From contig JAGGZE010000100.1 of the NCBI GenBank assembly GCA_021162205.1, forward strand, positions 587 to 64,586: a stretch of DNA of 64,000 bases. Direction: 5' to 3'. Position 1 is the stretch's first letter; each line of letters begins with the position of its first letter. Position numbers and translations under genes: made by a program. The stretch is from a bacterium. GTDB lineage: Bacteria > UBP14 > UBA6098 > B30-G16. The notes under the pieces are model-generated. The model made no database searches. It saw only the letters and a list, made by a program, of their open reading frames with translations, and was not told the DNA's origin. Of this stretch, positions 1 to 64,000 are shown piece by piece.

Positions 1-3000
1 GTCTATTTTACAATCGTCGCCGATACGATTAGTGCCACAAGCACAACCGATAAAGATACACTTTGGCGAGCATCGCAGGGTGGTGTAAGTCCCAGCACAC
101 CGGGAACGGCATGTATGGATTTCTTTCTCCCATCGAACTCTGTCGGACTGACCGTAGTTGTTACCGTTGTTGGATACGATGAATACTCGAAATACAGAAC
201 ATTCACGGTGATAACAGGCACGGAATATAATATTTTACTAATGCAATTAGATTCCAATTCTGTAACTGTCGGCAGTGGACAGGTCGGTATTACTGTCTGG
301 GTGAAAGATGTTTTTGGACAACCCGTTCAAAATGAATTCGTATGTTTCACATCGTTGAATCCCACTCTTGGAGTAATGGCTGATTCCTGCCTTTTCAGCG
401 ATAATGCAGGGATGTGCACAACATCTTTTATCATCGGGACAAAATCTGGTATCGACACGATTTGTGCAACCGACCACGCAGGAATATCGGTGTGCGGGCA
501 TATTATCCTCAATCCCGCTGTGGCTAACACTGAAAGCTTATTTGCAGATGCTTATCACATCTATCGCTGCGGCTCGGGACTTTACGACCAAACCGATATT
601 ATCGCTCAAATATACGATAGATACTGGAATCCTGTCAGAAATGGAACATCCGTGATTTTTTCAATCGATACTTTTACTTTTATGGATTCATGTTCAAATA
701 ATCCATCGGATAGTTGTTATCCCTGTCCGGGTCTTGAACCCGAGCATCCCACTCTCGGAAGATTATATTCCGATACAGTCTATACGACGACAGATTCCAC
801 AGGTTCTTATGCAACCGTTAAACTTAAAGCTGGTTATCTTTCTGGTGTGGTTAGACTGCGCTGCGATGTTTTAGATGGTTCTGGAACTGTTGCATGGTCT
901 TCACTTTTAAATATTTCATCGGGACAACCGCATTATATATCGCTTTCAGCTCGTCCACCGGGGTCGTCTATTTGGGAAGCTGGCGACCCGATGCAAAATT
1001 ATTATTCCTCTCCAATCGACTATGCTATGTGGGGAGCTTGCACACAGGACAGTATGCCACTCGAAATTATGGCAGTAGTTTCAGATGAATTCAATAACCC
1101 GATACCGAGCACATCTGTTTGGTTCACTGCGACATCGGGAGTTGTCGGCGGCTGGCCTGGAAGTCCATCTATCGCTATCAACACGGATTCGACAGGCATC
1201 GGCACTACTTATTGGTTCTCATCGGATAGACGAGAACTCGATTCCTGTTTCGTTATGATTAAAGCTTATTCTGCGGAGACATCGGTGGCGGATAGTCTAT
1301 TTTTCTATCTTAGATATTTAGATGGCACACTTTGCTGCAATCCCTGCGATTTAGTGAACATAATTTCCGCTACCGCTATTCCCGATACTATCGAGGGCAG
1401 TGGCACCGATTCATCTACAATCGCTGTCCAACTTGTCTATAGTTCACTTCCACTGACAAATTATCAGGTTCAATTCAGAACGAGGCACGGATGGCTGTCG
1501 TCGAATATCGATACGACGAATGAAAGTGGTATTGCCACAGTCTATTATTCTGCGATAAATCCATCGCCGAGCACTTTTGCCGATACTATTACCGCTATCG
1601 CCGGCGACAGTTGCGCTATTGCTTATATACCCGTTTATGTGAGTCCTGCGGCAGTTGCATTGAATATAACTCTTATTGCAGACGATTACAATCCCACAGT
1701 AGGCGGGCAAGAGGTTGAACTCACGGGAATGATAAGAGATATTGGCGGTGTTCCTATTACTATTCCACTTCCGATAAGCTGGTCTATAATGACCGATACT
1801 CTTATTGCTCCTCCCGAAGTGGGTGATTTTGTAAGTTATTCTGTTTATTCGGATACACTCGGATTGTTCTCGGCAGTTTTCGAAACAGGCAATCTTGCGG
1901 GAGTGATTACGATAAATGCCATCGTTGCAGGTTCGGGAACAGCATCGGTGAATTTGAATATTTTACCCGCAACCGTTATATTAGCGGCAGATAATTACAA
2001 CCCAGAGGTCGGCGGAGTAGTTGTTCACTTAAATGGCTCGATAACAGATTATCTTGGCGACCCTGTGCGAACTCCCGCACCGGTGAACTGGAGTCTTATT
2101 TTACCCGATAGTTCCATAGCACCTATCGAAATGGGTCATCTCGACAGTTTATCGATGGCATCCGATACCAATGGAACATTTAAGGGTGTCTATATTTCTG
2201 GAACGACTAATGGCGAGGTTGGAGTTGTTGCCGAGGTCGCAGGAATCGGCTCTGATACAGTTTGGCTTAATGTGCAAAGCGGTCCACCGGCGGGAATTAC
2301 CCTGAATATTTCTCCCGATACCGATACTGTCGGCGGACTCGTGCCGGATACTATTTCAGGCTGCGTTGTCGATGGCTATGGTAATCCTGTCGAATTTTCT
2401 GGCGTAGTAAATTTATGGCTCGCATACGATGCAGCGGGTGATTCTGTTTGCTATCCATGTTCGTATGGCTCGATAGAACCGACAGGTGTTATTCCCGACA
2501 GCACAGGTTGTTTCACAGCATTATTCAGCCCGGGAGTGACATCGGGACTTATATGGATTCACGCTCTCGCCGATAGCGCTCATGGAGTTACATCTATAAC
2601 TCTTATTCCTCAATTGGCTCGAACTGAAAGTCTCGCGGTAAGTCTAAACCATATCCGCACTTGCGGAAACGCTCCATACCAAAGTGAAGTGACAACCTAT
2701 GTATTCGACCAGTTCGGCAATGCTGTTGCGGATTTGACACCGATTATATTCGCTATCGATACATTTTCATATATGGATGCCTGCACGACCTGGGATGATA
2801 GTTGTCTTTCGCCCTGTCCGAGATTGATACCATCGAGTTCTGTGCTGGGTCCGCTTTTCTCGGATACTATATATACAATCGATGGACTTGCACGAGCCAC
2901 ATTGAAAGCAGGTTCGGTTTCGGGTGTTGTGCGAGTTGCTGCCTATGTTATGGATGGTTCTGGCGAGGTTGCATATTCGCAGATGATAAATATCTCATCG

Positions 3001-6000
3001 GGAGATGTGCAGGAAATTTCTATCTCGGCTCGAAAAAGGTCGCCTATCGATACTTTAACTGGCCATTTATGCATAAGTGTTCCGCCATATACTTGCGAAT
3101 ATTGCAGTTGGACTTACGACTGGTGGTCTGGCGACCCCGACATCGATGGCTATGCTCCACAATTGAATATGCCAAGCGGATGGGTTCTCGATGGCGATAC
3201 TTGTAATTCCCTGTGGATTCAGGTGCGAATTTCGGTGTCCGATACATTCGGCAACCCGATACCGAGTGCGACTATTCATTTATCTTGCGATGAGGGAGTT
3301 ATCGGCGGTTATCCTTATGGCCCTGTCGATTCTGTGGCATTGACCGATACAAACGGTCTCGCATATACATACTGGTATGCCGCAGACCCGAGAGTCGATG
3401 GTCAAGTGTGGATTAAGGCACATTCATCGGATATAAGTGTGGGTGATAGTTTATGGTTCTATCTTTTGGATACTCTCGGTATTCCTCCGTATGATACTGT
3501 CGAGCAAGAGGTTATATATGTCGTTCCCGATACCGTTTTCGGCGATGGTCTTTCGACTGTCGATATTTTGTGCAGAGTGATGCGAAATGGCAATCCTCTG
3601 CCGAATTATCCCGTATATTTCTATGCGGATACAGGTATGATTGGCTCACCTGTTTTCAGCGATTCGATAGGTTATGCACGAACAACTTATTATTCGGGAT
3701 TGAATCATAATCCAGGAGTCATAACGACAGATAGCATAACTATGATTGCTGGAATAGATACAGCATATTTCCCGATATTTTTGTTGCCCATCGACCCTGT
3801 GCGACCCTATGTTGCATATATATTGTTCGATTTGCAACCCGATAATATTTCGGTCGGCGATTCGGCTGTGCTTTCGGGACTTATTCTCGATGGTCTCGGC
3901 TACCCTGTGCGGTTACCCGTGCCTGTCTATTTCGCACTTCATCAGGATAGTTTTCCAGCTCCGTTGAATATGGGTATAATTTCACCGGGATATACATATA
4001 CCAGTTCTGACGCTGCAACTTATGGACAGTTCAGCACGCTTTTCCGAAGCGGTTCACAGGCCGGAAATTTATGGCTACTTATGACCGCTATTCAGGGAGC
4101 CGATACTGTTATAGACTCGGTTATGATTCATATTACGGGGTCGTCGCCGCAAACTATTTCGGTTGTCCCTACATCGGCATATCTCGAAGCTGATGGCAGA
4201 AGCAATATGCAGGTTGTCGCTACTGTGCAGGATATGTATGGCAATCCTGTCGAGGGTGTTACTGTCGATTTCAGCACGACACTTGGACAGATGAATCCTG
4301 CGACTGCAATCACCAATGAAAATGGTCAAGCATCGACTATTTTGATAAGCGGCACAGAAACTGGAACCGCAGTAATCACTGCTACTTGCGAGGGCAGAGT
4401 TGGAACCGCCGAGGTCGAATTCGTTTCTGCTACAGTTCATTTTATAATTCTCGATGTCGAGCCATCGAGACTTCCAGCCGATGGAATAAGTTCAGCAGCA
4501 GTTACCGCCGATATTAGAGACCAGTATGGTCAGCCGATTTCCGATGGCACAATCGTATCGTATCGATGTTTGACACCCACTCATATACCGATTGGGAATA
4601 TCGATACGATAGGCGTAACATCCACTGGAATATCCACAGTTAATCTGACAGCACCGACTACCGCGACATCCGCATGGGTTTTTGCCACTGCGATGAGTCA
4701 TATCGAAAGCGTATATGTTGAATTCACCGCAGGCGATGTATATTCATTAGAGATTTCATCATTACCCGATACCATTCCCGCCGATGGTTTATCGCAATCG
4801 GATATATCGGTTCGAGCTTACGACCAGTATGGCAATCCTGTGGAAAGCGGAAATAGAATAGATTATGCTGCGACTTTGGGCGAATTGCTTTTCGACCACT
4901 CGTTCACAGATGATACTGGATTTACGCAAACGGTTCTCACGAGTGCAAGAACGACAGGTTCCTCTCAAATAACAGCATCATCGGGCGATGTCGAAGCAAT
5001 CACTGTTGTCTATTTTTCGCCGATAACCGCTCAATCGATTGTAGTGATGTCCGATTCGGTTCATCTTTGCGCCGATGGTATTTCATCGACAAATATACGA
5101 GCATTAGTTTTCGATTCACTCGGTGGTGCTGTCCCCGATGGCACACCCGTTAGTTTCTCCACCGACTTGGGAATTTTAATTCCAGGATACGCCTACACCG
5201 ATAGCGGCGAGGTGGTAGTATTACTGCGAGCTCCGACCACTCCGGGCATAGCGACTATTATTGCCGATGCCGGTGATGGAATTATCGGCACGACTTATGT
5301 CGAATTCATCGCAGGTTCACCGGCAAGTATTTCTATGTCTGTATCGCCGAATATTCTTCCAGCCGATGGCGATACGACCGCAATCATTTCTGGAACTGTA
5401 TATGATGAAAATGCCAATCCAATAGGTGCAGGTTTCGAGGTGCAATTCCAAACGACACTCGGCAGCGTGGATTTACTCACCTATACCGATTCTGTTGGAA
5501 GTTTTTCGATTATATATCATGCTGGCATCACTCCTGGAACCGCTATTATCGGTGCCACCTGTGAATCCGCTCACGGGCAGGCATATATAGATATTATCCC
5601 GACAGATGCCGAGGAATTGTATATCACAATCGACCCGAACGAACTGACTGCAGACAGCCGAAGCACCGCTGTGGTTTCTGGACGAGTTACAAATACGCTT
5701 GGAAATCCTGTCGCCGATGGCACACCTGTTAGATTGGAAATCCATTGTGCCGATACTCTCGGCTGCGATGCTTTCGGCGAGGTTATGCCTATTACTGTTC
5801 CCACCGACAGCGGAGATTTCAATGCTACATTTATCGCAGGCACAAGAGTCGGAAGAGTTTGGATTATCGCATCGGTCGGGACTGTTATCGATTCTGCATT
5901 TGTCAATCTGAAACCCGGCGAGGTAGATTCTATCGCTGTCGATGCGAACCCGAATATTATTTCTGCCGATAGTTTCAGTTATTCGCTAATCGCCGCTAAT

Positions 6001-9000
6001 CTTTTCGATGTATATGGAAATGCAGTGGGAAGCGGTGTCGATGTTAATTTCTCCACTACTAATGGAACGATTTTACCCGAACATACAACGACTAATTCAT
6101 CGGGATATGCCAGCGCACTTCTCATAAGTAGCAGAATGCCCGGTGTGGCGAGAGTTCAGGTTTCATCCGGAAGTGCAATCGGTGAAGATACTGTCGTTTT
6201 CTCTGAATCGGGTGCAGGACTCGTCATAGTAACAATTAGCCCATCGCAGATTATTGCCGATGGTGTATCCTTTGCTATTGTAACTGCGCAAATTACCGAT
6301 ACGCTCGGAAATCCGATATCCGATGGTATACCTGTTATGTTCTCGGAAATCGTCGATACGGCTACCGGTGCAGATACACTCGGTGTTCTCGTGCCATCGA
6401 TTGCCTATACTTCCGATGGCGAGGCGACCGTGCAGTTCAGAGCGAGAACACAAAAGGGTATCGCTACAGTTCGCGCCTGCATAGATTCACTTCACTGTGG
6501 CGAGGGTATAGTCGAATTTATTGCAGGTAATGGCGATTCAATCGAAATTTATTCTGCTGATTCGATGCTTCCCGCCGATGGTGTCAGTTTCACGGAAATC
6601 ACGGCGATAGTCTATGATAGATACGGCAATTTGGTCGAAGGTGGAAGAAGTGTTTTATTTGCAACGACTTCTGGCGGAGTTGCACCTGCAACCGCTCCAA
6701 CAAATTCCGCAGGTCAAGCTAAGGCGATTCTCACATCGTCGGACAATCCTGGAATCGCATGGGTTACCTCTCAATGCGAGGATGGATATGCTACGATTCC
6801 CGTCGAATTTGGACTGGCGGAACCTGTATTTCTTGCGGTCAATGCAAATCCACGCAGAATCGCTGCCGATGGCATTTCGACAAGCGCGATTACTGCCCGA
6901 TTGATAAATGCTGTGGGTGAGCCGGTAGTCGAAGGCACGATGATTATTTTCCACGCATTCGATTCGCTTGGAAATCCATTCGGCGATATAGATACACTCG
7001 CCACAACATCTGCTGGACAGGCTCAGGTAACTTTAACTGCTCCCACTCAGATTGGTGTGGCTTATGTTACTGCGGCATATTATGGCGATATCGACACCTT
7101 AATAGATACGACAACGGTTACATATACACCGGGTCCGCCTGCGGGTATCGATATATTTGTCGCTCCTGAAACACTTTATGCAAACGATACTGTTACAGCG
7201 GATATTAGAATTGTGGTTGTCGATTTATATGGCAATCCTGTCGAGCCGGGGCAAAATATCTCGATATCGAGCGACAATGGAACGATTTTTCCGACTACTG
7301 CATACACGGGCGATACTGTCGTCTGCACATATTATCCCGGTTCGGTTGCAGGCAGAGCGACAATAAATGTATCTTGTGGCTCGATTGTCAACAGCGCGGT
7401 TATCGAGCTTTTGACACCGTCAATCGCTTATCTCGTTGTGTTTGCGGATTCATCATCGCTTGTGGCTAATGGCTCGAGCGTTAGTGAAATTCATATCATC
7501 GCTCAGGATGCACTCGGTCATCCTGTCGCTGACAATACACCTGTTTATCTAACCACCACAGCGGGATTAGTGTTCCCCGGAATTGCATATACGAACGGTG
7601 GCGAGGCTGTCGTGAGTCTTCGCAGTGGCACGGTTGCACCGGATACCGCTGTAATAATAGTTTCCGCTGGAGTCGAGGCTGAAACGGTTTATGTGCCATT
7701 GATTCCTGGACCGCCTGCGATGATAGACATTATTCCAAATTCGACATCGCTTTTCGCAGATGGCGAAGACACTACTACGGTTCGAGCTTATGTTACCGAT
7801 GCTCACGGTAATTGGGTGAATGAAGGAACAAATGTTAGATTTTCGACGAGTCTCGGCACAATAGATTCGCTTACTTTAACCACTGCGGTCGCCGAGACAA
7901 CAGGTTTTGCATCGGCGAGATTCAGAGCCGGTATTATTCCGGGTTCAGCATTGATAACTGTTACATCGGGAACTGCTATTTCACAAACTATAATCGGTTT
8001 GATTCCAACCGATGTTGGCAATATATATCTGACAGTCGACCCGAACGAACTTATTGCAGATAGCCGAAGCACTGCTGTTGTTTCGGGACGAGTTACGAAT
8101 ACATTGGGCAATCCTATTACAGATGGAACACCTGTCGGTCTCGAGGTTCACTGCGCAGATACACTCGGCTGCAATGGTTTCGGTGAAATTGTTCCTATCA
8201 CAGTTCATACAGACAGCGGAAATTTCGATGCGGAATTTATTGCTGGCACGAGAGTCGGCAGAATTTGGGTAGTCGCCAGCGTCGATACTATCGCAGATTC
8301 GGCATTTGTCGATTTGATTCCAGGCGAACCGGATTCTGTTGCATTGACTATCGTTCCGAATACACTTCCTGCGGATAGTTTCAGCAATGCGACTGTTACA
8401 GCAAATCTTTATGATAGATTTGGAAATCCTGTTGAAAGTGGTGTTACTGTGAATTTCAGCACGAGTCTCGGTGAAATCGACCCGACTAATACCACTACAA
8501 ATTCATCGGGACGAGCTACTACTCATCTTACCAGCGGAAGAACACCGGGAATAGCTCTTGTTCGTGCTTCATCTGGTTCTGCTGCTGGCGAGGATACCGC
8601 TATATTCACTCAGACAGGTGCACAATTGGTTGTCGTTACAATCGACCCCGCTCAGATTGTCGCCGATGGTATAAATTCCGCGATAGTGTCGGCTCAAATA
8701 TCCGATTCTCTCGGGAATCCTGTATCCGATGGTATGCCTGTGATGTTTGTCCAGATAGTCGATACCGCCGCCGGTGAGGATACACTCGGTCTGCTTGTGC
8801 CATCGATTGGATTTACGGATAGCGGTGTCGCGACGATTCATTTCAGAGCTGGAACAGAAACTGGACGAGCGACTATTCAAGCCTGTGTGGATACTGCTCA
8901 CTGCGGTATCGGTTTCATCGATTTAATCGCAGGCACAGCAGATTCTATAATTCTTGTCTCCGCAGATACGGTTCTTCCCGCCGATGGTGTTAGTATGACT

Positions 9001-12000
9001 ACTATGTCCGCAGATATTTACGATAGATATGGCAATTCTGTCGAGGGCGGACGCTCGGTAGCGTTCAATACTACACTCGGGCAAATATATCCTTCGACTG
9101 CACCGACAAGTTCGGGCGGACAAGCGAATGCAATTCTAACATCGTCGGCTGACCCTGGCTTAGCTTGGATTACTGCACAGTGCGAGGATGCCTACGCATC
9201 GGTAATGGTGGATTTTGGAATGATGCCACCGGTTTTCCTTTCTATAAATGCTTCGCCGAGAAGAATAACCGCCGATGGTATCTCGACATCAACAATCACT
9301 GCTCATTTGATAAATTCTGTCGGAGCTCCTGTCCCCGATGGCACTATGATATTTTTCCACTCGGTCGATAGCACTGGTGCACCATTCGGCGATATCGATA
9401 CTATCGCAACCACTATAAATGGCGATGCCAGTGTTATATTAACAGCGGAAACGCAAATAGGTGTGGCTTATGTTTCAGCAATCTGGTATAATGCTACGGA
9501 TACACTGACAGATACGGTAACGGTAACATTTACTCCGGGTGCTGTCGCTATGGTTCAGGTTACCGCCGACAGAGAAACACTTTATGCCAACGACACATTA
9601 ACCGCAAGAGTCACGATTGTCGTAACCGATGTATTCGGCAATATGGTCGAACCCGGGCAAGCTGTTGCAATTTCTGTGGACAATGGCGATATTTTCCCGA
9701 CAACAGGATATACCGGCGATACGATTATATGCACATATTATCCAGGTTCTGTCGCTGGAAGAGCTGTTATCACTGCAGAATGCGGTGGATTTGTCGGAAG
9801 TGAGGTTATCGAATTATTGACTCAGATTATTGCAAATCTCGTTATATATTCGGATTCTGCATTTTTGATAGCAAATGGCACAAGCACAACGGGCATTCAT
9901 ATCGTAGCACAGGATTCACTGGGACATCCCGTAGCGGATAATACTCCTGTTTATGTTACAACGACTACTGGAATTACTTTTCCCGGTGTAACATATACAT
10001 CCGGTGGTGAAGCGGCAGTAACTTTGCGAAGTAGCACGCATTCGCCCGACACTGCGATAGTTATTGGAACTGCTGGCTCTGCTTCGGATACTATTTCTAT
10101 TGTGTTCATAGCGGGTCCACCTGCTCTTATAAATCTCGTTCCTGCGAGAAATGTTCTCTGGGCTGATGGCGAGGATACCACTATGGTTCGGGCATATATC
10201 ACCGATATTCATGGCAACTGGGTCGATGAGGGCGAAATTGTCGGTTTCAGCACGAATCTCGGAATAGTGGATAGTTTCGATGTAACTCACGCTGTTGTCG
10301 GGACGACCGGATATGCTCAAACTATGTTCAGGTCTGGAATCGAACCTGGAGCAGCACTCGTAACTGCTAATTGTGGTGATGCTACTGGAATAACTCGAAT
10401 CACACTCGACCCGACTAATGTCGGCGAAATCGGTATATTTGCAAGTCCAGATATAATAGTTGCCGATGGTCATCAAACATCCGATATCACGGGTTTTGTG
10501 CGAAATAGTTTGGGAAATCCAATCAGCGATGGCACTCAAGTCAGACTTAGAGTTTCACCTGATTCACTCGGTAATATATCCCCCGTATCTGTATATACCG
10601 ATAGCGGCAATTTTTCTGCAACATTTACCGCTGCAACAGTTGTCGGTTCGGTATGGGTTGTTATGAATGTCGGTGGAGATACCGATTCGGTCGCAATAGA
10701 ACTCGCACCGGGACAACCTCATATAATAACGATGAACCCTATTATCGGCACAATTTATGCTGATTCATCATCGGTAGATACTATCGCTGTCGTAGTGACA
10801 GATAGATATAGCAATCGTGTTCATGGTGGTGTTTCGATAAATTTCACCACTACACTCGGCGAGATATTCCCGGTGAGTAACGAAACGAATTCCGCTGGAA
10901 GCACCTATGTATTCATTCGCTCGGGATATAATGTCGGAGTTGCACGAGTTGTCGGCAGAATCGATTCTGCGAGAGGTGAATGCTCTGTGATTATTCAGAC
11001 TACGCAGCCGAATATTATCGCGCTATCTGTGGACCCGCATACGCTTATGGCTGATGGATTCTCCACTACATTGCTTACTGCAACCGTATTGGATACATTC
11101 GGACATCCTATATCCGATGGCACACCTGTAACTTTCTCGGTCGATGATAGCACTTATGGATTGATATTCCCCGGTATAGCTTACACAACGAGCGGACAGG
11201 CTACCAGCACATTTAGAGCTGCGGTTCAAAAAGGACATCCTGTATTGAAAGCTGAAACCAGTCCGACAAATTATGATAGTGTAGTTATAACTCTTACTGC
11301 TGGTAATCCCGCTTCGGTTGTAATGACCGCCATTCCAGGCACGCTTTCGGCGAATGGAATGGACCAGAGCGATATCGATGTTCAGGTATTCGATGAGTGG
11401 CTAAATCCTGTAGATGCTGGACAATCCGTTAGTTTCAATTCGACGCTTGGACAAATTTTATTCCCGACACTGCTAACCGATGACAGTGGTCATACCAACA
11501 CTGTTTTACAAGCGGGAAGTGTTCCTGGAAATTGTCAGGTTTCCGCGCAATGCAGTGGTGTTTATGATGTTATCAATGTTACATTTTCGCGAAGTGGTGT
11601 GAATACAATAATTCTAACTGCAAATCCACCCGAACTTGTTGTGGATGGGATTTCGAGTTCTGCTATTACGGCTCAGATTTTCGATGCTAATGGTTCACCC
11701 GTAACAGATAATACGAAAATTTATTTCTGGTCATCCGACCCATTAGCAGGAACAGTTATTTCACCGAGATTCACAAGCGGGGGACAGGTTGTAACCGAAT
11801 TTATTGCGGGAACTAGTATCGGAACAGGGCAGGTATGGATTTTCTCGAGTGATACGGATACGGTTGTTGCGGCTCATCCAATCGATTCTGTGAGAATCGG
11901 ACTTAAACCAGGACAACCTGCATATATAAATGTCTGGACCGATACGAGTCATACACCTCACGATACTCTCTATGCCGATGGCAACGATGGTATATGGGTT

Positions 12001-15000
12001 TTTGCACAAGTTTTCGATGCCTATGGAAATCATATCAATGGTGGGCAAAATGTCGGTTTCCAAACTACAATGGGAAGATTTAGCCCGATTTCTGCGATGA
12101 CCGATACCACTGGCACTGCGAGAGCATATATTCAATCGGGACTCGATATTGGAACAGCGACTATAACTATCACCTGCGGTTCGGCTATGGGATTTCTCGG
12201 TGTCGAGATGATACAGACAACGGTTGCAGGACTTCTTCTAACTCCAGATAAACTGGTTCTTGTCGCAGATGGCACCGATGTTGCGACTATTACTGCAACC
12301 GTATTTGCACCGGGCGGCACTCGTGTTTCCAATAATACTATCGTTCATTTTTATGCCGATACCGATTGGGTGCATCTACTTCCAGAGAATACATACACCG
12401 ACAGCGGTGAAGCCAGTATCACTGTTCGAGCCGATACGGTTGCCACGAGTTCGATTAGAATTCATGCCTATGCGACGACTACAGCGGGTGATACATCCGA
12501 TACCGCATCGCTGAATTTTAGAATCGACCCGGGTCCTGCGGCAAGAATGAATATTACCGTTTCAGATTCTGCTATTCCCGCCGATGGTGCGACAGGTTCG
12601 CTTATCGATGTCTTTGTTTATGATAGATATTCAAATCCGATTATCGCGGGTTCTACGGTTAGGTTTAATACGACACTGGGAGTTATAACCACGGTTAGTT
12701 TCACCGATACTCTCGGGCATTCATCCGCACTGCTGACATCGGGAACAGAAACCGGAAATGCCGTTGTTACTATAACAGCGGGAGATATAACAGGATTTAC
12801 TCAGGTTAGTTTTTATGAATTAACAACCGATGAACTTATAATGACAATTAATCCGATACAGTTGCCCGCCGATGGTGTCAGTTCTGCGACTATAACAGTT
12901 CACGCTTACGATTCGCTCGGTTTTCCATCGTCGGATGGCAGCAGAGTAGCATTCTACCAGCACGATACGACAAGCGGTTTCATTAAGGGAATTATTGCTC
13001 CGCATATCGCCTATACTGTCGATGGAATAGTTACAGTTACATTGACAGCTCCTGTCAAAAAGGGTTGGGGGAGAATCTACGCCTATGCGGATACTGTGGG
13101 TTCCGCTGTCGTCGATTCTTTCGATGTTCAATATCTCGCGGGAGAACCTGCGATAATACAATTCGATACCACTAATTTCAGTAATTTCGAGGCGAGTGGA
13201 ATGTATTTCGATGTGCCTGTTATTATTGAAGATGCTTATGGAAACCCAGTCGATGTTGGAACCGAGGTTACATTCACAACTACACGCGGGGATATTCAAA
13301 CACCAGCGGTTGTATCGAATGACACAGGTGGAACTGTAACATATATTTCCAGCCACGAGACAGGACCTGCTGTTATAACAGCTCATTCTGGAAGTGCTGT
13401 CGCTACGGCTCACTGCAATTTCAATGAAATCGAGGGCGATTGGATGATGATTATCGCCAATCCATATATTATCACAGCGGATGGCGCATCTCATTCGACT
13501 ATCACGGCAACTCTTATGGATACGAGTGGCGGAATATTTATTCCTGTATCCGATGGTGTTCCTGTTCAATTTATGGTTATTGGACCCGGTATTTTATCTT
13601 CTTCCATTGCATTCACATCTGGAGGACAGGCATCGGTTACATTAACCGCTGGAACGATTGCCGATACTACACAAATTTTCGCATTAGCAATATCGGCATC
13701 GGGAGATACACTTTCAGATACAGTGAATGTATTTTTACAGCCCGGTCCTGCATCGATTGTGGAATTTATAGATTCATTCTTTCATCCTCTTCCCGCAAAT
13801 GGTGCCGACACCGAACAGGTATGGATAAAAGTTATGGATGCTTTTGGAAATGGTGTGATTCGTGGGACACCTGTTTCATTCAGCACAAATCTCGGGGATA
13901 TTACACCCAATAGCGCCACCGACGACAGTGGTTTTGCTTGGGCGATATTGACTGCGAGTTCTACTCCCGGTGTTGCCACTATTTCAGCGAGTTGTGGGGG
14001 TGCAGCAGGTTATGCGACAATCGCTATGCAGGAATTGACCGCCGATTCGATTATTTTAGCTGTGTATCCTCGCGAAATAATCGCCGATGGCGTATCGACA
14101 AGTGAACTGACCTCGGTTGTATTTCATGGCGACTTGCCTGTTTCCGATGGCACAATCGTTAGATTTTCGGCATCGCGAGGAATTACTCGTCCAGCTATCG
14201 CTTACACATCGTCCGGTGTTGCCACCTCGCAACTCGTATCATCTGTTAGTCCGGATACTGTATTTATAGCTGCTATCAGTGGAACGGTTGCAGATACCGA
14301 TACTGTTTACTTAGTCCCTGGACCTCCTACAAGGATGACTATCGAATCCACACCCGATTCTGTTCTTGTCGCAAATGGAAACGATACACTTCGAGTAAAT
14401 GTGCAGGTTTTCGACGATTATAGTAACCCTGTGGGTTCGGGTCAATTAGTTACATTCGGTTCTACAATCGGGATAATTACGCCGAATGCTTATACCGATT
14501 CAGTCGGACAGGCATCGGTGATTCTTTCGAGCGAATATGAAGCTGGATGGGCACAGATAACGGGGACTTGCGGAAGTGCTACTGCAAGTATGCTAATTCA
14601 ATTTATTCCCGATTCGATTGGACAGGTTATTTTGGCTGTCAATCCAATCGAACTTACCGCCGATGGAGGTTCCACTGCCGATGTAACTGTAACTGTGCTC
14701 GATATAAACGACCATCCAATTGCGGATGGCACACCCGTTCTATTCAGTGGATTAAATCTCGGGCTTATAAGCCCACCTGTTGTAACGACAACCGATGGCT
14801 CGGCATCGGCTACTCTTACAAGTTTCACGCTTATCGGTATGGATACTATTATAGCGAGTTGTGGTTCGGTAGTGGACTCGGTGAATTTATCGTTTGTGGC
14901 TGGACCACCTGCGAATATTGTGTTAATTCCCAATAATAACTTTCTTATTTCCGATGGCACGGATACAACGACTGTTACCGCTACTGTTACCGATGCAGCG

Positions 15001-17877
15001 GGCAATCCTGTCGAGGATGGCACTGTGGTGCATTTCAGCGTCGACCCATCGGATATGGGAGTCGTTTGGTCGGTAGCTGTTACCGCCGATACAGGAAGAT
15101 GTAAAACGCTATTCCAGGCCGGAACACAACCTGGAATTGTAGCGATTCACGCGACCGCTGGCGGCGCCGATGGAACATGTGTTATCGAACTTGTGCCTCC
15201 AGATGTAGCTTCTATCGAACTTTCGGTTGCAGACCATTATCTTCCCGGCGATGGTATATCCAGCACACAAGTCACTGCGATTGTATTCGATACGCTCGGA
15301 CTTCCAGCACCGAATGGCACAGGGGTTCATTTCGCTGTTACGGATAGTTCTGTCCCTGCAAATCTATTCCCTGCCTGGGCACAGACAATCGATGGTATAG
15401 CCAATGTTCAGTTAATCGCTCCGACTGATATTGGAGTTTGCTCGGTATATGCTTATATCGATACAGGAGACACCCCTTGGGTTATGAGCGATACGGAATT
15501 AGTTTATTTCGAAGGCGGCGACCCACAAGCTATCGTATTCAATCCGCCGACATTTACACTTCCAGCCGATGGTGCCACCGATACAGTCGGCACACTCACT
15601 GTAATCGATAGATATGGCAACCCGATAGGTGCAAGACCTGTTAGTATGACATTGGATTTAGGCAGAATCAGCCCAGCAACAGTTGTTACCGATACATCGG
15701 GTCGTGGAGTATTTCAGATAACATCTTCGATACATATCGGCGATGGTATGATTCAAGCTACAGCGGACCCTGCCATAGGATATATGAATATTCATTATAC
15801 CGCTGTTCCAATCGATACGATACTCGTTTTCGCTACACCATCGAGATTGCCAGCCGATGGAACGAGCCAATCTACTGTTACAGCGATTGTGATGGATTCG
15901 CTGGGAAGATTGTGTTCGGATGGAATGAGTGTGTATTTCTATACCGATAACGGATTTATTACTCCGCACGATACGACTATGGGAGGGCAAGCTCACGCTA
16001 CACTGACGGCGGTGGATACTGTTTGCACTGCTACGGTTACAGTTGTATGCCAAACCGAAAGCGCCTATGTAAATGTGATTTTCACTGCGGGGGTGCCAGA
16101 TACGATTATAGTTACATTCTCACAAGATATGGATACTGTTGGAAGCGGAACGATGGATTCGATTTCTGGCTTGGTTCTCGATACGCTTGGAAATAATGTG
16201 GGTGCTGGTGCGCTCGTCGAACTATGGCTTTCCACAGATATAGCAGGTTCGGATACTTGCGGTAGTGGCGGCGAACCGTGTAGTCTCGGAACAATCGGCG
16301 ATATTACCATCCTGACAGATTCCAATGGTCAATTTAGCACACAGTTCACACCTGGAACAAAAGCTGGTATTGTTTGGATTCAGGCGAGGTCTGGTAGTGC
16401 GATAGGAAAAGATTATATGATTCTCGAACCCGAGATTGCGCATACTGAAAGTCTCGATGTCGATAGGAATCATATATATGTGCGTGGGTCGGGAAATATC
16501 GACCAGGCAATTTTGACCGCATATATATTGGATAGATATAGCAATCCTGTGAAAGACAGCACGAAAATTATTTTCTGGTGCACGAATTATCCGGGTGGAG
16601 CAGACCCGAATCGTCAGCCATCTATCGAACCGGAACATCCAACATCGGGGCAACTTTATTCCGATACGATTTACACTCTTAACGGGCGAGGCAATGTTAC
16701 GGTTCGTGCGGGGAAAGCATCCGGTGTTGTGGTTGTTCGAGCGGAATTATTCGATGGCTCGGGACTAATTTCCGAATCGCCGCGTATCTCTATTTCCAGC
16801 GGACTGCCATACAATATCTCGATGTCGGTAAGAGATTGTAATATTGCAGGATGGCTTGTCGATGGTCTTCAGGATACTGTAATGGCTATTGTTTCGGATT
16901 CTATGGATAATCCCTGTCCGAATACTGCTGTATATTTGACCTGCGACGAAGGTATTGTTACGGGTTCTGCTGTTACCGATAGCAATGGTATCGCTTATGG
17001 AATATGGTTCTCCGCCGACCCGAGAGATACGAACGGCTATCCGACAGCAGGGCGCATTATGGTCGAGGGAAGAACTCGCGGCGATTCATCGGCAACTTGC
17101 CATGGCGATTCCGGCTGGGTTTGCGACAGCACGATGTTCTATAATTCAGGACCCGCCGAATCGGTATATGTAACAGTTTCACCGAACTCTATCAATGCCG
17201 ATGGTGTCAGCACCGCCGATATTGTTGCGTTGGTATTCGACCACAATAGAAATCCTGTTGTCGATAGCTCGAATGTTCATCTTTTGACTAATCTCGGTTC
17301 GGTTACCGACCCGATTACAACTTATAACGAATGTTTCGGCAGTCGCGCCGATGGCGTATATACCAGCACCACTCTCGACCAGGATGATTACTGCGCAGAC
17401 CCGCGTGGTAGAACTGCAACAATAAGCGCTCTCGCCGGTTTCGCCGCAGGTTCCGATAATGTGGATTTGATGAATTCAGACCCGAGTCCAGAAAATTCCG
17501 GTGTAACTGCACCGGGTTCGGTTCCAGTAGGTGGTGATTTCAGCGCTGTGGTAACCGTAAAGGATATTTGGGGTAATCCACTTTGCGGCGAATCCGTAAC
17601 ATTAATTAGCGCAGTCGGTGCGACTGTTACTGGAAGTCCTGGAGTTACAAATAATTCGGGTATCGTTTCATTCAATGTAATAGCTGCTACCGATACTGTC
17701 GATATAAACGATGTGCTGACAGCAAGGTTCGGTTTGTGCGCCGTTTGGACAGAAGTTACATATGCCTCGGGCAAGGGAGTATTTACACCGGATACTTCGA
17801 GTTCCGCCGGAAGTGATAATCGAACACCGATGTATATCGAGTATCGGGATAGTTTGATAAATAAACCGAGTGAATAG
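1..17877 (+). CDS. Giant secreted adhesin-like protein made of tandem bacterial Ig-like (Big_1/invasin-type) domains. It is 5'-partial: frame 1 is open from nt 1 to the first ATG at 115.
   Basis: A 5,920-aa ORF with no stop in frame between nt 1 and 115. It contains dozens of ~95-aa repeats with the motif 'ADG.S...TA.V.D.(Y/F)GNPV..GT.V.F.T.LG'. Confidence 0.8.
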   Translation, partial: VYFTIVADTISATSTTDKDTLWRASQGGVSPSTPGTACMDFFLPSNSVGLTVVVTVVGYDEYSKYRTFTVITGTEYNILLMQLDSNSVTVGSGQVGITVWVKDVFGQPVQNEFVCFTSLNPTLGVMADSCLFSDNAGMCTTSFIIGTKSGIDTICATDHAGISVCGHIILNPAVANTESLFADAYHIYRCGSGLYDQTDIIAQIYDRYWNPVRNGTSVIFSIDTFTFMDSCSNNPSDSCYPCPGLEPEHPTLGRLYSDTVYTTTDSTGSYATVKLKAGYLSGVVRLRCDVLDGSGTVAWSSLLNISSGQPHYISLSARPPGSSIWEAGDPMQNYYSSPIDYAMWGACTQDSMPLEIMAVVSDEFNNPIPSTSVWFTATSGVVGGWPGSPSIAINTDSTGIGTTYWFSSDRRELDSCFVMIKAYSAETSVADSLFFYLRYLDGTLCCNPCDLVNIISATAIPDTIEGSGTDSSTIAVQLVYSSLPLTNYQVQFRTRHGWLSSNIDTTNESGIATVYYSAINPSPSTFADTITAIAGDSCAIAYIPVYVSPAAVALNITLIADDYNPTVGGQEVELTGMIRDIGGVPITIPLPISWSIMTDTLIAPPEVGDFVSYSVYSDTLGLFSAVFETGNLAGVITINAIVAGSGTASVNLNILPATVILAADNYNPEVGGVVVHLNGSITDYLGDPVRTPAPVNWSLILPDSSIAPIEMGHLDSLSMASDTNGTFKGVYISGTTNGEVGVVAEVAGIGSDTVWLNVQSGPPAGITLNISPDTDTVGGLVPDTISGCVVDGYGNPVEFSGVVNLWLAYDAAGDSVCYPCSYGSIEPTGVIPDSTGCFTALFSPGVTSGLIWIHALADSAHGVTSITLIPQLARTESLAVSLNHIRTCGNAPYQSEVTTYVFDQFGNAVADLTPIIFAIDTFSYMDACTTWDDSCLSPCPRLIPSSSVLGPLFSDTIYTIDGLARATLKAGSVSGVVRVAAYVMDGSGEVAYSQMINISSGDVQEISISARKRSPIDTLTGHLCISVPPYTCEYCSWTYDWWSGDPDIDGYAPQLNMPSGWVLDGDTCNSLWIQVRISVSDTFGNPIPSATIHLSCDEGVIGGYPYGPVDSVALTDTNGLAYTYWYAADPRVDGQVWIKAHSSDISVGDSLWFYLLDTLGIPPYDTVEQEVIYVVPDTVFGDGLSTVDILCRVMRNGNPLPNYPVYFYADTGMIGSPVFSDSIGYARTTYYSGLNHNPGVITTDSITMIAGIDTAYFPIFLLPIDPVRPYVAYILFDLQPDNISVGDSAVLSGLILDGLGYPVRLPVPVYFALHQDSFPAPLNMGIISPGYTYTSSDAATYGQFSTLFRSGSQAGNLWLLMTAIQGADTVIDSVMIHITGSSPQTISVVPTSAYLEADGRSNMQVVATVQDMYGNPVEGVTVDFSTTLGQMNPATAITNENGQASTILISGTETGTAVITATCEGRVGTAEVEFVSATVHFIILDVEPSRLPADGISSAAVTADIRDQYGQPISDGTIVSYRCLTPTHIPIGNIDTIGVTSTGISTVNLTAPTTATSAWVFATAMSHIESVYVEFTAGDVYSLEISSLPDTIPADGLSQSDISVRAYDQYGNPVESGNRIDYAATLGELLFDHSFTDDTGFTQTVLTSARTTGSSQITASSGDVEAITVVYFSPITAQSIVVMSDSVHLCADGISSTNIRALVFDSLGGAVPDGTPVSFSTDLGILIPGYAYTDSGEVVVLLRAPTTPGIATIIADAGDGIIGTTYVEFIAGSPASISMSVSPNILPADGDTTAIISGTVYDENANPIGAGFEVQFQTTLGSVDLLTYTDSVGSFSIIYHAGITPGTAIIGATCESAHGQAYIDIIPTDAEELYITIDPNELTADSRSTAVVSGRVTNTLGNPVADGTPVRLEIHCADTLGCDAFGEVMPITVPTDSGDFNATFIAGTRVGRVWIIASVGTVIDSAFVNLKPGEVDSIAVDANPNIISADSFSYSLIAANLFDVYGNAVGSGVDVNFSTTNGTILPEHTTTNSSGYASALLISSRMPGVARVQVSSGSAIGEDTVVFSESGAGLVIVTISPSQIIADGVSFAIVTAQITDTLGNPISDGIPVMFSEIVDTATGADTLGVLVPSIAYTSDGEATVQFRARTQKGIATVRACIDSLHCGEGIVEFIAGNGDSIEIYSADSMLPADGVSFTEITAIVYDRYGNLVEGGRSVLFATTSGGVAPATAPTNSAGQAKAILTSSDNPGIAWVTSQCEDGYATIPVEFGLAEPVFLAVNANPRRIAADGISTSAITARLINAVGEPVVEGTMIIFHAFDSLGNPFGDIDTLATTSAGQAQVTLTAPTQIGVAYVTAAYYGDIDTLIDTTTVTYTPGPPAGIDIFVAPETLYANDTVTADIRIVVVDLYGNPVEPGQNISISSDNGTIFPTTAYTGDTVVCTYYPGSVAGRATINVSCGSIVNSAVIELLTPSIAYLVVFADSSSLVANGSSVSEIHIIAQDALGHPVADNTPVYLTTTAGLVFPGIAYTNGGEAVVSLRSGTVAPDTAVIIVSAGVEAETVYVPLIPGPPAMIDIIPNSTSLFADGEDTTTVRAYVTDAHGNWVNEGTNVRFSTSLGTIDSLTLTTAVAETTGFASARFRAGIIPGSALITVTSGTAISQTIIGLIPTDVGNIYLTVDPNELIADSRSTAVVSGRVTNTLGNPITDGTPVGLEVHCADTLGCNGFGEIVPITVHTDSGNFDAEFIAGTRVGRIWVVASVDTIADSAFVDLIPGEPDSVALTIVPNTLPADSFSNATVTANLYDRFGNPVESGVTVNFSTSLGEIDPTNTTTNSSGRATTHLTSGRTPGIALVRASSGSAAGEDTAIFTQTGAQLVVVTIDPAQIVADGINSAIVSAQISDSLGNPVSDGMPVMFVQIVDTAAGEDTLGLLVPSIGFTDSGVATIHFRAGTETGRATIQACVDTAHCGIGFIDLIAGTADSIILVSADTVLPADGVSMTTMSADIYDRYGNSVEGGRSVAFNTTLGQIYPSTAPTSSGGQANAILTSSADPGLAWITAQCEDAYASVMVDFGMMPPVFLSINASPRRITADGISTSTITAHLINSVGAPVPDGTMIFFHSVDSTGAPFGDIDTIATTINGDASVILTAETQIGVAYVSAIWYNATDTLTDTVTVTFTPGAVAMVQVTADRETLYANDTLTARVTIVVTDVFGNMVEPGQAVAISVDNGDIFPTTGYTGDTIICTYYPGSVAGRAVITAECGGFVGSEVIELLTQIIANLVIYSDSAFLIANGTSTTGIHIVAQDSLGHPVADNTPVYVTTTTGITFPGVTYTSGGEAAVTLRSSTHSPDTAIVIGTAGSASDTISIVFIAGPPALINLVPARNVLWADGEDTTMVRAYITDIHGNWVDEGEIVGFSTNLGIVDSFDVTHAVVGTTGYAQTMFRSGIEPGAALVTANCGDATGITRITLDPTNVGEIGIFASPDIIVADGHQTSDITGFVRNSLGNPISDGTQVRLRVSPDSLGNISPVSVYTDSGNFSATFTAATVVGSVWVVMNVGGDTDSVAIELAPGQPHIITMNPIIGTIYADSSSVDTIAVVVTDRYSNRVHGGVSINFTTTLGEIFPVSNETNSAGSTYVFIRSGYNVGVARVVGRIDSARGECSVIIQTTQPNIIALSVDPHTLMADGFSTTLLTATVLDTFGHPISDGTPVTFSVDDSTYGLIFPGIAYTTSGQATSTFRAAVQKGHPVLKAETSPTNYDSVVITLTAGNPASVVMTAIPGTLSANGMDQSDIDVQVFDEWLNPVDAGQSVSFNSTLGQILFPTLLTDDSGHTNTVLQAGSVPGNCQVSAQCSGVYDVINVTFSRSGVNTIILTANPPELVVDGISSSAITAQIFDANGSPVTDNTKIYFWSSDPLAGTVISPRFTSGGQVVTEFIAGTSIGTGQVWIFSSDTDTVVAAHPIDSVRIGLKPGQPAYINVWTDTSHTPHDTLYADGNDGIWVFAQVFDAYGNHINGGQNVGFQTTMGRFSPISAMTDTTGTARAYIQSGLDIGTATITITCGSAMGFLGVEMIQTTVAGLLLTPDKLVLVADGTDVATITATVFAPGGTRVSNNTIVHFYADTDWVHLLPENTYTDSGEASITVRADTVATSSIRIHAYATTTAGDTSDTASLNFRIDPGPAARMNITVSDSAIPADGATGSLIDVFVYDRYSNPIIAGSTVRFNTTLGVITTVSFTDTLGHSSALLTSGTETGNAVVTITAGDITGFTQVSFYELTTDELIMTINPIQLPADGVSSATITVHAYDSLGFPSSDGSRVAFYQHDTTSGFIKGIIAPHIAYTVDGIVTVTLTAPVKKGWGRIYAYADTVGSAVVDSFDVQYLAGEPAIIQFDTTNFSNFEASGMYFDVPVIIEDAYGNPVDVGTEVTFTTTRGDIQTPAVVSNDTGGTVTYISSHETGPAVITAHSGSAVATAHCNFNEIEGDWMMIIANPYIITADGASHSTITATLMDTSGGIFIPVSDGVPVQFMVIGPGILSSSIAFTSGGQASVTLTAGTIADTTQIFALAISASGDTLSDTVNVFLQPGPASIVEFIDSFFHPLPANGADTEQVWIKVMDAFGNGVIRGTPVSFSTNLGDITPNSATDDSGFAWAILTASSTPGVATISASCGGAAGYATIAMQELTADSIILAVYPREIIADGVSTSELTSVVFHGDLPVSDGTIVRFSASRGITRPAIAYTSSGVATSQLVSSVSPDTVFIAAISGTVADTDTVYLVPGPPTRMTIESTPDSVLVANGNDTLRVNVQVFDDYSNPVGSGQLVTFGSTIGIITPNAYTDSVGQASVILSSEYEAGWAQITGTCGSATASMLIQFIPDSIGQVILAVNPIELTADGGSTADVTVTVLDINDHPIADGTPVLFSGLNLGLISPPVVTTTDGSASATLTSFTLIGMDTIIASCGSVVDSVNLSFVAGPPANIVLIPNNNFLISDGTDTTTVTATVTDAAGNPVEDGTVVHFSVDPSDMGVVWSVAVTADTGRCKTLFQAGTQPGIVAIHATAGGADGTCVIELVPPDVASIELSVADHYLPGDGISSTQVTAIVFDTLGLPAPNGTGVHFAVTDSSVPANLFPAWAQTIDGIANVQLIAPTDIGVCSVYAYIDTGDTPWVMSDTELVYFEGGDPQAIVFNPPTFTLPADGATDTVGTLTVIDRYGNPIGARPVSMTLDLGRISPATVVTDTSGRGVFQITSSIHIGDGMIQATADPAIGYMNIHYTAVPIDTILVFATPSRLPADGTSQSTVTAIVMDSLGRLCSDGMSVYFYTDNGFITPHDTTMGGQAHATLTAVDTVCTATVTVVCQTESAYVNVIFTAGVPDTIIVTFSQDMDTVGSGTMDSISGLVLDTLGNNVGAGALVELWLSTDIAGSDTCGSGGEPCSLGTIGDITILTDSNGQFSTQFTPGTKAGIVWIQARSGSAIGKDYMILEPEIAHTESLDVDRNHIYVRGSGNIDQAILTAYILDRYSNPVKDSTKIIFWCTNYPGGADPNRQPSIEPEHPTSGQLYSDTIYTLNGRGNVTVRAGKASGVVVVRAELFDGSGLISESPRISISSGLPYNISMSVRDCNIAGWLVDGLQDTVMAIVSDSMDNPCPNTAVYLTCDEGIVTGSAVTDSNGIAYGIWFSADPRDTNGYPTAGRIMVEGRTRGDSSATCHGDSGWVCDSTMFYNSGPAESVYVTVSPNSINADGVSTADIVALVFDHNRNPVVDSSNVHLLTNLGSVTDPITTYNECFGSRADGVYTSTTLDQDDYCADPRGRTATISALAGFAAGSDNVDLMNSDPSPENSGVTAPGSVPVGGDFSAVVTVKDIWGNPLCGESVTLISAVGATVTGSPGVTNNSGIVSFNVIAATDTVDINDVLTARFGLCAVWTEVTYASGKGVFTPDTSSSAGSDNRTPMYIEYRDSLINKPSE
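5611..10398 (+). repeat. Intragenic tandem segmental duplication in the giant gene: two ~2.4-kb units (about 800 aa, 8 Ig-like domains each), 5611-8016 and 8017-10398, then a diverged partial third copy from ~10399.
   Basis: Both units begin with '(T/V)DPNEL(T/I)ADSRSTAVVSGRVTNTLGNP' and stay colinear for about 800 aa. DNA identity is roughly 75-80% by eye. Confidence 0.85.
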
Positions 17878-17950
17878 TTGCATAAAAAATTTAAATGAGT
17901 AAATTATTCGAGTAATATCATTTGGGAAGTATAGTGAAAGGATGGTCTAA

Positions 17951-18754
17951 ATGAAAATCGCATCGTTTTTGATAGGGATATGTATTATATTTGCAGGGAC
18001 GATTTTTGCTGTGCCTTTTGGAAATCCCGCCGACCTTCCACCGAAAGGCAAAATCGAAATATCCGCGAATGTCTCGAAACAATTCCTTTTCACAAGAAAC
18101 GATGCATACTCGAATAAATATGTCGCACATCAACTATTTTTGAAATTGGGTTATACGCCATTTAAATGGATTATGTTGAGCGGTTATCTCGGTGGCTCCG
18201 ATGCCGACTGGCATTGGAAACCGAATCAGATTCCCGATGAAATATTTCTCGATGGAAGCTGGGAACTCACTCCCGGCGCTGAAATTAAAATTCTACCGCC
18301 TGTGAAATTCTCTGGTGGAGGATTTAAGTGGCATATATTTGCCGAAGCGAAATATCTATTTTTACGAAGTCGCTATCCTGAATATACTTTACCAAGCGGT
18401 CTATGGAGATTGAAAATGATATCGAAAATTAATCAATTCGAGATGGGTGGTTTTGTTGTAGGATATTATCGAAAATTCGACATATCCGTATATGGCGGGC
18501 TATGTGGAAGATATGTCTCGGCAGATGCGGTTTATACTGCTACTTCATTTCAAGGCTCTGTTTATAAGGATGTTATGATGATGGGAAGTTCGTTCGGCAA
18601 CCAGAGTATTTTGACTATGGCATTTTTCCCGATTATTGGATTGAATTGGCATTTATCGGATAATTTGGCATTGGATTTCGAGGCGAGTCTGCTGAATTTA
18701 GAAAAATCGGGACCTTTGGTCGGTTTGTCATTGGGAATTTCTAATTATAAATAA
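17951..18754 (+). CDS. Hypothetical secreted protein, possibly a small outer-membrane beta-barrel.
   Basis: N-terminal signal peptide MKIASFLIGICIIFAGTIFA, alternating hydrophobic/polar strands, and an RBS 'aaggatgg'. Confidence 0.4.
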   Translation: MKIASFLIGICIIFAGTIFAVPFGNPADLPPKGKIEISANVSKQFLFTRNDAYSNKYVAHQLFLKLGYTPFKWIMLSGYLGGSDADWHWKPNQIPDEIFLDGSWELTPGAEIKILPPVKFSGGGFKWHIFAEAKYLFLRSRYPEYTLPSGLWRLKMISKINQFEMGGFVVGYYRKFDISVYGGLCGRYVSADAVYTATSFQGSVYKDVMMMGSSFGNQSILTMAFFPIIGLNWHLSDNLALDFEASLLNLEKSGPLVGLSLGISNYK

Positions 18755-18986
18755 TATGGATTTGAAAAAATAATCGCATATTTTCGGTTTGATTCTATAT
18801 GGAATAAGGGAAAAGCACAGTGGAATTCGAGCATTCCTTATGGAATTGTAGCAACTCTTGTGTTTGTCCTTACGACACCCGCGCATATTTATCTAAACGC
18901 CCGATTTTAAAAATAGCAGATGGAAATCGCAAAACAATTCTCAATTTTTTGTTGAGTTATTCATTTTTTCTGCTTATATAAGCAAT

Positions 18987-21374
18987 ATGTTTAATTCCCG
19001 GAATAAATTCATAGTTTCGATTATTTTCATAATCGGTTTTTCGGTTCTCTGTGCGAAAAACTCGGATTATTCGCTCTGGCTCGAACTCACACCCGAAAAT
19101 TCTCGGCAGATGGCGCAATGGGCTGAATCTGAATATGATGGGAATAATCTCGACAATGCGATTCGTATTTATAAAACTTTACTCGATAATGAGAATGTCG
19201 ATGTGCGGAATTGGTCTGCACTTTGGCTTGGAATAATCGATTCATCCTTTGCGAAAGATATAGATTTTTTACCGAATTCAGATTGGGGAACTTTTTTCTG
19301 CGCGGTTAAAATTAAAAAAAATAATCCCGACAGTGCATTGACACTTCTGTCGCAAATTGTCGATTCATCGAAACAGGATATCGCAATTTTGCTCGCTAAA
19401 TATTGGATTGGAATAATATATCGGGAAAGTGAGATGGCTTTCCGAAAATGGACAGAAATTTTAGATGAATATCCCAAAAATTTTCTCGCTGGTGAATTGT
19501 ATTATCGGCTCGGTAAAATTCGATTCGATTCTGGAGATTATGTAGGAACATCAAATTTTCTTTCGCAGGCAATCGATTTTTATAATTCGAGTCTCTGGAA
19601 AGATAGGCAGTGGTGGTCCGATGAGGCATATTATCTGCTCGCAGTGTCGGAGATACGGCAGAATAATCTCGATTCTGCATCTGCGGTTTATAATAAATTC
19701 GATTCTGGATTTAATGAGAACAAATATCTGTCTCGCATCGGGATTTTGCTTTCGGCTTATGGTGACAATCCCGAATCGGCACTCGACCTCGACAGTCTTC
19801 CGCCATCGGTTAAAACCGACCTGCTTATGCGTGGTGCCTGGTCTGCGATGGATAGAAAAAAATACCGCAAAGCCATGCACAATTTTTTAGATGCTTATTC
19901 TATCGAGCAATCCGACGATGCGGTTATTTTTGCAGCGGAATGCGCATATAAATTGAAAGATTATGTGACCGCAGAGACATTGTATCAAAAAATTGCAGAT
20001 GCTCGATTGAAAAAATATGCACAATGGGGACTCGGATGGACAGAATCGAGATTGGAAAGTTATGCGCAGGCTCGGGAAATTTGGAGCGGTTTGCTCGATG
20101 ATAGCACATTCACCGACGATGCCGAATTTGCGATTGCGAAAAGTTATTATTATCAGCGTTCGCTCGATTCCGCTCAGATAAAATTTGTGGATTATATTCA
20201 AAATTTCACTATTCATTATAACGAGGCATTATTTTTGCTTTATTTTTCGCAGATGGAAAATGGCGATACTGCAAAGGCAATCGAGACAGCGATTTCATAT
20301 CTTCGGAAATATCCATCGGGCAAAAAAAGTGAGTTATTGGCATACAATGCCGCAACCGCTATGTTCGAGCGCGGCAGTTTCAGTGCTGTAGTAGATTGGG
20401 TGGACAGTTTTTCTATTTCGTTCGATAAAGAATTAGGCGATTCACTCGTTTTACTGGCGGAACGAGCCAGATATAAGCTCGGCGATTATAACGACCCGAT
20501 TCAGATACTCACAGGTTTTATCGAGCGTAGACCTAATAGTCCATTAGGACCGCAGCTTGCCGTTAATATGGGAATGCAATTCGAGCAAGTTCATAAATGG
20601 CAGGATGCTATCTATGTATATTCGAAGGCGAAAGAATCGACGCTTCCAGGGGATACTGTATGGTGTGAGGCAATGGTCGGTATTATTCATTCCGCACTCA
20701 ATATCGGCGATACAGCGGTTGCAGGCAGCGCACTCGTATCATTATCTGCCGATGGTGAAATGCCCTGGAAAGCACTCGGGAAAATCTATTATGCAAAATG
20801 GGTATGGAAAAATTTGGGAAACTCCGAGCAGGCGATTTCTCTCTACGACGATGTTATAAATTCGAAAGATGCTGGTGTTCTTGTGGATTCGGCGACACTC
20901 GACCTTGCCGGGATTTATATCTCGGCGCAAATGTTTCCCGAAGCTCGCAAAATTCTCGAAGATAGATGGAACTCGATTACTCACGACGATACTATGGCAA
21001 TGGTCTACATAAAAGTGATAAGCGCGGCTATATGGGAATCTGGCGAGCCCGATTCCGCTGTGGATTTTGCGATAAATTATGCCGACAGTGCGGTTCTACC
21101 TTGCGATGTTTTATATGGAATTGGTTCGCTTATCACAACGGATGGCAGGTCGGAACTTGCCGGCAAAATTATGGATAAAATGAATCTCTACGGTTGCTCA
21201 AATTTACCGGCGCCTTTTTTGCTGCAAATGGGTGAATATATGATTCAACTCGAAAGAATCCCGGATGCCTGCAGCTTATTCGCGATAGTTTTATCATCCC
21301 ATTCCGATGATTCGCTTGGTGAAGTTGCCCGTGAAAGACTCAAAGTTTTTTCCACGCAAAAGGATACACAATAG
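18987..21374 (+). CDS. Tetratricopeptide (TPR) repeat protein with signal peptide.
   Basis: 795 aa with a hydrophobic N-terminus and repeated TPR-like 34-aa helical units (W/Y...LG......A......A). Confidence 0.6.
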   Translation: MFNSRNKFIVSIIFIIGFSVLCAKNSDYSLWLELTPENSRQMAQWAESEYDGNNLDNAIRIYKTLLDNENVDVRNWSALWLGIIDSSFAKDIDFLPNSDWGTFFCAVKIKKNNPDSALTLLSQIVDSSKQDIAILLAKYWIGIIYRESEMAFRKWTEILDEYPKNFLAGELYYRLGKIRFDSGDYVGTSNFLSQAIDFYNSSLWKDRQWWSDEAYYLLAVSEIRQNNLDSASAVYNKFDSGFNENKYLSRIGILLSAYGDNPESALDLDSLPPSVKTDLLMRGAWSAMDRKKYRKAMHNFLDAYSIEQSDDAVIFAAECAYKLKDYVTAETLYQKIADARLKKYAQWGLGWTESRLESYAQAREIWSGLLDDSTFTDDAEFAIAKSYYYQRSLDSAQIKFVDYIQNFTIHYNEALFLLYFSQMENGDTAKAIETAISYLRKYPSGKKSELLAYNAATAMFERGSFSAVVDWVDSFSISFDKELGDSLVLLAERARYKLGDYNDPIQILTGFIERRPNSPLGPQLAVNMGMQFEQVHKWQDAIYVYSKAKESTLPGDTVWCEAMVGIIHSALNIGDTAVAGSALVSLSADGEMPWKALGKIYYAKWVWKNLGNSEQAISLYDDVINSKDAGVLVDSATLDLAGIYISAQMFPEARKILEDRWNSITHDDTMAMVYIKVISAAIWESGEPDSAVDFAINYADSAVLPCDVLYGIGSLITTDGRSELAGKIMDKMNLYGCSNLPAPFLLQMGEYMIQLERIPDACSLFAIVLSSHSDDSLGEVARERLKVFSTQKDTQ

Positions 21375-21573
21375 GGAATAATCGTCTATTTTTTTTCGTT
21401 TTTTCATCTGTGGAATAGTATAATCTGGTGTCGAAACTACCCGGCACAAAATATTTAAATTTATCTCGCTCGAAAAAAAAATAATAACTCGGGAAAAAAC
21501 GACTATCTTATTAGAAAAATATTGTCTTTATTATTCATCGGCTATATTATCAAAGAAATTTGGAGGATATTAT

Positions 21574-22203
21574 ATGGAAATCGACGATGTAAATATTTAT
21601 GTGATTTTAGATATTTCGCTAATCGAAAAATTCGACAAGAATCCTGTCGATGTTATGAAATCGGCGAACGATGGTGGTGCGAAAATATTTCAGTTGCGAT
21701 ACAAAGGCGCGACCGAGGGCGAGATATACCGAATCGGTGCGGAACTTGCACCTGTGGCAAAAGATTTGGGTGCGATATTTATAATAAACGATAGTCTATC
21801 TGTTGCTATGGCGCTTAGAAGCGATGGAGTTCATCTCGGCGAGGACGATTTGCCGATTTTCGCAGCGAGAAAAATTGCAGGGAATAATTTTATTATCGGG
21901 GCATCGGCGAGTTCTGTCGAGGTGGCAATGCAAGCAGAAAAAGAAGGTGCATCGTATATTGGCTATGGTGCGGTTTTCTCGACTACTACGAAAAAAAACA
22001 CTTGCCCGGGTTCTATCGATGGTTTGAAACAGGTTATGAAAGCTGTGAATATTCCAGTGTTTCCACTCGGTGGAATAAATGCGGATAATGCCGATAAAAT
22101 TGCTAAAATCGGCTGCCGAAAAGTCTGTATCGCATCGGGGATTATCGCACAACAAAATGTGAAAATCGAAACCGAAAAAATTATTGCAATTTTACAGGAC
22201 TGA
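21574..22203 (+). CDS. thiE: Thiamine-phosphate synthase.
   Basis: 209 aa with ThiE motifs 'GVHLGEDDLP', 'IIGASASSVEVAMQAEKEGASYIGYGAVFSTTTK' and 'PLGGIN'. Confidence 0.85.
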   Translation: MEIDDVNIYVILDISLIEKFDKNPVDVMKSANDGGAKIFQLRYKGATEGEIYRIGAELAPVAKDLGAIFIINDSLSVAMALRSDGVHLGEDDLPIFAARKIAGNNFIIGASASSVEVAMQAEKEGASYIGYGAVFSTTTKKNTCPGSIDGLKQVMKAVNIPVFPLGGINADNADKIAKIGCRKVCIASGIIAQQNVKIETEKIIAILQD

Positions 22204-22208
22204 CGATT

Positions 22209-25200
22209 ATGCGAAATTTATCGATAATCATAATATTTTTGATTTCTACAGGAATTCTGACGGCACAGGATACTATTCCGCCAAATGTCTATTTCTACTA
22301 TCCGGGCGACTATGCTTTTTTCTCTTGCGATTCGGGCGTAATCATTTTCAAAATTTTGGATGAAAGCCCAATCGACTGGATGACGAGCCATCTCGATATG
22401 TTTGTTAATGCAAGTCCACCTGTGGTTCTTGCGGAAAGTCTGGCATCGCCACTCGATTCATTTTACTATTTTTATCTTCCACATTCGTTTTCGGATGGCG
22501 ATTCGGTGCGGCTTTCTTATCTGCCGATATACGATATCTGGGGCAACTGGCGAAATGCTAATTTTTATTTCTATGTCGATTTGAGTCCACCCGAAATTTC
22601 ACTTATAACTCCTTCCGAAGGCACACTGCCGAATATGAATCTTTTTTTCAGAGCGCAAATAGCCGATGAAATGGCGAGAATAAATCTCGACTCGTCGAAT
22701 GTTTCAATCGATGTTTTCGGCAACAATAATTGGAGTAGCACTTTTCAATTTTCATCTGGTTATGTGATATATTTTGGCGATACGCTTTTAGTCGATGTCA
22801 ATTCGCTCGGTGACATAAGCGGTGGCGATACGATTCGAATATGTGTCGATGCCGGAGATAATGCAGTCGGCTGCGGAGCAAATAGAACCGATACCTGTTT
22901 CACATACGATTTACCATACACTCCGCCCGATATCGAACTTGTATATCCTTTCGATGGAGCGGTTTTGGCTCCACACTGTGCGGATTCTATAATTTTTATT
23001 GTGAACGATGTCGATTCTATCGCATATATTTGGATTACAGTAGGAGTGGATACATATACAATTACCGACCCCGAAATTTCAATTTCGGGAGATACGGTAT
23101 TATTCAATACTTCATCGGCATTCGACGACGATGAATACTATAATATCATAATCCACTGCACCGATATTTACGATATAAGCTCACAATATTCGTTCGGAAT
23201 TTGGTTCGACACATCGTCGCCGTTTATTGTAAGCATAACGCCTGCATCGGGTTCGCTAATCACCGATACGATAATTACAGTAGGTTTTCAGATGGTCGAT
23301 TACATTGCTGGAATCGACCCTGGTTCGATTGCACTCACTATCGATGGCGCTCCCTCGGTATTCGATTTCGATTCGACTACTGGATTTATGTCGTTCGACC
23401 TTATATTCGATGACGTTATCGATACTTTAGATGTTATTCTGAATATTTGCATAAATGGCTCTGATAATCCCGATTATTGCACAAATAATTTCGATTCCTG
23501 TTTTGCACTTCATTATTACATCGATATACGCAGTCCCGAATTTTTTCCGCCAAATGGTTCGGTAACCGCCTGCATAGACCAATCACTTGCAGCGGCACTT
23601 TATTCACTCGGTGGTATAGATTCCGAAACTGTGATTCTGACTTTAATTAATATGACCGATGGTGGAACGATAGCCGATATTCAACTGTCCGACCCGCGTT
23701 TCAGCCATACGAGAACACCTGTGCCGCCATTCGGAGTGATGGATAGTTTCTTTTTCGAGCCCACACCGGGTTTTTGGCCCGATGGCAAATATATCCAATG
23801 CAGTATTTACGGATATGTTCATCATTCCAGCCATCCTGGATATTATACATATCCATGGTTTTTCTATACCGATTTTTCGCCGCCATATCTCGAATCGATT
23901 TCGCCTGCGAATGGTTCTGTCGAATTTACACCGCCCGATACGATGTATTTCCGATTCGGTGATGAAACCGCAGGAGTTCTCGAAACAGCGATAGCTTGTT
24001 CGCTGCTATTCAATGGAGTTCCATTCAGCATACCATTCGGTGCACTCGGACGAATTTCAGGGGATACTGTAGCGCTATCACTTGCAAACTATGGTATAAA
24101 TCTTTCGGGATGCGATTCGATTCGATTTTGCGCATCCGCAATCGATGCTGTCTCGCCTGGTTTTTGTGGACCGAATTCTATGCACGATTGTATAGGTTTC
24201 TCATTGGATTGCACATATCCATCGGCGGAATTTATTTCACCAGAACCTAATATCGTTTTATCCTGTTCGTTGCAAACTATTGTGTTTGCTCTCGATGAAG
24301 ATGTAAATCTCGATTCGTCGAGTATCGTGATTGTGATAAATAATGACACGATTCCATTTTCCGATGACCGCTCGACGATTTCTCCAACTGGCACATTGAC
24401 ATTCTCACCGAATACTTTCTGGAACGATGGCGATACGATTAGCGGATATTTACTCGGTTTATGCGATTATGTCGGTAATTGCAGTGAAACTGTGCCGTTT
24501 CAATTCGTCTTCGATAACTCGCCACCGAACATCGAAACGATTTCACCTTTGCCGGGAGCGATTGTTATCGATTCGCTTGCACCTATCGTTTTGCAAATTT
24601 ACGATGATTTCACATCGCTTTCAAGTTATGGAATTTTAGGCGATTTTGGTGGTTCGTTCACCACTGTTGCTGGAAGCACTTATGTTTTCGACCCGAGTGG
24701 GATTACTGTGCTCGGTCCCGAGGATACAGTTTTCGTCGAGGTTTGGGCGGCGGACAGTGCCGAAAGCTGCGGTTTCAATGCCGATACATTCGAATATTGG
24801 TTCGTTGTCGATGCGGTCGGTCCGAGAATCGTTGCAATCGATTCTGTTATAGGAGAATTCACATCCTGCGACAATCGATGTATTTCATTTCTATTCGATG
24901 ATTTTCTCGGATTGGATACTTTCGCTGCCGAGGTGTATTCATCTAACGAGTCTGAAACATTGAATTTCGCATCGCCATCGTTGGAAATAACCGACAGTAG
25001 TATTGCATATTGTCCATCGGAACCGTATGCCGATGGTGAAACAGTTACTGTTGCACTAATTTCCGCACCGGATATCGCAGGAAATCCATTATTTGCGGAT
25101 AGTATAATAGAAAGATTTATAGTCGATTTATCACCGCCATATTTTGAAAGTATTTCACCGATGTCGGGCGATACACTTACCACAACTGTACCGAATGTGA

Positions 25201-27602
25201 TTTTTACCGTTCACGATTCGATTTCGGGAGTTAATTGGGAAAACTGCTCTCTCGAGGTGGATTGCTCGTTCGACGATACAATCTTGCATTCGAGCGACGA
25301 TGGTATTTTTATTTCTGGTGATACTATCGAAATTTCGTTCAGCGATATTGGAATATTTTTAACGGGTGGCGATTCGGCTCGAGTCTGCATTTGGTTGAGC
25401 GATGCGATATTCGATACGATTGCAGGATGTTTATCGCACAGTATCGATACTTGCACGATTTTCTATATCGATGCTAGCCCGCCGACAGTCGCTCCTGCTC
25501 GTCCAGGAAATGGTTCTATTACATCGTGTATCGACCAAAGCATAGATTTCGTTCTCGCGGACAGCGAAGGAGTAGATTGGGACACTGTGGTAATCACCGT
25601 TAATGAAGATACATTTAGCACAGACAGTATCGAACTAATGCATATAATTTCATCCGATACGATGCGCTTTATTCCATCCGCGCTTTACGATAACGATACT
25701 GTCGATGTTTGCGTGATTTATGCAAGAGATACACTTATGAATGAAATCGAATTCCCGGTATGCTGGACTTTTTTCATCGATACTATTTCGCCTGTGATTG
25801 TGGATGAATATCCCGCCGATGGTGCTATTATAAATAATCCATTGCCATCGATATGGGCAGATGTCGATGATACGATTACGGGATATGTTCATCTCGATTC
25901 GTTCTCGATAGATGGCGTATGGCATATCGAAACAGGTGAGTTAATCGATACTTTTAGTTATTCGGTTTTCGATTCGCTTGCGGATGGCGAACATACTGTT
26001 TGTATCTCGATTTACGACCAGCCGGATTTTTGCACTCCCAACGATACGATTTTATGCTGGAGTTTCGATGTGGATAACACATCGCCGACTGTTAGCGTAA
26101 TTCCCGAAAGTATTTTAGTCTCATCGTGCGATTCGATGGAATTTTCATTCACCGCAACCGATATAGACAGTGTTATACTGGAAAATATTTCGAGCGACTG
26201 CGATTTCACATATATAGTCGATTTCCACGATGACACGACATTAAATATCGATGGTTTTGTGTTCGCTCCCGCTGTCGATGGCACTGTTTGGGTCGAAATC
26301 ACTATAGCGGATAGTCTCGGCAATCGGTCTATCGATTCGATATTTTTTGCATTCGACCGAACACCGCCGGTTGTTTCATTTGTCTCGCCGACCGATGGCG
26401 AAACGATTTTTACGCAATCGCCGACAATAACAGTTTCGGCATCGGATGAAAACGGTATCATTCCCGACAGCGCATATTTTGTCATCGGAATCGATACTTT
26501 TTATTACGATTCGGGCGAAATCGATTTCAGCGCCGGCAATTTCGATATAGACCTTTCGGGAACGAGTTATGAATTGCCCGAAAGAGGATTCTCCACAATA
26601 ATTTTCGGCGGTGTTTTCGATACGATATCGGGAAATTTCGATTGCTCTATTTATTTTGCCGAACTCGAATCGATAACAGTTTTCATCGCAGATGACGATA
26701 CTATGCCACCGATTATTTCATCTCCCGAATATGATTCCGCATGGTGCGGCGGAACTGTTTTTCCGCAGTGGACAATCTATGACGAACAGTCTAATGTGGA
26801 TTCTGCATTCTTAATCGTCGGCGAATATAACGATTTTTCGATTGTGGAAACTCTTGCATTAAGTGAAATTTCCACTCGAATATATCGACCCGATACCGCA
26901 TTGTGGTTTCTGACAGATACACTTTGGTTCGTGGTCTGTGCAACAGATTCCGATAACGATTTCGGTATCGGCGACGATGAAACCACCGGCTGCGGCGATA
27001 CGATATTTATAGTCTGCCGAAAACCTTATATATCGATTATAAACGACACACTCGATTTCGGTGAGGTTTGTCTTCTCGACAGCGCGAGAATATTACAGTT
27101 CGGTATAGCGAACCCTACAGGAATCGGTGTAAATGTATTTTTTGAACAGTCCGGCGATTCCGTTTTCAGTCGAGTTCAAGATTCCGCAGAAATAGAATCT
27201 AACGATACGATATTGTTCTCGATTGTTTTCACACCATTCGAGGAGCAATTGTATTCGGGTGAAATAATCGTAAATCTCGATGAAAATGTAGATACAGTGT
27301 ATCTGTTTGGTATCGGAATTTTATGCCCACTCGGTTTTTCTGTCGAACCGCTCGTTATCACTCCAAATGGCGATGGTTTCTACGACTCGACTGTTTTTAC
27401 ATTTCCATTGCGAAGCGATAACAAGGTCGAAATTTTCGCTAAAAATTTATCGCTAACAAGAAAAATCGAATCGGGTGATATTAGAATAATTTGGTATGGC
27501 ACGGACACTAATGGCAACCCCTGTCCACCGGGACCATATATTTTTATTGCGAAGCAAAATAATAAAATACTCGGTAAGGGAATTATTGTGATTGTGAGAT
27601 AG
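22209..27602 (+). CDS. Large secreted repeat protein with a C-terminal T9SS type B (gliding-motility-associated, TIGR04131-like) sorting domain.
   Basis: Signal peptide, then about 12 tandem ~110-aa modules each starting 'D.SPP.I..ISP..GS'. The C-terminus 'ITPNGDGFYDSTVF...IIWYGTDTNGNPCPPGPYIFIA...GKGIIVIVR' matches the 'FTPNGDGxND...WdGt.nG...GtYfY...LlR' type B CTD pattern. Confidence 0.7.
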   Translation: MRNLSIIIIFLISTGILTAQDTIPPNVYFYYPGDYAFFSCDSGVIIFKILDESPIDWMTSHLDMFVNASPPVVLAESLASPLDSFYYFYLPHSFSDGDSVRLSYLPIYDIWGNWRNANFYFYVDLSPPEISLITPSEGTLPNMNLFFRAQIADEMARINLDSSNVSIDVFGNNNWSSTFQFSSGYVIYFGDTLLVDVNSLGDISGGDTIRICVDAGDNAVGCGANRTDTCFTYDLPYTPPDIELVYPFDGAVLAPHCADSIIFIVNDVDSIAYIWITVGVDTYTITDPEISISGDTVLFNTSSAFDDDEYYNIIIHCTDIYDISSQYSFGIWFDTSSPFIVSITPASGSLITDTIITVGFQMVDYIAGIDPGSIALTIDGAPSVFDFDSTTGFMSFDLIFDDVIDTLDVILNICINGSDNPDYCTNNFDSCFALHYYIDIRSPEFFPPNGSVTACIDQSLAAALYSLGGIDSETVILTLINMTDGGTIADIQLSDPRFSHTRTPVPPFGVMDSFFFEPTPGFWPDGKYIQCSIYGYVHHSSHPGYYTYPWFFYTDFSPPYLESISPANGSVEFTPPDTMYFRFGDETAGVLETAIACSLLFNGVPFSIPFGALGRISGDTVALSLANYGINLSGCDSIRFCASAIDAVSPGFCGPNSMHDCIGFSLDCTYPSAEFISPEPNIVLSCSLQTIVFALDEDVNLDSSSIVIVINNDTIPFSDDRSTISPTGTLTFSPNTFWNDGDTISGYLLGLCDYVGNCSETVPFQFVFDNSPPNIETISPLPGAIVIDSLAPIVLQIYDDFTSLSSYGILGDFGGSFTTVAGSTYVFDPSGITVLGPEDTVFVEVWAADSAESCGFNADTFEYWFVVDAVGPRIVAIDSVIGEFTSCDNRCISFLFDDFLGLDTFAAEVYSSNESETLNFASPSLEITDSSIAYCPSEPYADGETVTVALISAPDIAGNPLFADSIIERFIVDLSPPYFESISPMSGDTLTTTVPNVIFTVHDSISGVNWENCSLEVDCSFDDTILHSSDDGIFISGDTIEISFSDIGIFLTGGDSARVCIWLSDAIFDTIAGCLSHSIDTCTIFYIDASPPTVAPARPGNGSITSCIDQSIDFVLADSEGVDWDTVVITVNEDTFSTDSIELMHIISSDTMRFIPSALYDNDTVDVCVIYARDTLMNEIEFPVCWTFFIDTISPVIVDEYPADGAIINNPLPSIWADVDDTITGYVHLDSFSIDGVWHIETGELIDTFSYSVFDSLADGEHTVCISIYDQPDFCTPNDTILCWSFDVDNTSPTVSVIPESILVSSCDSMEFSFTATDIDSVILENISSDCDFTYIVDFHDDTTLNIDGFVFAPAVDGTVWVEITIADSLGNRSIDSIFFAFDRTPPVVSFVSPTDGETIFTQSPTITVSASDENGIIPDSAYFVIGIDTFYYDSGEIDFSAGNFDIDLSGTSYELPERGFSTIIFGGVFDTISGNFDCSIYFAELESITVFIADDDTMPPIISSPEYDSAWCGGTVFPQWTIYDEQSNVDSAFLIVGEYNDFSIVETLALSEISTRIYRPDTALWFLTDTLWFVVCATDSDNDFGIGDDETTGCGDTIFIVCRKPYISIINDTLDFGEVCLLDSARILQFGIANPTGIGVNVFFEQSGDSVFSRVQDSAEIESNDTILFSIVFTPFEEQLYSGEIIVNLDENVDTVYLFGIGILCPLGFSVEPLVITPNGDGFYDSTVFTFPLRSDNKVEIFAKNLSLTRKIESGDIRIIWYGTDTNGNPCPPGPYIFIAKQNNKILGKGIIVIVR

Positions 27603-27673
27603 AATTTATTCTTTATTTTAATATAATTCGATATTTTATAACTCGATTAAATTATAAACTCGGTTTTTTATTT

Positions 27674-30379
27674 ATGAAAAAATACTTGATTTACATCGTT
27701 GTTTCGACAGGACTTATATTGGCGGGCGAATTTCAATGGAATGCAAAAAATACAGCCATCGCAGATTGCGGATTTTCGATTCCACTCGATGCAGGCAGCA
27801 TATTTTACAATCCCGCTTTCGCTGGAGCATTCGGTAGTGGAGTTCTTTCTGCCGGTTATGGAATTCCATTCGCGGGTATCGAAAGTTCCGCAAAATCGGG
27901 TTATCTTGCATACACTCGACCATTGGGATGGAGTGCAGGACTCGCAGTCATCGGGAACTATGAGGATATATCGGCGTATAAAATGTTTAGAATCGGCGGC
28001 GATTTTGCATATCGAATCGCGTTGGCGGGAACATTATCGCTCGGTATGGGAATCGATTGGCTTCAGCGAAGTTATGATATTCCAGCCGATGACCCACTTC
28101 ACGGCAGAGGAAATCCCTCGGCGGTTTCTTTCGATGCTGGAGTGTTATGGCAAATGTTGGACAAATTTGCGTTCGGTCTATCCGCGATGGATATAAACGA
28201 GCCGAATCTCGCAATCGAGGAAAATGCACCCGCATCGAAATTGCCTAAAAGAATCGGCGCAGGAATTTCATATAAATTCACCAACTATTTCATTCCCGAA
28301 CTTGCGATAGTATATCGTTCTTTCACAATCGGCGAAAAATCCAATCCCGAATATATACTCGGTTTCTATGGTGGATTGAAATCCAATACATTGTTCTGGC
28401 GTGGCGGAATTTCTCCCGATATCGCCGATATCGGAGTTGGATGGCATTTGAATTCTGTATTCGGCGGACTCGATTTCGACTATGCTTTCGGATTGCCACT
28501 ACAAAGTTCTCTGCGTTCAGCAGGACAGACACAGCATTATTTCGGTGTAACATTTTACGGCAAACAGGTTCGTGTTCGTAAGGGCGACCTCGAAATTCGG
28601 GATTTGCAAATATCGGGGGAATTTAAGGCGAAAAAGCCGCTTAAAATTTCCGCGACAGTCATAAACGATAGTCGGATAAAAATCACATCGGTTCCGTGTG
28701 CACTCACTGTCTATGATGGCAAAAAATGGAAAATGATTTATCCTACAAAATATATCGATTCACTCGCTTCAAAACAGTCTGTCGAAATGGAGTGGAACTG
28801 GAAACCTAAAATCGAGGGTAAATATACGATTAGAATTACTGCAGATGACGATGGCAATGAAATTCCCGATATTTCGGGGCATATCGATGAAAAAAATGAA
28901 AAGAACAATCAGGTCTCCAAAAAGATAGTGATTTCTGCATCGGATACACTTGTAATCGAGCCTAAAATTTCGACATTATCGGCGACTCAATTGATAGTCA
29001 AGGTAGAGGAGGAACCCGTTGTTCCTGTTGTATTTTTCCCTGCTGGTTCGGCAATGTTCGACAAACGGGGCAGTCAATTTCTCGATGTCCTCGCCGATAG
29101 ACTTTCACAAAATCCCGATGCTATATTGACAGTTTATGGATATTACGATGTTTCAGATGGTGACAAAGACCCGCGTTCCCTTGCTGATGCCCGCGCCGAG
29201 ACTGTGAAAAATAATTTACTCGCTTATAATACAAAACTTGCAAATAGAATTTATACCGTTGATAATTATGATGTGCAAAAATCCCGTCTTACAAGCAGAT
29301 ATGTTAAAAACGACCCGAGAATTAATCAGGAAAACCGAAGAGTCGAATTTTCGGTTTCGGTGAGAAGTGATATTGCTAAATTTTCTGAAAATGATGCAAT
29401 TCGACTTTTACAAAATAACGACGATTTCCTTTTAGTGATAATCGGGAGGCGAACTAAATCGGAAAATGCCCGTGTAGGGTTTGCTCGAGCCGATTCTGTC
29501 AGAAAAAAAATATTGTCGAAAAATCCACATTTGCATAATAGAATTGTGGTAGAGGAAGAAATCGGCGAGGATAGGAATATTATTTTTGAAATCGACCCCG
29601 ATGGCGTAATAGTTCGTCCACGAGAGCGATATCCTGTTTCGGAACAATGGAAAGACCCAGAACCTGCTCGAAATGTAATCGAAATTCGACGCAAAGGGTT
29701 TGAAAATATTCATCGATGGAAAATTGTTGTGGAAAGTGAAGATAGAAATCTCGTTCATACAATAGCAAATGGCTCCGGGATACCGCCCGATTCTATTGTG
29801 TGGGATTGGTCTGTCGGTAAAGATAGATTTTTAGCTCCGAATAACGAGTATGGATTACATATAAAGCTCGAGACCGCCGAAGGAAATCGAGAATATTTTG
29901 CAAATGAGAAAATCCATTTAGTTCCAAGGCAGAAAATCGAGGCGATTGAAAATATGCTATTAGTCGAGTTTGTATTCGATGAAAGCGAACCGCTGTCGAA
30001 ATATCTCGAACGCAGACTTTTCAGTTTTGCAGAAAAATTCGTTGCGAGAGTCGATTCGGGTTATTCACAAAGTGCCGAAATACAGGGACATACCGACAAT
30101 ATCGGTTCCGAACGCAGAAATACCGAACTATCATCTCAACGAGCAAACCGCGAATATTTTATTATGCGGAAATTTATCGCATATTTTGCCGATGTCCCTG
30201 TCGATAAACTCGATAAATGGCTTACCGAACACGATTGTTCACTTTCATATAAAGGATATGCATCTGAAAAACCGTATACACTTCGAGGAAAAATCCTTGG
30301 CGATAATAGTTCTTCGTATGGACGAAATATAAACCGCCGGGTTACTCTCGAATATCATTACGAAAAAGATTTGAAATAA
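27674..30379 (+). CDS. Outer-membrane protein: N-terminal PorP/SprF-like beta-barrel (~290 aa) fused to two OmpA-like peptidoglycan-binding domains.
   Basis: Signal peptide; the N-terminal motif 'SIFYNPAFAGAF' resembles the conserved PorP/SprF 'NPAYAG' start. The C-terminal half has two OmpA-C-like domains ('QGHTDNIGSERRNTELSSQRANR...NRRVTLEY' and 'NRRVEFSV'). It lies immediately downstream of the type B CTD cargo gene. Confidence 0.55.
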   Translation: MKKYLIYIVVSTGLILAGEFQWNAKNTAIADCGFSIPLDAGSIFYNPAFAGAFGSGVLSAGYGIPFAGIESSAKSGYLAYTRPLGWSAGLAVIGNYEDISAYKMFRIGGDFAYRIALAGTLSLGMGIDWLQRSYDIPADDPLHGRGNPSAVSFDAGVLWQMLDKFAFGLSAMDINEPNLAIEENAPASKLPKRIGAGISYKFTNYFIPELAIVYRSFTIGEKSNPEYILGFYGGLKSNTLFWRGGISPDIADIGVGWHLNSVFGGLDFDYAFGLPLQSSLRSAGQTQHYFGVTFYGKQVRVRKGDLEIRDLQISGEFKAKKPLKISATVINDSRIKITSVPCALTVYDGKKWKMIYPTKYIDSLASKQSVEMEWNWKPKIEGKYTIRITADDDGNEIPDISGHIDEKNEKNNQVSKKIVISASDTLVIEPKISTLSATQLIVKVEEEPVVPVVFFPAGSAMFDKRGSQFLDVLADRLSQNPDAILTVYGYYDVSDGDKDPRSLADARAETVKNNLLAYNTKLANRIYTVDNYDVQKSRLTSRYVKNDPRINQENRRVEFSVSVRSDIAKFSENDAIRLLQNNDDFLLVIIGRRTKSENARVGFARADSVRKKILSKNPHLHNRIVVEEEIGEDRNIIFEIDPDGVIVRPRERYPVSEQWKDPEPARNVIEIRRKGFENIHRWKIVVESEDRNLVHTIANGSGIPPDSIVWDWSVGKDRFLAPNNEYGLHIKLETAEGNREYFANEKIHLVPRQKIEAIENMLLVEFVFDESEPLSKYLERRLFSFAEKFVARVDSGYSQSAEIQGHTDNIGSERRNTELSSQRANREYFIMRKFIAYFADVPVDKLDKWLTEHDCSLSYKGYASEKPYTLRGKILGDNSSSYGRNINRRVTLEYHYEKDLK

Positions 30380-30401
30380 TAACTGCTTGAGAGGATAAAA
30401 A

Positions 30402-31709
30402 ATGAAAACTATACCGATTATAATTATAATCGCATCGTTATTCGGTTCGATTTGGGGATTTGGACTATCATTTAAAGATGACGGCTCGGTCGATACCAAA
30501 ATTGTCGCTGTCGTCGGGAATAAACCGATACTTTCCAGTGAACTCGACCAGATGCTTTTGACATCGGCAGTGGAAATACCGAAAGATTCGAGCGATGTCT
30601 ATAAACTTTACGGGCAGATACTCGGCGAACTAATCGATGAGGAATTGGTCTATCAATCGGCACTTGCCGAGAGTATCGAGGTCGATGAGGATATGCTTAA
30701 ACAGGAATTTTCTGCGAGATGGGATTCATTCGTAGTTAGATTCGGCACAGAGAAAGCACTCGCCGAGACTCTCACACAGGAAGGTATGTCGATTGTATCT
30801 TTCAAGAAGAAAGTGAAAAATCAGGTTAAAATGGGACTTCTAAAACAGATGTATATCCAGAAACATATAACCGAGACAGAGGTTTCCGATGAGGAATTGA
30901 GAAAATTTTACGACGATTATAAGGACAGTCTCGGCGAATATCCCGAACAGATAGAATTGAGTGCGATACTAATATCTTTGCCATCGGATTCGATTATTTT
31001 TGAGCAAACTCGAAAAGTAGCGCAAAAAATCTATGATACACTTGTTAGTGGAATCGAATTTAATCGGGCGGTTCAGAATTTTTCGCAGGATGAAATCACA
31101 ATGAAGGATAATGGCGAACTCGGTGAATTTTCAATCGATGATTTACCGCAGAATTTTAAGAATGCCATCGATAAATTAAAAACCGGTGAATATTCGAAAC
31201 CTGTTAAAAGCGAAAAGGGTTATCATATCTTAAAACTTATATTCCGCAAGAACAACAAGGTGAAACTTGCGCATATATTTGTAGAATTACCTATTCGTAA
31301 TGATTTTGCCAAGCAAATTGCTAATGCAGTATATGATTCTGCCCGCAATGGAACGGATTTCCAGACATTGCTTATTCATCACACCGCAGATAGTTCACTT
31401 CTCGCTAATAATGGCAAACTCGGGACATTTCCAGCGACAGCACTTCCACCGGCGCTCGAAACGATTGCGGATTCACTCGGCGCAGGAACAGTGATTCCAC
31501 CACTTCAACAAAATGGGCAATGGGCTGTTTTCAGAATAGATAACATAATTCCCGAAGAACCGATGACATTGGATAAACACGCTAACTTCATCAGACAATT
31601 GGCACGCCGAAAAAAGTTTTCTGATAAATTAAGCCGCTTAATCGAGAAACTGCATCAGCAAATCTATGTCGAGGTGAAGGATAAAAAAATCGCACCGTAT
31701 GTGCGTTGA
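30402..31709 (+). CDS. surA: Periplasmic chaperone/peptidyl-prolyl cis-trans isomerase, SurA-like with two parvulin domains.
   Basis: Signal peptide, SurA-N-like helical region, and two PpiC-type segments ('GELGEFSIDDLPQNFKNAIDKLKTGEYSKPVKSEKGYHILKL' and 'NGKLGTFPATALPPALE...'). Confidence 0.65.
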   Translation: MKTIPIIIIIASLFGSIWGFGLSFKDDGSVDTKIVAVVGNKPILSSELDQMLLTSAVEIPKDSSDVYKLYGQILGELIDEELVYQSALAESIEVDEDMLKQEFSARWDSFVVRFGTEKALAETLTQEGMSIVSFKKKVKNQVKMGLLKQMYIQKHITETEVSDEELRKFYDDYKDSLGEYPEQIELSAILISLPSDSIIFEQTRKVAQKIYDTLVSGIEFNRAVQNFSQDEITMKDNGELGEFSIDDLPQNFKNAIDKLKTGEYSKPVKSEKGYHILKLIFRKNNKVKLAHIFVELPIRNDFAKQIANAVYDSARNGTDFQTLLIHHTADSSLLANNGKLGTFPATALPPALETIADSLGAGTVIPPLQQNGQWAVFRIDNIIPEEPMTLDKHANFIRQLARRKKFSDKLSRLIEKLHQQIYVEVKDKKIAPYVR

Positions 31710-31722
31710 AAAATATCGACAC

Positions 31723-31741
31723 ACACCCTTCGGGTGTTTTT
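31723..31741 (+). terminator. Intrinsic terminator-like hairpin (acaccc-ttcg-ggtgt followed by TTTTT) after surA. It also forms the first module of the mosaic repeat.
   Basis: Perfect 6-bp GC-rich stem followed by a T-run, 14 nt after the stop codon. Confidence 0.6.
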
Positions 31742-32066
31742 AGTGCGTTGCGTTTCTTCCGACAAAGTCGAAATTCATTGCAACGCCATCGTTATCAAAG
31801 TTTCCGAACCCATTAAAAAGAGCCGTAGGCTTCGCCTGTTTTTATTGCGTTGATTTTTTCTGAACAGGGGATATAGTTGCCCATTGCCCGATAACGAATT
31901 GTAGGGGCGAACGGCGTTCGCCCAATAGAATAAGGGCGTATTCGATATGCTCCTACACCGTGTTTTTAATTGGTTGAAATGTTATTTAATTGAGCTGGCA
32001 TTGCAGGGAATTGTTCCGCTTTTGTGGAACAAGGAAAGCAATGCGAAGAAAACAGGCGAACGCCTG
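31723..32066. repeat. Mosaic intergenic repeat locus A: one forward unit (31723-31851) and one inverted unit (about 31905-32066), tail-to-tail. The inverted unit abuts the tRNA-Ser 3' end.
   Basis: Shares with loci B-D the modules hairpin+T-run, outer stem gcgttgc/gcaacgc enclosing a short palindrome, and an AT-rich box '..attaaataacatttcaacc.attaaaaa' followed by a GC hairpin. In the inverted unit the hairpin caggcgttcgcctg+TTTT lies directly 3' of tRNA-Ser. Confidence 0.75.
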
Positions 32067-32075
32067 CGAAGGGAT

Positions 32076-32160
32076 GCGGAGGGTAAGGGATTCGAACCCC
32101 CATGGGCTTGCGCCCGGCGGATTTCAAGTCCGCTGCCTTACCAATTAGACTAACCCTCCG
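32076..32160 (-). tRNA. tRNA-Ser (anticodon UGA), no encoded CCA.
   Basis: Manual fold: 7-bp acceptor stem, 3-bp D stem, anticodon loop CUUGAAA, 15-nt variable arm (gggc-gcaa-gccc), and T-loop TTCGAAT. Confidence 0.85.
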
Positions 32161-32503
32161 ATATTTTTTCAGGCAATAATTTATGCGAATGTATAACTTT
32201 GTCAAATTCTTTTTAAGCAAAATTTGCTCTCTAATATTCAGGATATTATTTTCAAAATTCTCGAATTGCTCAAATTTATCTTGACTGAATGAGATACCGG
32301 AATATTGTAGTTATATCGGTTTCTGCATAGAAGGAGTATATAATCTTAAAAACACATAGTAAAAATAATAGATTTATTGTAACAATTTTCTTGACCACAT
32401 ATTATTTTAATTTATTATTTTGAATTATTTTAAATAACTATAAAATAGAAATAGAGAATAAAAATAGGATATATTAAAATGATTTTAAATAGAAAGGGAA
32501 ATT

Positions 32504-35500
32504 ATGAATAAAATAGGAAGAATACTGATTGTAGGTGGTGGAATAGGAGGAATTCAGTCCGCATTGGACCTTTCTTCATCGGGTTATAAAGTTTATCTGC
32601 TCGATAAAAAATTATCTATCGGTGGAGCTATGTCTCAATTGGACAAGACATTCCCTACGAACGATTGTTCTATGTGTATACTTTCTCCCAAAATGGTCGA
32701 TGCCGGCAGACAGTTGAATATAGAGCTTCTTACCAATTCCGAGGTATTATCTGTCGAGGGCGAGCCCGGGAATTTCAAGGTAAAAGTATTGAAGAAAGCT
32801 CGGTATGTATCGTTCGATAATTGTAAGGGTTGTGGAGACTGCACTGAAGCCTGCCCTGTTTCGCTTCCCAATCCTTATGAGGAAATGCTCGGGACGAGAA
32901 AGGCGATATGGCGACCATTGGAACAGGCAGTCCCATCGGCATTCGCTGTCGATAAATTGGGTATCCCTCCTTGCAGGGCGAGATGTCCTATTCACTTAAA
33001 TGCCTATGGGTATGTGATGGCAGCAAAAGTGAAAGAATGGGAAAGAGCACAGGAAATCGTAAGAAAGGATAGAGATTTTGTATTCGCTGCCACTGCTGCA
33101 AGGATATGCACTCATCCCTGCGAATCGGAATGCAAAAGATGCGAGGTAGATGAACCTGTATCTATAAGAGGTATTAAAAGATGGATTGTCGATTGGGAAT
33201 TTGAAAAATATGGCGGTCCAAATCTACCGATAGAGATAGCGGAAGAGAAAGATAAGCGTATTGGAATTATAGGTGCGGGACCTGCTGGACTCACAGCCGC
33301 TTTTCATCTTCGCAAAAAAGGTTATCGAGTCGAAGTATTCGAAAGTCTGCCAGCTGGTGGTGGTATGCTTCTTGCGGGTATTCCAGCATACAGACTTCCC
33401 AAAGATATTTTGAAAAAAGAAGTGGAAATAGTAGAAAAATCGGGTGTCGATATAAAGTATAATACCAGCATAGGAAAGGATATACAGTTCGACGAGTTAC
33501 TCGGGAATTTCGATTCGGTGTTTATCGCTACAGGAGCGCATAAATCGAGAGGTATGAAAATACAAGGTGAAGGACTAACAGGTGTTCATCATGCAGTGCA
33601 TATATTGAGAAAAATAAATTTAGGCGAGGAAGTAAAATTAGGGAAAAAAGTAGTTGTAGTAGGCGGAGGAAACTCTGCGATGGATGCAGCGAGAAGTGCA
33701 TTAAGGTTGGGTTCCGATGTAACGATATTGTATAGAAGGTCGAGACTCGAGATGCCGGCGATAGACGAGGAGATAGAGGCAGCGATTTCAGAAGGCATAA
33801 ATATCGAATTTTTAAGGAATCCTGTCGAATTTATAGGGGAGAATGGTAAATTAAGCAAAGTGAAAGTTATCGAGATGGAATTGGGTGAACCCGATGAATC
33901 TGGTAGAAGAAGACCTGTGCCTATATCGGGGAGTGAATATGAACTACCTGCCGATGATGTTATGCTCGCCATTGGTGAAAAACCCGAGCTTTCGTTCCTA
34001 AATAGTTCAAATATCGATATAACAGATTGGGGAACTATAAAAGCGGATGAGCTTACACTTCAGACATCGAATCCCAAAGTATTTGCAGGAGGCGACACTG
34101 TTACGGGACCCGCTTCATTCATAGATGCGGTTGCTCATGGTATGAGAGTAGCGGAATCCATCGATAGATATATATCAGGGAGAGATATTAGAGAAGGCAG
34201 AGAGGATGAACTGCCATTTAAGAGTGATTTAGTGGGCGATAAAGAAAGAGCATACCAAAAAGAGAGAATGCATCAGCCCATAGTTCCTGTCGCAGAAAGA
34301 ATAAAGGATTTCAGGGAGGTAGAATTAACTCCTAATGAAGATGATGTATCCGAGGAAGGGAAAAGGTGTATCGAATGTGCGCACTGTTCAGAATGTATGC
34401 TTTGTATGGAAGCTTGCGAGCCAGATGCAATTTTACATGATATGATATCGGAGGAAGTCGAACTGAATGTGGGCTCGATTATTCTTTCACCCGGTTACGA
34501 AGAATTCGCTGCCGAGAAAATTACTGAATTCGGTTATGGAAGATTCCCTAATGTTGTAACCTCGATACAGTTCGAGAGAATCCTATCTGCATCTGGACCT
34601 TATGGTGGAAATATAGTAAGGCCATCGGATAATGAACATCCCAAAAAGATTGCGTGGATTCAATGTGTCGGTTCGAGAGATAAACACAATGAATATTGTT
34701 CCTCTGTATGCTGTATGTATGCGGTTAAGGAAGCGGTAATTTCCCGAGAACATGCAAGCGATACCGATGCCACAATATTCTTTATGGATATAAGAGCTTA
34801 TGGAAAAGATTTCGATAAATATATCGATAGAGCAAGGGATGAATACGGTGTTAAGTTCGTAAGGTCGAGAATAGCAAAAATAGATGAAAATCCCGATACC
34901 AAAAATCTTATTATAAGATACGAGGCAAATGGCGAATTAAAGAAAGAAGAATTTGGACTTGTTGTGCTTTCTGTCGGACTTGCACAGCTTCCAGATAAGG
35001 ATGATATTAAGGAAAAATTTGGTATCGAACTAAACGAGTTCGGTTTCGCAAAAACAGATACATTCTGCCCTATATGCACCACCAGAGATGGCATATTTGT
35101 ATCTGGTGCATTTCAATCTCCAAAAGATATTCCAGAAACGGTAGCACAGGCATCGGGTGCAGCGGCAATGGCAGGAGGAGTATTATCCGATGTCAGATGG
35201 ACAGCAACCGAGAAAAAAGAGTATGTGGATGAAAAAATTGTTAAAAATGAAAGACCCAGAATCGGAGCATTTATATGTCGCTGTGGAATAAATATAGGTG
35301 CTTATGTAGATGTGCCAGCAGTTGTGGAATATGCAAAAACACTTCCCGGTGTTGTATATGCGGAAGAAAATCTATATACTTGTTCTCAGGATACACAGGA
35401 AAAAATAAAGGATATGATAAAAAAACATAATCTAAATAGAGTAGTTGTCGCATCCTGCACTCCGAGAACTCACGAACCGCTTTTCCAAGGGACTATAAGA

Positions 35501-36961
35501 GAAGCGGGCTTAAATAAGTATCTTTTCGAAATGGCTAATATAAGAGACCAGGATTCATGGGTGCATATGCACGAGAAGGACAAAGCGACAGAGAAGGCAA
35601 AAGAATTGGTGAAAATGGCGGTCTATAAGTCTGGGCTTCTCGAACCTCTCGAAACATCTATAATTCCTGTTACCAAAAGGGCGCTTATTATCGGTGGAGG
35701 GATAACAGGTATGAATGCTGCACTCGGGGTAGCGAATGAGGGATTCGAGGCGGTAATAATAGAAAAAGAGAGTGAATTAGGCGGTGTCGCTAAAAATATC
35801 CATTATACACTCGATAAAAGGGATGTGAATACTTATTTGAAAGAGTTGATAGAGAAGGTCGAGAATAATCCCAAGATAAAGGTCTATAAAAGTGCTGAAA
35901 TAGAAAATGTCGAGGGATATGTGGGGAATTTCAAAACAGTGATAGATAAAGATGGCGAATCTATCGAAATCGAGCATGGTGTTGCGATTATAACGGTTGG
36001 GGCGAATGAATATATCCCTACGGAATATCACTATGGCGAAGATGAAAAGATATTAACCCAGTTAGAATTCGAGAAAAATTTATTAGATGGATTATCTAAA
36101 TCTCCCAAAACTATCGCTATGATACAATGTGTCGGCTCGAGAAATGATGAACATCCTTGGTGCAGCAGAGTTTGCTGCGGCGAAGCTGTAAAAAACGCAA
36201 TATTGACGAAAGAAAAATATCCCGATGCAAATGTATTTGTTTTTTACAGGGACATAAGAACCTATGGATTTAAGGAAATCTATTATAAAAAAGCAAGAGA
36301 AATGGGTGTTATTTTTATAAGATTCGAGGAAGGTAAGGAACCCGATGTTCAGATAAAGAATGGGAATATCTCGGTAGAGGTTATAGACATAATCCTAAAT
36401 AGAAAATTGAGGGTCGAACCCGATTATTTAGTGCTTTCTAATGGAATTGTTCCCGATATCGAAAGCAATAAAAAGCTGTCGGAATTTTTCAAAGTGCCTA
36501 TCAATCAGGATGGTTTTTTCCTCGAAGCTCACGCCAAATTGAGACCTGTCGATTTTGCAACCGATGGCGTATTCCTTGCAGGGCTTGCTCATTCCCCCAA
36601 AGGTATAGACGAATCTATCGGTCAAGCTTATGCAGCTGTTTCGAGAGCGACAACAGTCCTTTCAAAAGATGGAATAGAAACATCGGGAATAACATCCAGC
36701 GTGAATGAAATGAAATGTGTAGGATGTGGATTATGCGAGGAAAGTTGTGCTTATGGTGCAATTTCTCTCGTAGATAAAAAAGTATTCGGCAAAATAAAAC
36801 ATATAGCGGAAGTAAATAAAGTATTATGCAAAGGTTGCGGTGCCTGTGCTGCCGCTTGCAGGTCGAATGCAATAGACCTGTTGGGATTTACCAATAATGA
36901 AATCGTCTCGGAAATTTTAGCTATGAGTGAGGAAAGGAGATATAATGGACAAAGAGTATGA
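32504..36961 (+). CDS. hdrL: HdrL-type giant heterodisulfide-reductase-A-like flavoprotein: HdrA N-terminus, an NfnB/GltD-like NAD(P)H:FAD insert, the HdrA remainder, a second HdrA-like unit and C-terminal 2x[4Fe-4S].
   Basis: 1,485 aa. Contains 'ILIVGGGIGGIQSALDL...DKTFPTNDCSMCILSPK' (HdrA start); a GltD-like segment 'RIGIIGAGPAGLTAAFHL...GGGNSAMDAARSALRLG'; two 'CVGSR(D/N)...C(S/C)RVCC' motifs; and terminal CxxCxxCxxxC pairs. Confidence 0.7.
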   Translation: MNKIGRILIVGGGIGGIQSALDLSSSGYKVYLLDKKLSIGGAMSQLDKTFPTNDCSMCILSPKMVDAGRQLNIELLTNSEVLSVEGEPGNFKVKVLKKARYVSFDNCKGCGDCTEACPVSLPNPYEEMLGTRKAIWRPLEQAVPSAFAVDKLGIPPCRARCPIHLNAYGYVMAAKVKEWERAQEIVRKDRDFVFAATAARICTHPCESECKRCEVDEPVSIRGIKRWIVDWEFEKYGGPNLPIEIAEEKDKRIGIIGAGPAGLTAAFHLRKKGYRVEVFESLPAGGGMLLAGIPAYRLPKDILKKEVEIVEKSGVDIKYNTSIGKDIQFDELLGNFDSVFIATGAHKSRGMKIQGEGLTGVHHAVHILRKINLGEEVKLGKKVVVVGGGNSAMDAARSALRLGSDVTILYRRSRLEMPAIDEEIEAAISEGINIEFLRNPVEFIGENGKLSKVKVIEMELGEPDESGRRRPVPISGSEYELPADDVMLAIGEKPELSFLNSSNIDITDWGTIKADELTLQTSNPKVFAGGDTVTGPASFIDAVAHGMRVAESIDRYISGRDIREGREDELPFKSDLVGDKERAYQKERMHQPIVPVAERIKDFREVELTPNEDDVSEEGKRCIECAHCSECMLCMEACEPDAILHDMISEEVELNVGSIILSPGYEEFAAEKITEFGYGRFPNVVTSIQFERILSASGPYGGNIVRPSDNEHPKKIAWIQCVGSRDKHNEYCSSVCCMYAVKEAVISREHASDTDATIFFMDIRAYGKDFDKYIDRARDEYGVKFVRSRIAKIDENPDTKNLIIRYEANGELKKEEFGLVVLSVGLAQLPDKDDIKEKFGIELNEFGFAKTDTFCPICTTRDGIFVSGAFQSPKDIPETVAQASGAAAMAGGVLSDVRWTATEKKEYVDEKIVKNERPRIGAFICRCGINIGAYVDVPAVVEYAKTLPGVVYAEENLYTCSQDTQEKIKDMIKKHNLNRVVVASCTPRTHEPLFQGTIREAGLNKYLFEMANIRDQDSWVHMHEKDKATEKAKELVKMAVYKSGLLEPLETSIIPVTKRALIIGGGITGMNAALGVANEGFEAVIIEKESELGGVAKNIHYTLDKRDVNTYLKELIEKVENNPKIKVYKSAEIENVEGYVGNFKTVIDKDGESIEIEHGVAIITVGANEYIPTEYHYGEDEKILTQLEFEKNLLDGLSKSPKTIAMIQCVGSRNDEHPWCSRVCCGEAVKNAILTKEKYPDANVFVFYRDIRTYGFKEIYYKKAREMGVIFIRFEEGKEPDVQIKNGNISVEVIDIILNRKLRVEPDYLVLSNGIVPDIESNKKLSEFFKVPINQDGFFLEAHAKLRPVDFATDGVFLAGLAHSPKGIDESIGQAYAAVSRATTVLSKDGIETSGITSSVNEMKCVGCGLCEESCAYGAISLVDKKVFGKIKHIAEVNKVLCKGCGACAAACRSNAIDLLGFTNNEIVSEILAMSEERRYNGQRV

Positions 36962-37373
36962 ACCTAATATAATCGCTTTTCTGTGCAATTGGTGCAGTTA
37001 TGCGGGAGCCGACCTTGCAGGCGTTTCGAGATTCCAGTATCCAGCAAATCCCAAGGTGGTAAGGGTCCCCTGTTCGGGCAGGATAAACCCTATGTTTATT
37101 GTGAAATCGCTTTACGAAGGATTAGATGGTGTTTGGGTATCGGGATGTCATCCGGGAGATTGCCATTATAATACAGGGAATTATTATGCAAGGAGAAGAT
37201 TTGCCCTGTTAAAGAATATGCTTTCACATATCGGATTCGAAGAGGATAGGACATTGTTCTCCTGGGTATCGGCATCCGAGGGAAATATATTCGCAGACAA
37301 AGCGAAAGAGGTTACAGCGAGAATAAAGAAACTCGGTCCGCGAAAAAAATTACTAAAAAACAGAGATATTTGA
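36945..37373 (+). CDS. mvhD: MvhD/FlxD-like [2Fe-2S] protein (methyl-viologen-reducing hydrogenase delta-subunit family).
   Basis: 'IIAFLCNWCSYAGADLAG...VRVPCSGRINP...GVWVSGCHPGDCHY' matches the MvhD signature. The ATG at 36945 is preceded by an AGGAGA RBS; the ORF track starts at an upstream GTG at 36927. Confidence 0.75.
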   Translation: MDKEYEPNIIAFLCNWCSYAGADLAGVSRFQYPANPKVVRVPCSGRINPMFIVKSLYEGLDGVWVSGCHPGDCHYNTGNYYARRRFALLKNMLSHIGFEEDRTLFSWVSASEGNIFADKAKEVTARIKKLGPRKKLLKNRDI

Positions 37374-37390
37374 ATAAATTGGAGGTTTAA

Positions 37391-38287
37391 ATGGCAGATA
37401 AAATTGTAGAAAATATTAGGAAAGAAGCGAAAAGGATTCTCGAAGAAAAAATAGTGGATATAGTAATCGGTTTTGAGAAAGGCACACTTCCCTATACTGC
37501 ATCTCCTGTATTTATCGAAAATCCCGACGATGTAGATAAACTTATTTGGAACAGATATTGTCATAATAATCTCGCTGTTTATCTAAGGAATTTCCCCGAT
37601 AAAAAAATCGGCATTATTGTTAAGGGTTGCGACAGTCGCTCGATTGTTGCATTGATGGCAGAAAAACAGCTTACACGGGAAAATATTTATATAATCGGTG
37701 TTCCCTGTGAAGGAATGCTCGATAAGAATAAATTACTCGAGGAGTTCGGTGATAATCCACCGATAGAAGTTAAGGAAGAATTTCTCTATCCATCCTGTCA
37801 GTATTGCGAACATAAAAATCCTGTGATATATGATTTTTTGACAGGTGAACCTGTTCAGGAAAAAGAAGAAGAGCCATACCCGGATGTAGTCGAATTTGAA
37901 AAGAAAACATTAGATGAGAGATGGAAATATTTTCAAGAAGAAGCATCGAAATGTATTAGGTGTTATGCTTGCCGTCAAGCTTGCCCTATGTGTTATTGCG
38001 AGGAATGTTTTGTCGATACAAATTCTCCGAAATGGCTCGACCCGGGAATTGACCTTCCAGATTTACAGGTATGGCATATTATTAGAGCATACCATCAAGC
38101 AGGCAGATGTGTCGATTGTGGCGCTTGCGAAAGAGCTTGCCCTATGGATATAAAAATTTTATGGTTGACCAGAAAATTGAATAAAGATGTAAGAGATTTG
38201 TTCGAGTTTGAAATAGGAATCGACCCCGAAAAAGTTCCTCCACTCGGAACATTCTCATTATACGATAAAGAGGAGTTTTTAATATGA
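37391..38287 (+). CDS. Iron-sulfur protein with 2x[4Fe-4S] motifs (FlxC/FrhB-like electron-transfer subunit).
   Basis: 'CIRCYACRQACPM' and 'CVDCGACERACPM' ferredoxin motifs. A GGAGG RBS precedes the start and the stop overlaps the next start (ATGA). Confidence 0.55.
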   Translation: MADKIVENIRKEAKRILEEKIVDIVIGFEKGTLPYTASPVFIENPDDVDKLIWNRYCHNNLAVYLRNFPDKKIGIIVKGCDSRSIVALMAEKQLTRENIYIIGVPCEGMLDKNKLLEEFGDNPPIEVKEEFLYPSCQYCEHKNPVIYDFLTGEPVQEKEEEPYPDVVEFEKKTLDERWKYFQEEASKCIRCYACRQACPMCYCEECFVDTNSPKWLDPGIDLPDLQVWHIIRAYHQAGRCVDCGACERACPMDIKILWLTRKLNKDVRDLFEFEIGIDPEKVPPLGTFSLYDKEEFLI

Positions 38288-39252
38288 AAAAAATAGATAA
38301 AAAAAGACTATTTGAAAGACTGAATAATCTTATTAAAGATTATGTCGTATATGCTCCCAAAGGGAAAGATTTTGGGAAAATCGAGGATACATCGGAGATT
38401 AAAAGGGAAAGTATAAATGTTAGACTTTCGCCTAAACAGGTATTTCTTCCTCAGGAAGAAGCTTTGTTCACTTTCAAACAAGGCGATATAAAGGTTCCCG
38501 AGAATAACGAGAAATATATTCTTTTCGGTATAAGACCCTGCGATGCAAAAGCGATAGCACTTTTAGATAAAAATTTCGATACGAAAGATTTCCCCGACCC
38601 GTATTATATCGATAGGAGAAAAAACTCTATCCTTATAGCTGAAGCCTGTATCGAACCCGAATCCACTTGCTTTTGCACAGCTTTTGGAAGCGGTCCATTC
38701 GAATCGAAAGATGCAGATGCCTTGATTATCGATAGGGGAGACTATTATTTGATAGATGGCAATGAGAAAGCTTTATCGCTTTTCGATGGTCTATTGGAAG
38801 ACGATGGTGGCGAGAAAATTCTCGAATTAAAGAAAAAGGCAGAGGATTCGATAAAATCTCCCGTTGTCGAGGGTATCGATAAAAAACTTTCGAGTATGAT
38901 AGACGACCCAATCTGGGATGAAGTTTCAAGGAAGTGTATAACCTGCGGTGCTTGCACATATCTTTGCCCGACTTGCTATTGTTTCGATATTCAAGATGTA
39001 GGGAAGGATGATAAATATATGCGGGAACGAGTATGGGATTCCTGTATGTTCACAGTATATACGCTCGAAGCATCCGGTCATAATCCCAGAAAGGAAAAGG
39101 AAAAAAGAATGAGGCAGAGGGTTATGCATAAATTCAATTATTATCCCTTCCTTTACGATGAATATGGATGTGTCGGATGTGGAAGGTGCATAAAATACTG
39201 TCCTGTAAATGTAGATATAAGAAAAATAATAACAAAGATAATGGAGGTATAA
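38284..39252 (+). CDS. HydB/AsrA/FlxB-like iron-sulfur subunit (sulfhydrogenase beta / anaerobic sulfite reductase A family).
   Basis: 'FGIRPCDAKAIALLD', 'CITCGACTYLCPTCYC', 'CVGCGRCIKYCP'. Stop at 39252 and the next ATG at 39253 indicate translational coupling. Confidence 0.6.
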   Translation: MKKIDKKRLFERLNNLIKDYVVYAPKGKDFGKIEDTSEIKRESINVRLSPKQVFLPQEEALFTFKQGDIKVPENNEKYILFGIRPCDAKAIALLDKNFDTKDFPDPYYIDRRKNSILIAEACIEPESTCFCTAFGSGPFESKDADALIIDRGDYYLIDGNEKALSLFDGLLEDDGGEKILELKKKAEDSIKSPVVEGIDKKLSSMIDDPIWDEVSRKCITCGACTYLCPTCYCFDIQDVGKDDKYMRERVWDSCMFTVYTLEASGHNPRKEKEKRMRQRVMHKFNYYPFLYDEYGCVGCGRCIKYCPVNVDIRKIITKIMEV

Positions 39253-40071
39253 ATGAATAATCCATATATACCTATGTCAGGGAAAATAAAGAAGGCATGG
39301 TTCGAATCCACCGACCGCAGTCTGAGAACATTGGATATCGTGTTAGATAATGGCAAGATGGATTTTATCCCGGGACAGTTCTGTGAAATATCCATTATGG
39401 GCAAAGGAGAATCGCCATTCGGTATAGCTTCTGCGCCATCGGAAGATTTTCTAAGATTCACTGTAAATAAAACTGGTTATGTAACGGCAGCCATACATTG
39501 GCTCGAAGAGGAAACCCCCGTATGGATTAGAGGTCCATTGGGTAATGGTTATCCTGTCGAAAAATTCGAAGGGAAAAATATTGTGATTGTAAGTGGAGGT
39601 TTTGCATTTACGACGCTTCGGTCTTTGCTGATATATCTATTAGACCACCGGGATAAATATAAAGACATAACGGTTGTATATGGTGCCAGAGAACCCGGGC
39701 TTTTACTTTATAGAGAAGAATTGCAAGAATGGGCGAAAAGAGACGATGTAAATATACACCTCGCTGTCGATGCAGAATTCGAGGGCTGGCAGGGTCATGT
39801 TGGATTTGTTCCTACCATACTTGAAAAGGTTAGTCCATCATCCGAGGATGCATATCTTGTGATGTGCGGTCCACCCGCTATGATAAAATTTACTTTACCT
39901 GTGATAAAAAAATTGAACTTCCCATCTGAAAAGGTTTATACATCTCTCGAAAGAAGAATGAAATGCGGAATTGGAAAATGTGGCAGATGTAATATCGGTC
40001 CATATTATGTATGCAAAGACGGTCCTGTATTCTCTTTGGATGTGCTTGAAAAACTGCCGAAAGAGTATTAA
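39253..40071 (+). CDS. HydG/AsrB/FlxA-like FAD/NAD(P)-binding oxidoreductase with C-terminal [2Fe-2S] (PyrK/FNR-like fold).
   Basis: 'RFTVNKTGYVT' (FAD-binding RxYS-like), the NAD-binding stretch 'GKNIVIVSGGFAFTTLRSL', and a C-terminal 'CGIGKCGRC...C' cluster. Confidence 0.65.
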   Translation: MNNPYIPMSGKIKKAWFESTDRSLRTLDIVLDNGKMDFIPGQFCEISIMGKGESPFGIASAPSEDFLRFTVNKTGYVTAAIHWLEEETPVWIRGPLGNGYPVEKFEGKNIVIVSGGFAFTTLRSLLIYLLDHRDKYKDITVVYGAREPGLLLYREELQEWAKRDDVNIHLAVDAEFEGWQGHVGFVPTILEKVSPSSEDAYLVMCGPPAMIKFTLPVIKKLNFPSEKVYTSLERRMKCGIGKCGRCNIGPYYVCKDGPVFSLDVLEKLPKEY

Positions 40072-40100
40072 AACCCGACCTGCAAAATACGAATTCGGAT

Positions 40101-40778
40101 TTATATTTGCGATTTCTTGAAATTCGTTACCGTATTATGAGCGATTTTCGTCGGTTCGGGAATCCGATATTTTATCGAGCATTTCAATGTCCAATTTAGT
40201 GCGGATTCAAAACCGATAAGATTTCCAGGGCTAATAAATAACGGCTTCACATTTTTCCTTGTTCGCACGACCATCCCGATTTTTTCACTTTTATGCGTAA
40301 GCCAACTCCAACTGCCCTTCTCGATTTTCGGCTCATCGTATTTACCGATAAGCCGGCTTTTTGCTACGCCTATAGTCGGTATTCCGAGAAAAAGACCGAT
40401 ATGTGCGCCGAGTCCCATCTTTCTCGGATGAGCGATTCCCTGACCATCGACCATCACGAGGTCTGGAACGATTTGAAGTTTCTCGAATAGCGAAAGCAAA
40501 AGCGGCGCCTCGCGAAATGTCAGATATCCAGGAATATATGGAAATCTAACCCGTTCCTTGCCAGTATGCAATTCGACTATTTCAAATTCGGGATATGTCA
40601 TAAGCACCACCGCTCCGAATGCTGTGCTATCTTTCGAGAAAGCGAGGTCTCCCGCTGCGATATAATTCACATTTTTGGAAACACCATCGACTATAATATC
40701 TCTCGCCAAATTGTTCTGAATCGATTTAGCATCGGCAAGCGTTAGGTTTTCCCAACTGTGAATTTTTCTAATTTCCAT
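40101..40778 (-). CDS. nfi: Endonuclease V (deoxyinosine 3' endonuclease).
   Basis: 'VDGQGIAHPRKMGLGAHIGLFLGIPTIGVAKS' is the canonical EndoV motif. An alternative upstream start lies at 40787. Confidence 0.8.
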   Translation of the reverse strand: MEIRKIHSWENLTLADAKSIQNNLARDIIVDGVSKNVNYIAAGDLAFSKDSTAFGAVVLMTYPEFEIVELHTGKERVRFPYIPGYLTFREAPLLLSLFEKLQIVPDLVMVDGQGIAHPRKMGLGAHIGLFLGIPTIGVAKSRLIGKYDEPKIEKGSWSWLTHKSEKIGMVVRTRKNVKPLFISPGNLIGFESALNWTLKCSIKYRIPEPTKIAHNTVTNFKKSQI

Positions 40779-41256
40779 CACTATCACCTTTCCTATCGAC
40801 TAAATATTTCGCTATATCTTTATCAGCTAAATTCAGATGGCTGCCATGCCAATAAATTTTTCCACAATTCCGACATTGCCAAAATTTGGTATGTGTCAAA
40901 TATGTATATTCGGGGACTTTATCAAAAACATTCGACTTTTCGACCTGGACAATATTGCCATTGCAGACAGGACATCGCACGAGAACAATTTTCGGTTCGA
41001 TAGCGAATTCCGATATAATTTCTCGCAATTGTTCCCAAAGACTATTTGCACGAACAAGATATGCTGCCGAACCTGCACACTGTGCAAGCTTTCTATCGCG
41101 TGTCAAAAGAATTTTACGCTGAATCAATGTTTGAAATAATAGCCCATCGTCATTCGTATCCGATTCATATACCGTATCGTATCCGAAAAGTCTGAGCCAC
41201 CGGGCGGTTCTGCCGAGCATCACATCGACGATGAATTTTATTTTTTGGTTGTGCAT
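40768..41256 (-). CDS. Mut7-C RNase-domain protein (DUF82, PIN-like plus zinc ribbon).
   Basis: 'FIVDVMLGRTARWLRLFGYDT' resembles the Mut7-C N-terminus. A C-terminal CPVC...CRNC zinc ribbon is present. Confidence 0.6.
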   Translation of the reverse strand: MHNQKIKFIVDVMLGRTARWLRLFGYDTVYESDTNDDGLLFQTLIQRKILLTRDRKLAQCAGSAAYLVRANSLWEQLREIISEFAIEPKIVLVRCPVCNGNIVQVEKSNVFDKVPEYTYLTHTKFWQCRNCGKIYWHGSHLNLADKDIAKYLVDRKGDSDGN

Positions 41257-41315
41257 AAAAAATTAAAAGATTTGCTGAAATATAACCGAATAAATCTGAT
41301 AAGCCATAGAAAAAA

Positions 41316-41390
41316 TGGCCCAGAGTGGAATTGAACCACTGACCTCGCGCTTATCAGGCGCGCGCTCTAACCATGCTGAGCTACTGGGCC
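41316..41390 (-). tRNA. tRNA-Ile (anticodon GAU).
   Basis: Manual fold: acceptor GGCCCAG/CTGGGCC, anticodon loop CUGAUAA, T-loop TTCAATT. Confidence 0.85.
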
Positions 41391-41461
41391 CCTCGAATAA
41401 ATTATCTTATTTAAGAACACATTGCCATTTCTCACACCGACTAATCCCGACTGAGCTAATC

Positions 41462-41534
41462 TGGAGGATACCGGACTCGAACCGGTGGCCCCAAGCTTGC
41501 AAAGCTTATGCTCTCCCAACTGAGCTAATCCCCC
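41462..41534 (-). tRNA. tRNA-Ala (anticodon UGC) with a G3:U70 pair.
   Basis: Manual fold: acceptor GGGGGAT/ATCCTCC with the G3-U70 wobble (Ala identity element), anticodon loop UUUGCAA, T-loop TTCGAGT. Confidence 0.85.
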
Positions 41535-41598
41535 ATTTAAGTTATAACGCTAAACAAGATTTTTGATTTGTCAAGAAAATTCTTACGGATGATTTCGG

Positions 41599-43158
41599 TT
41601 ATTTGTTATTCTGTGCAAATTCGGTCAATCGGCAGAAATCGTCGACATCTAATTGTTCGGCGCGGGTATTTTCATCTATACAGAGCGAAGCAAAGATTTT
41701 GTGCCAATCTATATCGTCGCGAAAATTGCGAAGATTCGATAAAAGTTTTTTTCTTCTATGCGCAAATGAAACTCTAACCAATCGAGAGAATATTTTGCCA
41801 TCGATATTCGGAAAAATAGGTTGTTTGCGGGTTGTAAGCCGAACCGCTGTCGATATTATTTTCGGTGCAGGATTAAAACTTTTAGGACTTATATCGAAAA
41901 GTTTTTCGATATCGAAATATCTGCTTAGTATCACCGATGGTATCCCGTAGGTTTTGTTGCCCGAACTTGCGCAAATCCGCTGTGCAACTTCCTTCTGCAT
42001 AATCAACAATGCACGATTTATCGCTCGATAATTTTGTGCAAACCAAAACAATATCGGTGTTGTTATCGAATATGGGATATTTCCGATAAGTGTGAGTGGT
42101 TCATCGTAATAATCTCGAATTCTGTCCAGTTCGAGAGCGAGTATATCCTGCTGGACGACAAATCCTTTATCGGATGAAATTTTTTCGCTTAGTGCCTTTG
42201 CAAAGAAATCATCGAGTTCTACCGCTATGGTTTTGTCGAAATGCTCGACCAATTTTTCTGTGATAATGCCTTTGCCGGGACCGATTTCGATTGCGATTTT
42301 GCCATCGCCGAAAAAGTTTGAAAGTTTTTGAACAATTCCTACATTGATTAAAAAATTCTGCCCCAGTGTTTTTTTTGTATGGTGAAGATATGGCGATGGA
42401 AATCGAAACAATTTCGCCGCATTTTTTGTGGTCTGAAAAGAAAGTCGCTCGAGTGGAATATTTTTAATTTCAGCGATTTTCTGTGCGATTAATGGAATAT
42501 TTGCCGGCTCGTTGCGTTTCCCGCGATATGGATGCGGTGCGAGATATGGACAATCGGTTTCGAGTAATATTCTATTGGGAGGCGTTTGCTCGATTAGATT
42601 TTGTCGTTTGAAATTTTTAAATGTAATCGGTCCACCGAACCCGATGTAAAAATTCTTTTCCAATGCCCAGTCTAAAAAAATTTCATCGCCAGAAAATGCG
42701 TGAAGCACTCCGCGAAAATACCCGCATTTTTCCAAAATCTCCCGCGCTTTTTCTTGAGCATCTCGAATGTGAATTATCATTGGAAGACCGAGTTGTTTCG
42801 CCAGTTCGATTTGCGCTTCAAAGAATTTAAATTGATTATTCGGCGATGAATGTTCACGATAAAAATCCAATCCGATTTCGCCGATTGCCACAACTTTGGG
42901 GTGCCTCGCGAGTTTGATAATCTCATCTAACCAATTATCATTGCAATTGTCGATTTCATTGGGATGAACACCGACCGCAGACCATATTTCTGGATAATGC
43001 TCGGCAATTTCGATTCCGCGTTTGGAACTCGCCAAATCGACACCGACATCTATAATTCTGCTGACATCGGAGTCGAATGCTCGATGAATAACTTTCTCCC
43101 TATCATCATCGAACTGCTTGAAATCGAGATGTGAATGTGTATCGCAAAATTTTTGCAT
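41599..43158 (-). CDS. Fusion protein: TatD-family metal-dependent hydrolase (N-terminal) plus 16S rRNA (adenine1518/1519-N6)-dimethyltransferase RsmA/KsgA (C-terminal).
   Basis: Single uninterrupted ORF. The TatD motifs 'DTHSHLD', 'AIGEIGLDFY', 'PMIIHIRDA', 'LETDCPYLAP' are followed directly by the RsmA motifs 'LGQNFLIN', 'AIEIGPGKGIITEKL', 'IGNIPYSITTPI'. The start is chosen at MQKF (43158); the ORF is open to 43260. Confidence 0.7.
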   Translation of the reverse strand: MQKFCDTHSHLDFKQFDDDREKVIHRAFDSDVSRIIDVGVDLASSKRGIEIAEHYPEIWSAVGVHPNEIDNCNDNWLDEIIKLARHPKVVAIGEIGLDFYREHSSPNNQFKFFEAQIELAKQLGLPMIIHIRDAQEKAREILEKCGYFRGVLHAFSGDEIFLDWALEKNFYIGFGGPITFKNFKRQNLIEQTPPNRILLETDCPYLAPHPYRGKRNEPANIPLIAQKIAEIKNIPLERLSFQTTKNAAKLFRFPSPYLHHTKKTLGQNFLINVGIVQKLSNFFGDGKIAIEIGPGKGIITEKLVEHFDKTIAVELDDFFAKALSEKISSDKGFVVQQDILALELDRIRDYYDEPLTLIGNIPYSITTPILFWFAQNYRAINRALLIMQKEVAQRICASSGNKTYGIPSVILSRYFDIEKLFDISPKSFNPAPKIISTAVRLTTRKQPIFPNIDGKIFSRLVRVSFAHRRKKLLSNLRNFRDDIDWHKIFASLCIDENTRAEQLDVDDFCRLTEFAQNNK

Positions 43159-43303
43159 ATTACTAAATTTTTTACAGGGAGAGAGGCATTGCCTCTTCTT
43201 ATTCCACAAATTTATTTTATAATCAATTTTCAAGTTATACTTGACTTTTTTTAATAGCAAATTATTTTATCAACTTAAATTTGAAAACAGGAGGAATTTT
43301 TTA

Positions 43304-43567
43304 ATGGAGAAGGAAAGAAAACAGGAACTTATCAAAAATTTTGCCCGCGGTGAAAACGATGCAGGTTCGTCGGAAGTGCAAATTGCTCTTCTGACCGAGA
43401 GAATCAAGGAATTGACGGCGCATTTTGCGAAACACCCGAAGGATACAAATTCTAAGCGAGGTTTTTTAATCCTTATCGGCAAGCGAAGAAGGTTACTCAG
43501 TTATCTTCGAAGAAAGAATTATAACCGCTATCGCGAAATCATTTCAGCGTTAGGATTGAGAAAATAA
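43304..43567 (+). CDS. rpsO: 30S ribosomal protein S15.
   Basis: 87 aa, '[35 protein letters not shown]...[10 protein letters not shown]', with an AGGAGG RBS. Confidence 0.9.
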
Positions 43568-43582
43568 CATTACACAAGAGAG

Positions 43583-45748
43583 ATGTTTATGAAACACACA
43601 AGAGTCGAGACTGAAATTGCAGGACAGAAATTAATTATCGAAACAGGCAAAATGGCTAAACAAGCCGATGGAGCGGTATGGGTTCAAATGGGGGAAACGG
43701 TCGTATTTGTTACGGCGGTGTCGGCGAAAGAACCGAAACAATACCAAGGTTTTTTTCCATTAACAGTAGATTATCGCGAACGGGCTTATGCCGCAGGTAA
43801 AATCCCCGGCGGATTTTTCAAACGCGAGGGAAAACCTTATGAACACGAGGTCCTTCGTGCAAGACTTATAGACCGTCCACTTAGACCTATGTTTCCAAAA
43901 GATTTTAACTACGAAACACAGGTTCTTATCTATGTTATTTCATACGATAAGATAAACGAACCCGATGTTTTGGCTATGATTGGAGCATCCGCTGCGGTTG
44001 CAATTTCAGATATTCCGATGAAAGAACCATTCGGTGGTGTCAGAGTCGCATATGTCGACGGCGAATATGTAGTAAATCCATCCGCTATCGATAAGGATGA
44101 TTCCAGTTTAGATATTATCATCGCTGGCACAGGCAAGGATGTTCTTATGGTCGAGGGTGAAGCATTCGAGTTGTCCGAGGATATATTGCTCGGTGCATTG
44201 AAAGTCGCTATGCCCGAACTCGCGAAAATTGTCGAACTGCAAAACGAACTTATCGCAAAAATCGGCAAACCCAAGCGTGAATACGAACCACTGAAATCTG
44301 CCGAGGGTCTTTACGACGATGTGGCTGAACTCGCAACCGAAAAATTGAACGAGATTATTCGCATTCCCGATAAACTCGAACGAATTCGCCAGCGAAGAAT
44401 ACTGAAAAAATCTATTATCGAGAAATTATCCGAGAAATATACCGAGGATGACGAGCCATTCATTCATATCGCCGCCGATGAAGTCGAGAAAAAATTGATG
44501 CGGAAGATGGTTTTGGATGAAGGCAGACGAATCGATGGCCGTCCTTCCGATGAAATCCGTCCGATTTCAATCGATGTTGGATTGCTGCCGAGAGTTCACG
44601 GTTCGGCACTTTTCACACGAGGTGAAACACAAGCGATTACTGCACTCACTCTTGGAACGAAACTCGACGAGCAGAAAATCGAGGAACTCGATGGCGAATC
44701 GTTTAAAAGTTTCATTCTACACTATAATTTTCCTCCATTTTCTGTCGGTGAGGTCGGAAGGCATTTCGGTCCTGGCAGAAGAGAAATCGGACACGGTCAT
44801 CTTGCAGAACGAGCGCTTACGCCGGTTATTCCTGTCGAAGATTCATTTCCATATACGATAAGAATTGTCTCGGACATACTCGAATCCAATGGTTCATCCT
44901 CGATGGCGACCGTGTGTGCGGGAACACTCGCTCTTATGGATGCAGGCGTCCCAATTAAAAATCCCGTTGCCGGTATCGCTATGGGACTTATAAGCGAGGG
45001 CGATAAATTCGTTGTTCTGACGGATATTCTCGGCGAGGAAGACCACCATGGCGATATGGATTTCAAAGTCGCCGGCACAAAAGATGGTATCACCGCATTT
45101 CAGATGGATGTTAAAGTCCCTGGAATTTCATTCGAGGTAATGGAAAACGCACTTGCACAGGCGAAAACAGGGCGGGAATTTATACTCGGGAAAATCGTCG
45201 AGACTATACCCGAACCGCGAACGGAATTATCGCCTCACGCTCCTCGAATAGCGACATTACACATCGATACGAGAAAAATCGGCGATGTAATCGGTAGCGG
45301 TGGGAAAGTTATCCGTGGAATTCAAGATGAAACCAATACCACAATCGCAATCGAGGAGGATGGCACGATATTTATCTCTGCTCATTCACCAGAGGATATG
45401 GACAAAGCGATTAAAATTGTCGAGGATATAACGAGAGTGCCGAAAGTAGATGAGGTCTATGATGGCACGGTTACTCGTATCACCAATTTCGGTGCGTTTG
45501 TTAGAATTACACCGTCTATCGAGGGACTGTTGCATATATCGGAGGTTGCTCACAAAAGAATCGATAATGTCGAGGATTATCTCAAAGTCGGCGATACGGT
45601 GAAAGTAAAAATACTCGATATCGACCAGCAGACGGGTAAAATCCGGCTTTCGAGAAAAGCGTTAATCGGCCGTTCTGATGAAGATAGCCCGAAAAGACAT
45701 TCGTCGGGACATTCATCGGGCTCATCTGGACGGCGAAATAGATATTGA
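43583..45748 (+). CDS. pnp: Polyribonucleotide nucleotidyltransferase (PNPase).
   Basis: 721 aa with two RNase PH domains, a KH domain and an S1 domain ('FFPLTVDYRERAYAAGKIPGGFFKREG...'), in the classic rpsO-pnp arrangement. Confidence 0.95.
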   Translation: MFMKHTRVETEIAGQKLIIETGKMAKQADGAVWVQMGETVVFVTAVSAKEPKQYQGFFPLTVDYRERAYAAGKIPGGFFKREGKPYEHEVLRARLIDRPLRPMFPKDFNYETQVLIYVISYDKINEPDVLAMIGASAAVAISDIPMKEPFGGVRVAYVDGEYVVNPSAIDKDDSSLDIIIAGTGKDVLMVEGEAFELSEDILLGALKVAMPELAKIVELQNELIAKIGKPKREYEPLKSAEGLYDDVAELATEKLNEIIRIPDKLERIRQRRILKKSIIEKLSEKYTEDDEPFIHIAADEVEKKLMRKMVLDEGRRIDGRPSDEIRPISIDVGLLPRVHGSALFTRGETQAITALTLGTKLDEQKIEELDGESFKSFILHYNFPPFSVGEVGRHFGPGRREIGHGHLAERALTPVIPVEDSFPYTIRIVSDILESNGSSSMATVCAGTLALMDAGVPIKNPVAGIAMGLISEGDKFVVLTDILGEEDHHGDMDFKVAGTKDGITAFQMDVKVPGISFEVMENALAQAKTGREFILGKIVETIPEPRTELSPHAPRIATLHIDTRKIGDVIGSGGKVIRGIQDETNTTIAIEEDGTIFISAHSPEDMDKAIKIVEDITRVPKVDEVYDGTVTRITNFGAFVRITPSIEGLLHISEVAHKRIDNVEDYLKVGDTVKVKILDIDQQTGKIRLSRKALIGRSDEDSPKRHSSGHSSGSSGRRNRY

Positions 45749-45820
45749 TAAAATACAAATGTCAAAACCAGACGGCGAATTTTAAATTTTGAACTTTGAA
45801 TTTTTATATGGAGGAATAAA

Positions 45821-46135
45821 ATGTATGCAATAGTCGAGATTGCAGGAATGCAATTAAAAGTGGAAAACGGGATGAAAATCTGGGTTCCATATATGGAAAA
45901 TCACGATGAGGGCGAAAAATTCACATTCGATAGGGTTTTGCTTATCGCCGATGATAGCGGAATCAAAGTTGGCAAACCTCTTGTCGATGGCGCATTCATC
46001 GAGACCACATTAGTTAATCATGCCAAGGGACCTAAACTGGTTGTATTTAAGAAAAGGCGACGAACAGGTTATAATAAAAAGCGCGGACACCGACAGCACT
46101 ATTCGGTTCTGAAAATCGATAATATCAAAATGTAA
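45821..46135 (+). CDS. rplU: 50S ribosomal protein L21.
   Basis: 'MYAIVEIAGMQLKV...' is a typical L21 start; 104 aa with a basic C-terminus. Confidence 0.85.
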   Translation: MYAIVEIAGMQLKVENGMKIWVPYMENHDEGEKFTFDRVLLIADDSGIKVGKPLVDGAFIETTLVNHAKGPKLVVFKKRRRTGYNKKRGHRQHYSVLKIDNIKM

Positions 46136-46243
46136 GGTAATTTATCACAAAACTCGATACCTGTTTTTGGAATTTTGACAAAATCCCTGATAATTTATTA
46201 TTCGGGATTGTAATGGTTTTAATAATTAAAATCTTTTGGTGTG

Positions 46244-48562
46244 ATGCGTTTAATAAAAATTACATTTCTATTATTGCTTGCGTTTTCTCTTCTATTCGGT
46301 GCTGAAACAATCCGAAGAATCACGGTTGTCGGCAGCGAAGCCACCAGCCCAGAACTTGTCCGTGTCAATAGCGGACTTAACGAGGGTGAACCATATTCTA
46401 CATCGAAAATCGAGGATGCAATCAAAAGCATTTATGCTCTCGGCAATTTCGCCGATGTCAGAATTCTTACCACAAAAGGTTCTTATGGTTACGATATTGA
46501 AATCCGCGTGGTGGAACTTCCACGAGTGGAATCCATCGAATTCGATGGTAATAAAAAAGTCGATGACGATGACCTTAAAAAGGAAATAAATCTTGTCGAT
46601 GGCAGTTTTATCTCCGATGCCGCAGTTTTCGATGCAATCAAAAAAATAGAGAAGAAATACAATAAAGAGGGCAGATACGATGTTTCGATAAAATACGAGT
46701 TGAAAGATGGCGAACAAAAGAGTTTCAAAAAACTCGTGTTTCATATAGATGAGGGAAAAGATTTAAGGATTAAACAGATAAAATTCGTGGGGAATAAGGA
46801 ATTTTCAGATAAAAAACTCCGCAAACAGATGGATACAAAGCAAAAAGGATTTTTGCGTTCTGGGAAATTCGACCCTGAAAAATACCAGCAAGATTTGCAG
46901 AATATCGAGGATTTTTATCACAGTAAGGGCTATATCACTACTCAAATCACCAAAGATACTCTCGATAAAAATGATAACGGGATTTTCATCACGATTTATC
47001 TCGATGAGGGTAAAAAATACTATCTCAAAGATATTGCGATTTCGGGGAATGAAATATTTAAATCCGAAAATCTAATGAAATTTTTCAAACTCGAATCAGG
47101 CGATATTTTCAATCAGAAGAAAATGGACCAGTCCATTCAGAATATATATTTGGCATATAGCGATGACGGTTACATTCACGCTCAGGTGAATCCCGAAAAA
47201 CAAATTGCTGACGACAGTGTCTCGGTTAATGTTTCCATTGTCGAGGGACCACAGGCTCATGTTCGATTGATTAACATTGCAAGTAATACGAGGACATTCG
47301 AGAAAATTATCAGGCGCGAACTCGTTCTGCATCCGGGGAATGTTTTCCGCCGAAACCTTTTAGTCATGAGCCAACGCAATGTATATTTTTTGAACTATTT
47401 CGAGGATGTCGTGCCTGAATTTAATATGCTGCCAAATGGCGATGTCGATATCACACTTAAAGTTACCGAGAAACCGATTGGCAAATTTCAAGTGGGTGCA
47501 GGATATAATGCTCAGGACAAATTAGTCGGCAATATTTCTATCGGTTGGCCCAATGTGCTTGGAAGGGGCTGGTCACTCGATTTGGGCTATGAGTTTGGAA
47601 AACTGAAAAACAATTTTTCAATATCGTTCACAGAACCGTGGCTTTTCGATACGCCGACATCGTTCGGTTTCGACATATATAATACTCGCTGGACATGGGA
47701 TGGATATTATACAGAATATCGCACTGGCGGTGCGATACGATTGGGTCGAAAATTGTGGAAGCCGCGCTATTTTACTGTTTCTGGACGATATAAACTCGAA
47801 TCGGTTAAATATGAAGATATCGAAAGCAACTATACGCCATCGCCGGCTTACGATATTACGACAATCGATTGGCCTCGAATAGAATCATCGGTATTGCTTA
47901 CTATTGAACGGGATAGTCGCAATTCACAGGTGTTTGCCTCGAAAGGTAGCAGGAATACAATCAGTTTCGAGAACTCCGGTGGAATAATTGGCGGACAAAT
48001 CGAGTTTCAGAAATTGTGGCTTAAATCCGACTGGTATTTTCCCGCACACAAATATTTGACACTTGTCGGCAAAGCTCATTTCGGGATGCTCGAAAATCTC
48101 TGGGGAAATAATGCCGATGCTGTGCCATTCGGTGAAAGATTTTTTCCAGGCGGTGTCAGTTTCGATGGTCAAATCCGTGGATATTCAGACCGTTCGGTCG
48201 GTCCTATGGCGTGGACAGAGGCGGGATACGATTCGACAGCAATTCCCGATGCTGATGGCAGAATTCCGCTGACGAGTCCATCGACTCCATATATGCCCGG
48301 CAGTAGAGCCGTATTGATTTTTACCACCGAACTTCGTTTCCCGATAATGAAAGACCAGCTTTATGTTGGGTTCTTCGCAGATGCTGGCGATGCATGGCTC
48401 GACCCGAAAAACATGAAATTGAAAGGATTGAAACGGTCGGTTGGTGTCGGTGCACGCTTTGTTGTGCCTATGATGGGAATTCTCGGTATCGATTTCGGCT
48501 ATGGTTTCGACAAATCTACACCAGGATGGGAAATGCACTTCCAGATTGGCCCCGAATTCTAA
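46244..48562 (+). CDS. bamA: Outer membrane protein assembly factor BamA (Omp85).
   Basis: Signal peptide, five POTRA-like repeats, and a C-terminal beta-barrel ending '...HFQIGPEF'. Confidence 0.8.
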   Translation: MRLIKITFLLLLAFSLLFGAETIRRITVVGSEATSPELVRVNSGLNEGEPYSTSKIEDAIKSIYALGNFADVRILTTKGSYGYDIEIRVVELPRVESIEFDGNKKVDDDDLKKEINLVDGSFISDAAVFDAIKKIEKKYNKEGRYDVSIKYELKDGEQKSFKKLVFHIDEGKDLRIKQIKFVGNKEFSDKKLRKQMDTKQKGFLRSGKFDPEKYQQDLQNIEDFYHSKGYITTQITKDTLDKNDNGIFITIYLDEGKKYYLKDIAISGNEIFKSENLMKFFKLESGDIFNQKKMDQSIQNIYLAYSDDGYIHAQVNPEKQIADDSVSVNVSIVEGPQAHVRLINIASNTRTFEKIIRRELVLHPGNVFRRNLLVMSQRNVYFLNYFEDVVPEFNMLPNGDVDITLKVTEKPIGKFQVGAGYNAQDKLVGNISIGWPNVLGRGWSLDLGYEFGKLKNNFSISFTEPWLFDTPTSFGFDIYNTRWTWDGYYTEYRTGGAIRLGRKLWKPRYFTVSGRYKLESVKYEDIESNYTPSPAYDITTIDWPRIESSVLLTIERDSRNSQVFASKGSRNTISFENSGGIIGGQIEFQKLWLKSDWYFPAHKYLTLVGKAHFGMLENLWGNNADAVPFGERFFPGGVSFDGQIRGYSDRSVGPMAWTEAGYDSTAIPDADGRIPLTSPSTPYMPGSRAVLIFTTELRFPIMKDQLYVGFFADAGDAWLDPKNMKLKGLKRSVGVGARFVVPMMGILGIDFGYGFDKSTPGWEMHFQIGPEF

Positions 48563-48987
48563 TTATATTTATCATTCACTCGTTATTTTTCTTTTTCATT
48601 GCAAGTTTATACCGATTTGTGAATTTTATCGCTCCGACGAATGCAAGATTTGGAATTATCCATGTAAAAAGAGTCTCTTGTCGAGGTTGAATGAGTGTGA
48701 TTGCCGATGATATTGCCATTATAGCAAAAGACACGAACCAAGTCCAGCTTAATAAATAGTTTGTTCTAATAAATTTAGGTGTATTCCAGAAATCGGGATG
48801 AACTTATTCTTTGGCATATTGCATCGTGAAAGTTTTTTTATAATAATAGAAATCAGAACTATTAAATTTCTCAAAAATTCGATTTGTATTATCGTAATAT
48901 TTTTCAAATAACCGATGGCATCTCGATTGTGAACTTGACATAATTAAAAACTCGCTTATTTTTTTCATCTGTTTTCCTGTAAATAAA

Positions 48988-49890
48988 ATGGATAATAAAA
49001 AAGCAAAAATATCTGGTGGTTATTTAATTTACAAACCTCGCGGTTTGACATCGCGACAGGTCGATAATCGAATCGGTAAATTGCTGCGAACTAAACGAGT
49101 CGGGCATCTCGGCACATTGGACCCTCTCGCCGAGGGACTTATGCCGGTGCTTGTCGGATTGGCAACGAGAATCGCACCGTTTATCGACAGCGGAATTAAA
49201 AGCTATCGAGCCGAAATCACACTCGGTATTGCTACCGACACCGACGATGCCGAAGGCAAAATAATCGAGCAAAATCCTGTCGATGTTTCCCCCGCAAAAG
49301 TATTCGATGAATTGAAAAAATTTTTAGGCGAAATCGAACAAGTTCCACCAAAATATTCGGCGAAAAAAATTAATGGCGTTCCGATGTATGTCAGCGCTCG
49401 CCGTGGCGAGGAAGTTATCGCACAACCGAAAAAAGTTACAATCTATTCTATCGAAAATGTGGAAATCGGACTACCGATAGTGAAATTCGATGTAGAATGT
49501 AGCACCGGGACATATCTTCGCTCGATAGCTCGTGACCTCGGCAATCGTCTCGGTTGCGCTGGACATTTAACAGGACTCGTGCGAACCCGTGTCGGTCCGC
49601 ATACTGTAAATAATTCTGTTAAGCTCGATGATGTTGTTGCATCTATAAAACAAGGGAATTCCGAAAAATATTTATCGACCGAAACCGAACTTCTTCCGCA
49701 TATACCGAAAATCCGAATCGATGGAATGAAAATTTGGCAGGTTAGTCATGGACAAATAGTCGAGCAACTCGGTTCGCAGTTCAAACCGGGACAGATATTC
49801 GGAATTGTCAATCCACAGAGCGAAATTCTTGCTATAGCGGAGAAAATTCCCGGCGGATATAAATATAAACGGGTTTTAATGGGGAAATGA
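48988..49890 (+). CDS. truB: tRNA pseudouridine(55) synthase.
   Basis: 'GHLGTLDPLAEGLMPV' catalytic motif and a PUA-like C-terminus. Confidence 0.9.
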   Translation: MDNKKAKISGGYLIYKPRGLTSRQVDNRIGKLLRTKRVGHLGTLDPLAEGLMPVLVGLATRIAPFIDSGIKSYRAEITLGIATDTDDAEGKIIEQNPVDVSPAKVFDELKKFLGEIEQVPPKYSAKKINGVPMYVSARRGEEVIAQPKKVTIYSIENVEIGLPIVKFDVECSTGTYLRSIARDLGNRLGCAGHLTGLVRTRVGPHTVNNSVKLDDVVASIKQGNSEKYLSTETELLPHIPKIRIDGMKIWQVSHGQIVEQLGSQFKPGQIFGIVNPQSEILAIAEKIPGGYKYKRVLMGK

Positions 49891-49918
49891 ATTTTAATAA
49901 TTAAAAAAATAAAAAATT

Positions 49919-50713
49919 ATGGATAAAAAATCTAATGAAAATGCAGGGGAATTGTTCGAACGGCTTGTCGAGGTTGTGGAAAAACTTCGTGCGCCCGGTG
50001 GATGTCCCTGGGATAGAGAACAAACTCACAAATCGCTGAGACCTTATTTAATCGAAGAAGTCTATGAAGTTGTCGATAGTATTGATAATAGCGATTATTT
50101 CTCTATGCGTGAGGAACTCGGCGATGTTTTGCTTCACATACTTTTTCACAGCGATATCGAGCGAGAATCAGATAGATTCGATATCTGCGATGTGATTCAA
50201 ACATTAACTGAAAAATTGATTCGTCGTCATCCTCATGTTTTCGGAGATGTGAAAGTCGCTAATTCCGACGAGGTTCTTCACAATTGGGAAAATATCAAAC
50301 TCCGTGAACGGCAGAAAAAATCAGGGAACGCTTCATTGCTCGATGGTATTCCGAAATCGATGTCGGCGCTATTGATTGCTCAAAGGATGCAGGAAAAAGC
50401 ATCACGAATCGGTTTCGACTGGGATAATATCGCAGATGTCTGGGGCAAAGTCGAGGAGGAAATCGGTGAATTAAAAGAATTACTCGATAGTGGTGATGAA
50501 AATAGAATCGAGGATGAATTGGGCGATGTTCTTTTCGCACTTTCCAATCTCGCTCGTTTCTTGAAAACAAATTCAGAGATGGCACTTCGCAGAACAAACG
50601 AGAAATTTTCCAGCCGATTTCGTTATATCGAACAAAAACTTCGCGAAAATAATATCGAAAACCCCACACTCGAAATTATGGATAAATTCTGGGATGAGGC
50701 AAAACAGGTTTAA
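49919..50713 (+). CDS. mazG: Nucleoside triphosphate pyrophosphohydrolase MazG.
   Basis: Tandem MazG domains ('LRAPGGCPWDREQTHKSLRPYLIEEVYE', 'ELGDVLF'). Confidence 0.8.
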   Translation: MDKKSNENAGELFERLVEVVEKLRAPGGCPWDREQTHKSLRPYLIEEVYEVVDSIDNSDYFSMREELGDVLLHILFHSDIERESDRFDICDVIQTLTEKLIRRHPHVFGDVKVANSDEVLHNWENIKLRERQKKSGNASLLDGIPKSMSALLIAQRMQEKASRIGFDWDNIADVWGKVEEEIGELKELLDSGDENRIEDELGDVLFALSNLARFLKTNSEMALRRTNEKFSSRFRYIEQKLRENNIENPTLEIMDKFWDEAKQV

Positions 50714-50827
50714 CCTGCTTCGGGTGTTTTTTGTGCGTTGCTTTCCTGCCCCGACAAGTCGGGACATTCCCTGCAACGCCTGATTAGTCAAATAACATTT
50801 AAACAATTAAAAAGAACCGAAGGTTCT
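50706..50827. repeat. Mosaic intergenic repeat locus B (single forward unit) immediately after the mazG stop.
   Basis: Hairpin+T-run 'gcagg-tttaa-cctgc ttcgggtgtttttt', outer stem gcgttgc...gcaacgc enclosing the palindrome cccgac-aa-gtcggg, the AT box 'ctgattagtcaaataacatttaaacaattaaaaag', and the hairpin agaacc-gaa-ggttct. Confidence 0.75.
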
Positions 50828-50858
50828 TCCCATATATCTTTAATTATTCATTATTTTC

Positions 50859-50887
50859 TTGACCTTGTCGATTTCGCAGCATAATTA
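50859..50887 (+). promoter_or_regulatory. Putative sigma70-like promoter for ftsE (TTGACC-N17-TAATTA).
   Basis: Sequence 'ttgaccttgtcgatttcgcagcataatta' ends 7 nt before the ftsE ATG, which would imply a near-leaderless transcript. Confidence 0.3.
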
Positions 50888-50893
50888 AGAACA

Positions 50894-51574
50894 ATGGCAA
50901 TTTTAACATTAAAAAATGTAGGTAAAGTATATAATAAGCGCTGGGTTGCGCTATCGGATTTGGATTTTTCAATTGCCGAGGGTGAATTCGTATTTTTAAT
51001 AGGTCCATCGGGGGCAGGAAAAACGACACTATTGAAACTGATTCTTGCACAGGAAACTCCAGATACTGGAATAATCGATGTCGCAGGATTTAGCTCATCG
51101 ACATTAAAACACGAGGAAATTCCGCTTTTGCGCAGGAAACTCGGCGTAATATTTCAGGATTTTAAACTTCTGCCCGATATGACAGCATGGAATAATGTAG
51201 CATTCGCACTGCGTGTATGCGGCTACCCCGGCAAAATGGTTAAAACACGCACCGATGAACTTTTAGCACAGGTCGGATTACTTCACAAGTCGAAATCGTA
51301 TCCGCAAGAACTTTCCGGAGGCGAGAGTCAAAGAATTGCGATTGCACGAGCATTGGTTCATTCACCGGTATTACTTCTCGCCGATGAACCGACCGGAAAT
51401 TTAGATACTCACGCAACAGATGAAATTCTGCAGCTTTTACTCGATATAAATCGTCAAGGGATGGCGGTTTTGATGGCAACTCACGATATCGAATTAGTCG
51501 AAAGATTCGGGTTCAGAGTTCTCGAACTGCAAGAGGGCTATCTAATCGGGGATAGAAAAGGGAATAGTGTATAA
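50894..51574 (+). CDS. ftsE: Cell-division ABC transporter ATP-binding protein FtsE. No ftsX follows it.
   Basis: Walker A 'GPSGAGKTTLLKL', signature 'LSGGESQRIAIARAL', Walker B 'LLLADEPTGNLD', with FtsE-like overall colinearity. Confidence 0.7.
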   Translation: MAILTLKNVGKVYNKRWVALSDLDFSIAEGEFVFLIGPSGAGKTTLLKLILAQETPDTGIIDVAGFSSSTLKHEEIPLLRRKLGVIFQDFKLLPDMTAWNNVAFALRVCGYPGKMVKTRTDELLAQVGLLHKSKSYPQELSGGESQRIAIARALVHSPVLLLADEPTGNLDTHATDEILQLLLDINRQGMAVLMATHDIELVERFGFRVLELQEGYLIGDRKGNSV

Positions 51575-51604
51575 TATCTAAATTATTTAATAATAGTTCG
51601 TATT

Positions 51605-51638
51605 AAAAAAGGGCGAGAAAACCTCGCCCTCATTTATT
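51605..51638. terminator. Bidirectional intrinsic terminator between the convergent ftsE and T9SS-cargo genes.
   Basis: Hairpin gggcgag-aaaacc-tcgccc flanked by AAAAAA on the 5' side (a T-run for the minus-strand gene) and TCATTTATT on the 3' side. Confidence 0.6.
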
Positions 51639-51727
51639 AACTGCCAATCCCTCATTTATTAGCAGCTATCCCCTCATAAACATTTAATCCCGATGCCGTC
51701 ATCTATTCACCATCGACAGACACACCA

Positions 51728-54169
51728 TTATTTCACAAGAATAGCCCGCTTTGTCGCTGTGAATTCCGGATGAATAATTCTGCAGAAATAAGTTCCAGCG
51801 GAAACGGTTTTACCGTATTTATCGGTGCCATCCCAAACGACTGTATGATAGCCAGCTGAAGCGCTTTCGTCCCATAAAGTTTTCACTTTATGCCCTGAAA
51901 TATCGACTATTTCGACAGTAACAAAATCGCCATGCCCCGATGGGATACCGAACTTGATTGTAGCGGTAGCATTGAATGGGTTCGGCACAACATTCGACAG
52001 GAAGAAATCACCGGGAGTAAGTCCATTATTCGATGTTACCTGTGAAGTTACAGGATAGACGAACAGTTCCATATCGATAGGTTTCTGAACATTTTGCAAA
52101 ATAACTTCATTCTGCGTTCGAAGATTTACTTCATCGTATCCAGTGATTTTCAGCAGAACGGCATATTCAGAAGGAATATTCTCGAGATTCCAGAACAGGC
52201 GAGCATCCTTACCGATTTTTCCGCCGGGGTCGAGCATTACCTGCCACATATAAACATCTCTTCTTTCATTCGTCATATATGTTTCATAGTTTTTCCCATC
52301 GTGAATATAATACAATCTGAAAGGATTCGGTACATCGGGTGGATTCATAATATCTGTCGGCTCGAGAATTTTCATTTCAGAATTGCTATAAAAACCTGCA
52401 TCGTTGAAATAGTCGCCTTCATCACCCATATCGCAGGAAAGCCGAACCGACCATCTTTCAGCAGCAGGAGCTCTCGCAAGCAAAGCAGGAGCAGCCCTAT
52501 CGGTGTACATAATTAAATGAAGCTCATCGGTGGTATATTGTATTATCCAAAACCCTTCCCATTCATAAATATACTTGTCGGCATCGAAAACATTCACGGC
52601 TAATGGAACATATTGCCAAGTCCCCGCTATTTTTCGATATACCTGAATTGCACCGCCTATCCAACCATGTGATACATCAGCAGCTTCACTTATTGGGATA
52701 CTTGGACCACCCAATGTAACATTTTTAATTCGCCATTCTGAAACATCGACCTTGATTGTATCACCTGGTTGAATAGGGTCATGGTCGGGTTTGAAAAATG
52801 GATTAGCCATCATATTGTATTGAGTGTAAGCATTTGTGCCGTCATACTGGTAAAGTGCGACCTCGAAACTATCGGTAGTATCAGCCATCACTCCATAGAC
52901 ATCGAAAGGAATCGAATCACAGTGAGTTTGATTGCCCCAGAAACCGAGACCGAGAGCAAATCTATCGGGATTATTGATATCACCAGGTCCCTGGTAACGC
53001 TTATATCCGCCGACACCGACATTAGGATAATATCTCATAACTCGATACCAGTTTTCCCAGGTTCCGCAATTAGAATCACTTCCAGCACAACTTGTCGGGA
53101 AATCATCGTATAGCACAATATCCTGCTCACCATAATCCACTATTCCATCGAAACCACCCGCCGCACAACAACCGTGTAGTTCAGCAAAGTTTTTATATGC
53201 GGTTGTATCCTCGCGAGGATATAGTGGAACGCCGAATAATGTGTATCTTCGCCAGAGAACTGTTTGAGCATAAGCGGCATTATATGGCTTTTGGTAGGTT
53301 ATAGTTTTGGTTATACTTTTGTCCAAGCCCCCACTTTCGCCGAAAACATGGTCATCGATAGTTATCCATCCAGCGGTAGTGGTATCTGAAAATTCCAATT
53401 TGCTGCCATATGAACCATTACCAGCATCGCACCAAGCATCATAATTATCATTGTGTTCATAAATATCATTATCGGTTTCTCCTGTCCCAAATTGACGATA
53501 GTTCACAAAATCCACTTTACCACCATCATAAGCACCTACAGAACCATCTGGTGGGTCGAATTCCACATATACCGAGCAACGATATTCCTCCCAGAATTTG
53601 ACCGTAACACTTTCAGGAACGGTTTGAGTTCCAGATATTACAATTCCTTCTGCTGTGTCGCCTCTTGCCCATCTATGGAAATTAGGGTCGCAAGTCTCTC
53701 TGGGACCACAGGGGGAAGCTGCGCTGGTAAAAGTTGCTATGGAATCATACCAATAATTTTTCTCACTTGCTTGCACCGTATCCACCCAAAGATAAATGGA
53801 CCAATCATCCGGACCGATAACTGTATCTTTCCATACACCTCTGTTCAAATAATGAAGCCCGATTTTCAATGAATCATCCCATAATTTAATAGAGTCAGCA
53901 TCATTATTCGCGGCTCGCTGGACATCTTTGGCGAAAAAACGCACATAGAACATTTTTTCACCGTGATAAAATCCCTGTTGGTCGGAGTAAGTTCCACCCG
54001 AAACTGTCGTAGCCGCAGTCTGTCCTGTTGCACTGCCCCATAATTCATAACCCCCGCCTGTTGCACCGACCGGACCACCACTGCCATAATAGGATTCTCT
54101 TAACTCGTATTGCCCCCAAATGGCAGTGATAAATAAAAGCGCTACGATAATTATACTCAATTTATTCAT
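51728..54169 (-). CDS. Secreted protein with a C-terminal T9SS type A sorting domain (Por_Secre_tail-like).
   Basis: Signal peptide MNKLSIIIVALLFITAIWGQ after a GGAGGA RBS. The C-terminus 'VVPNPFNATATIKFGIPSGHGDFVTVEIVDISGHKVKTLWDESASAGYHTVVWDGTDKYGKTVSAGTYFCRII...KRAILVK' matches the TIGR04183 pattern. Confidence 0.7.
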   Translation of the reverse strand: MNKLSIIIVALLFITAIWGQYELRESYYGSGGPVGATGGGYELWGSATGQTAATTVSGGTYSDQQGFYHGEKMFYVRFFAKDVQRAANNDADSIKLWDDSLKIGLHYLNRGVWKDTVIGPDDWSIYLWVDTVQASEKNYWYDSIATFTSAASPCGPRETCDPNFHRWARGDTAEGIVISGTQTVPESVTVKFWEEYRCSVYVEFDPPDGSVGAYDGGKVDFVNYRQFGTGETDNDIYEHNDNYDAWCDAGNGSYGSKLEFSDTTTAGWITIDDHVFGESGGLDKSITKTITYQKPYNAAYAQTVLWRRYTLFGVPLYPREDTTAYKNFAELHGCCAAGGFDGIVDYGEQDIVLYDDFPTSCAGSDSNCGTWENWYRVMRYYPNVGVGGYKRYQGPGDINNPDRFALGLGFWGNQTHCDSIPFDVYGVMADTTDSFEVALYQYDGTNAYTQYNMMANPFFKPDHDPIQPGDTIKVDVSEWRIKNVTLGGPSIPISEAADVSHGWIGGAIQVYRKIAGTWQYVPLAVNVFDADKYIYEWEGFWIIQYTTDELHLIMYTDRAAPALLARAPAAERWSVRLSCDMGDEGDYFNDAGFYSNSEMKILEPTDIMNPPDVPNPFRLYYIHDGKNYETYMTNERRDVYMWQVMLDPGGKIGKDARLFWNLENIPSEYAVLLKITGYDEVNLRTQNEVILQNVQKPIDMELFVYPVTSQVTSNNGLTPGDFFLSNVVPNPFNATATIKFGIPSGHGDFVTVEIVDISGHKVKTLWDESASAGYHTVVWDGTDKYGKTVSAGTYFCRIIHPEFTATKRAILVK

Positions 54170-54269
54170 TAGTTCCTCCTCGGATAATATTATCACCTAT
54201 ATTCATTATATAAATAAAATATGAAAAGTCAACAGCTAATAACAAATAAATTTAAAATAGTATTTATTT

Positions 54270-54821
54270 CTACTTTTCAGACTTTTCAAGCGATACGCCA
54301 ATGTTTGCAAGCCCATCTGCAATTTTGTTGTATTTCCTTAAAATATGAACAAATTTCACGGTTCGGAATATTTTAGGATGTGTGACATCTCCAAGATGTG
54401 TGATATCTCCAAGATGTGTGACATCTCCAAGATGTGCGACATCTCCAAATTGTAAAAGTTTATGTGCTTTTGCGGCAAGTTGAGCAAGAGTAGGATTTTT
54501 GAGCCGATATTCGCCTCGCATCTGTTTAACGAGCAATTCACTATCCGAACGGATTTCAATATTATGTTCTGTGGGATGTGTGAGAACTGGAAGATGTGTG
54601 ACATCTGCAAGATGTATAAGTTTATTCACCTGTTCGAGGGCGAGTATTAAAGCTTTGTATTCGGCGACATTGTTCGTTGCAATCCCTATCGATTTCGACA
54701 TTCTAATCAATTCATCACCAGATTCTGTCGTGATGAAAACACCGATACCAGCAGGACCTGGATTTCCTTTCGATGCACCATCTATATAACATATTAAATT
54801 CATATATATTTTTATTTTCAA
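54270..54821 (-). CDS. rnhA: Ribonuclease HI carrying two in-frame insertions of 6-aa (GDVTHL) tandem repeats.
   Basis: 'CYIDGASKGNPGPAGIGVFI', '...ATNNVAEYKALILAL', 'IEIRSDSELLVKQMRGEY', 'YNKIADGLAN' cover the RNase H catalytic residues. The true start is probably MNLICY at 54803. Confidence 0.7.
   Translation of the reverse strand: MKIKIYMNLICYIDGASKGNPGPAGIGVFITTESGDELIRMSKSIGIATNNVAEYKALILALEQVNKLIHLADVTHLPVLTHPTEHNIEIRSDSELLVKQMRGEYRLKNPTLAQLAAKAHKLLQFGDVAHLGDVTHLGDITHLGDVTHPKIFRTVKFVHILRKYNKIADGLANIGVSLEKSEK
54377..54448. repeat. 4 x 18-bp perfect or near-perfect tandem repeat (gatgtgtgacatctccaa), each unit containing the palindrome agatgt-gtg-acatct. It is in-frame inside rnhA and encodes (GDVTHL)4.
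   Basis: Direct reading of 54377-54448. A second degenerate array of the same unit lies at 54575-54616 (encoding ADVTHL/PVLTHP). Confidence 0.9.
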
Positions 54822-54905
54822 TTAAATTAAAATATCGAATCGCTAAATGTCAAAATACACCCGACAATGCTTTCTGAATTTTGGGTTTCGAACTCGATAA
54901 AATTA

Positions 54906-55643
54906 TCAATCATCGAGTGTTTCAAGCTCGACAATAATTCTTCCACAATTTTCGCAAATCGTAAGTTTCCCTGCTCGAATTTCCTGAATCCTCTGTGGTG
55001 GTAACGCCTGACGACAACCGCCACAAGCTCTATCGACTATCGAAACAACAGCAACACCCTGTTTCCCTCGCCGTATTTGACGATACTTATTCAAAAGGGG
55101 TTTAGAAATTTTCGATGCAATTTTATCTCTTTCAAGCTGAATTTTAACTATTATGTCATCGATTTCGACAGAATTTTTCTCTATCTCTTTGATTCGACTT
55201 TTGTTTTTAGCGACTGTATCTTTCAAATTGGTTTCGAGGTCGGATACTTCCTTTTCGAGACTACTTTGTTCATCCAAAAGAACAATAGATTTTTGTTCCG
55301 CATCGTCGATTTTTTCTTGATGAGTTTGTATCTCGAGTTGAACAGCATCGTATTCTTTATTCGTCGATACATTAGGTAATTTTTCATTAGAACCTTTTAA
55401 TTTTTCTTCCTCACTTTCTAATTCCAATTCGAGAAAATCGATTTCTTTTTTCACCTCGATAAGTCTATCGCTTTTTTCCTTATAATTTTTCTTGAGCTGT
55501 TCGATTCCCGTTTTCAACTGTTTGAGCAAATCGGGAAAAAAGGATTTACGCATATCGAGTTCGAGCAATTTGCTGTCATATTCCTGAACTCTAAGTAATA
55601 ATTTCAACTGCTCCTTCATAGTGAGTTTATTTGGTTGAACCAT
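54906..55643 (-). CDS. Zinc-ribbon domain protein (COG1579-like coiled coil plus C4 zinc ribbon), the usual neighbour of nif3.
   Basis: Long heptad-rich coiled coil followed by 'CGGCRQALPPQ...CENCGRI'. The start at 55643 follows a GGAGGA RBS. Confidence 0.65.
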   Translation of the reverse strand: MVQPNKLTMKEQLKLLLRVQEYDSKLLELDMRKSFFPDLLKQLKTGIEQLKKNYKEKSDRLIEVKKEIDFLELELESEEEKLKGSNEKLPNVSTNKEYDAVQLEIQTHQEKIDDAEQKSIVLLDEQSSLEKEVSDLETNLKDTVAKNKSRIKEIEKNSVEIDDIIVKIQLERDKIASKISKPLLNKYRQIRRGKQGVAVVSIVDRACGGCRQALPPQRIQEIRAGKLTICENCGRIIVELETLDD

Positions 55644-55692
55644 TAGGTCTCCTCTCTGTTTTTTAAATTTATAACAAATCGAACACAATCTT

Positions 55693-56811
55693 TTAATTAT
55701 CGACTGTCTTAAAAATCGGCTCCTCGACATCCGATATTTTAACCTCCCCGTGTTTTCCATATTTATCGAAAAATTTCAGTAAAATATCCCTAATAGTCGG
55801 AAGAATTATCCATTCGGTTCCAAAATGTCCTGCCACAACCGAGGCGATTTCAGCTTCTTTCAAAGCCAATGCGGAATGGTAATTAAGTTCCCCGACGATA
55901 AATAAATCGACCGCAGAATCGATTACATATCGCACAAATGAATCGCCACTGCCGCCGAGAACCGCGACTTTTCTAATAAATTTTTCACCATCGCCAGATA
56001 TACGGACAGCATCGGTGGGTAATTTATCCATACAAAGTCGAGCGACATCGGAGACACTCATCATTTTCGCCAATGTCCCGATTAAGCCGAATCCGCCATT
56101 ACTTTTAACATTTTCCAATGGATAAATATCATAAGCGGGTTCTTCATAAGGATGAAATGTTTTCATCGAGCGAATTGTTTCATTTAAAAGATGAGAGGGA
56201 ACAATTGTCTCGAATTTTATTTCATCGACCTTTTCGAGTTTCCCGATTTCGCCGATATATGGATTTGTTCCTTTACCCGGTTCAAATGTTCCCTCACCAG
56301 CACTGGAAAAACTGCATCGACTATATTTTCCAATCGAACCGATACCTAAATCGAGCATCTGCCGACGAAACCGCTCAAAATTTGTTTCAGGAACAAATAC
56401 CGCTATTTTATATAATTTTCCGGAATTTTTCGTGGATAACGGTCTATCTATTTTTATGCCGAGAATACCTGCTAATGCAACAGATACACCGAATGGAGCG
56501 AAATCGAGATTGGTGTGAGCAGAATAAATTGCGAGGTCGTTTTGTATCGCTCTATATATTTTCCCCGATAAACTGTCTGTTGCGATAATTCTTGCACCGT
56601 TCAAATTCCGAAGTGGATGATGTGTGAAAAGTAAATCGTATCTACCCTCGATAGCCTCGTTTATGACCTCATCGGATATATCGAGAGCGATAAGCACCTT
56701 ATCGACAGCTCGTTTAGGGTCGCCGCAAAAAAGCCCTACTTCATCGCCAGGATAGACCCAATCTTGCGGACAAATCGATTCGAATTCTTTTATCAATTCT
56801 TCAAGTCTCAT
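55693..56811 (-). CDS. Nif3-like dinuclear metal-centre protein (YqfO/YbgI family).
   Basis: 'LIALDISDEVINEAIEGRYDLLFTHHP' and 'AVLGGSGDSF...VGELNYHSALALKEAEIASVVAGHFGTE' are typical NIF3 N- and C-terminal halves flanking a PII-like insert. Confidence 0.75.
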   Translation of the reverse strand: MRLEELIKEFESICPQDWVYPGDEVGLFCGDPKRAVDKVLIALDISDEVINEAIEGRYDLLFTHHPLRNLNGARIIATDSLSGKIYRAIQNDLAIYSAHTNLDFAPFGVSVALAGILGIKIDRPLSTKNSGKLYKIAVFVPETNFERFRRQMLDLGIGSIGKYSRCSFSSAGEGTFEPGKGTNPYIGEIGKLEKVDEIKFETIVPSHLLNETIRSMKTFHPYEEPAYDIYPLENVKSNGGFGLIGTLAKMMSVSDVARLCMDKLPTDAVRISGDGEKFIRKVAVLGGSGDSFVRYVIDSAVDLFIVGELNYHSALALKEAEIASVVAGHFGTEWIILPTIRDILLKFFDKYGKHGEVKISDVEEPIFKTVDN

Positions 56812-56876
56812 AATAAAAAAAAGCACACTGCATTAGAACAGTGCACTCTAATATATAATAGCCCTTCTCGCCATAA

Positions 56877-56949
56877 TGGGCGATAGTGGACTTGAACCAC
56901 TGACCTCTTGCATGTGAGGCAAGCACTCTACCATCTGAGCTAATCGCCC
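56877..56949 (-). tRNA. tRNA-Val (anticodon CAC).
   Basis: Manual fold: acceptor GGGCGAT/ATCGCCC, anticodon loop CUCACAU, T-loop TTCAAGT. Confidence 0.8.
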
Positions 56950-56966
56950 TCCTTCTAAAAGTTAAA

Positions 56967-57039
56967 TGGACCCACCAGGACTTGAACCTGGGGCCAAAGG
57001 ATTATGAGTCCTTTGCTCTACCAACTGAGCTATAGGTCC
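56967..57039 (-). tRNA. Elongator tRNA-Met (anticodon CAU); a lysidine tRNA-Ile2 cannot be excluded.
   Basis: Manual fold: acceptor GGACCTA/TGGGTCC with G1:C72, so not an initiator; anticodon loop CUCAUAA; T-loop TTCAAGT. Confidence 0.75.
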
Positions 57040-57087
57040 ACATTCGATATATATAAAAACTTTATCCTATAAATGTCAAGATTTTTT

Positions 57088-57308
57088 TCCACCCGTTCGG
57101 GTGTTTTTATCGTGCAACTTTCCTTTCGCTTCGCTCAATTCCCTGTTGCACCCATTCGGGTGTTTTCTTCGCGTTGCGTTTCTGATTGCAAAGCAATCAT
57201 TCCTTACAACGCCTGCTCAATCAAAATAACTTTTCTCTAATTAAAAAGAACCGAATGGCTCAAAAGAACCGAGATGCTGGTTTGAACAAGGGAGCATGCT
57301 CCCTTGTT
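57088..57308. repeat. Mosaic intergenic repeat locus C: 1.5 units between tRNA-Met and the mutS2 stop.
   Basis: The hairpin cacccgttcgggtg+TTTTT; the stem pairs gtgcaac/gttgcac and gcgttgc/gcaacgc (the latter enclosing gattgc-aaa-gcaatc); the AT box 'tgctcaatcaaaataactttt...ttaaaaag'; and a terminal 9-bp palindrome caagggagc-atg-gctcccttg. Confidence 0.75.
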
Positions 57309-57337
57309 GATTTCAAGAAATATATACAAGGATGATG

Positions 57338-59755
57338 TTATTCGCTCTTAATGACCGCTATTGTTGCGCCATCGCCGCCATCTCGTTCATCTGGAAGCAT
57401 AAGTTGTGAAATTCGTTTATCTGAATGCAGTTTATCTCTAATAATTCTGCGTAGAGTTCCTTTGCCCTTGCCGTGGATTATGAATATTTTTTTCTCGTTC
57501 GAGGAAAAAGCATCATCGAGAATATGGTCGATTTTATCCCACGCATCGTCTGCAGAAAGTCCACGAACATCTATATTCGGTGGAGATTTACGCGGCTCGT
57601 AGTGGACACTGCCGCTTTTTCGATTTTTGTTTTTATTTCGCTTTTTTCGCTCATATTCTGTCTCGGTATCGACACCGCTCGAATGGATGCGCATCGGCAA
57701 ATTCCCGATAAGCACGCGAACATAACCGCTTTCATCGGTCGGGTCTAAAACATCGCCCCATTTGTGCAATCGATAGACGAAAATTCTATCGCCACTGTGA
57801 AGTTCTTTCGATTTACCTCGATTTCGCGCAAATTTTCGCTCGGATTCTTTTATTTGCTTTTTCAATCGTGAAATAAATTCATCGCCCTGCCGACGCTTTT
57901 TCGGCTCGGGCGATTTCTCTAAAATTATCGAATTCCACTCATCCTGAATTTTTCCCAATTTCCGTTCGAGAGCAGCGAATATGCGAGTATCCCGCTGTTC
58001 TTCGTATGATTTCCGAAGTCTTAATAATTCCTTTTCCTTGATTTGATTCGATGAAATCAATGCCTCGAGAAGTTCCCGTTTGTTTGCCAAATCGGTGCGC
58101 TCCTCGATTATTCTTTCGCGATTATCCTCGACATCCGCGAGTTTGCGTTGAAGCTGCGAAATTATCTCGTCGAGTGCATTTCCACCCTCGTATAGTTCGC
58201 CCGCACGATTTAATATCCTGTCGGGGAAACCGAGCATTTTAGCGATTTCCAACGCCCAACTTCGACCAGGAACACCAACCAATAATCTATATGTCGGCTC
58301 CATTCTATTTTGGTTGAACTCCATCGCCGAATTTTCGATATCGCCGCGAGTAGTAGCGAGACCGAGCAATCCGCCGAGATGAGTATTCGCGATAATCGTA
58401 GCATTCCTATCGAGAAGATGCTCCACCAATGCCCACGATATCGGCGTTCCCTCCTGTGGGTCTGTCGCACTGCCGAGTTCATCGAAAAGCACGAGACTAT
58501 GTTCATCGGCATTTTCCGCCGCAAGTTTGTAATGAAATATATGGCTCGCAAACGATGAAATACTCGCCTCGACCGATTGTTCATCGCCGATATCGGCAAA
58601 GAATTTCGAGAACAGTGGAATTTGCGTTCGCGAATCGGCTGGCACAGGAATTCCGCAGGCGGACATCGCACATATAAGCCCGATTGTTTTGAGTGCGACT
58701 GTTTTCCCGCCCATATTCGGTCCCGTAATAATTATTCCCTTGATTTGCAAATTCAGTTCGATATCGAGCGGGATGACATTTTCCCGTCCCTGTTCCAATA
58801 TCAAAATCGGATGTCTTGCACCGACGATTACGAGTGGATTATCCCGCGATACCGATGGGGAATTCGCACCGATTCCATCGGCAAAATGAGCGACTGCAAC
58901 AAGAAAATCGAGCTGGTGAAGTATCTGCAAATTGAATAAAAATTGCTCGGCATAAGCCGACACGATGCCCGATAAATTTCGCAAAATTCGCTGCTTTTCG
59001 GCTTTTTCTTCGAGTTCGAGTTCGCGAAGTTGATTATTCAGCGGAATCATCTCGATTGGCTCGACAAACAATGTCGCACCGGTCGCCGAACGGTCGTGAA
59101 TCACACTCGGAATGTGTTGCTTGTGTTCGGCTTTGAGCGGAATAACAAATCGCTCGTTGCGAAGCGTTATCAATGGCTCCTGCCAGTAATCCTTATACTT
59201 GTCATCCTCGAGCATATTTTGCAATTTATCCTGCAATTTATCGTGGATTTGCTTTTTTGCAATTCTGAGCTGAGTTAATCGCTCCGAGGCATTCTCCTTG
59301 AAAATCCCCGGCGGTTCGATAAATTTGATGATATTCGAATGCACCGATACCGTGTCCTCGAGACCATCTAAAAGTGAACGCAGACGAGGATATTTTTCGC
59401 TATCGTTCGCAATTTTTCGCAGCCGATGAACGATTATGCTCGTCTGTGCAATTTCCCATAGTTCATTCTCGGCGAGAACGCCCTCTTTGCTCGCTTTATC
59501 CACGAATGGTTCGGGGTCGGATAGTCCCGTGAGTTCTGGTTGACCAGAAATTGCGAGAAGCTGCCGTATCTCCTCGATAAGCTCCCCGCGAATTCCAATC
59601 GATTCCTCATCGGTCGAGGGTCTTAAACCGATAACAAATTTTTTCGCAACATCGGATAGACATTTACTTGCGATATGTTCCAAAATTTTGGGAAATTCGA
59701 GAACTTTTAACGCGTGTTCGAGCGGATTTATGTCTTTTTGCAATAAAAAATCCAT
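57338..59755 (-). CDS. mutS2: Endonuclease MutS2 (MutS-domain ATPase with C-terminal Smr domain).
   Basis: Walker A 'GPNMGGKTVALKTIGL' and the C-terminal Smr 'IDVRGLSADDAWDKIDHILDDA...IIHGKGKGTLRR'. Confidence 0.85.
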   Translation of the reverse strand: MDFLLQKDINPLEHALKVLEFPKILEHIASKCLSDVAKKFVIGLRPSTDEESIGIRGELIEEIRQLLAISGQPELTGLSDPEPFVDKASKEGVLAENELWEIAQTSIIVHRLRKIANDSEKYPRLRSLLDGLEDTVSVHSNIIKFIEPPGIFKENASERLTQLRIAKKQIHDKLQDKLQNMLEDDKYKDYWQEPLITLRNERFVIPLKAEHKQHIPSVIHDRSATGATLFVEPIEMIPLNNQLRELELEEKAEKQRILRNLSGIVSAYAEQFLFNLQILHQLDFLVAVAHFADGIGANSPSVSRDNPLVIVGARHPILILEQGRENVIPLDIELNLQIKGIIITGPNMGGKTVALKTIGLICAMSACGIPVPADSRTQIPLFSKFFADIGDEQSVEASISSFASHIFHYKLAAENADEHSLVLFDELGSATDPQEGTPISWALVEHLLDRNATIIANTHLGGLLGLATTRGDIENSAMEFNQNRMEPTYRLLVGVPGRSWALEIAKMLGFPDRILNRAGELYEGGNALDEIISQLQRKLADVEDNRERIIEERTDLANKRELLEALISSNQIKEKELLRLRKSYEEQRDTRIFAALERKLGKIQDEWNSIILEKSPEPKKRRQGDEFISRLKKQIKESERKFARNRGKSKELHSGDRIFVYRLHKWGDVLDPTDESGYVRVLIGNLPMRIHSSGVDTETEYERKKRNKNKNRKSGSVHYEPRKSPPNIDVRGLSADDAWDKIDHILDDAFSSNEKKIFIIHGKGKGTLRRIIRDKLHSDKRISQLMLPDERDGGDGATIAVIKSE

Positions 59756-59760
59756 AGAAT

Positions 59761-61218
59761 TTAAAGACCGACTTTTTTGTTGAATTCGATAGTCAATTCA
59801 TCGATTTGCGGAACAAGTTCGTGAATTTTTGCCCAGTAGTTTTTATAATCATACCATTGAGCATTAAGCTCGGACAATTCCTTATCCTGTTGCTCTATCC
59901 AGGTGTAATATTTGAGATTGTGAATTCTTCTGCGGTCATAGTAATTCAATTCGAGCGTATAATCGATAGATAAATTCTGCATTAGGTCGAAATCGCATCC
60001 TGCATCGAGTTCGCTGTATGCACCTTTTGCTTCGCGAAGTTCTCGCATACGGGAACCATACAGTTCCATCGAATCGGTGAAAACGGTCAAGATAATATCG
60101 TTCTCGCCGAGTTCGTAATATTTTGCAAACTTTATTGCAGAAAGAAGATTACCGACAGACGATATTCCCAGCAAATCGAGATTATCGACAATTTCATCGG
60201 CTATTCCCTGCGATTTTAGATATTTTCGCCCGACGGATTCATTGAAAAGCCGTATCAACCGCATTGTATATTCATCATCGACAGCGATTACCATATCGGT
60301 ATGGCGAATATTGTGAATCCAAGGAACATGTTTGTCGCCGATGCCCTCGATTCTATGTCCACCGTAGCCATTCATCAAAAGAGTCGGGCATTGAAGCGCC
60401 TCACTTACAGCAATTTTCGAGGTTGGATAAAATTCTTTGAGATAATCACCGCAGCCGAGTGTTCCAGATGAACCAGACGATAGAACGACTCCCATATAAT
60501 TGTCATCCTCGCCCATTTCTGCATCGAGAACCTCTTTCATCGCATTGCCGGTAACCTCATAGTGCCACAGATGATTGCCGAATTCATCGAACTGGTTGAA
60601 AATAACGATGTCGTCGCGGGTCTTTTTCAATTCCCAGCATTTGTCGAATATTTCCTTGACATTGCTTTCGCAGCCGGGCGTTGCGATAACCTCACCTGCA
60701 ACTTTTTTAAGCCATTCGAACCGTTCGCTCGACATTTCCTCGGGTAAAATCGCAATAGATTCGCAGGCAAGCAACGATGCAACATAAGCTCCACCGCGGC
60801 AGTAATTCCCTGTCGAGGGCCATACAGCTTTTTGTTTAGTTGGGTCGAACTGACCTGTAATCAATCTCGGAGCGAGACAGCCGAATGTCGCACCGACCTT
60901 GTGCGCACCGGTCGGAAACCATTTCCCGACGAGAGCGATTATTTTTGCTTTTACGCCTGTTAGCTCGGATGGCAAAACCATATAATTGACACCGCCATAT
61001 CCGCCACCTTGAACGACAGGCTCGTTTTTCCAGGTAATACGGAAAAGATTGCGAGGATGCACATCCCACAAACCGATATTTTTCAACTCATCCTTGATTC
61101 TTTGCGGAATTAATTCTGGATTTTTCATCTGTGCAAATGTTGGAAAGATTATTCCACGCTCATAACATCGTTTTACGGTGCGTTCGAGTTGCTCTTCATT
61201 AACCGTAAGGTCTATCAT
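59761..61218 (-). CDS. PLP-dependent fold-type II enzyme (TrpB/CysK/ThrC superfamily) with N- and C-terminal extensions.
   Basis: Lysine motif 'PTGAHKVGATFG' (compare TrpB 'HTGAHKINN') and a glycine-rich 'SSGSSGTLGCG' loop; 485 aa. Confidence 0.45.
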   Translation of the reverse strand: MIDLTVNEEQLERTVKRCYERGIIFPTFAQMKNPELIPQRIKDELKNIGLWDVHPRNLFRITWKNEPVVQGGGYGGVNYMVLPSELTGVKAKIIALVGKWFPTGAHKVGATFGCLAPRLITGQFDPTKQKAVWPSTGNYCRGGAYVASLLACESIAILPEEMSSERFEWLKKVAGEVIATPGCESNVKEIFDKCWELKKTRDDIVIFNQFDEFGNHLWHYEVTGNAMKEVLDAEMGEDDNYMGVVLSSGSSGTLGCGDYLKEFYPTSKIAVSEALQCPTLLMNGYGGHRIEGIGDKHVPWIHNIRHTDMVIAVDDEYTMRLIRLFNESVGRKYLKSQGIADEIVDNLDLLGISSVGNLLSAIKFAKYYELGENDIILTVFTDSMELYGSRMRELREAKGAYSELDAGCDFDLMQNLSIDYTLELNYYDRRRIHNLKYYTWIEQQDKELSELNAQWYDYKNYWAKIHELVPQIDELTIEFNKKVGL

Positions 61219-61280
61219 ATTTCCTCCAATTTTTTTGTTCGTTTAATATTTTTTCAATCTAATCAATAAAATCCAAATGT

Positions 61281-61730
61281 CAACACCCTTTGGGTGTTTT
61301 CTTCGCATTGCGTTCCTTGCCGATAAAATCGACAATTCCCTGCAATGCCTGATTAATAAATAACATTTCAACCATTAAAAAGAACCGCAGGCATTCGCCT
61401 GTTTTTATTGTGCAACTTTTCTTACCGATAGAATCGGTAATTCCTTGTTGCACCTGATTAATCAAAATTTCTCGGCGACAATGAATTTCACTCTTGTGAA
61501 AAAAAAGTCGCCCCTAAAAAGAGCCGAAGGGCTCTTGCAACGCCAGATTGATAAATAACCATATTAAAATGTCTGGGCGACAATGAATTGCTGATTCCAT
61601 CAGCAAGAAAAGTCGCCGTTAAAAAGAACGAAGGTTCTTTCTAACGACCTTTGGTCGTTAGAAATACTAAAGTTTTCTGGAAGGGGTTCGGGGGAACTTC
61701 TTTTGAAAAAGAAGTTCCCCCGAAAAAAAA
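61281..61730. repeat. Mosaic intergenic repeat locus D: about 3.5 tandem units filling the whole 550-bp spacer between two minus-strand genes.
   Basis: Units with outer stems gcattgc/gcaatgc and gtgcaac/gttgcac enclosing the palindromes cgat-aaa-atcg and accgat-aga-atcggt. Repeated AT boxes 'ctgattaataaataacatttcaaccattaaaaag'. Hairpins caggc-attc-gcctg+TTTTT, agagcc-gaa-gggctct, agaac-gaa-ggttct, ggcgac...gtcgcc. A terminal 14-bp-stem hairpin ggggaacttctttt-gaaa-aagaagttcccc. Confidence 0.8.
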
Positions 61731-61768
61731 TCGAGGGTTTTATAATAATACATGTTCGCTCGCTTTAA

Positions 61769-62440
61769 TTAGTCGGAAAGCTTGCCGATTATAACCGAAT
61801 AAATATGCTGTTGATTGAGTGTGGACGAGGAAATCGGCATAATATATTCGATATGATATTCGCGCTGGTCATCCTGAGAATCCCAGATATTATCGCCAGT
61901 ATTATATGGGTCCTCAGCCCAAAGACCTTCAAATTCATCTATAGAGCCGACGCTATCCTCGGGAAGAACAATCCAGCTCGGCGGTGCAGGTGTCAGTGAA
62001 TCGCCATCGGATAGCTCGAATGAATAAGCACCGGCAAATTTATTCTCCGCATTAACAGTAGGACAGGTGATATTCATAGCATCGTGAGACCAGTCGGGTC
62101 CCGTTCGACCATTATCGAGATAAGTATCGAAATCGAGCGTGATTCCGCCGGTGTTTTCGAGCCAAAAAACTCGATGAATAATATCGCAGGGATGGACGAT
62201 TGTATCCCCAGTTGCCGCGAATGTATCAGCAACTGTGGAAAATGAAAATATTGCCGCAGTAGTGTTTTCAGAACCGACTCCGCCCTCGTTGAATGTCCAC
62301 GATGCACCGACCATACTAACATGAATAGATATATGACCGGGTGTGCCTTCATCGAGGATTAATGGTTGAGCCTGCAATATTGTAAAACCCAATACAATAG
62401 AAATAATTATGAAGTATAAATGTTTTAGAAATAGTTTCAT
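61769..62440 (-). CDS. Hypothetical secreted protein.
   Basis: 223 aa with a signal peptide (MKLFLKHLYFIIISIVLGFTILQAQ); no recognisable motifs. Confidence 0.4.
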   Translation of the reverse strand: MKLFLKHLYFIIISIVLGFTILQAQPLILDEGTPGHISIHVSMVGASWTFNEGGVGSENTTAAIFSFSTVADTFAATGDTIVHPCDIIHRVFWLENTGGITLDFDTYLDNGRTGPDWSHDAMNITCPTVNAENKFAGAYSFELSDGDSLTPAPPSWIVLPEDSVGSIDEFEGLWAEDPYNTGDNIWDSQDDQREYHIEYIMPISSSTLNQQHIYSVIIGKLSD

Positions 62441-62527
62441 TATTTAAAAATAATTTCAATAAAATAAATTGCAAGGAAAAAAATAAAAAAACCCATAGCT
62501 CACCAAATTTAGAATTTATATCGAAAA

Positions 62528-63481
62528 TCATATAATTTTTCGCTGTAAAATATCGTGCATATGTAAGAATCCGACAACTTTGCCGTTGTCCATCACGACT
62601 ATCGATGTTATTTTATTTTGCTCGAAAATCTGCAATGCCTCTTCTGCGATAGCATCTGGTGGAATCGTTTTCGGCGCGAGTGTTGCGAAATTAACGACAT
62701 TTGTATCGAGTGGGTCGTCTATATCTTTACATTGGATAGCTCGTCTGACATCGCCATCTGTTAATATCCCGAGCAATTTTTCGTCATCCATTATCAATGT
62801 AGTGCCGAATTTTTTCTCGGTAATTTCGATAATAGCATCGCGTAAATTTGCATTTTTTGATACGAACGGAATTTCATCGTCGGTATGCATCAATTCGGAG
62901 ACTTTTGTTAGACGGCGCCCGAGTGAGCCACCAGGATGATTTGCACGAAACTGCTGTTTTGTGATACTCTTTATCTGCATTATCCCGCAAGCGATTGCAT
63001 CGCCGATAGCGATTGAACATACGACACTCGTAGTCGGTATGATTCCCAATGGGTCGCCCTCGGATTTTGTCGGTAGAATAATTATCACATCGGATTTTTT
63101 TTCGAGTGGGGAATTTTCATCGGCTGTTATCCCTATAATTGGCAGTCCCCATCGTTTGAACTCGCCGAGTAGAATATCGAGTTCCTCGGTCCTGCCGCTT
63201 TTGGAAATACATATAACGACATCGTTTGCGGAAAGGACTCCCAGTTCGCCGTGAAGTGCCTCGGTTGGATGAAGGAAAATTGCAGGCGAACCGATAGATG
63301 TTAGCGTTGCCGCTATTTTTCTTGCCGCTGCACCAGATTTGCCGAGTCCTGTTATAATTATTCTGCCATCGCATTCCGAGCAAATTCGAGCAGCATCGGT
63401 AATCGCATCTATTTGACCTGCAAGATTCGCTATGTTTTGGCTTTCGTGTGCCAAAAGTTTTTTTATAGTTTCTTTGAGCAT
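62528..63481 (-). CDS. kdsD: Arabinose-5-phosphate isomerase (KpsF/GutQ/KdsD family; SIS domain plus tandem CBS).
   Basis: 'IIITGLGKSGAAARKIAATL', 'VVICISKSGRTEE', and C-terminal CBS pair motifs. Confidence 0.75.
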   Translation of the reverse strand: MLKETIKKLLAHESQNIANLAGQIDAITDAARICSECDGRIIITGLGKSGAAARKIAATLTSIGSPAIFLHPTEALHGELGVLSANDVVICISKSGRTEELDILLGEFKRWGLPIIGITADENSPLEKKSDVIIILPTKSEGDPLGIIPTTSVVCSIAIGDAIACGIMQIKSITKQQFRANHPGGSLGRRLTKVSELMHTDDEIPFVSKNANLRDAIIEITEKKFGTTLIMDDEKLLGILTDGDVRRAIQCKDIDDPLDTNVVNFATLAPKTIPPDAIAEEALQIFEQNKITSIVVMDNGKVVGFLHMHDILQRKII

Positions 63482-63484
63482 AAT

Positions 63485-64000
63485 TCACCCTCGCTTTGTT
63501 ATTAAACTTGTTTTATTCAACAATTCGAGCATTTGAACTAACCATTTTTGTTTATGAGCGATGATTTTTTTCGATTTTTCTATCCAATCGGTCGTTTCGA
63601 GTAAATCCAATACACTGTCGGGTCTTGCGATAGTTTCAAGAAATGAACCAGAACCGCCGGTGCGGTCATCGTGAGCGATAAGTATGCCGGGAATTCCAAA
63701 CGATGCCGATGCTCCGATTCCGTGAAGTCTCGTGCCGATTACAATATCGAAATCGCGGTAGAATCGAACGAGTTGCTCGGTATCACTCGAATATATAATC
63801 GGAGCAGATTCGCCGAAATTTTCCATAGCTTCGATTACATCGGCAAAGTGATGGCAGATTATTTTTGCCCCGCGAGCGAGAAGTTCTCGATACACAGGTA
63901 TCAATGCCGAAAATACATTTTTTGAAATCGAGTTCGCCCAGACCTTTGTTCCCTGAAACACGATACCCATTTGTTTTACATCGGTTATCGGTTTCGCATC
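63485..64000 (-). CDS. Polysaccharide pyruvyl-transferase-like protein (C-terminal part). The N-terminus lies beyond the window end; the frame is open through nt 64000.
   Basis: 'VIGTRLHGIGASASFGIPGILIAHD' resembles the PS_pyruv_trans core motif. Confidence 0.4.
   Translation of the reverse strand, partial: DAKPITDVKQMGIVFQGTKVWANSISKNVFSALIPVYRELLARGAKIICHHFADVIEAMENFGESAPIIYSSDTEQLVRFYRDFDIVIGTRLHGIGASASFGIPGILIAHDDRTGGSGSFLETIARPDSVLDLLETTDWIEKSKKIIAHKQKWLVQMLELLNKTSLITKRG

Follow-up and report, generated by a model that had tools for sequence, protein, structure and literature searches.

In the FlxABCD-HdrABC complex of Desulfovibrio vulgaris (Ramos et al. 2015), as described in PMC4759654 and PMC6687939, NAD(P)H is oxidised by a FAD- and [2Fe-2S]-containing subunit, and iron-sulfur and MvhD-like subunits feed an HdrA-type flavoprotein, which has been proposed to bifurcate electrons from NADH to a disulfide and to an acceptor of low potential. 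By this description, the oxidising subunit, the feeding subunits and the proposed reaction have their equivalents in the five-gene operon at positions 32504-40071 of the window, i.e., the whole 64-kb stretch of DNA that was analysed, which derives from an uncultured sediment bacterium. Judged by the same accounts, the operon differs from the D. vulgaris system in that a 1,485-residue HdrL protein (a double HdrA with a GltD insert) replaces HdrA, that the flx genes follow hdrL in the order D-C-B-A instead of preceding hdrA in the order A-B-C-D, and that HdrB and HdrC are lacking, while the ferredoxin exit would be taken by a second NAD(P)H module.

HdrL proteins are also known from sulfate reducers, including HdrL1-3 of Desulfobacterium autotrophicum (PMC2702500), the HdrABC/HdrL cluster Sfum_0819-0824 of S. 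fumaroxidans (PMC5947623) and Dred_1325-1330 of D. reducens (PMC4759654). Like the HdrL of the window, they are large and HdrA-like and have glutamate-synthase-like domains that bind NAD(P)H, and mvhD always comes next; in S. fumaroxidans the cluster furthermore shares an FdhB-like iron-sulfur gene with the operon. Both in S. fumaroxidans (PMC5947623) and in D. reducens (PMC4759654), clusters with HdrL are abundant when sulfate is being reduced. Unlike the window, however, these two clusters contain hdrABC, and HdrL1 of D. autotrophicum adjoins dsrABC, whereas FlxA and FlxB, present in the window, are missing in the S. fumaroxidans cluster and in D. reducens locus VI. Selenocysteine is absent from the window system, and its host, a member of the FCB group with an apparent relationship to Zixibacteria, is not a known sulfate reducer.

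The operon consists of five intact, co-directional open reading frames on the plus strand: hdrL (32504-36961, 1,485 residues in the ORF list), an mvhD/flxD-like gene for a [2Fe-2S] protein (36945-37373), and genes for a flxC-like Fe-S adaptor (37391-38287, 298 residues), a flxB-like Fe-S subunit (38284-39252, 322 residues) and a flxA-like FAD/NAD(P) [2Fe-2S] subunit (39253-40071, 272 residues). In gene order, the junctions are an overlap of 17 nt, a spacing of 17 nt, an overlap of 4 nt (ATGA) and a direct abutment (0 nt), and GGAG-type ribosome-binding sites precede genes 2 and 3. The first-pass annotation, which described five tightly coupled genes with good ribosome-binding sites, was exact in its positions. 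For MvhD a start at GTG 36927 is disfavoured; ATG 36945, which is the JGI gene call and has the ribosome-binding site AGGAAAGGAG, is the most likely start and gives a protein of 142 residues.

On its upstream side, hdrL is separated from a minus-strand tRNA-Ser(TGA) gene (32076-32159) by an AT-rich divergent spacer (32160-32503), the presumed promoter and leader region. This region had earlier been described as a 343-bp AT-rich leader with a TTGACT-N16-TATTGT element suggestive of independent regulation. It is indeed AT-rich, but it is the divergent spacer to the tRNA gene; likewise the element exists, at 32281-32308, but it says little on regulation because the AT-rich kilobase holds 11 sigma-70-like matches, none of them decisive, versus 3.5 expected, and because TTGACC-N16-TATTAT at 32391-32418 scores better. 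An ArsR-type HTH gene, which is present in two related loci (L019 and L105), is absent at the hdrL spacer of the window.

HdrL comprises two HdrA-like flavin units in one chain, with a GltD/NfnB module inside the ferredoxin domain of unit 1. The protein scores 988 bits on the HdrA2 model (Pfam/NCBIfam) and, over residues 153-657, 517 bits on the NAD(P)-binding model NF009410 (cut-off 516), so that the architecture first read from the N-terminal and middle segments is borne out by the domain models. Its segments were assigned by phmmer alignment to HdrA (5ODC_A), in which residues 6-151, 622-842, 916-1088 and 1334-1473 of HdrL correspond to residues 145-290, 287-511, 2-174 and 513-648, respectively. 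Residues 1-151 (32504-32956) contain the start of the unit 1 FAD Rossmann fold (GGGIGG), and the DCSMC motif with C58, the counterpart of Cys197 in HdrA; they also include C107/110/113/117, which belong to the first half of the inserted ferredoxin domain. The GltD/NfnB-type module follows at residues 152-621 (32957-34366), with a GAGPAG motif for FAD, a second nucleotide motif GGGNSA (GXGXXA form) followed by an invariant YRR, and cluster cysteines C157/161/202/206/210; its matches are 9N5U_A (3e-119), 5JCA_L (5e-93) and 4YLF_B (3e-88). Residues 594-625 resemble the N-terminus of Nfn large subunits, and this permuted segment contributes C622 and C625, three residues ahead of the HdrA motif C628xxC631xxC634xxxC638. 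Residues 622-915 (34367-35248) complete the inserted ferredoxin domain with its second half (C628/631/634/638) and hold the remainder of the unit 1 thioredoxin-reductase-like domain, with E691, K742 and the four-cysteine cluster C721/732/736/737. [quoted passage not shown]

In unit 2, the HdrA N-terminal domain occupies residues 916-1057 (35249-35674; 215 bits to 5ODC_A residues 2-174), with cluster cysteines C925/927/960/985. The thioredoxin-reductase-like FAD domain at residues 1058-1395 (35675-36688) contains GGGITG, E1190, K1230 and the cluster C1209/1220/1224/1225, and the C-terminal 2x[4Fe-4S] ferredoxin domain at residues 1396-1485 (36689-36958; 5ODC_A residues 513-648) contains C1405/08/11/15 and C1442/45/48/52. 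Unit 2 has no inserted ferredoxin domain and no Cys197 equivalent, and no cysteine is found between residues 986 and 1208. By analogy with fused HdrA proteins, in which Cys197 and the N-terminal domain are complementary (PMC9012536), C58 of unit 1 would complete the N-terminal-domain cluster of unit 2. HdrL is predicted to carry three FAD and about nine [4Fe-4S] clusters. Across 36 homologues, none of the 40 cluster-forming cysteines checked varies, and neither do the FAD/NAD(P) glycine motifs or the pair K742/E691, which corresponds to HdrA K409/E356; the pair with the same role in unit 2 is nearly invariant (K1230 in 32/36, E1190 in 35/36). The bifurcating-FAD lysine and cysteine ligands, for which the first-pass annotation had proposed a conservation check, are therefore kept. 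Such a Lys/Glu flavin pair, here retained in both units, is considered diagnostic of bifurcating HdrA (PMC12054007).

Close architectural parallels to HdrL are the type II (double) and type III (GltD-inserted) HdrA proteins of ANME-1 and Bathyarchaeia (PMC9012536; PMC12054007, class A9-TRX-C). They share the NfnB/GltD insertion within the inserted ferredoxin domain (reported in PMC9012536), the fused units, the complementary Cys197 and N-terminal domain and the retention of K409/E356. The window HdrL combines both modifications in one protein, in which the Cys197 unit precedes the N-terminal-domain unit, opposite to the order in ANME HdrA3/4. Its second GltD nucleotide motif (GXGXXA with YRR) is of the NADP type by the rule of PMC12054007, whereas archaeal type III proteins are reported with GXGXXG, and the archaeal clusters lack the HydB/HydG-type module that is encoded here. 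The insert is a close homologue of NfnB/NfnL of NfnAB (4YLF, 5JCA) and Stn/NfnABC (8OH5, 9N5U), with E-values of 1e-88 to 1e-119, and carries motifs for both flavin and nicotinamide as well as two cluster sites; as in NfnAB, a FNR/PyrK-type [2Fe-2S] flavoprotein is encoded alongside. In contrast to NfnAB, however, the module is permuted and embedded in HdrA, there is no evident site for free ferredoxin, and the FNR-type subunit, which belongs to the sulfhydrogenase-gamma type and has a beta subunit as its partner, is not obviously docked on the GltD flavin.

[quoted passage not shown] Compared to these complexes, the window lacks the hydrogenase, FdhA and HdrBC, its FdhB homologue is cut down to an Fe-S adaptor, and a pseudo-heterodimer within one chain takes the place of the HdrA homodimer. 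Gene 2 encodes the MvhD-like [2Fe-2S] protein that had been recognised in the sequence (Pfam FlpD/MvhD, 174.5 bits; 5ODC_D, 1.8e-45), and its five cysteines are kept in 13 of 13 sequences. Of the two proteins originally described as HydB/FlxB/FlxC-like, only the product of gene 4 is of the HydB/AsrA type (Fer4_22, 117 bits; sulfhydrogenase I beta 9NEZ_B, 4.9e-42; TIGR02910 AsrA, 1e-52, below the model cut-off); its 15 cysteines, conserved among homologues, would ligate about three [4Fe-4S] clusters. A HydB-like assignment was rejected for gene 3, which instead matches FdhB (7BKB_E, E = 1.8e-35) over FdhB residues 32-158 and 281-388. Residues 159-280, the central third between the N-terminal FrhB-like and C-terminal ferredoxin-like parts, are absent. 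Gene 3 encodes 16 cysteines, which are conserved in 10-11 of 11 sequences and include two CxxCxxCxxxCP motifs; its Pfam matches to FrhB_FdhB_N/C are weak. Its product is a trimmed FdhB/FrhB-like protein and a putative Fe-S adaptor. Gene 5 encodes the HydG/AsrB-like FAD/NAD(P) [2Fe-2S] subunit, as first proposed, with NAD_binding_1 and DHODB_Fe-S_bind domains (Pfam), homology to sulfhydrogenase gamma, AsrB and PyrK, and cluster ligands C238/243/246/254 conserved among homologues. It is far closer to sulfhydrogenase gamma (9NEZ_C, 6.3e-49) than to NfnA (4YLF_A, 1.2e-13; 5JCA_S, 1.5e-6).

We consider it probable, at roughly 0.6, that the operon specifies the soluble core, HdrL-MvhD-FlxC-FlxB-FlxA, of an NAD(P)H-linked oxidoreductase of the Flx-Hdr type with several flavins and iron-sulfur clusters, and with an acceptor that is probably of the CCG type or another encoded elsewhere; the complex would be of the kind proposed for flavin-based electron bifurcation or confurcation. 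The accessory-subunit homologues have known positions in solved complexes (5ODC_D, 7BKB_E, 9NEZ_B, 9NEZ_C). By homology to these complexes, NAD(P)H would be oxidised at the FAD and [2Fe-2S] cluster of the HydG/AsrB-like gamma subunit, from which electrons may flow through the HydB-like beta subunit and the trimmed FdhB-like adaptor to the [2Fe-2S] cluster of MvhD, and on through the sole C-terminal ferredoxin domain of HdrL, the MvhD docking site in solved Hdr complexes (electron path in PMC9012536), to the FAD of unit 2. HdrL would be an intramolecular version of the HdrA dimer, in which C58 and the sole inserted ferredoxin domain come from unit 1, and the single N-terminal-domain cluster and single C-terminal ferredoxin domain from unit 2. 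In ordinary HdrA the low-potential exit leads to ferredoxin. In HdrL this exit would be taken by the GltD/NfnB module, whose first cluster appears to be stitched directly onto the HdrA ferredoxin motifs, in line with the idea that GltD blocks the ferredoxin site (PMC12054007). The low-potential branch would therefore lead to a second nicotinamide site, for which the motifs predict NADP(H) binding, and not to free ferredoxin. With NAD(P)H at both the donor and the 'low-potential' site, thermodynamics needs a third, high-potential partner. In relatives this exit would lead from the thioredoxin-reductase-domain clusters via HdrC and HdrB to a disulfide or sulfur-carrier substrate; for the complex of the window, the acceptor is most likely a protein, of the CCG type or otherwise, whose gene lies at another place in the genome.

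Pfam scans of essentially all large open reading frames of the 64-kb window revealed no CCG/HdrB gene, NiFe hydrogenase, FdhA or AsrC/siroheme subunit, in agreement with the first-pass annotation, and an HdrB HMM built from 59 relatives gave no match in the window; genes for DsrC, TusA, DsrE and GcvH are absent from it as well. Full-length relatives of HdrL number in the thousands, the nearest with 58-66% identity, and an MvhD gene follows HdrL in 63 of 65 metagenome loci. The complete five-gene block recurs in nine loci (L019, L021, L023, L040, L070, L104, L105, L107, L108). It runs directly into hdrA-hdrC-hdrB in L019, L021, L104 and L108, which are four of the nearest relatives, and adjoins a CCG gene in L023, L040 and L070; the contig ends within the following hdrA in L105, a fifth of the nearest relatives, and just past the block in L107. 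The adjoining hdrA of the nearest relatives is a second double HdrA, and genes for GcvH, TusA or DsrE are often found nearby. The first-pass annotation had held that hdrBC co-transcribed with paralogues of these genes would change its interpretation. Such linkage is found for orthologues in other organisms (L019, L021, L104, L108) and not for paralogues in this genome. Since the block is joined to hdrA-hdrC-hdrB in its nearest relatives, the window represents a reduced variant of a Flx-Hdr-type cluster. Gene neighbourhoods thus indicate that the HdrL-Flx family is normally HdrBC-linked, and the HdrBC-less state would be a lineage-specific reduction, not evidence of an HdrBC-independent enzyme class.

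It appears unlikely that the operon encodes a self-contained enzyme without a CCG partner, i.e., an Nfn-like NADH/NADPH transhydrogenase (with or without ferredoxin) or an NAD(P)H:ferredoxin oxidoreductase. In such an enzyme the gamma subunit would play the role of NfnA and the GltD module that of NfnB, with two HdrA flavins between them, and the thioredoxin-reductase-domain clusters, exposed without HdrC, would serve as the docking site for ferredoxin or flavodoxin. Although the two nicotinamide sites are of the same two types as in NfnA and NfnB and all ligands are intact, the gamma subunit is much nearer to sulfhydrogenase gamma than to NfnA, four other cofactor-bearing modules lie between it and the GltD flavin, and a plain transhydrogenase would not require ~16 Fe-S clusters and four flavins. 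The 64 kb contain no CCG gene, and a five-gene block with none visible is also seen in L101 and perhaps in L045 and L100, but the nearest well-flanked relatives have hdrA-hdrC-hdrB or a CCG gene in cis, and the window HdrL has not diverged at the residues that the HdrBC-linked group conserves. A CCG-independent role retains some probability because several other loci show no CCG gene in their visible parts (L041, L054, L061, L089, L095, L101, L103); among well-flanked HdrL loci, 5 of 15 lack one.

Quite improbable is an orphan remnant with little or no physiological role, i.e., the upstream part of an eight-gene hdrL-flx-hdrABC cluster left by rearrangement at a tRNA-rich breakpoint or by partial transfer. 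The block lies between tRNA-Ser and tRNA-Ile/Ala genes, sister species (PNPase 88-89% identical) are collinear with the window only from tatD-ksgA onward, and the loci of P0002 and P0003, with which the window HdrL groups, extend into hdrA/hdrC/hdrB, while among 5.8 billion database proteins no HdrL beyond its own 90% cluster has more than 66% identity. The five frames are nevertheless intact and translationally coupled with good ribosome-binding sites, every cofactor ligand is conserved, and only 15 substitutions, mostly conservative and spread over the protein, occur at positions invariant in the HdrBC-linked group. Codon usage is near that of housekeeping genes, the high GC skew is limited to codon positions 1 and 2, and the 30 nt between the flxA stop codon and the convergent endonuclease V gene leave no room for an hdrA or hdrB pseudogene fragment. 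A conventional AsrAB-type sulfite reductase (an alternative raised in the first-pass annotation), NADPH sulfhydrogenase or F420/formate-dependent Hdr donor module is effectively refuted here. Genes 4 and 5, the stop of one abutting the start of the other, are homologous to the beta and gamma subunits of Pyrococcus furiosus sulfhydrogenase I (9NEZ) and to AsrAB, and gene 3 scores on FdhB; but scores are far under the curated cut-offs (AsrA 179 vs 323, AsrB 179 vs 289), the hydrogenase alpha and delta subunits, siroheme AsrC and FdhA are absent from the window, and gene 3 lacks the FdhB central third.

The HdrL-Flx architecture is not new and is already contained in PMC2702500, PMC4759654, PMC5947623, PMC9012536 and PMC12054007. 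On the preferred reading as a Flx-Hdr-type oxidoreductase core, the locus would represent the core, comprising the NAD(P)H input, flavins and iron-sulfur clusters, of a widespread HdrL-Flx enzyme that is known from sequence.

The five genes lie on the plus strand, and the coordinates proposed for them in the first-pass annotation were recovered unchanged. The first, hdrL (32504-36961), encodes a protein of 1,485 residues and is followed by mvhD, an FdhB-like gene (gene 3; 37391-38287, 298 aa), a gene for a β-type subunit (gene 4; 38284-39252, 322 aa) and a gene for a γ-type subunit (gene 5; 39253-40071, 272 aa). The mvhD ORF was placed at 36927-37373; its most likely start is the ATG at 36945, which is also the JGI gene call and has a AGGAAAGGAG ribosome-binding site in front, giving a 17-nt overlap with the 3′ end of hdrL. 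The spacing between mvhD and gene 3 is 17 nt, with a GGAGG site ahead of gene 3, while genes 3 and 4 share an ATGA overlap and gene 5 starts immediately after gene 4. The next gene, for endonuclease V, is convergent and starts 30 nt past the stop codon of gene 5.

Directly upstream of the operon lies a tRNA-Ser(TGA) gene (32076-32159, minus strand). The AT-rich region described earlier as a leader is indeed present, but it is the divergent spacer to this tRNA gene. Likewise, the TTGACT-N16-TATTGT element exists as described, but carries little regulatory information, being one of 11 sigma-70-like matches in a kilobase (3.5 expected) and not the top-scoring one. Because such matches are plentiful and undiscriminating in the AT-rich spacer, no promoter was assigned. 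The Bacteroidetes-type TANNTTTG promoter motif is not enriched (58 matches versus 49 expected), and an Rfam scan of 31.5-41.7 kb revealed the tRNAs alone, with no riboswitch or leader RNA.

The HdrL polypeptide can be aligned piecewise to HdrA from Methanothermococcus (PDB entry 5ODC, chain A). Residues 6-151 correspond to HdrA residues 145-290, where the FAD domain begins and which also include the DCSxC motif and one half (the first) of the inserted ferredoxin domain; its other half and the remainder of the FAD domain are covered by residues 622-842 (HdrA residues 287-511). In residues 916-1088, which match HdrA residues 2-174, an N-terminal cluster domain is followed by the beginning of a second FAD domain, and residues 1334-1473 match HdrA residues 513-648. 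Between HdrA positions 290 and 287 lies a GltD/NfnB module (residues 152-621), with structure matches to 9N5U_A (3e-119), 5JCA_L (5e-93) and 4YLF_B (3e-88); with the NCBIfam model NF009410 it reaches 517 bits, just past the cut-off of 516. HdrL is thus a single-chain double HdrA with an Nfn-type NAD(P)H flavoprotein placed inside the ferredoxin domain of its first unit, an architecture that had been proposed from the sequence and on which the Pfam and NCBIfam models and the structure alignments agree. The position of the insert in the inserted ferredoxin domain, together with an mvhD gene immediately 3′, places HdrL among the type III HdrA proteins.

The segment 594-625 (KERMHQPIVPVAERIKDFREVEL...EEGKRCIEC), at the end of the insert, resembles the extreme N-terminus of the Pyrococcus Nfn large subunits, with a weak E-value (0.03-0.06) and a clear motif match, indicating that the GltD module is inserted in permuted order. 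The insert starts with a PPCxxxCP pair (C157/C161) and ends with a CxxC pair (C622/C625), three residues ahead of the HdrA motif C628xxC631xxC634xxxC638. Judged from these motifs, a single [4Fe-4S] cluster is probably formed jointly by the two ends of the insert, immediately next to the ferredoxin clusters of HdrA.

In an alignment of 36 full-length homologues (55-66% identity) all cluster cysteines of HdrL and the FAD and nicotinamide glycine motifs are invariant. A Lys/Glu pair, K409/E356 in HdrA, is held to mark bifurcating HdrA proteins (PMC12054007). Each half of HdrL has a thioredoxin-reductase-like FAD domain with a GxGxxG motif. In unit 1, the first HdrA-like half, the equivalents K742 and E691, as well as GGGIGG, are found in 36/36 sequences; in unit 2 GGGITG is present, with K1230 in 32 and E1190 in 35 of the 36. 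Both HdrA-type flavins are thus provided with bifurcation-type residues, and the complex is a candidate for flavin-based electron bifurcation, in which one donor drives an exergonic and an endergonic electron transfer in a coupled manner. [quoted passage not shown] The same complementarity is seen in the fused HdrA of ANME archaea, which Chadwick et al. read as an intramolecular heterodimer (PMC9012536).

The GltD module contains FAD and NAD(P)H Rossmann motifs and ligands for two [4Fe-4S] clusters, as expected for an NfnB/GltD protein, and its GAGPAG (257), GGGNSA (387) and YRR (410-412) motifs and cysteines C157/161/202/206/210 and C622/625 are invariant. The seventh and eighth cluster ligands may be Glu or C213. 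According to the rule of PMC12054007, the second nucleotide motif GGGNSA (GXGXXA) together with YRR suggests NADP(H) as the likely ligand, whereas GXGXXG has been reported for archaeal type III HdrA. In the four accessory subunits all cysteines are conserved across 10-13 relatives, and motif counts predict a complex with four flavins and roughly 16-18 Fe-S clusters.

Among the accessory genes, gene 2 encodes the expected MvhD-like [2Fe-2S] protein (FlpD, 174 bits; 5ODC_D, 2e-45). Genes 3 and 4 had both been described as HydB-like, which holds for gene 4 (9NEZ_B, 5e-42) but not for gene 3, whose top structural relatives are the FdhB subunits of Fdh-MvhD-Hdr supercomplexes (7BKB_E, 1.8e-35). The gene 3 product aligns to FdhB residues 32-158 and 281-388, lacking the intervening stretch, and is by homology a shortened form of the Fe-S adaptor that touches MvhD in the supercomplexes. 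The HydG/AsrB-like character of gene 5 is borne out (9NEZ_C, 6e-49): together with gene 4 it is homologous to the β/γ pair of Pyrococcus sulfhydrogenase I, an NAD(P)H:Fe-S module. The gene 5 product is of the FNR/PyrK type and far nearer to sulfhydrogenase γ than to NfnA (1e-13 and 1.5e-6), the small subunit of the NfnAB transhydrogenase, in which the NfnA [2Fe-2S] cluster touches the bifurcating flavin of NfnB.

In domain composition the accessory subunits match the published descriptions of the co-encoded FlxABCD proteins (DVU2399-2402). FlxA is reportedly an FAD/NAD(P)/[2Fe-2S] protein, FlxB and FlxC are said to be Fe-S proteins and FlxD to be MvhD-like (see also PMC4759654 and PMC6687939). 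FlxABCD is contiguous with hdrABC, whereas the present block is followed 30 nt on by endonuclease V. Assignment as AsrABC, sulfhydrogenase or formate dehydrogenase was rejected, as the scores against curated models are sub-threshold (AsrA 179.5 versus 323, AsrB 179.2 versus 289, HydB/HydG 155-166 versus 650-750) and the window has no gene for a catalytic subunit. An F420-dependent FdhB/FrhB was also rejected: the FrhB_FdhB_C match covers positions 2-49 of 150, the domains are incomplete and the window is without FdhA.

By homology to complexes of solved structure, NAD(P)H would reduce the FAD of the γ-type subunit, from which electrons would pass via the γ [2Fe-2S] cluster to the β-type subunit, the FdhB-like adaptor and the [2Fe-2S] cluster of MvhD. 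They would then enter HdrL through its C-terminal ferredoxin domain, as in Mvh-Hdr and Fdh-Hdr, and reach the flavin of unit 2. The branch that in an ordinary HdrA delivers electrons to free ferredoxin would run from the N-terminal-domain cluster, completed here by C58 of unit 1, to the inserted ferredoxin domain. In HdrL this branch would end at the GltD clusters, followed by the GltD flavin and a second nicotinamide site; structure predictions led to the same view of the archaeal type III HdrA proteins (PMC12054007). The clusters of the two FAD domains, which feed HdrC in canonical complexes, have no partner encoded in the window.

As noted in the first-pass annotation, HdrBC, hydrogenase and formate dehydrogenase are absent from the window. 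Pfam scans of the flanking ORFs and an HdrB HMM built from 59 homologues detected no CCG/HdrB protein in the 64 kb, so that the combination that defines an HdrABC complex, a two-CCG HdrB, with the non-cubane clusters of the disulfide-reducing site, and HdrC beside HdrA, does not occur there; nor do genes for hydrogenase, FdhA, AsrC, DsrC, TusA, DsrE or GcvH. The other genes encode housekeeping and surface proteins, including SurA, endonuclease V, Mut7-C, a TatD-KsgA fusion, PNPase, BamA, TruB, MazG and MutS2. A single ORF of 5,920 codons (115-17877, plus strand) contains dozens of Big_1/Invasin_D3 Ig-like repeats and resembles a giant adhesin. Behind it lie genes for a Big_5 protein of 1,797 aa (22209-27602) and for a PorP/SprF-CARDB-OmpA fusion (27674-30379). 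Together the three suggest a type IX secretion surface-protein locus, consistent with an FCB-group host. The top named relative of the PNPase is from a Zixibacteria MAG (72% identity), followed by Calditrichota and KSB1 (∼56%). A 183-aa RVT_3/RNase H-like ORF (54270-54821, minus strand) adjoins genes for a CT398-like zinc-ribbon protein and NIF3.

Downstream, at ∼1.2 kb from the operon, tRNA-Ile(GAT) and tRNA-Ala(TGC) genes (41316-41390 and 41461-41535, minus strand) form a pair with no adjoining rRNA gene. In sister species (L109 and L110; PNPase 88-89% identical) gene order agrees with that of the window only between tatD-ksgA and bamA; synteny breaks exactly at this tRNA pair, and upstream other genes replace the stretch of tRNA-Ile/Ala, Mut7-C, endonuclease V and the hdrL operon. 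The operon therefore lies in a variable, tRNA-bounded region. The 553-aa ORF at 41599-43260 (minus strand) joins a TatD-type DNase to a KsgA/RrnaAD rRNA dimethylase, and the same fusion, of 532 aa, is predicted in the sister contigs L109 and L110. Recent horizontal transfer was considered and set aside: synteny with the sister species does break at the flanking tRNAs, but the composition carries no clear foreign signature. GC3 values are 0.31-0.42 in the operon versus 0.35-0.46 in its neighbours, the high GC skew of the operon is limited to codon positions 1 and 2, and its codon usage correlates with that of housekeeping genes (0.84).

A homology search reveals that HdrL belongs to a large family, with at least 7,916 homologues at E≤1e-50 among 8,000 scored candidates; the best 120 matches are all of ∼1,470-1,530 aa. 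Many full-length relatives with 55-66% identity come from Desulfobacterota, Aerophobetes and Syntrophaceae-type MAGs, besides the FCB-group host, and none of the matches listed outside the protein's own cluster exceeds 66%. In a set of 80 metagenome loci, mvhD directly follows hdrL in 63 of the 65 with enough downstream sequence, and a CCG gene is found within 10 kb in 10 of 15 well-flanked loci. Small, apparently selfish genes sit precisely at the hdrL-mvhD junction in two loci, an HNH_5 endonuclease in L103 (14478-15476) and a 23S_rRNA_IVP four-helix-bundle protein in L107 (13354-13722). An HdrL-based scan of the genome collection returned mostly double HdrA proteins without insertion or plain GltD homologues, and no five-gene loci. 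The insertion-less double HdrA proteins share 48-61% identity with HdrL on each side of the insert, which indicates that the GltD module entered a pre-existing double HdrA. Their genes accompany those for MvhD-HdrC-HdrB in MAGs of Bathyarchaeia, Cytophagales, Desulfobacterales and Methanomassiliicoccales (L002, 11995-16783; L003-L006), so that the scaffold crosses the domains of life and is older than the GltD insertion.

The synteny comparison shows the same five-gene block adjoining hdrA-hdrC-hdrB in four near relatives, and reduced forms in others. For the HdrL proteins P0003 (65% identity), P0007 (60%), P0009 (59%) and P0017 (58%), an eight-gene cluster has the order hdrL, mvhD, FdhB-like Fe-S protein, HydB-like, HydG-like, another double HdrA of 925-994 aa, hdrC and hdrB. 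Contiguity with hdrABC, as in FlxABCD systems, is present in loci L019, L021, L104 and L108. The closest relative, P0002 (66%), is encoded in a five-gene block followed by the beginning of a second hdrA and the end of the contig. Two of these five loci have an ArsR-type regulator upstream, and CMD, TusA, DsrE/DsrH and GcvH genes are sometimes found downstream of the eight-gene clusters. A GcvH-like gene is a neighbour of hdrL in eight separate loci (L019, 21776-24347; L108, 21759-22806; L023, L038, L046, L089, L107 and L021), some of which also encode CMD/AhpD-like, TusA or DsrE/DsrH proteins; the window contains none of them. These neighbours recall the sulfur-oxidising sHdr-LbpA systems and hint at the substrate of the HdrBC module. 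Normally the block is joined to hdrA-hdrC-hdrB, often near GcvH/TusA/DsrE, which suggests that its usual substrate on the high-potential side is a protein-bound disulfide or sulfur carrier. A plausible function of the eight-gene complexes would be NADH-driven reduction of such a substrate coupled to reduction of NADP+. In L023, L040 and L070 the block is adjoined by hdrCB or another CCG protein. Directly past the block in L023 (17787-20639) lies a gene in which a GlcD-type FAD-linked oxidase is fused to Fer4 and two CCG domains (950 aa in all), suggesting that the five-gene core can also combine with other dehydrogenase-CCG modules.

The preferred reading of the present operon is that the acceptor of the complex is encoded elsewhere in the genome. 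In a neighbour-joining tree, computed without support values, its HdrL clusters with P0002 and P0003, and the simplest explanation of this grouping is that hdrA-hdrC-hdrB was lost or never acquired in this lineage. Such loss might have left an orphan remnant of a larger cluster, which is unlikely because the ligands are intact and the genes coupled. Compared with the residues invariant in the HdrBC-linked group, HdrL shows only 15 scattered differences, mostly conservative, and relaxed constraint on its HdrC-facing parts was therefore rejected; the substitutions give no sign of either decay or a remodelled HdrC interface.

Alternatively, the complex might be self-contained and need no outside acceptor subunit, which we regard as rather improbable. 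The reduced state is not confined to the window: L103 is a further CCG-less variant, L045 and L100 have no CCG gene downstream of the block, and L101 has the five genes and is free of CCG genes over the 1.1 kb of upstream and 2.2 kb of downstream sequence available. In its full form, the stand-alone HdrL-MvhD-FlxCBA would be a complete HdrBC-independent enzyme, with two HdrA-type flavins, both with bifurcation-type residues, and an Nfn-type flavin wired in series via their normally low-potential branches, a proposal that we hold to be doubtful, at slightly longer odds still. If true, it would define a new class of energy-coupling NADH/NADPH transhydrogenase, with or without ferredoxin, on an HdrA scaffold, and the tRNA-flanked five-gene cassette would be a mobile minimal unit of this enzyme. 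An acceptor encoded elsewhere remains the reading that we prefer.

The name HdrL comes from Desulfobacterium autotrophicum (PMC2702500). During sulfate reduction, Syntrophobacter fumaroxidans and Desulfotomaculum reducens show abundant Hdr/Flx-like clusters that contain HdrL (PMC5947623, PMC4759654), and the NfnB insertion and the logic of the fused HdrA have been described in archaea (PMC9012536, PMC12054007). In the accessible literature, no account was found of the complete hdrL-flxDCBA(-hdrA-hdrC-hdrB) arrangement, of the five-gene form without HdrBC, of the permuted GltD insertion or of an HdrL-Flx system in an FCB-group bacterium. HdrL-type proteins are very common in anoxic sediments and abundant in the proteomes of sulfate reducers; to our knowledge, none has been purified. 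Without the second HdrA and HdrBC, the five-gene form is the smallest natural HdrL-Flx assembly among the loci compared and is therefore a handy construct for addressing the role of the GltD insert, the activity of both HdrA flavins and CCG-free turnover. The operon thus represents a minimal natural construct for a widespread family of HdrL enzymes.

Follow-up and report, generated by a model that had tools for sequence, protein, structure and literature searches.

An 18-bp palindromic repeat in two loops of RNase HI, probably a young in-frame minisatellite, in an uncultured bacterium near Zixibacteria

Tandem repeats that lie in frame within bacterial genes (intragenic VNTRs) are known from the pe/ppe genes of Mycobacterium tuberculosis, from surface-protein genes of Staphylococcus aureus and from ftsK of Escherichia coli, and their accepted mechanism is strand slippage or recombination between short homologies (PMC12817950; PMC2884548). 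Rickettsia palindromic elements (RPEs) consist of palindromic DNA lying in frame in housekeeping genes, at positions compatible with the fold and function of the protein. They are single elements of ~100-150 bp that form dispersed families, each encoding a conserved peptide, and 44 insertions have been described in unrelated genes of R. conorii (PMC10969869). REPs are extragenic by definition, occur in hundreds of copies and are linked to the RAYT transposase (PMC3116915). The small dispersed repeats (SDRs) of heterocystous cyanobacteria (Elhai et al. 2008) are described as tandem units of ~20 bp with variable copy number, some of them hairpin-forming and possibly inserted into conserved sequences, and are defined by their dispersal over many loci (PMC2884548; PMC3116915).

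We analysed a 64-kb stretch of bacterial DNA, referred to here as the window, in which the gene for RNase HI (rnhA) carries two arrays of one 18-bp unit. The host is an uncultured member of the FCB group near Zixibacteria. We place it there because the PNPase of the window shares 72% identity with a Zixibacteria protein and ~56% with proteins of KSB1 and Calditrichota, and because type IX secretion genes occur in this organism. The features of the locus are as follows.

54270-54803, minus strand: RNase HI gene (rnhA), an intact open reading frame of 177 aa
54575-54615, minus strand: N-terminal array (site 1), ~2.3 degenerate copies by Tandem Repeats Finder (TRF), 86% matches, score 61
54575-54610, minus strand: two units of site 1, TTGCAGATGTCACACATC (1 mismatch) and TTCCAGTTCTCACACATC (4 mismatches)
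54377-54448, minus strand: C-terminal array (site 2), 4.0 copies of 18 bp by TRF, 94% matches, score 130
54906-56826, minus strand: open reading frames of a NIF3/DUF34 gene and a zinc-ribbon (CT398/Zn_ribbon_9) gene, upstream of rnhA

Exactly two period-18 arrays were found by TRF in the 64-kb window, and both are in rnhA. The consensus unit GATGTGTGACATCTCCAA, also written AGATGTCACACATCT, had five matches in the window at up to 3 mismatches (shuffled sequences would be expected to give 0.03) and six at up to 4 mismatches, all of them within rnhA. On the coding strand the unit reads TTGGAGATGTCACACATC and contains AGATGT-CAC-ACATCT, a hairpin with a 6-bp stem and a 3-nt loop (AGATGT-nnn-ACATCT); a palindrome of this kind is present in just 1.1% of random 18-mers of the same base composition. 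The coding-strand unit of site 2 can be written TTGGAGATGTC(A/G)CACATC. Its 18 bp correspond to six codons, with one histidine and one aspartate per unit. The site-2 array is translated as FGDVAH-LGDVTH-LGDITH-LGDVTH and the two units of site 1 as LADVTH-LPVLTH, while the translations of the whole arrays are HLADVTHLPVLTHP and FGDVAHLGDVTHLGDITHLGDVTHP; the frame is open through both arrays, and both finish with ...ACACATCC (Thr-His-Pro). An earlier note on this DNA had described two arrays of one hairpin-capable 18-bp palindrome that are translated in frame as hexapeptides, and the TRF copy numbers, the stem and loop of the unit and the translation of the gene all agree with that description. 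Its further statement, that both arrays are multiples of 18 bp, holds for the C-terminal array (72 bp) and fails for the N-terminal one, which is ~42 bp long and represents a net insertion of 39 bp, or 13 codons, relative to an insert-free orthologue (L002): a multiple of 3, not of 18.

The gene carrying the arrays has the characteristics of a complete RNase HI. The N-terminus of its product, MNLICYIDGAS, is read from an ATG, which is probably the start codon; the TTG listed at 54821 is probably unused. The protein is identical to GenBank MCD6595184.1, and its matches to two Pfam families both exceed the gathering score (RVT_3, 2.3e-14, 53.8 bits, cut-off 21.6; RNase_H, 1.2e-9, 39 bits, cut-off 25.8). 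The nearest solved structure is 3u3g, LC11-RNase H1 (E 1e-24), to which Foldseek aligned the AF2 model with an E value of 1e-14 and a TM score of 0.88 (normalised by target length). The closest solved relatives are LC11-RNase H1 (3u3g, 4h8k) and the RNase H domain of M. tuberculosis Rv2228c (3hst), with Halobacterium RNase H1 (4e19) and Sulfolobus tokodaii RNase HI as further close relatives. All of the top structural matches from Foldseek (3u3g, 4e19, 3hst and 3aly) lack the basic protrusion, and between beta4 and the site-2 insert the model shows just H89-95 and H104-119, with no basic protrusion or helix alphaC. The host protein is a type 1 RNase H of the LC11/Sto-RNase H1/Rv2228c-N type, without a basic protrusion. 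It shares with LC11-RNase H1, Sto-RNase H1 and the Rv2228c N-domain the fold, the DEDD active site and a core of ~140 residues, and differs from them in having 37 additional residues spread over two loops. Gene calls and Pfam searches on two further assemblies (L003 and L004) show that NIF3, the zinc ribbon and RNase H form a conserved cluster, with the gene order of Rv2230c-Rv2229c-Rv2228c in M. tuberculosis.

The catalytic residues, scored in an alignment of 15 sequences, are encoded at the following positions.

54780-54782, minus strand: codon of catalytic Asp8, DGAS motif; D8 column invariant
54660-54662, minus strand: codon of catalytic Glu48, NNVAEY motif; E48 column invariant
54543-54545, minus strand: codon of catalytic Asp87, RSDSELL motif, at the C-terminal end of beta4; D87 column invariant
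54315-54317, minus strand: codon of catalytic Asp163, NKIADGLAN motif, in helix alphaE; D163 column invariant

The invariance of all four columns is in line with the initial reading that rnhA keeps its catalytic motifs. Between the window gene and the insert-free orthologue, dN/dS calculated from 125 core codons was 0.076 (dS was saturated, at ~1.5), and the RNase HI core is under strong purifying selection. The activity of the enzyme, cleavage of the RNA strand in RNA/DNA hybrids, is presumably retained, and the purifying selection lends this indirect support.

Comparison with relatives indicated when the arrays arose and how they vary. The insert-free orthologue (P0003/L002; RKZ26782.1 is a cluster-mate of P0003) is 138 aa long, has 77% amino acid identity to the window protein over aligned positions and lacks both insertions. 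At site 2 the two genes differ by exactly 72 bp (4 x 18), between CAAT and CTAAAA, and the comparison with L002 shows neither a target-site duplication nor terminal repeats there. Aligning orthologues, a check proposed in the earlier note, leaves the nearest sister without both insertions and the site-2 insertion specific to the lineage. Among more closely related strains, L001 (protein P0002) is 98.6% identical to the window over 4.4 kb and has two units at site 2 rather than four. Neither the G variant of unit 1 nor the A variant of unit 3 is present in its first unit, which is the outcome expected if 36 bp had been lost in one slippage event between units 1 and 3. Two additional substitutions in the L001 array occur in no unit of the long allele; at the divergence of the flanks, 0.2 substitutions would be expected in these 36 bp (P = 0.017). 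What looked like a 147-bp indel in the comparison of L001 with the window is a scaffold N-gap. L003 and L004, which come from ENA and JGI samples, have flanks 99.1% and 99.3% identical to those of the window and an rnhA identical to that of the window. The 4-unit allele is present in the window, L003 and L004, and the copy-number variation rests on one variant assembly (L001); the site-1 array does not differ among the four strains. A minisatellite that varies in copy number while leaving the enzyme intact had been among the first proposals for this locus, and four versus two units with invariant catalytic residues match it well.

We considered whether the arrays could be an artefact of the library or assembly, either because they derive from adapter sequence or because the repeat has collapsed in the 2-unit allele. 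An adapter origin could be read from an 8-nt identity, AGATGTGT/ACACATCT, between the unit and the Tn5 (Nextera) mosaic end, and from the likeness of CTTATACATCT at site 1 to the adapter sequence CTTATACACATCT. Short-read assemblers can mis-size tandem repeats, and L001 is a scaffold with an N-gap elsewhere. However, the same 534-bp gene is found in the window and in the two assemblies of other samples and strains (ENA and JGI), so the array is not a one-off assembly artefact, and both arrays lie within long contigs, keep the reading frame and fall exactly in loops of the fold. The adapter origin (Tn5 mosaic end) was rejected on the further assemblies and on the preserved frame, and the CTT of the adapter-like string is a native Leu codon that is also present in the insert-free orthologue. 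Collapse would not create the L001 substitutions, which are in no unit of the long allele, and a 72-bp array is below typical read length. An artefact of either kind is extremely improbable.

The position of the insertions in the protein suggests how they could be tolerated. The RNase H fold consists of a five-stranded mixed sheet and flanking helices. Its strands beta4 and beta5 run parallel, side by side, with the catalytic carboxylates at their C-terminal ends. An AF2 model built on the 15-sequence alignment (pTM 0.80, core pLDDT >90) places site 1 at residues ~62-78, between helix alphaA (44-69) and strand beta4 (80-86), and site 2 at residues 120-145, between helix alphaD (104-119) and strand beta5 (146-153). 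Strands 80-86 and 146-153 come directly after the site-1 and site-2 insertions, respectively, and D87 is immediately C-terminal to beta4. According to the model, each insertion enters at the N-terminal end of one of these two strands, and the enzyme would tolerate both because they lie on the side of the sheet away from the carboxylates. The two inserted loops should also be close to each other in space. For the site-2 insert the model predicts disorder (pLDDT ~40 at residues 122-141), and the site-1 insert (pLDDT 59-78) is modelled as partly extending alphaA. Alignment and model agree with the initial placement of the insertions in loops between core elements.

The two loops differ in how variable they are among homologues, as measured in 118 of the best 120. 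The spacing from E48 to the aspartate of beta4 is 24 residues in 89 of these 118 and reaches up to 48; site 1 is a naturally variable loop, with a different length in about a quarter of homologues. The spacing from the aspartate of beta4 to that of alphaE is 49-52 residues in 115 of the 118, and the outliers are the window protein (76), the 2-unit allele (64) and one internally duplicated protein. Because this connection is otherwise length-invariant, we interpret the site-2 insertion as a recent lineage-specific event and not as a normally variable loop.

Loops of this composition might be kept for function, as a His/Asp-rich, metal-binding or protein-docking surface that is tuned by the number of hexapeptide repeats. 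Such a surface would be consistent with insertions at the N-terminal ends of adjacent strands that are predicted to be neighbours in space, and with the presence of one His and one Asp in every unit. The identity of the site-1 array in four strains and of the 4-unit allele in three points in the same direction, as does a site-2 connection that is otherwise never lengthened in homologues. However, the four unit variants seen (A/T, I/V, H>R, T>R) are all non-synonymous, so we see no sign of selection on the repeat peptide, and the AF2 model of the site-2 insert is of low confidence. The insertion is missing from the sister lineage and from 115 of the 118 homologues, and a 2-unit allele exists. 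Other proteins showed no homologous repeat: the weak match P0121 (E = 0.08), a spike resembling phage gp138 in which GDxxH repeats form a beta-helix, is unrelated in architecture and was rejected, and P0122 in the same peptide search was dismissed as noise. We consider a functional role for the loops unlikely and infer that the repeat peptide is neutral.

Folding calculations addressed a role for nucleic acid structure. The unit hairpins are weak, at about -3.5 kcal/mol each as DNA, and the arrays fold marginally better than shuffled sequences (z -1.6 to -2.1); structure of the mRNA or DNA as the function of the arrays was rejected on these z-scores. The minimum-free-energy RNA fold pairs array 1 with array 2, at a frequency of 0.0001. 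Given the weak hairpins and folding only marginally above that of shuffles, we offer a contribution of the hairpin to slippage as a conjecture. The palindrome in the unit may reflect a snap-back or template-switch origin, or it may be a replication-pausing sequence. The idea that the unit derives from sequence already present in the insert-free gene was rejected: whatever the phase, its best match there (10/18) was equalled by every shuffle. As an anecdote, FGDV at the start of the array resembles the native FGEV in L002.

The two sites share sequence beyond the repeat itself, in the flanks immediately upstream of the arrays.

54611-54625, minus strand: 15-nt upstream flank of the site-1 array, ATAAACTTATACATC, a paralogue of the site-2 flank
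54449-54463, minus strand: 15-nt upstream flank of the site-2 array, ATAAACTTTTACAAT

These flanks are identical at 12 of 15 positions, in register, and at 28 of 33 ungapped positions when the first unit is included. The site-2 flank matches L002 at the orthologous position (15/18) and is native there. In comparison, the site-1 flank of the window is most similar, within the insert-free gene, to the site-2 flank, AATGAACTTATACAAT (13/16), rather than to the sequence orthologous to itself, and only 31 of 5000 shuffles equalled a match of this size anywhere in the gene. We note that these flank statistics are moderate (~0.01), that the similarity was noticed post hoc, and that the AACTT part is native to both sites. 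The character states give a relative order of events: the site-1 flank shares AAA, a derived state, with site 2 of the window, and shares AAT and ATA, which are ancestral states, with site 2 of the insert-free gene. The states therefore fit a copy taken from site 2 after GAA>AAA and before AAT>CAT and ATA>TTA occurred there. These patterns suggest that one array was copied from the other within the gene rather than transposed, with site 2 the likely source and site 1 the likely target. Transposition is disfavoured because the homology between the arrays includes host flank, which a transposing element would not carry.

The alternative is a very small repeat, mobile or dispersed and comparable to SDRs or to an RPE in miniature, that was inserted independently, in frame, at two permissive loops of rnhA and occurs at many other loci. 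The occurrence of one unit at two separate sites of one gene is what such a repeat might produce, and the unit is palindromic, a property rare among random 18-mers (1.1%). At site 2, the inserted DNA consists of whole units without remainder. The genome also holds another dispersed, hairpin-bearing repeat family of ~110 bp, which indicates repeat-spreading activity in the host organism. However, no copy of the unit was found outside rnhA in the remaining 63.5 kb of the window, even at up to 4 mismatches, nor in ~2 kb beyond its right-hand end, where contigs extending the sequence were found. The homology between sites takes in 15 nt of host flank native to site 2, which points to copying of a chromosomal tract, and target-site duplications and terminal repeats are absent. 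We regard independent insertion of a mobile unit as quite unlikely.

Searches of larger collections likewise returned no other array. An exact 18-mer scan of 596 Gb of species-representative genomes, a set without this organism, gave 12 solitary matches and no array, and four of the 12 are one conserved locus of Planctomycetota. Metagenome contigs, also without this organism, contained 33 solitary matches, none neighbouring a second unit at up to 3 mismatches, and viral contigs contained two solitary matches and no array. Solitary 18-mer matches in these collections are at chance level; the contig scans show that the array is not widespread, in contents that do not include the host organism. 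At the protein level, we queried 5.8 billion protein clusters with five tandem copies of each open-frame translation of the unit (GDVTHL, LEMSHI, WRCHTS, MCDISK and CVTSPR). Across all five open frames, the only significant match was the RNase H P0001, which is the RnhA of this organism, and no array appeared in other proteins; this search misses arrays of one or two units as well as intergenic copies, and P0002 was not returned.

The repeat can also be compared with the described palindromic and dispersed classes. Resemblance to an RPE had been raised in the earlier note, and the rnhA arrays do share with RPEs palindromic DNA that lies in frame, in loops between core elements. They differ in having a unit of 18 bp arranged in tandem (arrays of 72 and ~40 bp), in being confined to one gene in the available sequence and in belonging to a Zixibacteria-like host. 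The dispersal typical of RPEs was not seen within the 64-kb window or the protein clusters, where no copy lies beyond rnhA, and together with the short unit, the missing terminal structure and target-site duplication and the copied flank this speaks against an RPE-like element. A MITE is a poor comparison as well, as the site-2 insertion has neither terminal inverted repeats nor a target-site duplication. REPs and REPINs are similar in being short palindromic repeats, and REPs sometimes occur in tandem clusters, but the rnhA repeat is intragenic and local, and no genome-wide repetition was seen in 64 kb. The closest mobile analogue would be the cyanobacterial SDRs, which the rnhA repeat matches in unit size and variable tandem number. 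In contrast with SDRs, no second locus of the rnhA unit was found in the 64 kb or the protein clusters, and host flank is common to both sites. It is very unlikely that the unit represents an SDR-like, very small mobile repeat outside cyanobacteria, inserting and amplifying in frame in essential genes of a Zixibacteria-related host, with rnhA as the copy that happens to lie in the window. If this were true, very small mobile repeats would be extended to a new phylum, and palindromic DNA that builds protein loops would be known from a second system after RPEs; more generally, the finding would gain interest if the unit turned out to occupy loci across the genome.

The locus has the properties of an in-frame intragenic minisatellite: tandem units of 18 bp, within the usual range of roughly 10-100 bp, a frame that remains open over 177 aa, and variation between strains. 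As in the described intragenic VNTRs, the arrays are head to tail, the unit is a multiple of three, the ORF is preserved and copy number is strain-variable. They differ from those VNTRs in three respects. The host is a 15-kDa cytoplasmic nuclease rather than a repeat-rich or surface protein, each unit forms a hairpin of its own, and one unit occurs at two loops of one small domain, apparently through intragenic copying.

Taken together, we think it probable that the arrays are a young, lineage-specific and slippage-prone in-frame minisatellite, produced by slippage and a single copying event within the gene, in an RNase HI that looks functional. An 18-bp unit with a 6-3-6 hairpin would have arisen at the connection between alphaD and beta5 (site 2) after the split from the insert-free sister, and would then have amplified there by replication slippage, the mechanism we infer for the changes in copy number. 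Since 18 is a multiple of 3 and the frame is stop-free, gain or loss of a unit changes the surface loop by just six residues (GDVTHL). Some 15 nt of the site-2 flank and at least two units may subsequently have been copied 162 bp upstream into the loop between alphaA and beta4 (site 1). Ectopic gene conversion or template switching could have provided the route, anchored on AAACTT (Lys-Leu), which is native to the ends of both helices that precede sites 1 and 2. The site-1 copy would since have decayed and become fixed, while the site-2 array may still be turning over, with four versus two units between strains.

The finding reveals no new mechanism or system and is best seen as an ordinary event in an unusual place. 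It is unusual in its compact cytoplasmic nuclease host, in a site-2 loop that is otherwise length-invariant, and in the presence of one unit in two loops. The repeat could be used to type strains of this uncultured lineage, and the arrays are a test case for hairpin-assisted slippage. With the insert-free sister and the shorter allele as comparators, the gene is a convenient test case for the tolerance of loop insertions in the RNase H fold. It offers a natural example of a compact, conserved enzyme gaining surface loops by way of a hairpin unit, slippage and duplication to a second loop.

The alphaA-beta4 loop, which holds the N-terminal array of 18-bp units in rnhA (site 1), is a general insertion hot spot across this RNase H family. 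Among the homologues from the protein search, unrelated insertions of 15-24 residues occupied this same loop in P0009, P0011, P0025, P0045 and P0089, with the insertion in P0009 consisting of a Pro/Gly-rich stretch. In the homologue P0010, a segment of about 70 residues is duplicated internally.

At the mRNA level, the minimum-free-energy fold of 54360-54640 (minus strand) predicted base-pairing between the two arrays, in which N-terminal and C-terminal units form a long-range helix that spans 160 nt. For the overall fold the z-score was only -2.1, and the array-pairing structure made up a tiny fraction of the ensemble. We also observed a coding difference in the allele of L001, the locus of a strain with two units at site 2, where codon 9 (L001:1047) is changed from Gly to Cys (DGAS to DCAS) directly after the catalytic Asp8. 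At least 90% of homologues share the residue normally present at position 9, and this substitution may be a sequencing error or may reflect relaxed constraint in the two-unit strain.

Three other features of the window concern gene structure or context:

115-17877, plus strand, giant 5920-aa ORF
41316-41535, minus strand, tRNA-Ile(GAT) and tRNA-Ala(TGC) pair
41599-43260, minus strand, single 553-aa ORF

The 553-aa ORF is an apparent gene fusion: residues 39-286 correspond to a TatD/YchF-family DNase and residues 294-547 to the 16S rRNA dimethyltransferase RsmA/KsgA. The two tRNA genes are a pair that normally lies in the 16S-23S spacer; the Rfam comparison gave no rRNA match beside the pair or elsewhere in the window. 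The giant ORF, which contains at least 13 diverged copies of repeat family D1 at a spacing of ~290-600 bp or multiples thereof, probably encodes an Ig-like-domain adhesin, and further large ORFs (1797 and 1485 aa) lie near it.

An intergenic repeat family of ~110 bp, unrelated in sequence to the 18-bp rnhA unit, is dispersed through the 64 kb, with at least six full copies:

31723-31832, plus strand, copy
31961-32065, minus strand, copy
50714-50826, plus strand, copy
57150-57261, plus strand, copy
61284-61394, plus strand, copy
61389-61499, plus strand, copy
31829-31867 and 57091-57151, fragments
across 61456-61625, both strands, several overlapping weak matches

Tandem pairs and tRNA-gene neighbours are frequent among the copies. 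Each copy starts with a small, terminator-like GC hairpin and T-run and has a second hairpin nested within a 7-bp stem, and compensatory changes between copies occur at 9 of 13 predicted pairs. No Rfam family matched the repeat at gathering score. The family may represent a REPIN/MITE-like element or a set of related small RNAs.

Comparison with L004, a locus from a JGI sample, revealed exchange between strains with a breakpoint in one gene:

51728-54196, minus strand, surface-protein gene (FlgD_ig/T9SS-type, 822 aa)

Identity between L004 and the window was 99.3% from 58957 down to 53916, below which (L004:5042) there was a sharp drop to 70-77% that extended over the remainder of the gene and past its end. 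Position ~53916 is a recombination breakpoint inside the gene, and most of the secreted protein has been swapped between strains.
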